Virus record (IMG/VR): IMGVR_UViG_2681813321_000026
Span: 1 to 24,073 of that record
Strand: one strand, 5' to 3'
DNA length: 24,073 nucleotides
Source: a virus
Taxonomy: Duplodnaviria; Heunggongvirae; Uroviricota; Caudoviricetes
How positions within the stretch are numbered: position 1 is the first letter of the stretch; each line of letters begins with the position of its first letter. Below, piece by piece: positions 1 through 24,073 of this stretch. The position numbers and the translations under genes were made by a program. The notes under the pieces are model-generated. The model had not been told where the DNA came from and did not search any database. It saw nothing but the letters and a program-made list of their open reading frames with translations.

Positions 1-783
1 GAGGTCAGCACGAAACTGTGTCAGCATGGCTGTAAACAGCGCAGGTTGCTGTGCGTGGGTGGCGGCGCTCATGTCAAACTCTCCCTGCATCCAGCACACC
101 GCCAGCAACACATTTTTCGGGTTCTTCTGTAATGCAGCTTTAGTGCGCGCAATCAGGTCCTGATATAACGGTTTACCCACACCCCAGCGTGCCGAATCCT
201 GGCTGGCCCCCGTGTCCGCACTGAATGTCCCCTCCGCGCCCTGGGTGAATGCCGAACCACCACGACAGCATGGTACCAGCAGGATCCCCGCGTTATTCGG
301 GATATACGGAAGCAGTTTTTTGGCAATATGTAAGCCCTGGCCGACACAGCCGTACTGCCCTTTGCTCAGGTCTGCCTTCGGATGATTCAGCGTACTCATA
401 TCCTGCACATCATGCAGGCAGTGGTCGGCCGGAATAATATCGTTATATCTGCAGGCAGCCCCACCCGGCGTCACTGTACTGCGGCGCGCCAGCTGTTTAA
501 TACGCGGATCCGGAGCATCGTATGAATCCGGCAGCGGAAGCCCTTCACCGTAAGCCATGGCATTGGACTGCCCGGCCAGTACGATGACGTAGTACCACTC
601 CGGCTCAGTTGCACCACTGACGACCACATCACCTTCTGCTGCAATCGCCTGCATCAGGGTATAAGGGGTTATGGCCACCGGACTACCAAACGGCTGCCAG
701 CCCTCTTTCAGTTTATGTGTCAGCTTTTCCGCAAGGTCTGACGGCGACGCCGCCCTGACAACATCATAATGTTTAATCGACAT
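1..783 (-). CDS. Partial CDS (N-terminal 261 codons, C-terminus beyond window start): prophage NanS-like SGNH-family sialate O-acetylesterase with DUF1737-like N-terminal domain
   Basis: Minus-strand frame is open from ATG at 783..781 to position 1 (checked triplet by triplet, no stop). Translation starts MSIKHYDVVRAASPSDLAEKL and contains an SGNH-type GQSNA serine motif. Absent from ORF track because it has no stop inside the window. Confidence 0.65.
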   Translation of the reverse strand, partial: MSIKHYDVVRAASPSDLAEKLTHKLKEGWQPFGSPVAITPYTLMQAIAAEGDVVVSGATEPEWYYVIVLAGQSNAMAYGEGLPLPDSYDAPDPRIKQLARRSTVTPGGAACRYNDIIPADHCLHDVQDMSTLNHPKADLSKGQYGCVGQGLHIAKKLLPYIPNNAGILLVPCCRGGSAFTQGAEGTFSADTGASQDSARWGVGKPLYQDLIARTKAALQKNPKNVLLAVCWMQGEFDMSAATHAQQPALFTAMLTQFRADL

Positions 784-1237
784 CGAATTTCTCCCGTGTA
801 CAGGAACAGAGTTAAAAAGCCGGAACCGGAATCAAATTACAGGATGGCCATCTGCCAGTGGCTGGTCGTAAAAAAAAGGCCACGCCATGCGCAGCCGGAA
901 ATAAAGGGATAACGATGATAGTTTGAGAAAAACAGAAACAACACTTTTGTGGCAAAGCATGGTGCCGGGTGCCTCCCGGTGAATTCAGTATCAGCACCTG
1001 AATCCGCGATTATCCCATATACCTGGTTGCTGATCGCCCCTCCGCACAGGGGGATTCACCATGCCAGTTTCTTTTAACAAACTCCCCGCAAACCAGACAA
1101 CAGTCAACCGCCTGAATTGTGAGGTATTTAAAAATTTCAACGGGTAACTGATACCCTGCTAATCGCCTGATGCTTTCTTTTTCAGCAACGGGAAAGCAAC
1201 AACCACCACACCCACCAGCCGCCCATTTACCACAAAT

Positions 1238-1261
1238 AAAAAAGCCTTCAGGACTGAAGGC
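1238..1261 (-). terminator. Intrinsic terminator-like hairpin (8-bp stem gccttcag/ctgaaggc, 2-nt loop) followed by a T6 run on the minus strand
   Basis: Inverted repeat 1244-1251/1254-1261 with A-run 1238-1243 on plus strand; overlaps the stop codon of the 65-aa ORF. Confidence 0.4.
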
Positions 1262-1445
1262 GTCTGTAACAACCGAACTGATAGTCTGCCAGACCCGCCA
1301 TAACCAGCTGGGTCAGTATTAACTGGCAGCGTTCGCGTGAAAGGTAAGTATTCTGCGCAATCTCCCCGACGATCGCCGGTTCGGTGACGCTTAATTCATT
1401 AAACACCACTCTGGCGGTTTCGGTCATATCCTGCTGTTTCAGCAT
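1248..1445 (-). CDS. Hypothetical small protein (65 aa), possibly winged-helix DNA-binding
   Basis: ORF with ATG start at 1445 and weak A-rich SD; helix-rich segment AIVGEIAQNTYLSRERCQLILTQL resembles an HTH. Sits between Q and the esterase gene. Function not recognised. Confidence 0.3.
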   Translation of the reverse strand: MLKQQDMTETARVVFNELSVTEPAIVGEIAQNTYLSRERCQLILTQLVMAGLADYQFGCYRRLQS

Positions 1446-1560
1446 GTCTTTTTCCGGTTAACGTGACACACCAATAACTCTTGTCGAAAAAGCCAGCAAG
1501 CTGAAAGACCGGTATTCACCGCCGCCAGCGCGTTTACTGTACTGGACCGATTTCAGCCAT

Positions 1561-1590
1561 AAAAAAACCCGCTCGCGGCTGGTTTAAGCT
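1561..1590 (-). terminator. Possible weak terminator (tR'-like) about 60-80 nt downstream of Q
   Basis: T7 run on minus strand (A7 at 1561-1567 on plus) preceded by a short GC-rich imperfect hairpin (ccgc/gcgg). Stem is weak, so confidence is low. Confidence 0.2.
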
Positions 1591-1642
1591 GTGTGGCGTA
1601 GTAACCACTCTTAACATACTGACATACTTTTTGCGGACCGCG

Positions 1643-2035
1643 CTAATAATTTTTTACTTTTTTGGGCAGCCAGTCGTCCATCTCCAGCCTTACACCCAGC
1701 ATCGACAGACATCCGTCAATAAATCCTTCAGCAATCTGCATCTCAATTCGTATTGCCTTTTCGCTCTTCTTTCTTGTTCTGGCAATCTGCCTTTTTGATA
1801 TGCGCAGCAGATAATGAGCTACCAGCAGCGAATACTCGTCCGGTTTTTTCTTCTTCAGGCGCGTAAGGCAGTTTTCGATGATAAGGCCGTCATCATCGCT
1901 GCAGGCCGGGCGAGGTTTAGCGGTGGATGGTAAAAGGCCTTTAAATCCAGCAGCTATCGGAGAATAGTCCACCCCGGCGTTACCACTTGCCGCCCATGCC
2001 CCCCAGCGTTCGAGAACCATCTGAATATCACGCAT
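1643..2035 (-). CDS. Q: Late-gene antiterminator Q (82/933W-type Q family)
   Basis: Protein from the ATG at 2035 begins MRDIQMVLERWGAWAASGNAGVDYSPIAAGFKGL, recognised as phage Q antiterminator family. ORF track start at 2044 is a GTG; the ATG at 2035 overlaps the upstream stop by 1 nt (coupled). TAG stop at 1645..1643. Confidence 0.75.
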   Translation of the reverse strand: MRDIQMVLERWGAWAASGNAGVDYSPIAAGFKGLLPSTAKPRPACSDDDGLIIENCLTRLKKKKPDEYSLLVAHYLLRISKRQIARTRKKSEKAIRIEMQIAEGFIDGCLSMLGVRLEMDDWLPKKVKNY

Positions 2036-2892
2036 TATTCGCACTCACCAACCAGATTGAGAATGACCGCTGCACCGTCGTCTTCCATGCATTCACCCTT
2101 ACCACTTGCCAGAAACCAGCGGCACACCTCCACGGCTTCAGCGCGTGTCACCGGTTTGATGGTTGCCAGCAATTTTTCAAGGTAGCGCTCCCGGTCATAT
2201 ACCGATTCGTGATGCTCAGAGTAACCAAACTCATCGCCCTGTTCTTTAGTTGCAGTGTGGCGAACACTGTAGAGCCAGTCCCAGTAAACGAACTCGCGAA
2301 CAACATCAGACAGCGTATAAGGCTCAGGCAGCACATCGCGATATCCATCAACAAATGCCCGACGCTGTTCATCAATTTCGTTCATGCGGCTGCCGCCAAT
2401 GCTTCCGGCTTTTTTCTCTGCCGCAGTCCAGCCCCAGAGATGATCGTTGATAAATTTCTGGGAAGACCTGATGACCCGCTCTGCTTCCACATCTTCGAGC
2501 GCTGCTTCATAGCTACCAAACGTAGCCCTGACTGATGCCGCTTTTTTGATGTTCTCCCGGGCGTTCCTGATAACCTGCGCAGGGTTATCCATGCCGATGA
2601 TGCCGAACGCAACCTGGAAAGGTTCGTAACCATTCGCCAGCAGATAACGCGAATAGCGTTCCTGAGCCTCTTTTGGGGAAATTTTAATTTTCACCAGCGC
2701 AGCCTCAGCAGCATCCAGATGTGCGGGTTCGTTCAGACGGATAACCTCCAGCACCCAAAGATAAGCATCAGTCTGCTTATGCCCGGTGATTCTCCGTTGC
2801 TCTGGCAGGGGCTTGATGTTTGCGAGGGCGGAGCTGTACGCTGCCGTCGGGATGGTGAATAGTGCTTTATGTTCGTTATTATCAGTACGCAT
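2035..2892 (-). CDS. Hypothetical protein (285 aa) between primase and Q
   Basis: Long ORF, ATG at 2892 overlapping primase stop by 1 nt; stop overlaps Q start. No motif recognised. Confidence 0.6.
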   Translation of the reverse strand: MRTDNNEHKALFTIPTAAYSSALANIKPLPEQRRITGHKQTDAYLWVLEVIRLNEPAHLDAAEAALVKIKISPKEAQERYSRYLLANGYEPFQVAFGIIGMDNPAQVIRNARENIKKAASVRATFGSYEAALEDVEAERVIRSSQKFINDHLWGWTAAEKKAGSIGGSRMNEIDEQRRAFVDGYRDVLPEPYTLSDVVREFVYWDWLYSVRHTATKEQGDEFGYSEHHESVYDRERYLEKLLATIKPVTRAEAVEVCRWFLASGKGECMEDDGAAVILNLVGECE

Positions 2893-3860
2893 TACGCAAC
2901 CGCCTTTTTCTTATGGAAAACCAGCTCTCGAACCTGATCACCGTTCATGAGCATATTGTTGAAATCATCGTGATCCGGCCAGTACACGCTCACGCGCTGC
3001 AGGTCATTCTTTGCCATCAGATTGGCATGAGCACATTCGCAAGCCGCAGCCAGCCCGGTGGCGCTGTTCTCGTCACGGTCGGCAAAAATAATCAGGTGCA
3101 GAACACCAGCTGGTACGCGAAACTTTTTCATAAAGCCGCTGTTAATGGTTGCCCAGGTGTTCACGTTATAAATCTGGTGCGCTGACAGCGCTGTTTCGAT
3201 GCCTTCGGCGATACCCAGAGTGCTGGCGACAGGAAACATGCGGATAGCTACAGAACGAGCGTGATCCAAATAGTTATCTTCCTGCAGGGATTTGAGGCGC
3301 TTTGCACTGCTACCGATATCTGCTTTTTTATCACCATCAAGCAGAGTCTGGTGCAGATAGCACAACTCCCCTTTATCGTCCGTAGCAAGTGAATAAAGAG
3401 ACTGGAACACACTCCCGTTGTGTCTCTGCCTGGCATTGAACCGGATCGCCTCAGCAGGAAGACTGAATATTCCACGAGAATTAAGATACGCTGCGCCGGA
3501 TGTACCACGCAGTGCCTCCAGTTTTGAAAACTTGCTCAATACCCGTTTGCGTAAGCTGGTGGCGCTGCTGGTTACCGGGATTTTAACCCGTTGGTAATCA
3601 TTACCGATCAGGCGGTCTATTTCGGTACAAATCTCGTTAAATGGCTTCGCCTGTGTCAGGGTGACAAGTTTCATACCATCGCCACTACCACATACACAGA
3701 TCCACGTTCCTGCACCGTCGCGGTCGTCAATTCGGAACTTGCCACGTGCACCGCATACCGGGCATTCACCCTTGAAGTGATTTTTTCCGGTTATCGGCGG
3801 CAGACCGAAGTGCTCTAATATTTCAGGCCAGCGGCCTTTCGCTGCATCTGCTGTTTTCAT
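2892..3860 (-). CDS. DNA primase (N-terminal zinc-ribbon plus Toprim domain)
   Basis: 322-aa ORF with CPVCGARGKFRIDDRDGAGTWICVCG zinc-ribbon motif typical of phage/plasmid primases; ATG at 3860 lies 1 nt after helicase stop. Confidence 0.8.
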   Translation of the reverse strand: MKTADAAKGRWPEILEHFGLPPITGKNHFKGECPVCGARGKFRIDDRDGAGTWICVCGSGDGMKLVTLTQAKPFNEICTEIDRLIGNDYQRVKIPVTSSATSLRKRVLSKFSKLEALRGTSGAAYLNSRGIFSLPAEAIRFNARQRHNGSVFQSLYSLATDDKGELCYLHQTLLDGDKKADIGSSAKRLKSLQEDNYLDHARSVAIRMFPVASTLGIAEGIETALSAHQIYNVNTWATINSGFMKKFRVPAGVLHLIIFADRDENSATGLAAACECAHANLMAKNDLQRVSVYWPDHDDFNNMLMNGDQVRELVFHKKKAVA

Positions 3861-3861
3861 C

Positions 3862-5520
3862 TTACTGACTCAGACTGTTTATATTTTTCTGGAGTTGGTG
3901 CTTTGCCTGCATGATGCGCCAGGCCTCACTGCCTGCCGGTATCTCACGTCGTTCATCACGTTCCTGAGATAAATCAATCGTTGTTTGTGCGTTTTCAGTG
4001 ACCTTCTGAACCCGCTGGTGGCCTTTGGCAAACCGGATCAGTTTGTGTCTGATGTAGTTATTTACCTCAGGGGTAATTTCCATCGGAAAGTTACTCAGTC
4101 CGTCAGGCCACTCACCGAACTTTTCCCGGAAAGTGTGAGCACACCATCCGTCACTGACTGGACGCCCCAGCGAAGCACGCTGGCGCTGATAAAATTTGAT
4201 CTGACTCCACCAGGACTGTTTCTCTGCCTTCGTCGACTGATGCTGATTTTTACCCAGCTTATTAAGTTTGCGGCTAGTGTCAGTATCAACGTCTTCACCT
4301 CGCAGCGGCTTGTGTCCACATTTCGGGCAAACATAGACGCCTGCTGGCTTCATGTAGTGGCATTGAGGGCATTCATGTGGCAGTTTTTCGGCCCGTTCCT
4401 CAACTGCCCGGCGCGCGCTTTCCTCCATGCCGTCAGACTTACCGGGAAGCTCGTCGTACTCGATTGAATCCGGATAACCCAAACGGTGCACGGTGCCGCT
4501 GTGATCGAAGATAAGGCAGGACTCTTTACCCGGTGCGGTGCGCAGCCCACGCCCGAGAGCCTGCAACCAGCGAATTTCGCTTTTTGTTGGCCTGGCGTAG
4601 ATGATGCAACGAACGTCACTATCAAAGCCGGCCACCAGAACGCCCACACTAACGATGATTTTCGTTGCACCGGTTTCAAAGCGGTGAATGATGGTCTGGC
4701 GCTCATCTACCGGAGTGTCGGCGGTCATTACCTCAGCGTTAACACCCGCCAGGTTAAACTGGATTGTCAGATAATTGGCGTGAGCTACGTTGACGCAGAA
4801 AGCGATGGTAGGTAAATCCCGACCATTCTCCAGCCAGTTCTGTACGATGTCGCCCACCAGCGTAGAGCCGCACATGATTTCAGCCAGCTGTGTTTCGTTG
4901 TAATCGCGGCCGTACTCAAGCGAAGATGTGGTTTTAACACCTTTCAGATCCGGCTTAGTTGGCGCGTAAAATTCGTATTTACTCAGATCGCCACGCTGGA
5001 TTAACTCGCCGATGGTGGTCGGCTTAATCAGTCGGTCATAGTATTTGCCCAGGAACGGAGAAAACGGAGTACCCGACAGGCCAATCACCTTTACGCCTTT
5101 GCCGCGCAGACGTTCGATATCCTTCAGGATGCGTTTTTTACGCAGGTGCGCTTCGTCGATAATCAGCAGATCGATATTTTCAGGAAAAACACGACGAATA
5201 AGCGTGTCAGCGCTGGCAATCTGAATTTTCCGGTCCGGATCGTAGTTCGGGTGATCCGCCCAGATATAACCGATTTCATCTCCAGGTAAACCATACTGCA
5301 CGAACCGATTAGCCGTCTGACCAATCAGGATGGTGTACGGAACACAGAACAGAACACGCATACCACGGCTGACAAAACCAGCAACTATGAAGGCTGCCAG
5401 ACCCGTTTTACCGCTACCTGTTGGCGAGTAAACCATGAAGGTGTCGTTTGCCTTCCAGTCACGGCGCAACATGTTTAACGCTCGTTCCTGTGCAAAATTC
5501 GGCGTGATCGTCAGCTCCAT
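3862..5520 (-). CDS. Superfamily-2 DEAH-box helicase with C-terminal zinc ribbon (replication helicase)
   Basis: 552-aa ORF; Walker A SPTGSGKTG, motif II IIDEAH, C-terminal CPQC...CPKC. SD GGGAG 7 nt upstream of ATG at 5520. Confidence 0.85.
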   Translation of the reverse strand: MELTITPNFAQERALNMLRRDWKANDTFMVYSPTGSGKTGLAAFIVAGFVSRGMRVLFCVPYTILIGQTANRFVQYGLPGDEIGYIWADHPNYDPDRKIQIASADTLIRRVFPENIDLLIIDEAHLRKKRILKDIERLRGKGVKVIGLSGTPFSPFLGKYYDRLIKPTTIGELIQRGDLSKYEFYAPTKPDLKGVKTTSSLEYGRDYNETQLAEIMCGSTLVGDIVQNWLENGRDLPTIAFCVNVAHANYLTIQFNLAGVNAEVMTADTPVDERQTIIHRFETGATKIIVSVGVLVAGFDSDVRCIIYARPTKSEIRWLQALGRGLRTAPGKESCLIFDHSGTVHRLGYPDSIEYDELPGKSDGMEESARRAVEERAEKLPHECPQCHYMKPAGVYVCPKCGHKPLRGEDVDTDTSRKLNKLGKNQHQSTKAEKQSWWSQIKFYQRQRASLGRPVSDGWCAHTFREKFGEWPDGLSNFPMEITPEVNNYIRHKLIRFAKGHQRVQKVTENAQTTIDLSQERDERREIPAGSEAWRIMQAKHQLQKNINSLSQ

Positions 5521-5793
5521 TGTGCAGCTCCCGTGCTGATGAGATAATAATTTTGTGATGTGGTTTTCATGGATTCCCCCTCACATGGCTGGTGGCCTCC
5601 CCAAAGGCTGCCAGCCTCCCTTCTGATTCAGCTCCTCTGAAAAATCACTCTTCCAGGAAGAACCCTTTTCGTTTCTCAGCGCCTGAGCGCTTTGTACTAC
5701 CTTGCTGATACGGGCGTTTTTTTAAATTGCGCCCTTAAGACAGTGATCTACTTAACCAATGGATCTCTCCTGTTGGAAAAGACCCTATTCCTG

Positions 5794-5836
5794 CCCCAAC
5801 ACCCAATCCCCCCTTACCCCCCTTACCCTCTTCCCC
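5794..5836 (-). other. C-rich (plus) / G-rich (minus) tract with six runs of 3-6 G: potential G-quadruplex motif on the minus strand
   Basis: Plus strand ccccaacacccaatccccccttaccccccttaccctcttcccc; includes tandem ccccccTTA units. Lies in the 413-bp non-coding gap between the 102-aa ORF and the helicase gene. Confidence 0.4.
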
Positions 5837-5933
5837 ATAAAAACGTACTACTTCCCTAGTACACATGAGGAGTTGGGTCAGTTGGTTGCCAACCTGAACA
5901 GGCACCTTTAAGCCTGCTTCTGTTCGGGTACCT

Positions 5934-6242
5934 TTAAACCCGAAACAGTGAGGAGCGCGATTGCGATCCAGCCAGGGGAGGTTCGGCTGTATACCCCTGT
6001 AAAGCTCTGCCCTGATTTCTTACAAACAGGCGGAGCCTTGTGTTTGCTTCGTGCCTTGCTCTGTTCTCCTTGCGGAATGAAACAGGCTCAGCGTCAAAAG
6101 TGATTTCGTATACCTCCGCATATTTCAGGGCAACCTTCCGTCTCAGTGACGGAGGCAGCCCCTGTAACTGCTGCTGAATCCACTCTTCGTCTGCCTGGCA
6201 GTACCTAGATGGCATCTCTGTCTGAACGTAATTCTGGGACAT
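5934..6242 (-). CDS. Hypothetical protein (102 aa) in the cII/replication-initiator position
   Basis: ATG at 6242 with strong SD (GGGAGGTGA); overlaps the 3' end of the cro-like gene by 38 nt in another frame. No motif recognised. Confidence 0.55.
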   Translation of the reverse strand: MSQNYVQTEMPSRYCQADEEWIQQQLQGLPPSLRRKVALKYAEVYEITFDAEPVSFRKENRARHEANTRLRLFVRNQGRALQGYTAEPPLAGSQSRSSLFRV

Positions 6243-6492
6243 ACAAGCCCTTCACCTCCCCCGTGCGCGCTAAGCTTGGATGTGGAAAAAGCTCTGATAG
6301 GTCTGGCCGAAATTCATACGCTTGGATCTTTCCGTCGACAGCTGCAACCAATAACGGCACAAATTCTGGTGAAATCTTGTTCTTGCAGTTCAACCAATCG
6401 CAGACTGTTGACTGGGCCTTTCCGCATCGCTTGGCTAAGGCTTGCTGACTTCCAAGAATCTCAATAGCTTTCTCTATGGCTTTATGTTTCAT
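6205..6492 (-). CDS. Cro-like HTH regulator (Cro/CI-type, YdaS-like), 95 aa
   Basis: Start set to ATG at 6492 (MKHKAIEKAIEILGSQQALAKRCGKAQSTVCDW, HTH) with SD AGGAGA 7 nt upstream; ORF track start at 6543 is an upstream in-frame extension. Divergent from cI. Confidence 0.75.
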   Translation of the reverse strand: MKHKAIEKAIEILGSQQALAKRCGKAQSTVCDWLNCKNKISPEFVPLLVAAVDGKIQAYEFRPDLSELFPHPSLARTGEVKGLYVPELRSDRDAI

Positions 6493-6493
6493 A

Positions 6494-6578
6494 ATCGCAT
6501 CTCCTATTGAACGCATAATAACAACAGGAAAAGCGATATTCAACGTTAAACATAGAATATTTATCGGAAAGCCGATAA
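6494..6578. promoter_or_regulatory. OR-like divergent promoter/operator region between cro-like and cI genes
   Basis: Palindromic 14-mers ATCGCatctCCtAT (6494-6507) and ATCGGaaagCCGAT (6563-6576). Candidate minus-strand cro promoter TTGAAT-N17-TATTAT (-35 at 6543..6538, -10 at 6520..6515). Candidate plus-strand -10 TAGAAT at 6553-6558 with poor -35 (PRM-like). Confidence 0.5.
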
Positions 6579-6611
6579 ACTAGCCAAGATAGAGAGGGGA
6601 GGAAAATCGCA

Positions 6612-7304
6612 ATGACATTTTCAGAACGACTTGATTTAGCTATGCGCAACGCAAAATTTACGCAAGGTAGGCTGGCCAAAGAAGTGGGTATGGCTCAGTC
6701 CAGTGTTAATCAACTACTTAACAAAGCCAACGGTTCCAGAAAAACAGTCGAAATAGCAAAAGTTTTGGGCGTTAACCCGGAATGGCTCGCATCGGGTGTT
6801 GGCCCAATGGAAATCGTGACCTCTGCAGACTCACACCAAATACGTAACATTTCTGAAGATTGGGTTACTGATTCGTATGTCGTGGATGTTTTAGACATCA
6901 GATATAGTTGCGGACCTGGTAGTTATAACTCTGATTTTCCTGATATTGTCAGATCTATAGCGATAGAACCAGGATACGCATCAAGAGTTTTTGGCGGCAG
7001 ACCAGCATCAGCAATCAAAGCAATAAACGCCCACGGCGACAGTATGAAAGGCACAATAGACCCTGAAGACTTGGTATTTGTAGATGTATCAGTTCGCACA
7101 TTTAATGGTGATGGTATATACGCCTTTACATACTCTGGAACATCGCACATCAAAAGACTTCAAAAAATCAAAGATACTCTAACGGTGATATCTGACAACC
7201 CAGCTTACAAGGATTGGGCTATCGAACCGGAAGACTTCGAACAACTTCACATTGACGGAAAAGTAATTGTCAGTTGGCCTATGACACTACACCGTTTTGC
7301 ATAA
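6612..7304 (+). CDS. cI: CI-type prophage repressor (N-terminal XRE HTH, C-terminal S24 LexA-like peptidase domain)
   Basis: 230 aa; HTH QGRLAKEVGMAQSSVNQL; S24 catalytic motifs GDSM and downstream Lys; SD GGAGG upstream of ATG. Confidence 0.9.
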   Translation: MTFSERLDLAMRNAKFTQGRLAKEVGMAQSSVNQLLNKANGSRKTVEIAKVLGVNPEWLASGVGPMEIVTSADSHQIRNISEDWVTDSYVVDVLDIRYSCGPGSYNSDFPDIVRSIAIEPGYASRVFGGRPASAIKAINAHGDSMKGTIDPEDLVFVDVSVRTFNGDGIYAFTYSGTSHIKRLQKIKDTLTVISDNPAYKDWAIEPEDFEQLHIDGKVIVSWPMTLHRFA

Positions 7305-7322
7305 GCAAAAATCATTTAACCC

Positions 7323-7348
7323 GCCCACTCTTAAGTGGGCTTTTTTTT
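7323..7348 (+). terminator. Rho-independent terminator after cI
   Basis: Perfect 7-bp stem gcccact/agtgggc with 4-nt loop ctta followed by T8. Confidence 0.8.
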
Positions 7349-7356
7349 GGGAAAAA

Positions 7357-7398
7357 ATCGATAAACCGATTGACAGGTGAAATCGGTAAACCTATTAT
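7357..7398 (+). promoter_or_regulatory. PL-like promoter with two operator sites
   Basis: TTGACA (7370-7375), 17-nt spacer, TATTAT (7393-7398). Operator-like 14-mers ATCGAtaaaCCGAT (7357-7370, overlapping -35) and ATCGGtaaaCCtAT (7382-7395, overlapping spacer/-10), same family as the OR sites. Confidence 0.7.
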
Positions 7399-7447
7399 CT
7401 TGACATAGGTATCGAACTCACCAAAGCAATTATAGAGGATGAGAAAA

Positions 7448-7858
7448 ATGTCATCGTATATGGGATTACCAACAAATCAGCACGATGCTCTTGAGAATAT
7501 TCAGCTCTTAGTAGGGACTGGTGCACTACTGTATAGCAGCAATAACCCTGAGTTAATTGAACTTGCCAGCTCCATCCTGGCTGTAACTCAAAAATATAGC
7601 CTCACCGCGTCACGTTTATGCAAACAAAATTTAGCTATTAATTCCCAGAATCGGATTCGCACCCAACGCGAAACCTGCGGCTTAACAACCGCCGAACTCG
7701 CTAGGCTGCTCGATCTCGATGAAGAAATTATCATCCAGTGGGAGAGCGGAGAGTACGAACCAACCATCAGCATGCTTATCCCTCTGGCTAATGTTCTTGG
7801 CTGTGATCCAATGTTGTTATTGACTGATGCTTATAAACAAAATCAGGAGGAAGCATAA
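7448..7858 (+). CDS. Hypothetical protein with C-terminal XRE-family HTH (first gene of PL operon)
   Basis: Start set to ATG 7448 (SD GAGGA 8 nt upstream); track start 7439 has no spacing to the SD. C-terminal HTH LTTAELARLLDLDEEIIIQWESGEYEPTISMLIPLANVLG. Confidence 0.6.
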   Translation: MSSYMGLPTNQHDALENIQLLVGTGALLYSSNNPELIELASSILAVTQKYSLTASRLCKQNLAINSQNRIRTQRETCGLTTAELARLLDLDEEIIIQWESGEYEPTISMLIPLANVLGCDPMLLLTDAYKQNQEEA

Positions 7859-7859
7859 G

Positions 7860-8051
7860 ATGAAAATGTTCAAAGGCCTTACCAACGAACCGGAGACAAC
7901 TTTTCATCACATTGCCGTACTGCTTGAAGCGGGGTTAATCATTTCGGCTTCCGGTGATGAAGAATGTGATGAACTTTCGGATGATATCTTTTTACTGGCA
8001 CAACAATACGCCAGAAGCGCATGCGATGCATTTAAGGAGCAAAGAACATGA
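7860..8051 (+). CDS. Small acidic hypothetical protein (63 aa)
   Basis: ATG 7860 preceded by AGGAGG (9-nt spacing); track ORF 7827 is an in-frame upstream extension overlapping the previous gene. Confidence 0.55.
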   Translation: MKMFKGLTNEPETTFHHIAVLLEAGLIISASGDEECDELSDDIFLLAQQYARSACDAFKEQRT

Positions 8052-8239
8052 AAACTCCATTAAATATTCTTGAGGAAGTGGCAGCACAAATAAAAGAGAA
8101 TACATCAATGCTTGAATTTATATTTAAGAATTCGCCCGACTCAGGAGAGACAGACGATTATTTATGTTGCCTCATTCGCTCCATGAATAAAACCTGTGAA
8201 ATGGCTTACGCGTATATCGACACACTGCGCAACGAATAA
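8048..8239 (+). CDS. Small acidic hypothetical protein (63 aa)
   Basis: ATG overlaps stop of previous gene (ATGA coupling). Confidence 0.55.
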   Translation: MKTPLNILEEVAAQIKENTSMLEFIFKNSPDSGETDDYLCCLIRSMNKTCEMAYAYIDTLRNE

Positions 8240-8423
8240 AGAAAACTCAATAAACAATCACCCATAAAAACATAACGGTCTCTGGTCGGGAATTTCCACA
8301 ACCTGAAAATGGTGGTGATGCATGAAAAACAGAAGTGCTTATAAAACCGCATTATTAATGGCTAATGCAGGATACTGGTCAGTTGCAATACTGTTTCTCA
8401 GGAAAGCATACGGGAAATAACAA

Positions 8424-8783
8424 ATGACACATGAACCCATTAATACATATCGTCGCCGTATAGCTGTTGCGGCACTCCATCGAATAAAACGTAAAACAGG
8501 TGGTAATCTGCTTATTGTTGACCTTCCTGATGGGAACATTACGACCATAGAAATAACTGAACAGTTTATAAACCAGTTGCTGTTACGCTTCGAAGGTATT
8601 ACCCGTGGTGAATTGGGCCGGGTGGAGGGTGAAACCGAAATCCACACTGCATACCAGAATGCTATCGGGATTAATCAACATACTGAATACCTGACTGAAA
8701 CCGGAAAGTTAATTATAGACAACCTTTTTCAAGAGATTATTGATTACGCGAAAGAAAAATATATCAGCGGAGGAATTAACTGA
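8424..8783 (+). CDS. Hypothetical protein (119 aa)
   Basis: ORF with ATG start; stop overlaps start of next gene. No motif recognised. Confidence 0.5.
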   Translation: MTHEPINTYRRRIAVAALHRIKRKTGGNLLIVDLPDGNITTIEITEQFINQLLLRFEGITRGELGRVEGETEIHTAYQNAIGINQHTEYLTETGKLIIDNLFQEIIDYAKEKYISGGIN

Positions 8784-8998
8784 TGGCTAATTTATCCCCT
8801 GTATCTGTTGTGCACGAAAAAGTGCAGATCGTTATGACAATTGAAAATGGCCAAGTCACAGGTGTCTGCAAAGTCCGCGATGGCGAGCTGATTGCCAGCA
8901 TGGATACATTCATACGGCTGGCAGAAAGAGCGGGGTATCAGATAACAGCACCTGCTCAGGAGGAAACCGGTGGCATTAACAGCAACACGCATTCCTGA
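8783..8998 (+). CDS. Hypothetical protein (71 aa)
   Basis: ATG 8783 with GGAGGA 8 nt upstream, overlapping stop of previous gene. Confidence 0.55.
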   Translation: MANLSPVSVVHEKVQIVMTIENGQVTGVCKVRDGELIASMDTFIRLAERAGYQITAPAQEETGGINSNTHS

Positions 8999-9184
8999 GC
9001 GGATCCACCGGCAGGCATTGCAGGTCCTGTTGTTGTACCGATGCCGACGGATATTTCCGCATCGGATACAGCGCACCGGATATCTCAGTCTGAAGGTTAA
9101 CCGTCGCTGGCGGCTGTTATCGAAAGACGACGGCCGGAACTGGGAAGTAATGAGTCATGAACGTTATTCGGGAGAAATAAAGAA

Positions 9185-9577
9185 ATGATCGACAACCGCA
9201 CCGCCAGCACCATTGACCAGGCATTACAGAAACATGATACACCCGTCGGCCCGTTATTTTTTGTAACACGCCACGGAAGAACAAAAAAATGCCTCACCCG
9301 AAAAACGGCAATTCGTTACCTGGCATTCTTTATGACCACCCGCGCTTTTGAACGTTCAGGATTCCGACAACGCTATCCTGACAAGCGTTTTATCTTCAAC
9401 AGGAATGAGATATGGAAACGTGGAGAATCAACCACAGAGTATACCCGCGCACACCAGCGAACAATCAGACGACTGCGCAGACTCATCGCCAGGAAACAGT
9501 ATACAGAAAAATGGTTCAGAAAATATGACACATGGAGCGCCGGATATTACGAACTGATGGCAACAAAACCATTCTGA
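9185..9577 (+). CDS. Hypothetical basic protein (130 aa, Arg/Lys-rich C-terminus)
   Basis: ATG 9185 with GGGAGA upstream. No motif recognised. Confidence 0.5.
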   Translation: MIDNRTASTIDQALQKHDTPVGPLFFVTRHGRTKKCLTRKTAIRYLAFFMTTRAFERSGFRQRYPDKRFIFNRNEIWKRGESTTEYTRAHQRTIRRLRRLIARKQYTEKWFRKYDTWSAGYYELMATKPF

Positions 9578-9637
9578 CGTAAACGAAATTAACCATGACG
9601 CAATTAAATAAGGCAAGCCGAATACATCAGGAGGACC

Positions 9638-9826
9638 ATGAACATTTATTTCAGAATAGTTATATCACTGGCAATTATCACATGTATTTACGGATTAATC
9701 GTTCCGGCCCTCATATCAATGAAGGATACGGTAGCAGTGATTTCTGGCTTTGCTCTGGCGTGTCTGACCCCGCCCTGCATTTATGCCATTTATAAGGGTC
9801 TTTCTTTTTCTAAGGATAAAAGATGA
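9638..9826 (+). CDS. Small membrane protein (62 aa, two predicted TM helices)
   Basis: AGGAGGA upstream of ATG; two hydrophobic stretches; stop overlaps start of SPFH gene (ATGA). Confidence 0.55.
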   Translation: MNIYFRIVISLAIITCIYGLIVPALISMKDTVAVISGFALACLTPPCIYAIYKGLSFSKDKR

Positions 9827-10137
9827 AAAAATTACTTTTTGCTTTAGCCCTTGTTCTGCCGACCATTGGCCTTGTCGGTTGCGATCGCGTTGAGCCTGGT
9901 AATGTGGGCATCAAAGTAAACAAACTGGGCGACGATAAAGGCGTCGGTGAAGTGGTCGGTGTTGGGCGCTACTGGACGGGATGGAACACTGAGGTTTACA
10001 TCTTCCCGACCTTTAAGCAGATGAAGACCTACGATGATCCATTCAGTTTCCAGATGAGTGACGGTACAACCATCGGCTATCACATCGGCGTGGCCTACAA
10101 AGTTGATCCATCCAAAGTTACCACAGTCTTTCAGACC

Positions 10138-10167
<30 letters not shown>
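9823..10167 (+). pseudogene. Truncated copy of SPFH/band-7 lipoprotein gene (first 105 codons, then unrelated sequence after repeat boundary at 10137)
   Basis: Identical to the first 105 codons of the 275-aa gene at 19791-20618, then diverges and terminates after 9 foreign codons. Confidence 0.75.
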
Positions 10168-13550
<3,383 letters not shown>

Positions 13551-13576
<26 letters not shown>

Positions 13577-14096
13577 TCAGCAACCCCGGTATCAGTTCAT
13601 CCAGCGCGGCTGCTTTGTTCATGGCTTTGATGATATCCCGTTTCAGGAAATCAACATGTCGGTTTTCCAGTTCCGGAAAACGCCGCTGCACCGACAGGGG
13701 GAGCCCGTCGAGAATACTGGCAATTTCACCTGCGATCCGCGACAACACGAAAGTACAGAATGCGGTTTCCACCACTTCAGCGGAGTCTCTGGCATTCTTC
13801 AGTTCCTGTGCGTCGGCCTGCGCACGCGTAAGTCGATGGCGTTCGTACTCAATAGTTCCTGGCTGGAGATCTGCCTCGCTGGCCTGCCGCAGTTCTTCAA
13901 CCTCCCGGCGCAGCTTTTCGTTCTCAATTTCAGCATCCCTTTCGGCATACCATTTTATGACGGCGGCAGAGTCATAAAGCACCTCATTACCCTTGCCACC
14001 GCCTCGCAGAACGGGCATTCCCTGTTCCTGCCAGTTCTGAATGGTACGGATACTCGCACCGAAAATGTCAGCCAGCTGCTTTTTGTTGACTTCCAT
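13551..14096 (-). CDS. nu1: Terminase small subunit (lambda Nu1, 181 aa)
   Basis: Translation MEVNKKQLADIFGASIRTIQNWQEQGMPVLRGGGKGNEVLYDSAAVIKWYAERDAE... recognised as lambda Nu1; overlaps A start as in lambda. Confidence 0.95.
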
Positions 14097-14283
14097 TGTT
14101 CATTCCACGGCCAAAAACAGAGAAAGGAAACGACAAAGGCCCAAAAGTTCGTTTTCAGCACCTGTCGTTTCCTTTCTTTTCAGGGGGTATTTTAAATAAA
14201 AACATTAAGTTACGACGAAGAAGAACGGAAACGCCTTAAACCGGAAAATTTTCATAAATAGCGAAAACCCGCGAGGTCGCCGC

Positions 14284-14295
14284 CCCGTAGCCTGC
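14284..14295 (-). other. cosN cohesive-end site (12-nt GGGCGGCGACCT on minus strand); cosB lies between here and Nu1
   Basis: Plus strand aggtcgccgccc at 14284-14295 is the reverse complement of the lambda left cohesive end; the following 190 bp toward Nu1 matches the lambda left end from memory with a few substitutions. Confidence 0.85.
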
Positions 14296-14522
14296 CGGAT
14301 CGCCGGAAAGGACCCAATAAATGATAATAATTATCATTTATATAAATACCATCACACATCCCACGTACACCATAAAACCACGACAAATAATCAATTTTGT
14401 CCAAGTCATGCATTAATTGATCTGTGTCAACTTAACGTAAAGACATCTTAAGACAATACAAATCAGCAGCACTGAACACGGAAAAACACAATGTCATCAA
14501 AAAATAAAGCTTCCCAAACCAG

Positions 14523-14663
14523 ATGATTAATCAAATCCATATTGCCCTTGAACGTAAGGGATCGGGTAATTTTTCGGCATGGGTTATTGAAGCCTGCAGG
14601 AGAAGGCTGGCAACAGATGCAAAGCACCTGCGCCCGGCCAGCATGAAAAATAACGAGAAATGA
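14523..14663 (+). CDS. Small hypothetical protein (46 aa) in the cos-proximal right-end region
   Basis: ORF MINQIHIALERKGSGNFSAWVIEACRRRL...; resembles from memory the last small ORF before cos in lambda. An upstream ATG at 14491 is out of frame. Below track size cutoff. Confidence 0.3.
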   Translation: MINQIHIALERKGSGNFSAWVIEACRRRLATDAKHLRPASMKNNEK

Positions 14664-14795
14664 ACGTTCGGTTACAGGAACCGGTAGCTACTGTCTTCTA
14701 ACAATATTTCATCTTCATATCCGGCGAAACAAGACTTTACCCTGCAGGGATGTACTGAATAGCAACAGAGTGATAATTAACTTCTGATAAAATAA

Positions 14796-15122
14796 TCAGG
14801 GTGCTGAAGGACTAAAGATAAATGTTTTCTTCACGCCTTTACGCGGCTTGTCCTTCTCAAATCGCCATTTTGCCATCGCCTTTACAACCTGCTCATCAAA
14901 CAGATGGTGCGGCTCTGAACGGATAAACTCAATTCGGGTGACAGTACCATCAGCACCAATATCAAACTTCACATCAACCCGTCCCTTTATATAATTTGCC
15001 GCGGCATAGGCCGGATATTGTGGTAATGCCTTAACCAACTGTCGAGGCATATCTGTTTTATGTTGCGTACAGCCCATAACCAAAGAAGACAACAAAATAA
15101 TTAACGGAAGATTTCTTTTCAT
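14796..15122 (-). CDS. Lipoprotein consisting of a TonB C-terminal-like domain (about 108 aa)
   Basis: Signal peptide MKRNLPLIILLSSLVMGC with lipobox-like VMGC; mature region PQYPAYAAANYIKGRVDVKFDIGADGTVTRIEFIRSEPHHLFDEQVVKAMAKWRFEKDKP aligns closely with E. coli TonB C-terminal domain (PQYPARAQALRIEGQVKVKFDV...AMRRWRYEPGKP) from memory. Alternative upstream ATG at 15137 has no SD. Confidence 0.75.
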   Translation of the reverse strand: MKRNLPLIILLSSLVMGCTQHKTDMPRQLVKALPQYPAYAAANYIKGRVDVKFDIGADGTVTRIEFIRSEPHHLFDEQVVKAMAKWRFEKDKPRKGVKKTFIFSPSAP

Positions 15123-15138
15123 TTTTATTCCCGGCATA

Positions 15139-15158
15139 GATAAGAATAAGTCTTATTC
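15139..15158. promoter_or_regulatory. AT-rich perfect palindrome (GAATAAG-T-CTTATTC preceded by GATAA) overlapping the putative promoter of the TonB-like gene
   Basis: 7-1-7 perfect inverted repeat at 15144-15158; overlaps a minus-strand TAGAAT -10-like hexamer; partial resemblance to Fur-box GATAAT hexamers. Confidence 0.3.
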
Positions 15159-15761
15159 TAACAATGCAGCCCTGTCGGTCATCAATCCTCTGCTTAATGG
15201 CAATGACAATTATCCGACTTAAATCACAAATCAGACACATGACATAACAGAGTTTGCGAGGTAACACATCGTCCGGTTTCTTCCACCATCGCACCGGACC
15301 AGCGACCATGAGGGGACAACGCCGCGCTCCGTTTACGCGGTAAACCCCGGTGTGTATCGTTTTTGATTATCCCCGCACACTCTCGCAGAGGAGTCTCCCT
15401 GTCGGGCTGCGGTCTCTGTTAATGCAGGAATACGGCGACAATACCGCGCATGGATAATAAGGTCGCTCAACACACTGGCTGTAATTCAGCGGATACCATT
15501 CGGCATTTATCAGTATTCATCACACACTCAACGGTGAATTCTTCATGCGTGGCATTCACTTCATATGTTCGTGAATAACATTCAGTGCATTTACCTCTGA
15601 ACACCTCTTCAATCACTCTTCCAGGAAGAACCCTTTTCGTTTCTCAGCGCCTGAGCGCTTTGTACTACCTTGCTGATACGGGCGTTTTTTTAAATTGCGC
15701 CCTTAAGACAGTGATCTACTTAACCAATGGATCTCTCCTGTTGGAAAAGACCCTATTCCTG

Positions 15762-15804
15762 CCCCAACACCCAATCCCCCCTTACCCCCCTTACCCTCTT
15801 CCCC
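15762..15804 (-). other. Second copy of the C-rich/G-rich potential G-quadruplex tract
   Basis: Identical to 5794-5836. Confidence 0.4.
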
Positions 15805-15901
15805 ATAAAAACGTACTACTTCCCTAGTACACATGAGGAGTTGGGTCAGTTGGTTGCCAACCTGAACAGGCACCTTTAAGCCTGCTTCTGTTCGGGTACC
15901 T

Positions 15902-16210
15902 TTAAACCCGAAACAGTGAGGAGCGCGATTGCGATCCAGCCAGGGGAGGTTCGGCTGTATACCCCTGTAAAGCTCTGCCCTGATTTCTTACAAACAGGCG
16001 GAGCCTTGTGTTTGCTTCGTGCCTTGCTCTGTTCTCCTTGCGGAATGAAACAGGCTCAGCGTCAAAAGTGATTTCGTATACCTCCGCATATTTCAGGGCA
16101 ACCTTCCGTCTCAGTGACGGAGGCAGCCCCTGTAACTGCTGCTGAATCCACTCTTCGTCTGCCTGGCAGTACCTAGATGGCATCTCTGTCTGAACGTAAT
16201 TCTGGGACAT
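15902..16210 (-). CDS. Hypothetical protein (102 aa), copy 2
   Basis: Identical to 5934-6242. Confidence 0.55.
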   Translation of the reverse strand: MSQNYVQTEMPSRYCQADEEWIQQQLQGLPPSLRRKVALKYAEVYEITFDAEPVSFRKENRARHEANTRLRLFVRNQGRALQGYTAEPPLAGSQSRSSLFRV

Positions 16211-16460
16211 ACAAGCCCTTCACCTCCCCCGTGCGCGCTAAGCTTGGATGTGGAAAAAGCTCTGATAGGTCTGGCCGAAATTCATACGCTTGGATCTTTC
16301 CGTCGACAGCTGCAACCAATAACGGCACAAATTCTGGTGAAATCTTGTTCTTGCAGTTCAACCAATCGCAGACTGTTGACTGGGCCTTTCCGCATCGCTT
16401 GGCTAAGGCTTGCTGACTTCCAAGAATCTCAATAGCTTTCTCTATGGCTTTATGTTTCAT
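16173..16460 (-). CDS. Cro-like HTH regulator, copy 2
   Basis: Identical to 6205-6492. Confidence 0.75.
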   Translation of the reverse strand: MKHKAIEKAIEILGSQQALAKRCGKAQSTVCDWLNCKNKISPEFVPLLVAAVDGKIQAYEFRPDLSELFPHPSLARTGEVKGLYVPELRSDRDAI

Positions 16461-16461
16461 A

Positions 16462-16546
16462 ATCGCATCTCCTATTGAACGCATAATAACAACAGGAAAA
16501 GCGATATTCAACGTTAAACATAGAATATTTATCGGAAAGCCGATAA
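16462..16546. promoter_or_regulatory. OR-like promoter/operator region, copy 2
   Basis: Identical to 6494-6578. Confidence 0.5.
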
Positions 16547-16579
16547 ACTAGCCAAGATAGAGAGGGGAGGAAAATCGCA

Positions 16580-17272
16580 ATGACATTTTCAGAACGACTT
16601 GATTTAGCTATGCGCAACGCAAAATTTACGCAAGGTAGGCTGGCCAAAGAAGTGGGTATGGCTCAGTCCAGTGTTAATCAACTACTTAACAAAGCCAACG
16701 GTTCCAGAAAAACAGTCGAAATAGCAAAAGTTTTGGGCGTTAACCCGGAATGGCTCGCATCGGGTGTTGGCCCAATGGAAATCGTGACCTCTGCAGACTC
16801 ACACCAAATACGTAACATTTCTGAAGATTGGGTTACTGATTCGTATGTCGTGGATGTTTTAGACATCAGATATAGTTGCGGACCTGGTAGTTATAACTCT
16901 GATTTTCCTGATATTGTCAGATCTATAGCGATAGAACCAGGATACGCATCAAGAGTTTTTGGCGGCAGACCAGCATCAGCAATCAAAGCAATAAACGCCC
17001 ACGGCGACAGTATGAAAGGCACAATAGACCCTGAAGACTTGGTATTTGTAGATGTATCAGTTCGCACATTTAATGGTGATGGTATATACGCCTTTACATA
17101 CTCTGGAACATCGCACATCAAAAGACTTCAAAAAATCAAAGATACTCTAACGGTGATATCTGACAACCCAGCTTACAAGGATTGGGCTATCGAACCGGAA
17201 GACTTCGAACAACTTCACATTGACGGAAAAGTAATTGTCAGTTGGCCTATGACACTACACCGTTTTGCATAA
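16580..17272 (+). CDS. cI: CI-type prophage repressor, copy 2
   Basis: Identical to 6612-7304. Confidence 0.9.
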   Translation: MTFSERLDLAMRNAKFTQGRLAKEVGMAQSSVNQLLNKANGSRKTVEIAKVLGVNPEWLASGVGPMEIVTSADSHQIRNISEDWVTDSYVVDVLDIRYSCGPGSYNSDFPDIVRSIAIEPGYASRVFGGRPASAIKAINAHGDSMKGTIDPEDLVFVDVSVRTFNGDGIYAFTYSGTSHIKRLQKIKDTLTVISDNPAYKDWAIEPEDFEQLHIDGKVIVSWPMTLHRFA

Positions 17273-17290
17273 GCAAAAATCATTTAACCC

Positions 17291-17316
17291 GCCCACTCTT
17301 AAGTGGGCTTTTTTTT
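17291..17316 (+). terminator. Rho-independent terminator after cI, copy 2
   Basis: Identical to 7323-7348. Confidence 0.8.
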
Positions 17317-17324
17317 GGGAAAAA

Positions 17325-17366
17325 ATCGATAAACCGATTGACAGGTGAAATCGGTAAACCTATTAT
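17325..17366 (+). promoter_or_regulatory. PL-like promoter with operators, copy 2
   Basis: Identical to 7357-7398. Confidence 0.7.
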
Positions 17367-17415
17367 CTTGACATAGGTATCGAACTCACCAAAGCAATTA
17401 TAGAGGATGAGAAAA

Positions 17416-17826
17416 ATGTCATCGTATATGGGATTACCAACAAATCAGCACGATGCTCTTGAGAATATTCAGCTCTTAGTAGGGACTGGTGCACTACTGT
17501 ATAGCAGCAATAACCCTGAGTTAATTGAACTTGCCAGCTCCATCCTGGCTGTAACTCAAAAATATAGCCTCACCGCGTCACGTTTATGCAAACAAAATTT
17601 AGCTATTAATTCCCAGAATCGGATTCGCACCCAACGCGAAACCTGCGGCTTAACAACCGCCGAACTCGCTAGGCTGCTCGATCTCGATGAAGAAATTATC
17701 ATCCAGTGGGAGAGCGGAGAGTACGAACCAACCATCAGCATGCTTATCCCTCTGGCTAATGTTCTTGGCTGTGATCCAATGTTGTTATTGACTGATGCTT
17801 ATAAACAAAATCAGGAGGAAGCATAA
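17416..17826 (+). CDS. Hypothetical protein with C-terminal XRE HTH, copy 2
   Basis: Identical to 7448-7858. Confidence 0.6.
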   Translation: MSSYMGLPTNQHDALENIQLLVGTGALLYSSNNPELIELASSILAVTQKYSLTASRLCKQNLAINSQNRIRTQRETCGLTTAELARLLDLDEEIIIQWESGEYEPTISMLIPLANVLGCDPMLLLTDAYKQNQEEA

Positions 17827-17827
17827 G

Positions 17828-18019
17828 ATGAAAATGTTCAAAGGCCTTACCAACGAACCGGAGACAACTTTTCATCACATTGCCGTACTGCTTGAAGCGG
17901 GGTTAATCATTTCGGCTTCCGGTGATGAAGAATGTGATGAACTTTCGGATGATATCTTTTTACTGGCACAACAATACGCCAGAAGCGCATGCGATGCATT
18001 TAAGGAGCAAAGAACATGA
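17828..18019 (+). CDS. Small acidic hypothetical protein (63 aa), copy 2
   Basis: Identical to 7860-8051. Confidence 0.55.
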   Translation: MKMFKGLTNEPETTFHHIAVLLEAGLIISASGDEECDELSDDIFLLAQQYARSACDAFKEQRT

Positions 18020-18207
18020 AAACTCCATTAAATATTCTTGAGGAAGTGGCAGCACAAATAAAAGAGAATACATCAATGCTTGAATTTATATTTAAGAATT
18101 CGCCCGACTCAGGAGAGACAGACGATTATTTATGTTGCCTCATTCGCTCCATGAATAAAACCTGTGAAATGGCTTACGCGTATATCGACACACTGCGCAA
18201 CGAATAA
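18016..18207 (+). CDS. Small acidic hypothetical protein (63 aa), copy 2
   Basis: Identical to 8048-8239. Confidence 0.55.
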   Translation: MKTPLNILEEVAAQIKENTSMLEFIFKNSPDSGETDDYLCCLIRSMNKTCEMAYAYIDTLRNE

Positions 18208-18391
18208 AGAAAACTCAATAAACAATCACCCATAAAAACATAACGGTCTCTGGTCGGGAATTTCCACAACCTGAAAATGGTGGTGATGCATGAAAAACAG
18301 AAGTGCTTATAAAACCGCATTATTAATGGCTAATGCAGGATACTGGTCAGTTGCAATACTGTTTCTCAGGAAAGCATACGGGAAATAACAA

Positions 18392-18751
18392 ATGACACAT
18401 GAACCCATTAATACATATCGTCGCCGTATAGCTGTTGCGGCACTCCATCGAATAAAACGTAAAACAGGTGGTAATCTGCTTATTGTTGACCTTCCTGATG
18501 GGAACATTACGACCATAGAAATAACTGAACAGTTTATAAACCAGTTGCTGTTACGCTTCGAAGGTATTACCCGTGGTGAATTGGGCCGGGTGGAGGGTGA
18601 AACCGAAATCCACACTGCATACCAGAATGCTATCGGGATTAATCAACATACTGAATACCTGACTGAAACCGGAAAGTTAATTATAGACAACCTTTTTCAA
18701 GAGATTATTGATTACGCGAAAGAAAAATATATCAGCGGAGGAATTAACTGA
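18392..18751 (+). CDS. Hypothetical protein (119 aa), copy 2
   Basis: Identical to 8424-8783. Confidence 0.5.
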   Translation: MTHEPINTYRRRIAVAALHRIKRKTGGNLLIVDLPDGNITTIEITEQFINQLLLRFEGITRGELGRVEGETEIHTAYQNAIGINQHTEYLTETGKLIIDNLFQEIIDYAKEKYISGGIN

Positions 18752-18966
18752 TGGCTAATTTATCCCCTGTATCTGTTGTGCACGAAAAAGTGCAGATCGT
18801 TATGACAATTGAAAATGGCCAAGTCACAGGTGTCTGCAAAGTCCGCGATGGCGAGCTGATTGCCAGCATGGATACATTCATACGGCTGGCAGAAAGAGCG
18901 GGGTATCAGATAACAGCACCTGCTCAGGAGGAAACCGGTGGCATTAACAGCAACACGCATTCCTGA
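18751..18966 (+). CDS. Hypothetical protein (71 aa), copy 2
   Basis: Identical to 8783-8998. Confidence 0.55.
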   Translation: MANLSPVSVVHEKVQIVMTIENGQVTGVCKVRDGELIASMDTFIRLAERAGYQITAPAQEETGGINSNTHS

Positions 18967-19152
18967 GCGGATCCACCGGCAGGCATTGCAGGTCCTGTTG
19001 TTGTACCGATGCCGACGGATATTTCCGCATCGGATACAGCGCACCGGATATCTCAGTCTGAAGGTTAACCGTCGCTGGCGGCTGTTATCGAAAGACGACG
19101 GCCGGAACTGGGAAGTAATGAGTCATGAACGTTATTCGGGAGAAATAAAGAA

Positions 19153-19545
19153 ATGATCGACAACCGCACCGCCAGCACCATTGACCAGGCATTACAGAAA
19201 CATGATACACCCGTCGGCCCGTTATTTTTTGTAACACGCCACGGAAGAACAAAAAAATGCCTCACCCGAAAAACGGCAATTCGTTACCTGGCATTCTTTA
19301 TGACCACCCGCGCTTTTGAACGTTCAGGATTCCGACAACGCTATCCTGACAAGCGTTTTATCTTCAACAGGAATGAGATATGGAAACGTGGAGAATCAAC
19401 CACAGAGTATACCCGCGCACACCAGCGAACAATCAGACGACTGCGCAGACTCATCGCCAGGAAACAGTATACAGAAAAATGGTTCAGAAAATATGACACA
19501 TGGAGCGCCGGATATTACGAACTGATGGCAACAAAACCATTCTGA
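19153..19545 (+). CDS. Hypothetical basic protein (130 aa), copy 2
   Basis: Identical to 9185-9577. Confidence 0.5.
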   Translation: MIDNRTASTIDQALQKHDTPVGPLFFVTRHGRTKKCLTRKTAIRYLAFFMTTRAFERSGFRQRYPDKRFIFNRNEIWKRGESTTEYTRAHQRTIRRLRRLIARKQYTEKWFRKYDTWSAGYYELMATKPF

Positions 19546-19605
19546 CGTAAACGAAATTAACCATGACGCAATTAAATAAGGCAAGCCGAATACATCAGGA
19601 GGACC

Positions 19606-19794
19606 ATGAACATTTATTTCAGAATAGTTATATCACTGGCAATTATCACATGTATTTACGGATTAATCGTTCCGGCCCTCATATCAATGAAGGATACGGT
19701 AGCAGTGATTTCTGGCTTTGCTCTGGCGTGTCTGACCCCGCCCTGCATTTATGCCATTTATAAGGGTCTTTCTTTTTCTAAGGATAAAAGATGA
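19606..19794 (+). CDS. Small two-TM membrane protein (62 aa), copy 2
   Basis: Identical to 9638-9826. Confidence 0.55.
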   Translation: MNIYFRIVISLAIITCIYGLIVPALISMKDTVAVISGFALACLTPPCIYAIYKGLSFSKDKR

Positions 19795-20618
19795 AAAAAT
19801 TACTTTTTGCTTTAGCCCTTGTTCTGCCGACCATTGGCCTTGTCGGTTGCGATCGCGTTGAGCCTGGTAATGTGGGCATCAAAGTAAACAAACTGGGCGA
19901 CGATAAAGGCGTCGGTGAAGTGGTCGGTGTTGGGCGCTACTGGACGGGATGGAACACTGAGGTTTACATCTTCCCGACCTTTAAGCAGATGAAGACCTAC
20001 GATGATCCATTCAGTTTCCAGATGAGTGACGGTACAACCATCGGCTATCACATCGGCGTGGCCTACAAAGTTGATCCATCCAAAGTTACCACAGTCTTTC
20101 AGACCTACCGCAAAGGCGTGGACGACATTACCGACACCGACCTGCGCCAGAAGATAGCCGACGCACTCAACCGACTGGCCAGCAAAATGACCACCGACAA
20201 ATTTATCGACGGCGGCAAGTCTGAGCTGCTGGATGCAGCTCTTAAAGACATTCAGGAAGAAATGACGCCCATCGGTATTCAGGTAATGAGCCTCTCATAT
20301 GTGGGTAAGCCGGAGTACCCACCTACTGTTATCGACAGCATTAATGCCAAAGTCACGGCGAACCAGAAAACCCTGCAACGCGAGCAGGAAGTAAAACAGC
20401 GCGAAGCGGAAGCCAACATGTTGCGCGCGGAAGCTGCCGGACAGGCAGATGCGATTCGCACAAAAGCCCAGGCCGAAGCCGATGCTATTCGTTTACGCGG
20501 TGAAGCTCTGCGCCAGAACCCCGGTGTTATGGAGCTGGAAGCCATCAACAAGTGGAACGGTACACTGCCGCAATACATGACCAGCGGTGCCAACACACCA
20601 TTTATTCAGGTTAAGTAA
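19791..20618 (+). CDS. SPFH/band-7 (HflC/stomatin-like) domain lipoprotein, 275 aa
   Basis: Lipoprotein signal MKKLLFALALVLPTIGLVGC (lipobox LVGC); SPFH-like core and C-terminal Ala/Glu/Gln/Arg-rich coiled-coil segment (REQEVKQREAEANMLRAEAAGQADAIRTKAQAEADAIRLRGEAL) typical of HflC/QmcA-type proteins; SD AAGGA upstream. Confidence 0.8.
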   Translation: MKKLLFALALVLPTIGLVGCDRVEPGNVGIKVNKLGDDKGVGEVVGVGRYWTGWNTEVYIFPTFKQMKTYDDPFSFQMSDGTTIGYHIGVAYKVDPSKVTTVFQTYRKGVDDITDTDLRQKIADALNRLASKMTTDKFIDGGKSELLDAALKDIQEEMTPIGIQVMSLSYVGKPEYPPTVIDSINAKVTANQKTLQREQEVKQREAEANMLRAEAAGQADAIRTKAQAEADAIRLRGEALRQNPGVMELEAINKWNGTLPQYMTSGANTPFIQVK

Positions 20619-20661
20619 TACATATGCCCGGTATTACACGCCGGGCTGTCTGGAGATAAAA

Positions 20662-21411
20662 ATGAATATTGTAACCATCAACAACAAACAGTTTCCGGTA
20701 ATCGAATATCGCGGTCAGCGTGTTGTGACATTTGCAATAATTGATGACGTCCACCAGCGCCCGGAAGGTACCGCCCGTGCTGCGTTTAACCGCAACCGTT
20801 CTCACTTTATCGAAGGGGTGGATTTTCTTGAAATGACTGCGGACGTAATACGTACGGAGTCACTTTCTGATGCCTTTGCCGCGCGAACTGCCAAAGGGAT
20901 CATTCTTTTCGAGTCTGGTTACCTGATGTTGACGAAGCCTTTTAACGATGCTCTTGCATGGCAGGTTCAGCGCGAACTGGTTAACAGCTATTTCCGAACT
21001 CACGCGCCGCTGACGGAAATGGAGATGATCGCTGCAATGGCCGCCGATGCCGTTCGCCAGCAGAAGCGCCTGAGTCATGTTGAAGAGAAGATCGAAACGG
21101 TCACCAAAGCTGTGGAGAACATCAAACGCGGCACAATGCGCACCGGATATGTCGGTTACCGCCAGGTGGTAGCCAAAAGCGGAATGAGTGACGCCAAGTG
21201 TCGGAATCTGGTCAACGCCTACCACATCCCTACCGACACGCACGAATTTATGACTCCGGACGGTCTGTTGTCTCGCAGGGCTGTCGTCGAGCTTGAGACA
21301 TTTATGGCGGCGTTCCACCAAATGATGTCAGAGGCTGAACCACGCGGCACACGCTGGTATCACCCGAAGATGGGGCTTTTTCAGGTAATCGGATGGGAGG
21401 ATAAAGCATGA
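20662..21411 (+). CDS. Phage antirepressor-like protein with N-terminal ORF6N/KilA-N-type domain (249 aa)
   Basis: Start set to ATG 20662 (SD GGAG 6 nt upstream; track start 20587 is an upstream extension overlapping the SPFH gene end). N-terminus MNIVTINNKQFPVIEYRGQRVVTFAIIDDVHQRPEGTARAAFNRNRSHFIEGVDFLE resembles ORF6N antirepressor domains. Confidence 0.6.
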   Translation: MNIVTINNKQFPVIEYRGQRVVTFAIIDDVHQRPEGTARAAFNRNRSHFIEGVDFLEMTADVIRTESLSDAFAARTAKGIILFESGYLMLTKPFNDALAWQVQRELVNSYFRTHAPLTEMEMIAAMAADAVRQQKRLSHVEEKIETVTKAVENIKRGTMRTGYVGYRQVVAKSGMSDAKCRNLVNAYHIPTDTHEFMTPDGLLSRRAVVELETFMAAFHQMMSEAEPRGTRWYHPKMGLFQVIGWEDKA

Positions 21412-21976
21412 TCATCCAGTCAAAACTTATTCGCGCCGCTCTGGTGTGCGCTGCTAAAAACGACGTTCGTTATTACCTGAACGGTCTTCACATCACGCCA
21501 AAACATATTGAGGCAACCAATGGTTTCGTAGCACTGCGCATGACTCACGGCATCCGGACGAAGAAAAACATCATTGTCCAGTTCGAAGGTGGCGTCCCGG
21601 CCAAAGCCGAAACGACAGAGCTGATTTTTAGTAAAGAGCCGATCCTGTTCATCGCGACCAGTTTCAGCGCCGGCTGTCCATTACCGGCATTAAATTGGTG
21701 GACGGTTGTTTTCCGGATTTGGAACGCATCATTCCGAAAAAATTTGACCTCTGTACACACCCGGTGATCCAGGCGGGTTACCTGAGTTATCCAGAGAAGA
21801 TGTTTGGTCGTGAGCGTAAATTTATTCCCGTCCAGTTACGTTCCTCCGGTGACGGGCAAGCGGTCAGAATTCAGTTTGATTCCATCATCAACTCAATGTA
21901 TGGCAATCCTGAATTTGTTGTGATGCCTTGTCGTGATCATGGCGATTTCAATGTGGCTCAGGAGCATCCGGAATGA
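21408..21976 (+). pseudogene. DnaN (beta sliding clamp) domain II-III-like gene interrupted by a -1 frameshift near 21672-21676
   Basis: Frame-0 ORF 21408-21767 begins MIIQSKLIRAALVCAAKNDVRYYLNGLHI...ATNGFVALR (compare E. coli DnaN RLIEATQFSMAHQDVRYYLNGM...ATDGHRLAV). Frame-2 ORF open from 21635 to 21976 reads ...IKLVDGCFPDLERIIPKK...VVMPCRD (compare DnaN SKLVDGRFPDYRRVLPK...VVMPMRL). No SD or ATG for the second frame; ATG 21408 overlaps the antirepressor stop. Confidence 0.5.
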
Positions 21977-22011
21977 AAATCGAATACCAGGACGCCGCAG
22001 GAGGTGAATCA

Positions 22012-22095
22012 ATGAGCTGGCCTGATGCAATCGTAACTCTGGGGGTGGTATTCGCAGTAGCGTTTGTTGTGTTCTCAATTTGTCGATGGGGATAA
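22012..22095 (+). CDS. Small hydrophobic peptide (27 aa; 40 aa if started at coupled ATG 21973)
   Basis: Strong SD AGGAGGT 7 nt upstream of ATG 22012; translation MSWPDAIVTLGVVFAVAFVVFSICRWG is a single TM helix. An in-frame ATG at 21973 overlaps the stop of the upstream gene. Confidence 0.35.
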   Translation: MSWPDAIVTLGVVFAVAFVVFSICRWG

Positions 22096-22099
22096 CCAC

Positions 22100-22342
22100 A
22101 TGTTCGCTTTGATTCAACGCGGTCAGATATACACGGACAGAGCCGGATACCCCGTGGTGATTACTCGCATCACTGAGCACTCAGTGTTCTTTCGACGGAT
22201 GGACGGACGATCCGGGCGGGTACGCATTGGTGAGTTAAACTGCCTGTTCGAACATATTGACCACCAGGAGTACCGCAAAATTCTCGCGGACACTGAGCAG
22301 GAAAAGCACCTGAAAAAATTACGAGCCATAAAAAGGAAGTAA
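22100..22342 (+). CDS. Hypothetical protein (80 aa)
   Basis: ATG 22100 with GGGGA 7 nt upstream; track start 22064 is a TTG upstream extension. Confidence 0.5.
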   Translation: MFALIQRGQIYTDRAGYPVVITRITEHSVFFRRMDGRSGRVRIGELNCLFEHIDHQEYRKILADTEQEKHLKKLRAIKRK

Positions 22343-22345
22343 AGA

Positions 22346-22480
22346 ATGAATAAAGCATTTGAACGATGGGTCCACCAGCGTTACGGCAATCGCTATGACC
22401 TGACGCGAGATGTTGACGGCTTCTACTGTCGTGAAGTTGTGAAGCGAATGTTTGAAGTGTGGTGCCACTGCCGTGGATGA
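22346..22480 (+). CDS. Hypothetical small Cys-containing protein (44 aa)
   Basis: ATG 22346 with AAGGAAG upstream; MNKAFERWVHQRYGNRYDLTRDVDGFYCREVVKRMFEVWCHCRG; below track size cutoff. Confidence 0.35.
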   Translation: MNKAFERWVHQRYGNRYDLTRDVDGFYCREVVKRMFEVWCHCRG

Positions 22481-22498
22481 AAATTTTATGAGGTTGGC

Positions 22499-22753
22499 AT
22501 GCAGACAATCATCTATCAGATAACCCCCAGCAAATGGTGTACGGAGAGAGTCCTCATTGCATCAACAGGGCTAAAGCCTGGCACCATTGAGCGGGCAAGA
22601 AGAAAGTCATGGATGCAGGGAAAAGAATACCGCCATTACGCTGTAGAAGGTGATCCGGGGCACTACAGTGAATGCCTGTACAACATCGAAGAAATTATGC
22701 GATGGATCGAAAACCAGAAACAACCAGGTGCCAAAAATGCAAGTTCCGGTTAA
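22499..22753 (+). CDS. Excisionase-like protein (84 aa)
   Basis: Immediately upstream of the integrase gene, same strand; motif pattern W..E.L...TGLKPGTIERARRKSWMQGKEYRH resembles prophage excisionase-like (DUF1233-type) proteins. Confidence 0.55.
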   Translation: MQTIIYQITPSKWCTERVLIASTGLKPGTIERARRKSWMQGKEYRHYAVEGDPGHYSECLYNIEEIMRWIENQKQPGAKNASSG

Positions 22754-22786
22754 CCTGTTAATGCTCCTGGACGTCTGGGAGGTTTA

Positions 22787-24073
22787 ATGAGTAACGCATC
22801 ATACCCGACAGGCGTTGAAAACCATGGAGGATCACTCCGTATATGGTTTCACTATAATGGCAAACGTGTCAGAGAAAACCTCGGTGTTCCTGACACAGCC
22901 AAAAACCGGAAGATCGCTGGTGAACTTCGCACTTCCGTTTGTTTTGCAATCAGAATGGGGAGTTTCGACTACGCCGCGCAGTTCCCTAATTCCCCTAACC
23001 TGAAACACTTTGGTCTGGGAAAAAGAGAGATAACCGTTAAGGCACTTTCGGAAAAATGGTTGGACCTTAAGAAAATTGAGATTTGTGCGAATGCACTTAA
23101 TCGTTACCAGTCAGTAATTAAAAACATGTTGCCTATGTTGGGTGAGAAAAAACTGGTTTCATCCATAACAAAAGAGGATTTACTTTTCGCAAGGAGAGAT
23201 TTGTTGACCGGTTACCAAAAGCTTTCTAATGGAAAGATTTCTTCCATAAAAGGGCGCTCAGTGGTCACAGTAAACTACTATATGACAACCATAGCTGGAA
23301 TGTTTCAATTTGCAACAGATAATGGTTATACCTCAGGAAACCCATTTAACGGTCTGGCACCCTTAAAAAAGTCCAAGGTAAAACCAGATCCTCTCACCCG
23401 TGACGAATTTATTCGTTTTATTGAAGCTTGCCGTCATCAACAAACAAAAAACCTGTGGATTCTCGCTGTATACACGGGTATTCGTCACGGGGAGCTGGTA
23501 TCGCTGGCATGGGAAGATATAGATCTTAAAGCAAGGACTATAACCATCCGTAGGAATTATACAAAACTTGGCGAATTCACTCCACCAAAAACCGATGCTG
23601 GCACCGGAAGGACAATTCATCTGGTTCAACCAGCTATTGATGCTCTTAAAAGTCAGGCGGAAATGACCATGCTTGGAAAGCAACATTCTGTAGAGGTAAA
23701 GCAGAGGGAATATGGGAGAAGTACTGTGCATAAATGCACTTTTGTTTTTAGTCCTCAGGTAATAAAACAGCGGCAGTTTTCCGGACCGCACTATAAGGTT
23801 GACTCCATCAGGGAGTCATGGACAAGTATCTTAAAACGCGCAGGTCTGAGACACAGAAAATCGTACCAATCCAGGCATACTTATGCATGCTGGTCACTTG
23901 CCGCTGGAGCTAATCCTAGTTTTATCGCAAGCCAGATGGGCCACACAAACGCACAAATGGTATTCAATGTTTACGGAGCATGGATGAAAGACAACAATCA
24001 CGAACAGATAGAACTCCTTAACAAAAGACTATCTGAAAGTGTCCCATGTATGCCCCATAAGAAAGCTGGGTAA
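22787..24073 (+). CDS. int: Tyrosine-type site-specific integrase (428 aa)
   Basis: SD GGGAGG upstream; C-terminal catalytic region with RHGEL, SRHTYACW, HTNAQMVFNVYGAW (catalytic Tyr) typical of tyrosine recombinases. Last prophage gene before the expected attachment site beyond the window. Confidence 0.9.
   Translation: MSNASYPTGVENHGGSLRIWFHYNGKRVRENLGVPDTAKNRKIAGELRTSVCFAIRMGSFDYAAQFPNSPNLKHFGLGKREITVKALSEKWLDLKKIEICANALNRYQSVIKNMLPMLGEKKLVSSITKEDLLFARRDLLTGYQKLSNGKISSIKGRSVVTVNYYMTTIAGMFQFATDNGYTSGNPFNGLAPLKKSKVKPDPLTRDEFIRFIEACRHQQTKNLWILAVYTGIRHGELVSLAWEDIDLKARTITIRRNYTKLGEFTPPKTDAGTGRTIHLVQPAIDALKSQAEMTMLGKQHSVEVKQREYGRSTVHKCTFVFSPQVIKQRQFSGPHYKVDSIRESWTSILKRAGLRHRKSYQSRHTYACWSLAAGANPSFIASQMGHTNAQMVFNVYGAWMKDNNHEQIELLNKRLSESVPCMPHKKAG

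Follow-up and report, generated by a model that had tools for sequence, protein, structure and literature searches.

The beta sliding clamp DnaN of Escherichia coli (P0A988; PDB 1MMI, 2POL) is a three-domain protein of 366 aa. A shorter form, beta* (dnaN*), is said to have been described by Skaliter, Paz-Elizur and Livneh (J Biol Chem 1996) as a UV-induced 26-kDa internal translation product of dnaN. Reportedly, beta* covers roughly domains II-III, and a trimeric ring that supports processivity was proposed for it. Among viruses, the monomeric or C-shaped processivity factors of herpesviruses (HSV-1 UL42, HCMV UL44, KSHV PF-8 and EBV BMRF1) consist of two complete domains; they are eukaryotic-virus proteins of the PCNA lineage and serve a cognate viral polymerase. 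Other phage proteins act on the host machinery itself. Coliphage N4 gp8 reportedly targets the delta subunit, and Gp168 of Staphylococcus phage Twort (PDB 7EVP) targets the host clamp system. The nearest relatives of the locus described here are found in the phage protein family PHROG 3007, whose members include Salmonella phage Skate gp41, Yersinia phage P400 gp35, Shigella phage EP23 gp08 and RefSeq WP_046880261.

We analysed a stretch of 24,073 nt of phage DNA (IMG/VR record IMGVR_UViG_2681813321_000026), referred to as the window. At 21408-21976 on the plus strand it carries two overlapping frames, offset by -1, that jointly encode a protein of 189 aa, here called the mini-clamp. The restored protein has the family membership, length and motifs of PHROG 3007, for which many short viral models in BFVD superpose with TM 0.7-0.8. 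The window copy differs from the members named above in being frameshifted, and the E. coli prophage clade differs in having F or S at the position equivalent to H175 of DnaN. Taken as a whole, the best explanation, which we hold to be probable, is that the window contains an inactivated prophage copy of a DnaN-derived PHROG 3007 mini beta-clamp gene. Compared to DnaN, the mini-clamp has about half the length and is encoded by a phage accessory gene. Domain I is missing, domain III lacks its first half and domain II its second helix, and the regions of the dimer interface are gone as well. It shares with beta* the N-terminal truncation, a start near DnaN residue 135 and the retained partner-binding pocket; however, beta* keeps all of domain III, whereas the phage protein is devoid of half of domain III and of one domain II helix. 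Unlike for the herpesvirus factors, no gene for a cognate polymerase was seen in the stretches examined here. Twort Gp168 and N4 gp8 share the logic proposed for the mini-clamp, in that a phage interferes with the clamp and clamp-loader network of its host, but both are unrelated folds that bind the clamp or its loader, while the mini-clamp would mimic the binding site of the clamp.

A lambdoid E. coli prophage harbours the gene in its early-left operon, which extends from a CI-type repressor gene to xis/int, with an ORF6N gene on one side of the mini-clamp gene and the xis/int module on the other. The upstream neighbour (20662..21411, plus strand, as are all features given here) encodes an ORF6N-domain antirepressor-like protein of 249 aa, which matches PF10543 (ORF6N) with E 1.6e-12 and phrog_1726 ('anti-repressor') with E 6.8e-70 and is a RefSeq CDS in strain E110019. 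Its TGA (21409-21411) overlaps the ATG of the mini-clamp gene (21408-21410) in an ATGA, and a Shine-Dalgarno sequence read from the DNA, GGGAGG (21395..21400), lies 7 nt 5' of this ATG. As now read, the ORF starting there (21408..21767) encodes 119 aa, 79 of them native and 40 out of frame. The native-frame codons 1-79 (21408..21644), placed by alignment with intact orthologues and by hhalign to DnaN from residue 136 onward, represent the N-terminal part of a DnaN domain II-like fold and include DVRYYLNG (21462-21485) and ATNGF (21513-21527). Alignment with the intact orthologues places the native codons 80-189 and the stop codon at 21645..21976, now in the -1 frame; they comprise the final part of the domain II-like fold, then the linker and a half-domain III. 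Located within them are the linker KLVDGCFPDLERIIPK (21692-21739), QAGY (21770-21781) in the half-domain III, equivalent to DnaN N320-Y323, and FVVMPCR (21914-21934). The overlapping -1 frame can be read as an ORF of 93 aa from a TTG (21695-21976), or from a GTG as an ORF of 70 aa that corresponds to native residues 120-189 (21764..21976). This GTG overlaps the TGA of the 119-aa ORF (GTGA), and the 70-aa ORF is picked up by gene callers and recorded as a called protein on 200 contigs. Directly downstream, a hydrophobic ORF of 40 aa (21973..22095), which is annotated in RefSeq relatives, overlaps with its ATG the TGA of the mini-clamp gene (ATGA).

The lesion was located by aligning the DNA to the intact genes from VL40 and STEC799, two strains in which translation yields an unbroken 189 aa. 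One G is missing between 21644 and 21645; where intact copies have GATCGCTG, the window has GATC-CTG, i.e. GATCCTG. A previous sequence-only reading had recognised the two adjacent frames and their -1 offset correctly but set the shift around 21672-21676, about 30 nt too far downstream. It left three options for the gene, namely that it is inactivated, mis-sequenced or expressed as two pieces, and among these our results favour the first. Of 5,426 complete E. coli genomes searched with Megablast, 60 carry the gene, 58 of them in a form of 570 nt; intact orthologues, which that reading had proposed to look for, do exist. The two exceptions are DETEC-S792 with 571 nt and E110019 with 569 nt.

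The rarity of the 569-nt form among complete genomes (1/60) is what speaks for a sequencing or assembly error in a gene that is intact in the organism, as might the several other flagged pseudogenes in the E110019 prophage region, which could hint at a low-quality assembly. This prophage also has frameshifted portal and Q genes as well as internal stops in the terminase and TerB genes; the latter two pseudogenes, however, are due to stops and not to indels. The lesion site is, moreover, no homopolymer, and the exact 119-aa product of the window is found in NCBI, ENA and Logan assemblies, on 203 contigs in total; two intact alleles occur on 873 and 71 contigs. All eight loci fetched, sampled as loci carrying the 119-aa product, had the identical 569-nt allele although they came from different assemblies, and three different integrase/attachment modules accompanied it. 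Their integrases have 392, 428 and 437 aa; the second is encoded next to mlrA and the third next to a DUF72 gene. Positions 18408-24073 of the window are 100% identical to contig CYBF01000001.1 of GCA_001285025.1. The identity of the allele across assemblies and three integrase modules, together with its presence on 203 contigs, therefore indicates an inherited mutation and neither a sequencing error, which we consider exceedingly improbable and discard, nor programmed frameshifting. The 569-nt allele is one haplotype that has spread via descent and prophage mosaicism.

The same abundance on 203 contigs, across prophages with differing integrases, also speaks for a gene that is still functional, either because programmed -1 frameshifting restores the 189 aa or because pieces of 119 and 70 aa cooperate. 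The GTGA stop/start overlap joins the two ORFs, translational coupling is general among the genes of the operon, and re-initiation at the GTG at 21764 could in principle yield the 70-aa product. We nevertheless judge this reading to be very unlikely. A slippery heptamer of the type X XXY YYZ, looked for at 21640-21650, was absent, just as the sequence-only reading had reported none at the site of its choice, and the orthologues are single unbroken ORFs, which is not what is expected of a programmed -1 frameshift. Two cooperating pieces would still have residues 80-119 out of frame, a segment that contains the final strands of domain II as well as the conserved linker G100-F-P103-D. In addition, P146S (codon 146 at 21842-21844), identified by comparison with the orthologues, is the sole private amino-acid change of the window allele besides the deletion, and it affects a near-invariant position at which P is kept in at least 90% of the family; this suggests, at the level of the sequence, relaxed constraint. 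Two intact E. coli alleles differ from each other with a dN/dS of about 0.29, a value based on few sites.

The gene has also been broken elsewhere. A second, independent frameshift allele, in which the A6 run at 21737..21742 is shortened to A5 (product P0041), occurs in other E. coli/Shigella assemblies; the contigs sampled for it all stem from a single sequencing project. The A6 run is also the point at which a Klebsiella allele (P0053) is disrupted. Salmonella phage Fels-1 contains a remnant, in which a deletion joins the N-terminus of ORF6N to clamp residues from about 80 onward. These independent inactivations suggest that the gene is dispensable in lysogens, which again speaks against a function that is still maintained. 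The native protein cannot come from the window copy, which lacks the one uninterrupted ORF of about 170-215 aa that is typical of PHROG 3007: residues 80-119 are replaced by out-of-frame sequence, and lost with them are the last strands of domain II and the pocket linker G-x-F-P-D…R-V, equivalent to P242, R246 and V247. As the shift destroys these residues, the pocket is unable to form in the window allele. The window copy is thus almost certainly a dead, inactivated pseudogene that arose by deletion of a single G in a phage gene for a mini beta-clamp of about 180-200 aa. Some activity may be left in the window allele, which persists in many strains and has the GTGA overlap, through which the C-terminal 70 aa could be made.

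The assignment to the beta clamp had been made from three motifs, all of which are present and align to E. coli DnaN. DVRYYLNG is identical to DnaN 150-157 at 8/8 positions, KLVDGCFPD pairs with DnaN 235-243 and VVMPCR with DnaN 360-365. Searches with single sequences remained suggestive, with E 0.02 for PF02767, E 2e-4 to 8e-4 for TIGR00663 and E 0.015 for PDB clamps. An intact orthologue scored 15.4 bits against PF02767/PF02768, below the gathering threshold of 27 bits, and two intact orthologues scored 18.5 and 20.6 bits against the TIGR00663 equivalog model with its cut-off of 137.65 bits. Among 60 diverse members, E<=0.01 was reached by ten for PF02767 and by one for PF02768. With the single-sequence Pfam and NCBIfam matches below threshold, we turned to a profile. 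Built from 22 family members, it matched E. coli-type beta clamps in the PDB with E 4.3e-12, and hhalign against E. coli K-12 DnaN gave a probability of 98.2% (E 4e-14), rising to 98.5% (E 1.5e-15) when 60 more diverse members were added. An AlphaFold2 model, calculated for the 81% identical orthologue P0001 in place of the E. coli protein itself, had a pLDDT of 86 and a pTM of 0.83, and the top 50 Foldseek matches in the PDB were exclusively bacterial beta clamps. Clamp homology is therefore formally supported, with a similarity far beyond chance, and the proposed phage-encoded homologue of DnaN is borne out by both the alignment and the location in the early-left operon.

The sequence-only reading had also equated the protein with domains II-III of the clamp, which proved accurate for domain II and too generous for domain III. 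The N-terminal 111 residues align to DnaN 136-250, that is, to domain II and the inter-domain linker, with a short loop replacing the second helix of domain II. For the remainder, a sub-profile covering residues 112-180 of 145 diverse members matched DnaN 316-366 with 20.4 bits and E 1.9e-8 in a single comparison, placing 'eigfNaeYL…MPmRl' opposite 'EIGFNVSYV…MPMRL'. In agreement, it is the end of PF02768 (positions 71-121 of 121) that matches the homologue of phage Skate. Colinear profiles had placed residues 112-150 on DnaN 251-289 in the first half of domain III; this was rejected, as the C-terminal sub-profile maps to 316-366, placement in the first half of the domain (275-296) scores -3.1 bits, and NxxY and MPxR fit 316-366 in agreement with PF02768. 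The placements of the sub-profile and of PF02768 thus lead to an architecture of domain II followed by the last beta-alpha-beta-beta-beta half of domain III, aligned solely to DnaN 136-250 and 316-366 and without residues 251-315. In the AlphaFold2 secondary structure this amounts to about 1.5 clamp domains, with two of the four helices expected from two full domains, as opposed to the three domains of canonical DnaN (about 366 aa). The protein is basic (pI about 9.1-9.3) and has a mass of about 21.4 kDa.

These features bear on how a mini-clamp could act. Mutation of I272/L273 renders beta monomeric (PMC11139829), and neither domain I nor the part of domain III around I272/L273, which together form the head-to-tail dimer interface, was found in the alignment. 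It had been suggested that a truncated clamp could poison host replication, and truncated subunits of oligomers are indeed often dominant negative. However, poisoning of the host clamp by mixed, non-closable assemblies with DnaN subunits would require dimerisation surfaces, both of which the family has lost, and we regard it as extremely unlikely.

In contrast to the ring interface, the partner-binding pocket appears to have been kept. In a set of 145 family sequences, mostly cluster representatives at 50% identity, 19 positions are conserved at 80% or more, and 11 of these 19 are residues of the pocket for clamp-binding motifs as listed in PMC11139829. The equivalents of R152, L155, T172, G174, H175, P242, Y323, M362, P363 and R365 are conserved at 0.83-0.99 among the 145 members, and that of N320 at 0.68. 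Five of the other eight conserved positions (D150, Y154, G157, G239 and D243) are at most two residues away from a pocket residue in DnaN. Positions that are both conserved at 80% or more and identical to E. coli make up 10/17 of the mapped pocket positions versus 6/63 of the others (Fisher p = 5e-5), an enrichment part of which could reflect homology detection, because the pocket is the most conserved surface of DnaN, too. At the sequence level, subsites I and II of the pocket are thus both represented in the family. The window clade itself has F at the H175 position; across the E. coli prophage clade, F or S replaces H175, Q replaces N320 and C replaces M364, and with these substitutions the pocket of this clade is not canonical.

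To place the gene in its family, an intact orthologue with 99% DNA identity to the window was used as the query. It matched phrog_3007 with E 2.9e-64, residues 1-179 aligning to profile positions 3-188 of 190. The label of PHROG 3007, 'RusA-like Holliday junction resolvase', is apparently wrong and has been carried into many phage records. By tblastn, homologues were found in 201 phage genomes, with hosts that include Salmonella, Escherichia, Klebsiella, Vibrio and Burkholderia, and a profile search of 1.84 billion representatives returned 964 clusters (50% identity) at E<=1e-10; nearly all of the best 150 of these 964 clusters have lengths of 170-215 aa. The short clamp family spans temperate and virulent phages of many Proteobacteria. 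RefSeq lists the E110019 copy as a frameshifted 'hypothetical protein' and names the VL40 product 'beta clamp domain-containing protein'; in GenBank, the pieces of the window allele went under 'putative DNA polymerase III beta subunit, central domain protein'. Both the locus and the family are therefore already known to databases (RefSeq, PHROGs), while the function of the family is uncharacterised; within the literature on short, truncated or phage DnaN-like proteins and on beta*, we found no paper on the short family. PADLOC returned no defence-system match for the mini-clamp, the ORF6N protein or an SPFH protein.

Prophages of E. coli, Limnobaculum and Providencia carry the gene in the operon from the CI-type repressor to xis/int, with an ORF6N or Bro-N gene nearby that is not adjacent in every case. 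The neighbourhoods in virulent phages differ from that of the window: in the siphophages Skate, P400 and EP23, the gene is isolated among structural and lysis genes. The coupling to an ORF6N antirepressor-like gene noticed in the sequence-only reading therefore stands for this locus, with the ATGA overlap and the domain matches, but not as a fixed partnership. The C-terminal domain of the ORF6N protein is present in 469 E. coli genomes versus 60 with the mini-clamp, and so the pairing is frequent in prophages and not obligate. This domain is found on Rha-family proteins and P1-like plasmids as well. Its C-terminal tail, …HPKMGLFQVIGWE, resembles the delta-subunit motif AMSLF and is conserved even where the N-terminal domain has been swapped; a role as dedicated ligand of the mini-clamp is, given the same genome counts, unsupported.

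Such neighbourhoods also matter for the question whether intact members are true processivity clamps that form a closed ring for phage DNA replication, comparable to the trimers of PCNA and T4 gp45 or to beta*. The fold is unambiguously clamp-like, the protein is basic, and depositors label homologues 'DNA polymerase III beta subunit'. On the other hand, about 1.5 domains with two of four helices would have to close a ring without domain I and without the I272/L273 interface. Furthermore, the gene of the virulent siphophages is located outside the replication module, that of the prophages sits among accessory early-left genes, and neither a clamp-loader gene nor a gene for Pol III alpha was seen in the stretches examined. 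Owing to this architecture and these gene contexts, a ring-forming processivity factor is less likely, and we consider it improbable; intact members may still occur in a non-canonical ring or filament.

We instead favour, tentatively and with slightly less than an even chance of being right, that intact members are non-ring pocket modules that sequester or recruit proteins with clamp-binding motifs, as suggested by the pattern of conserved residues. The ancestral protein derives from DnaN and has kept domain II without its second helix, the linker and the C-terminal half of domain III, the elements that build the hydrophobic cleft in which clamp-binding motifs of the Q-L-x-L-F type dock. Given up were domain I and domain III's first half, from which the head-to-tail ring interface is made. 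The resulting product would be a basic 21-kDa clamp-fold module in which the canonical ring interface is not used and which would bind the clamp-binding motifs of host or phage proteins. Candidate host partners are the clamp-loader delta subunit, Pol III alpha, Hda, MutS/MutL and translesion polymerases, which the intact module may sequester or recruit during lytic growth. [quoted passage not shown] The earlier proposal that a truncated clamp could redirect clamp-binding factors would fit the conserved pocket.

The disruption of the gene in prophages has been repeated, as seen in the window allele, the A6-run allele and the Fels-1 remnant. A more far-reaching and rather doubtful interpretation of the family is that the short phage clamps represent an unrecognised class of host-takeover proteins that rewire or shut down host replication and repair. 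If so, repeated inactivation in prophages would reflect the cost of leaky expression to the lysogen.

Taken by itself, the window copy matters little, being a dead accessory prophage gene that had already been flagged in RefSeq, although its analysis corrects the database label of PHROG 3007. The family is of more interest: a very common phage protein keeps the partner-binding cleft of the clamp, a current antibiotic target, and drops the parts that make the ring. Should intact members bind proteins through clamp-binding motifs, the interactome of the clamp would have a natural decoy, which could also serve to probe it, and the family would exemplify how phages mimic a hub protein of the host.

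Members of phrog_3007, the family to which the intact 189-aa mini-clamp belongs, are DnaN-derived and gave no similarity to RusA in the searches run; the name 'RusA-like Holliday junction resolvase', under which the family is listed, appears to be wrong. Many phage records in RefSeq, NC_016566 (EP23p08) and NC_021563 among them, have taken over this name. At 90% identity, the cluster of the protein collection that contains the 189-aa mini-clamp proteins is represented by a 249-aa ORF6N protein, which masked the query's own cluster in the homologue search. This mixed cluster is probably due to a fused or bridging sequence.

Disruption of the mini-clamp gene was also observed elsewhere. A second frameshift allele maps to a run of six adenines within the gene (A6, window 21737-21742), where a change from A6 to A5 yields the E. 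coli/Shigella product P0041, and the Klebsiella allele P0053 is disrupted at the same run. Every sampled contig with the exact P0041 sequence came from one sequencing project (ERR10497xxx-ERR10498xxx). The run may be prone to mutation, or that project may have misread the homopolymer. In Salmonella phage Fels-1 of S. Typhimurium LT2, the ORF6N and mini-clamp gene pair is inactivated independently: the remnant (L026:2196-2830; STM0896 / STM0896.2n) joins the N-terminus of an ORF6N gene out of frame to mini-clamp residues ~80 to 188 and bears a P174R exchange inside the VVMPCR motif.

The window further contains a 100% identical direct repeat of 4,495 bp (5643-10137 and 15611-20105). It comprises the immunity/early-left segment of the prophage, which is hence present in two copies, each with a LexA-family CI-type repressor gene (6612-7304 and 16580-17272). 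On its minus strand, the segment between the copies (10138-15610) harbors large ORFs of 535 and 641 aa. The end of the first copy lies within the SPFH gene; the ORF at 9823-10167 starts as an SPFH N-terminus. The complete genome of E. coli E110019, which carries the same mini-clamp allele, has a single copy of the repeated segment. The repeat reflects either prophages arranged in tandem or nested in one another, or an artefact of assembly. In E110019, an IS3-family element (NZ_CP035751.1 3510077-3511290) resides within the DUF4222 gene just 3' of the mini-clamp gene; window 22146-22148 is the corresponding empty site.

Upstream in the same operon, the window encodes a 72-aa ParE-family toxin-like ORF (18938-19156) and a 275-aa SPFH/Band-7 lipoprotein (19791-20618; phrog_200), the latter without a match in PADLOC. 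Both are typical accessory or exclusion-type cargo. In two virulent siphophages, Shigella phage EP23 (gp07, L008:5571-6335) and Salmonella phage Skate (gp43, L006:3921-4730), the mini-clamp gene has as neighbors the genes for a protein with 'nucleotide modification associated domain 5' (Nmad5; E 2e-58) and for a ParB-HTH/KorB-type DNA-binding protein, which hints at a possible link to DNA-modification modules.

At its C-terminus, the ORF6N protein has a domain (window 21020-21411; also at the compared loci L009:4317-5072 and L011:4664-5416) whose final stretch, …RGTRWYHPKMG[L/I]FQVIGWE(D)K, is a strongly conserved tail. This tail is retained even in proteins with a different DNA-binding domain at the N-terminus (ORF6N, Bro-N or Rha family). 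The tail was found in 469 E. coli genomes, with P1-like plasmids among the carriers. As its KMGLF stretch resembles the clamp-binding motif AMSLF of the delta subunit, the tail of the ORF6N protein may serve in clamp binding.

Follow-up and report, generated by a model that had tools for sequence, protein, structure and literature searches.

Does a short open reading frame (ORF) near the integrase gene of a tailed phage encode a peptide, and if so, what might that peptide do? The question is raised by positions 1 to 24,073 of the IMG/VR virus record IMGVR_UViG_2681813321_000026 (Caudoviricetes), a stretch of 24,073 nucleotides (nt) referred to here as the window. A sequence-only reading of this DNA had drawn attention to a hydrophobic peptide of 27 residues and had suggested that it could be a host-killing or division-inhibiting factor or a type I toxin-like peptide.

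A 27-codon gene in the distal early-left operon

The 40-codon frame that had been reported at 21973-22095 on the plus strand is present in the window sequence. Within it, an internal ATG (22012-22014) opens a conserved gene of 27 codons that ends with a TAA stop at 22093-22095. This gene (22012-22095, plus strand) encodes MSWPDAIVTLGVVFAVAFVVFSICRWG, a predicted single-pass membrane peptide. It is preceded by the Shine-Dalgarno (SD) sequence AGGAGGT (21999-22005, plus strand; core AGGAGG at 21999-22004), which lies 7 nt before the ATG at 22012. The ribosome-binding site is as exceptional as had been claimed: none of the other 20 gene starts compared in the window surpasses its anti-SD duplex of -11.6 kcal/mol, the strongest of this set, which falls in the top 0.3% of all 877 window ATGs on both strands. 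The size of the ORF alone is not above chance, as 80 ORFs of at least 20 amino acids (aa) overlap 19500-24073. What lifts the 27-codon ORF above chance is its SD site and, above all, its conservation elsewhere.

The peptide gene sits in the distal early-left operon, where the earlier reading had placed it, and its neighboring genes are all on the plus strand. Upstream lies the gene for a 'beta clamp domain-containing protein' (21408-21976, plus strand), which is intact in L001 (189 aa). In the window, an alignment places a 1-nt deletion after 21644 that frameshifts this gene and leaves it split into ORFs at 21408-21767 and 21695-21976. Downstream, a DUF4222 gene (22100-22342, plus strand; PF13973, E = 8e-14; phrog_285) begins 4 nt after the peptide stop, and its weak SD is supplied by the RWG codons of the peptide (CGATGGGGA). 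A 44-codon ORF (22346-22480, plus strand) lies between the DUF4222 gene and the excisionase gene (DUF1233; 22499-22753, plus strand), which together with the integrase gene (22787 to the window end at 24073, plus strand) forms the terminal part of the same operon. The peptide gene had been described as just upstream of xis and int; it is near them but not adjacent, because the DUF4222 gene and the 44-codon ORF intervene. A positional analogy to ralR/ralA was dropped, as RcbA of the Rac prophage is without similarity to the DUF4222 neighbor.

An alternative start coupled to the upstream gene had also been proposed at 21973, and this proposal stands only in part. The ATG does overlap the upstream stop codon (TGA, 21974-21976), but it is served by a weak SD (-6.6 kcal/mol) and the coupling is broken in the window, because the deletion after 21644 stops upstream translation at 21767. 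Starting at 21973 adds a 13-codon N-terminal extension, MKIEYQDAAGGES (21973-22011, plus strand), to give the 40-aa ORF. This extension is not conserved and is confined to loci with the 'beta clamp' gene. The protein allele P0003 has the identical extension, although its 27-aa part is strongly diverged and represents a different allele. AF2 models the extension as disordered, with a pLDDT of about 54.

The extension is created by a vestige of another gene. A remnant of about 30 nt from the 3′ end of an ancestral DUF551/Ea22-like gene (21984-22015, plus strand; frame ending ...TRTPQEVNQ before the stop) sits here behind an unrelated gene, and its defunct stop (TGA, 22013-22015) overlaps the peptide start codon as ATGA. 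The remnant ends ...CCGCAGGAGGTGAATCAATGA, an ending that also terminates intact DUF551 genes (...HWMPLPEPPQEVNQ before the stop) in L091, L097, L098 and others. Since the extension is non-conserved, derived from the remnant and disordered in the AF2 model, the conserved gene is the 27-codon ORF and not the 40-codon form. Inspection by eye revealed no slippery heptamer across the ATGA that would suggest programmed frameshifting.

Coding constraint

The 27-codon ORF was read in 100 loci drawn from annotated records, IMG/VR and species genomes. Every one of them has exactly 27 codons, zero in-frame stops and an ATGA start, which in most loci makes the start codon overlap the stop of the gene before it. 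Codon 2 is AGC, ACN or AAT in every case. The 100 loci comprise 20 distinct nucleotide sequences, and with the protein allele P0003 added there are 15 distinct peptides. M1, W3, P4, A6, G11, A15, R25 and W26 are invariant in these 15 peptides, while S22, A17 and Y/F21 are near-invariant.

Nucleotide changes in the ORF are concentrated at synonymous sites. Between six clades, Nei-Gojobori (NG86) dN/dS ranges from 0.08 to 0.61 with dS up to about 1.8. In three disjoint pairs pooled, pS is 0.56 vs a pN of 0.18 (pN/pS 0.32), and 33 of the 64 differences are synonymous against 25% expected (binomial p = 4.6e-6). Codon position 3 holds 42 of 77 inferred changes, and variable sites are distributed 14/12/21 over the three codon positions. 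While the DNA diverges, synonymous sites included, the ORF is thus conserved together with its length, start and SD.

Other frames at the same place were considered as well. The remaining two plus-strand frames hold stops in 20/20 nucleotide variants. The antisense frame that shares the sense wobble positions has a pN/pS of 0.37, so the ratio alone fails to pick the strand, and an antisense gene is excluded by start and context only. A conserved start is missing from this frame, which in the window and in 933W lacks any start codon; it contains a stop in one variant and would extend into unrelated flanks. In the sense ORF, unlike the antisense frame, start and stop are both fixed, and an SD-like element is present in 17/17 distinct upstream contexts, with duplex energies from -4.7 to -11.6 kcal/mol. 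We consider it very probable that 22012-22095 is a real protein-coding gene.

A mobile cassette between unrelated flanks

The ORF and its SD move as a discrete cassette of ~85-100 nt between unrelated flanks. For instance, the ORFs of ArgO145 and L100 are 99% identical, whereas their flanks match at 45-62%, which is background for the alignment. The window and BP-4795 display the reverse relationship, with 65% identity in the ORF and 91% in the downstream flank. The DNA that is co-inherited across contexts consists of the 84-nt ORF and about 12-20 nt of SD only. In a megablast search with 21400-22800, homology to Stx and Rac-type phages starts at ~21981-21993, just before the SD.

Upstream of the cassette, the 100 loci present 48 distinct proteins with at least five unrelated C-termini. 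Most of these proteins have Ead/Ea22-like N-termini joined to one of several C-termini: DUF551 ends (...HWMPLPEPPQEVNQ), a truncated DUF551 (...ERMPDDRQEVNQ), that of 933W p77, that of Av-05 gp123, or one ending ...GLISVEDILR, each before the stop. The peptide start almost always forms ATGA with the preceding stop, typically that of a mosaic Ead/Ea22-like or DUF551 gene. In the window-type context, the Ea22/DUF551 gene has been lost and the peptide ORF is intact.

Downstream neighbors vary too. The order DUF4222-xis-int is found in the window, BP-4795, PhiR5_1 and L103, while other loci have different genes: hok/sok in 933W, L099, L100, L102 and L106, a toxin-antitoxin (TA) pair in ArgO145, and an opposite-strand gene or an intrinsic terminator in L008 and L091. 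The ORF is not part of a lysis cassette adjoining an endolysin gene, the position expected of a holin. It lies in early-left/exo-xis or nin regions, in which its neighbors are Ea22/DUF551, DUF4222, xis/int or hok.

Distribution and annotation

Conservation in related prophages had been named as a check on the peptide, and the outcome is strongly positive across phages, IMG/VR, Escherichia coli genomes and plasmids. A tblastn search with the 27-mer found 70 phage records, including 933W, VT2-Sakai, Min27, BP-4795, ArgO145 and Av-05, and a pattern scan of IMG/VR identified at least 486 viral contigs with the 27-codon ORF. Among complete E. coli genomes, blastn located the ORF in 1002 of 5426, at 1344 places and up to 4 per genome; 150 of these places are on plasmids. 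A tblastn search with the plasmid-type allele returned 180 plasmids, mostly of ~86-118 kb and non-mobilizable in 174/180 cases, from Escherichia (154), Salmonella (25) and Klebsiella (1). One plasmid that was inspected has a gene for DNA polymerase III theta close by, like P1. Av-05 is a lytic phage of the Vequintavirinae and also carries the 27-codon ORF.

Under a strict pattern, a scan of species-representative genomes found the ORF in Escherichia/Shigella only, plus two tiny contigs that resemble contaminants. These matches, assigned to Acinetobacter and Xanthomonas, are contigs of 369 and 431 bp with E. coli-phage-like sequence and probably represent contamination. The Rac and CPS-53 (yfdS, DUF551) prophages of E. 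coli K-12 contain no copy of the ORF.

In 12/12 annotated records inspected, the 27-codon ORF was left without annotation, and the annotated forms are the 40-codon version in L001 (a PGAP hypothetical protein of E. coli JNEC-KY202) and one 29-aa GenBank entry. Prodigal applies a minimum gene length of 90 nt, and the 84-nt ORF is below this minimum. A protein homologue search with the 40-aa query retrieved only three near-identical proteins; P0001, which differs from the 40-aa form by one substitution (98% identity), is found on 427 contigs. Neither the 27- nor the 40-aa form had a significant match in Pfam, PHROGs, NCBIfam, PADLOC or PDB sequences, the only sub-threshold family matches being phrog_8826 (E = 0.28) and KdpF, which scored under its cut-off. 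Literature searches likewise brought up no paper with the peptide strings or a mention of the gene, and the strings are absent from the supplements of the Sakai small-gene and Enterobacteriaceae microproteome studies. The peptide family appears to be undescribed, although its kind, the small single-TM protein of phages and bacteria, is already well known.

Predicted product and relatives

The proposal of a peptide with a single transmembrane (TM) helix agrees with the AF2 model, with hydrophobicity and with the lack of a charged core residue. AF2 predicts a single helix from W3 to W26 (residues 16-39 of the 40-mer) with a pLDDT of 87-94. The peptide is laid out as a short acidic N-cap (M-x-W-P-D/E), an uncharged hydrophobic helix of 19-20 residues and a basic aromatic C-cap (R-W-G). 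Columns 6-24 hold zero charged residues in 17 variants. On a simple Hessa-type insertion scale, A6-C24 of the window allele scores -2.3 kcal/mol, and other alleles range from -0.9 to +1.6 kcal/mol on the same scale, several being marginal at +0.2 to +1.6. Within the helix, the invariant G11 and A15 form a small-xxx-small motif (G11xxxA15), accompanied by the near-invariant S22. A conserved helix face was not significant in a conservation-moment test at 100 degrees, in which 4735/10000 shuffles equaled or exceeded the observed value. A lipoprotein or Sec signal peptide was rejected from the sequence, as F-S-I-C is no lipobox and the N-terminus is acidic.

A HMMER search of 1.84 billion representative proteins gave 36 matches at E<=1e-3, most of which are the 27-mer with spurious extensions. 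Some matches contain in-frame (AM)n expansions within the helix, and probable distant relatives were found in phage-like contigs of 36% and 61% GC. P0034 is probably a false positive, as the one protein that clusters with it is an unrelated amidohydrolase of 457 aa. In a fusion lineage represented by P0019 and P0028, the peptide constitutes the C-terminal tail of an Ead/Ea22-like protein and is followed by DUF4222-xis-int. P0019 and P0028 are 88% identical over 104 residues, belong to a single lineage and have kept the internal SD and ATG. P0016 and P0030 are further in-frame fusions.

With no more than 50 aa, one predicted TM helix and a sequence under constraint, the peptide shares these three features with the small single-pass membrane modulators of bacteria, a functional kind and not a homology family, whose members act by binding larger membrane proteins. 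Like KdpF, AcrZ, MgtS, MgrB, PmrR and CydX, it is shorter than 50 aa and combines one uncharged TM helix with a small-xxx-small motif. It also shares with this group interfacial Trp/Arg caps, purifying selection and a tendency to be missed routinely by gene callers. It differs from these modulators in having no homology to them, in being carried by phages in the manner of a cassette and in its coupling to the gene upstream. The KdpF profile (TIGR02115) matched over 12 residues only, with 14.7 bits against a cut-off of 26.85 (E = 0.024).

Other membrane proteins of phages offer partial likenesses. The coat protein of phage Pf3 inserts N-out/C-in by a Sec-independent, YidC-dependent route. The peptide resembles it in its short acidic N-tail, one hydrophobic helix and basic aromatic C-tail (…R-W…), an analogy that suggests a Pf3-like insertion route. 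It is unlike Pf3 coat in that it forms no part of a filamentous virion, has 27 vs 44 aa and shares no homology. Superinfection-exclusion proteins such as T4 Imm/Sp, HK97 gp15 and P22 SieA are, like the peptide, accessory inner-membrane proteins encoded by phages, often as moron-like genes. These proteins have at least 80 aa and are often multi-pass; the peptide is smaller and shows no similarity to them.

Expression

Neither a promoter nor an antisense RNA or RNA structure could be assigned to the gene itself. A scan of both strands over 21400-22800 turned up no sigma-70-like promoter, and Rfam yielded no family at the gathering threshold or at E<=1. RNA folding was no better than that of shuffled sequences on either strand, with z = +1.29 for the sense strand, which is less stable, and +0.46 for the minus strand. 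There is no sign of SD sequestration, since the RNA around the strong SD is no more stably folded than its shuffled counterparts. The search for antisense RNA signals that had been proposed, here by promoter, Rfam and minus-strand fold analyses, detected none. Given no promoter, no Rfam RNA and no structure, the gene is taken to be transcribed within the early-left operon. In the 933W-like phage 24B, mRNAs of the ea22 region match N mRNA in abundance after infection, and they are efficiently expressed after induction (PMC4195576).

Alternative explanations

The role first suggested for the peptide was that of a host-killing or division-inhibiting factor or a type I toxin-like peptide. In such a role it could kill the host, depolarize the membrane or block division either as a type I toxin guarded by antisense RNA or as an unguarded 'kil' function after induction. 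A small hydrophobic ORF of 27 aa with one predicted TM helix is what a type I toxin gene would contain, and the peptide is very hydrophobic and similar in size to TisB, ShoB and DinQ. Its hydrophobicity, prophage location and adjacency to hok/sok recall type I toxins more widely (Hok/Gef, TisB, ShoB, DinQ, Ibs, Ldr), although the frequent proximity of hok/sok is a positional link only. Unlike the genes of these toxins, the peptide gene lacks an antisense RNA, its own promoter on either strand, RNA structure, a sequestered SD and a family match, with no Hok/Gef (PF01848) or other toxin hit for the 27- or 40-aa form in Pfam, NCBIfam or PADLOC. Since only the ORF and SD are co-inherited, the cassette is too small to leave room for an antitoxin gene. 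The operon-coupled SD, the strongest in the window, is the opposite of the tight translational repression typical of type I toxins, and the uncharged helix is unlike amphipathic or charged pore-formers. The comparison with type I toxins thus fails on antitoxin RNA, promoter and repressed translation alike. As for an unguarded function, the early-left operon also houses lambda kil and Rac kilR, and lambda Kil, Rac KilR and Qin DicB resemble the peptide as products of small accessory genes of the pL operon that are expressed on induction. These are soluble FtsZ/MinC-directed proteins of 47-73 aa, whereas the peptide is a predicted TM helix without sequence similarity to them. A killing role is, on this evidence, quite unlikely.

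A different explanation looks to the preceding gene and takes the peptide to be a detachable membrane anchor or subunit of the upstream Ead/Ea22-like or DUF551 protein, with synthesis of the two matched by the stop-start overlap. That overlap exists in most of the 100 loci, most of the 48 upstream proteins are Ead/Ea22-like with DUF551-type ends, and in-frame fusion to an Ead/Ea22-like protein has occurred in P0019/P0028, with P0016 and P0030 also fused. The fusions of P0019/P0028 come from a single lineage, however, and retain the internal SD and ATG. Near-identical alleles stand behind unrelated genes with at least five unrelated C-termini, and in the window-type context the peptide is intact on hundreds of contigs where a 30-nt Ea22/DUF551 remnant is all that is left of the supposed partner. 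An anchor or subunit role of this kind is unlikely. The peptide might also have no function in itself, serving as a translated spacer that hands ribosomes to DUF4222, or being a chance ORF in a conserved recombination boundary. In favor of this, DUF4222 begins 4 nt past the peptide stop and takes its weak SD from the RWG codons, and conserved module boundaries exist in lambdoid mosaics. This explanation has to contend with constraint at the amino acid level that persists with dS up to saturation, and with a length, W-P-[DE]-A motif, G11, A15 and R-W that are unchanged at loci in which DUF4222 is replaced by a terminator, hok/sok or a gene on the opposite strand. The probable relatives detected by HMMER, in contigs with 36% and 61% GC, also speak against it, and a functionless peptide is very improbable.

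The explanation that we favor, and hold to be somewhat better than an even bet, is that the gene encodes an autonomous small modulator peptide of the inner membrane. The gene would be transcribed within the early-left operon during infection or induction. Starting at an ATG that overlaps a stop by termination-reinitiation is a known mechanism, and the peptide would be translated from its own strong SD, possibly supplemented by this mechanism wherever the ATGA overlap has been preserved. From the positive-inside rule and the Pf3-coat-like layout of charges, it would be expected to insert into the inner membrane N-out/C-in. By analogy with small modulators, the small-residue motif may then pack against a membrane protein of the host or phage and modulate that protein. 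The peptide would not act as a pore-forming type I toxin.

Implications for phage biology

The peptide gene is located within the exo-xis/Ea22 region or at its end. Effects of this region on prophage induction and lysogeny have been examined with plasmid fragments and frameshift mutants (PMC4195576, PMC10834534). Constructs of the ea22 region from phages that bear the cassette, e.g. the 933W-like 24B, may carry or perturb the hidden coupled ORF.

One further possibility, which we regard as decidedly unlikely, is that the peptide is a mobile 'split tail-anchor' that is co-made with the preceding hypervariable Ead/Ea22-like or DUF551 protein and recruits this partner to the inner membrane. If that were so, the occasional in-frame fusions would be a fossil of the arrangement. 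The exo-xis/Ea22 module, which in Shiga-toxin phages biases the choice between lysis and lysogeny, would then include the peptide as a component missed so far, and phenotypes credited to ea22-region fragments would be partly owed to the peptide.

If the peptide is made, about one in five complete E. coli genomes carries a conserved gene that went without annotation in all 12 inspected records. The same would apply to the Shiga-toxin reference phages 933W, VT2-Sakai and BP-4795 and to many phage-plasmids of the P1-like type. The gene also offers a clean example of a microprotein gene that acts as an independent recombination cassette.

Genes flanking the peptide gene

Upstream of the 27-codon peptide gene (22012-22095), a gene annotated as encoding a 'beta clamp domain-containing protein' (21408-21976) carries a 1-nt deletion after position 21644 relative to Escherichia coli JNEC-KY202, which shifts its reading frame. 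It is probably either a pseudogene or the product of a sequencing error. On the other side of the peptide gene, the DUF4222 gene (22100-22342) contains a terminator-like hairpin at 22171-22186, a single occurrence where 0.9 would be expected by chance. Between DUF4222 and xis lies a 44-codon ORF (22346-22480) that matches phrog_3871 (E = 2e-32). The annotations of phages BP-4795 and PhiR5_1 list its counterpart as a gene of 135 nt, that of JNEC-KY202 solely as a partial pseudogene.

Other features of the window

A direct repeat of 4,495 bp with 100% identity occupies positions 5643-10137 and 15611-20105, the two copies being spaced 9,968 bp apart. Each copy holds two HTH genes, one of them S24/HTH repressor-like, together with the 5′ portion (first 315 nt) of an SPFH gene. 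At the end of the first copy the SPFH ORF is truncated and abuts portal, terminase and Nu1 genes on the minus strand; the second copy runs on into the SPFH gene, which is intact there. The repeat could have arisen from prophages in tandem or from their recombination, or else it could be an assembly artefact.

The intact SPFH/Band-7 gene (19791-20618) is overlapped at its start by 4 nt of a 62-aa ORF (19606-19794), in which two hydrophobic stretches can be discerned by eye. The small ORF matches no Pfam family, and a PADLOC search returned no match for either gene. The two together resemble a membrane module. Across the whole window, the only Rfam match exceeding the gathering score is the small RNA STnc100, at 921-1093 on the minus strand (108 bits, E = 5e-23).

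Distribution and variation of the peptide gene

DUF551-peptide sequences of the E. coli-phage type are also found on a 369-bp contig of Acinetobacter idrijaensis (L093) and a 431-bp contig of Xanthomonas pisi (L095), and probably represent contamination of these non-enterobacterial assemblies. Among the protein matches of the HMMER scan, four (P0012, P0015, P0018 and P0025) are extended to 31-35 residues through in-frame dipeptide repeats, (AM)n or (AV)n, the former implying GCGATG as the DNA unit. P0012 is present on nine contigs, one of them a 4.86-Mb chromosome.

Association with hok/sok

hok/sok loci recur approximately 150-300 nt downstream of the peptide gene, as in phage 933W (L005) and at loci L099, L100, L102 and L106. 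L106 has the array DUF551-peptide-hok, with a second small hydrophobic ORF (L106 3119-3223; 34 aa, MSDDISLAMEGALAVVAVVGVYCLVVFLMDRLGN), preceded by the Shine-Dalgarno sequence AAGGAGG, placed between the peptide gene and hok. Judged by the layout of the hok mRNA, the promoter of hok may overlap the peptide gene at its 3′ end.
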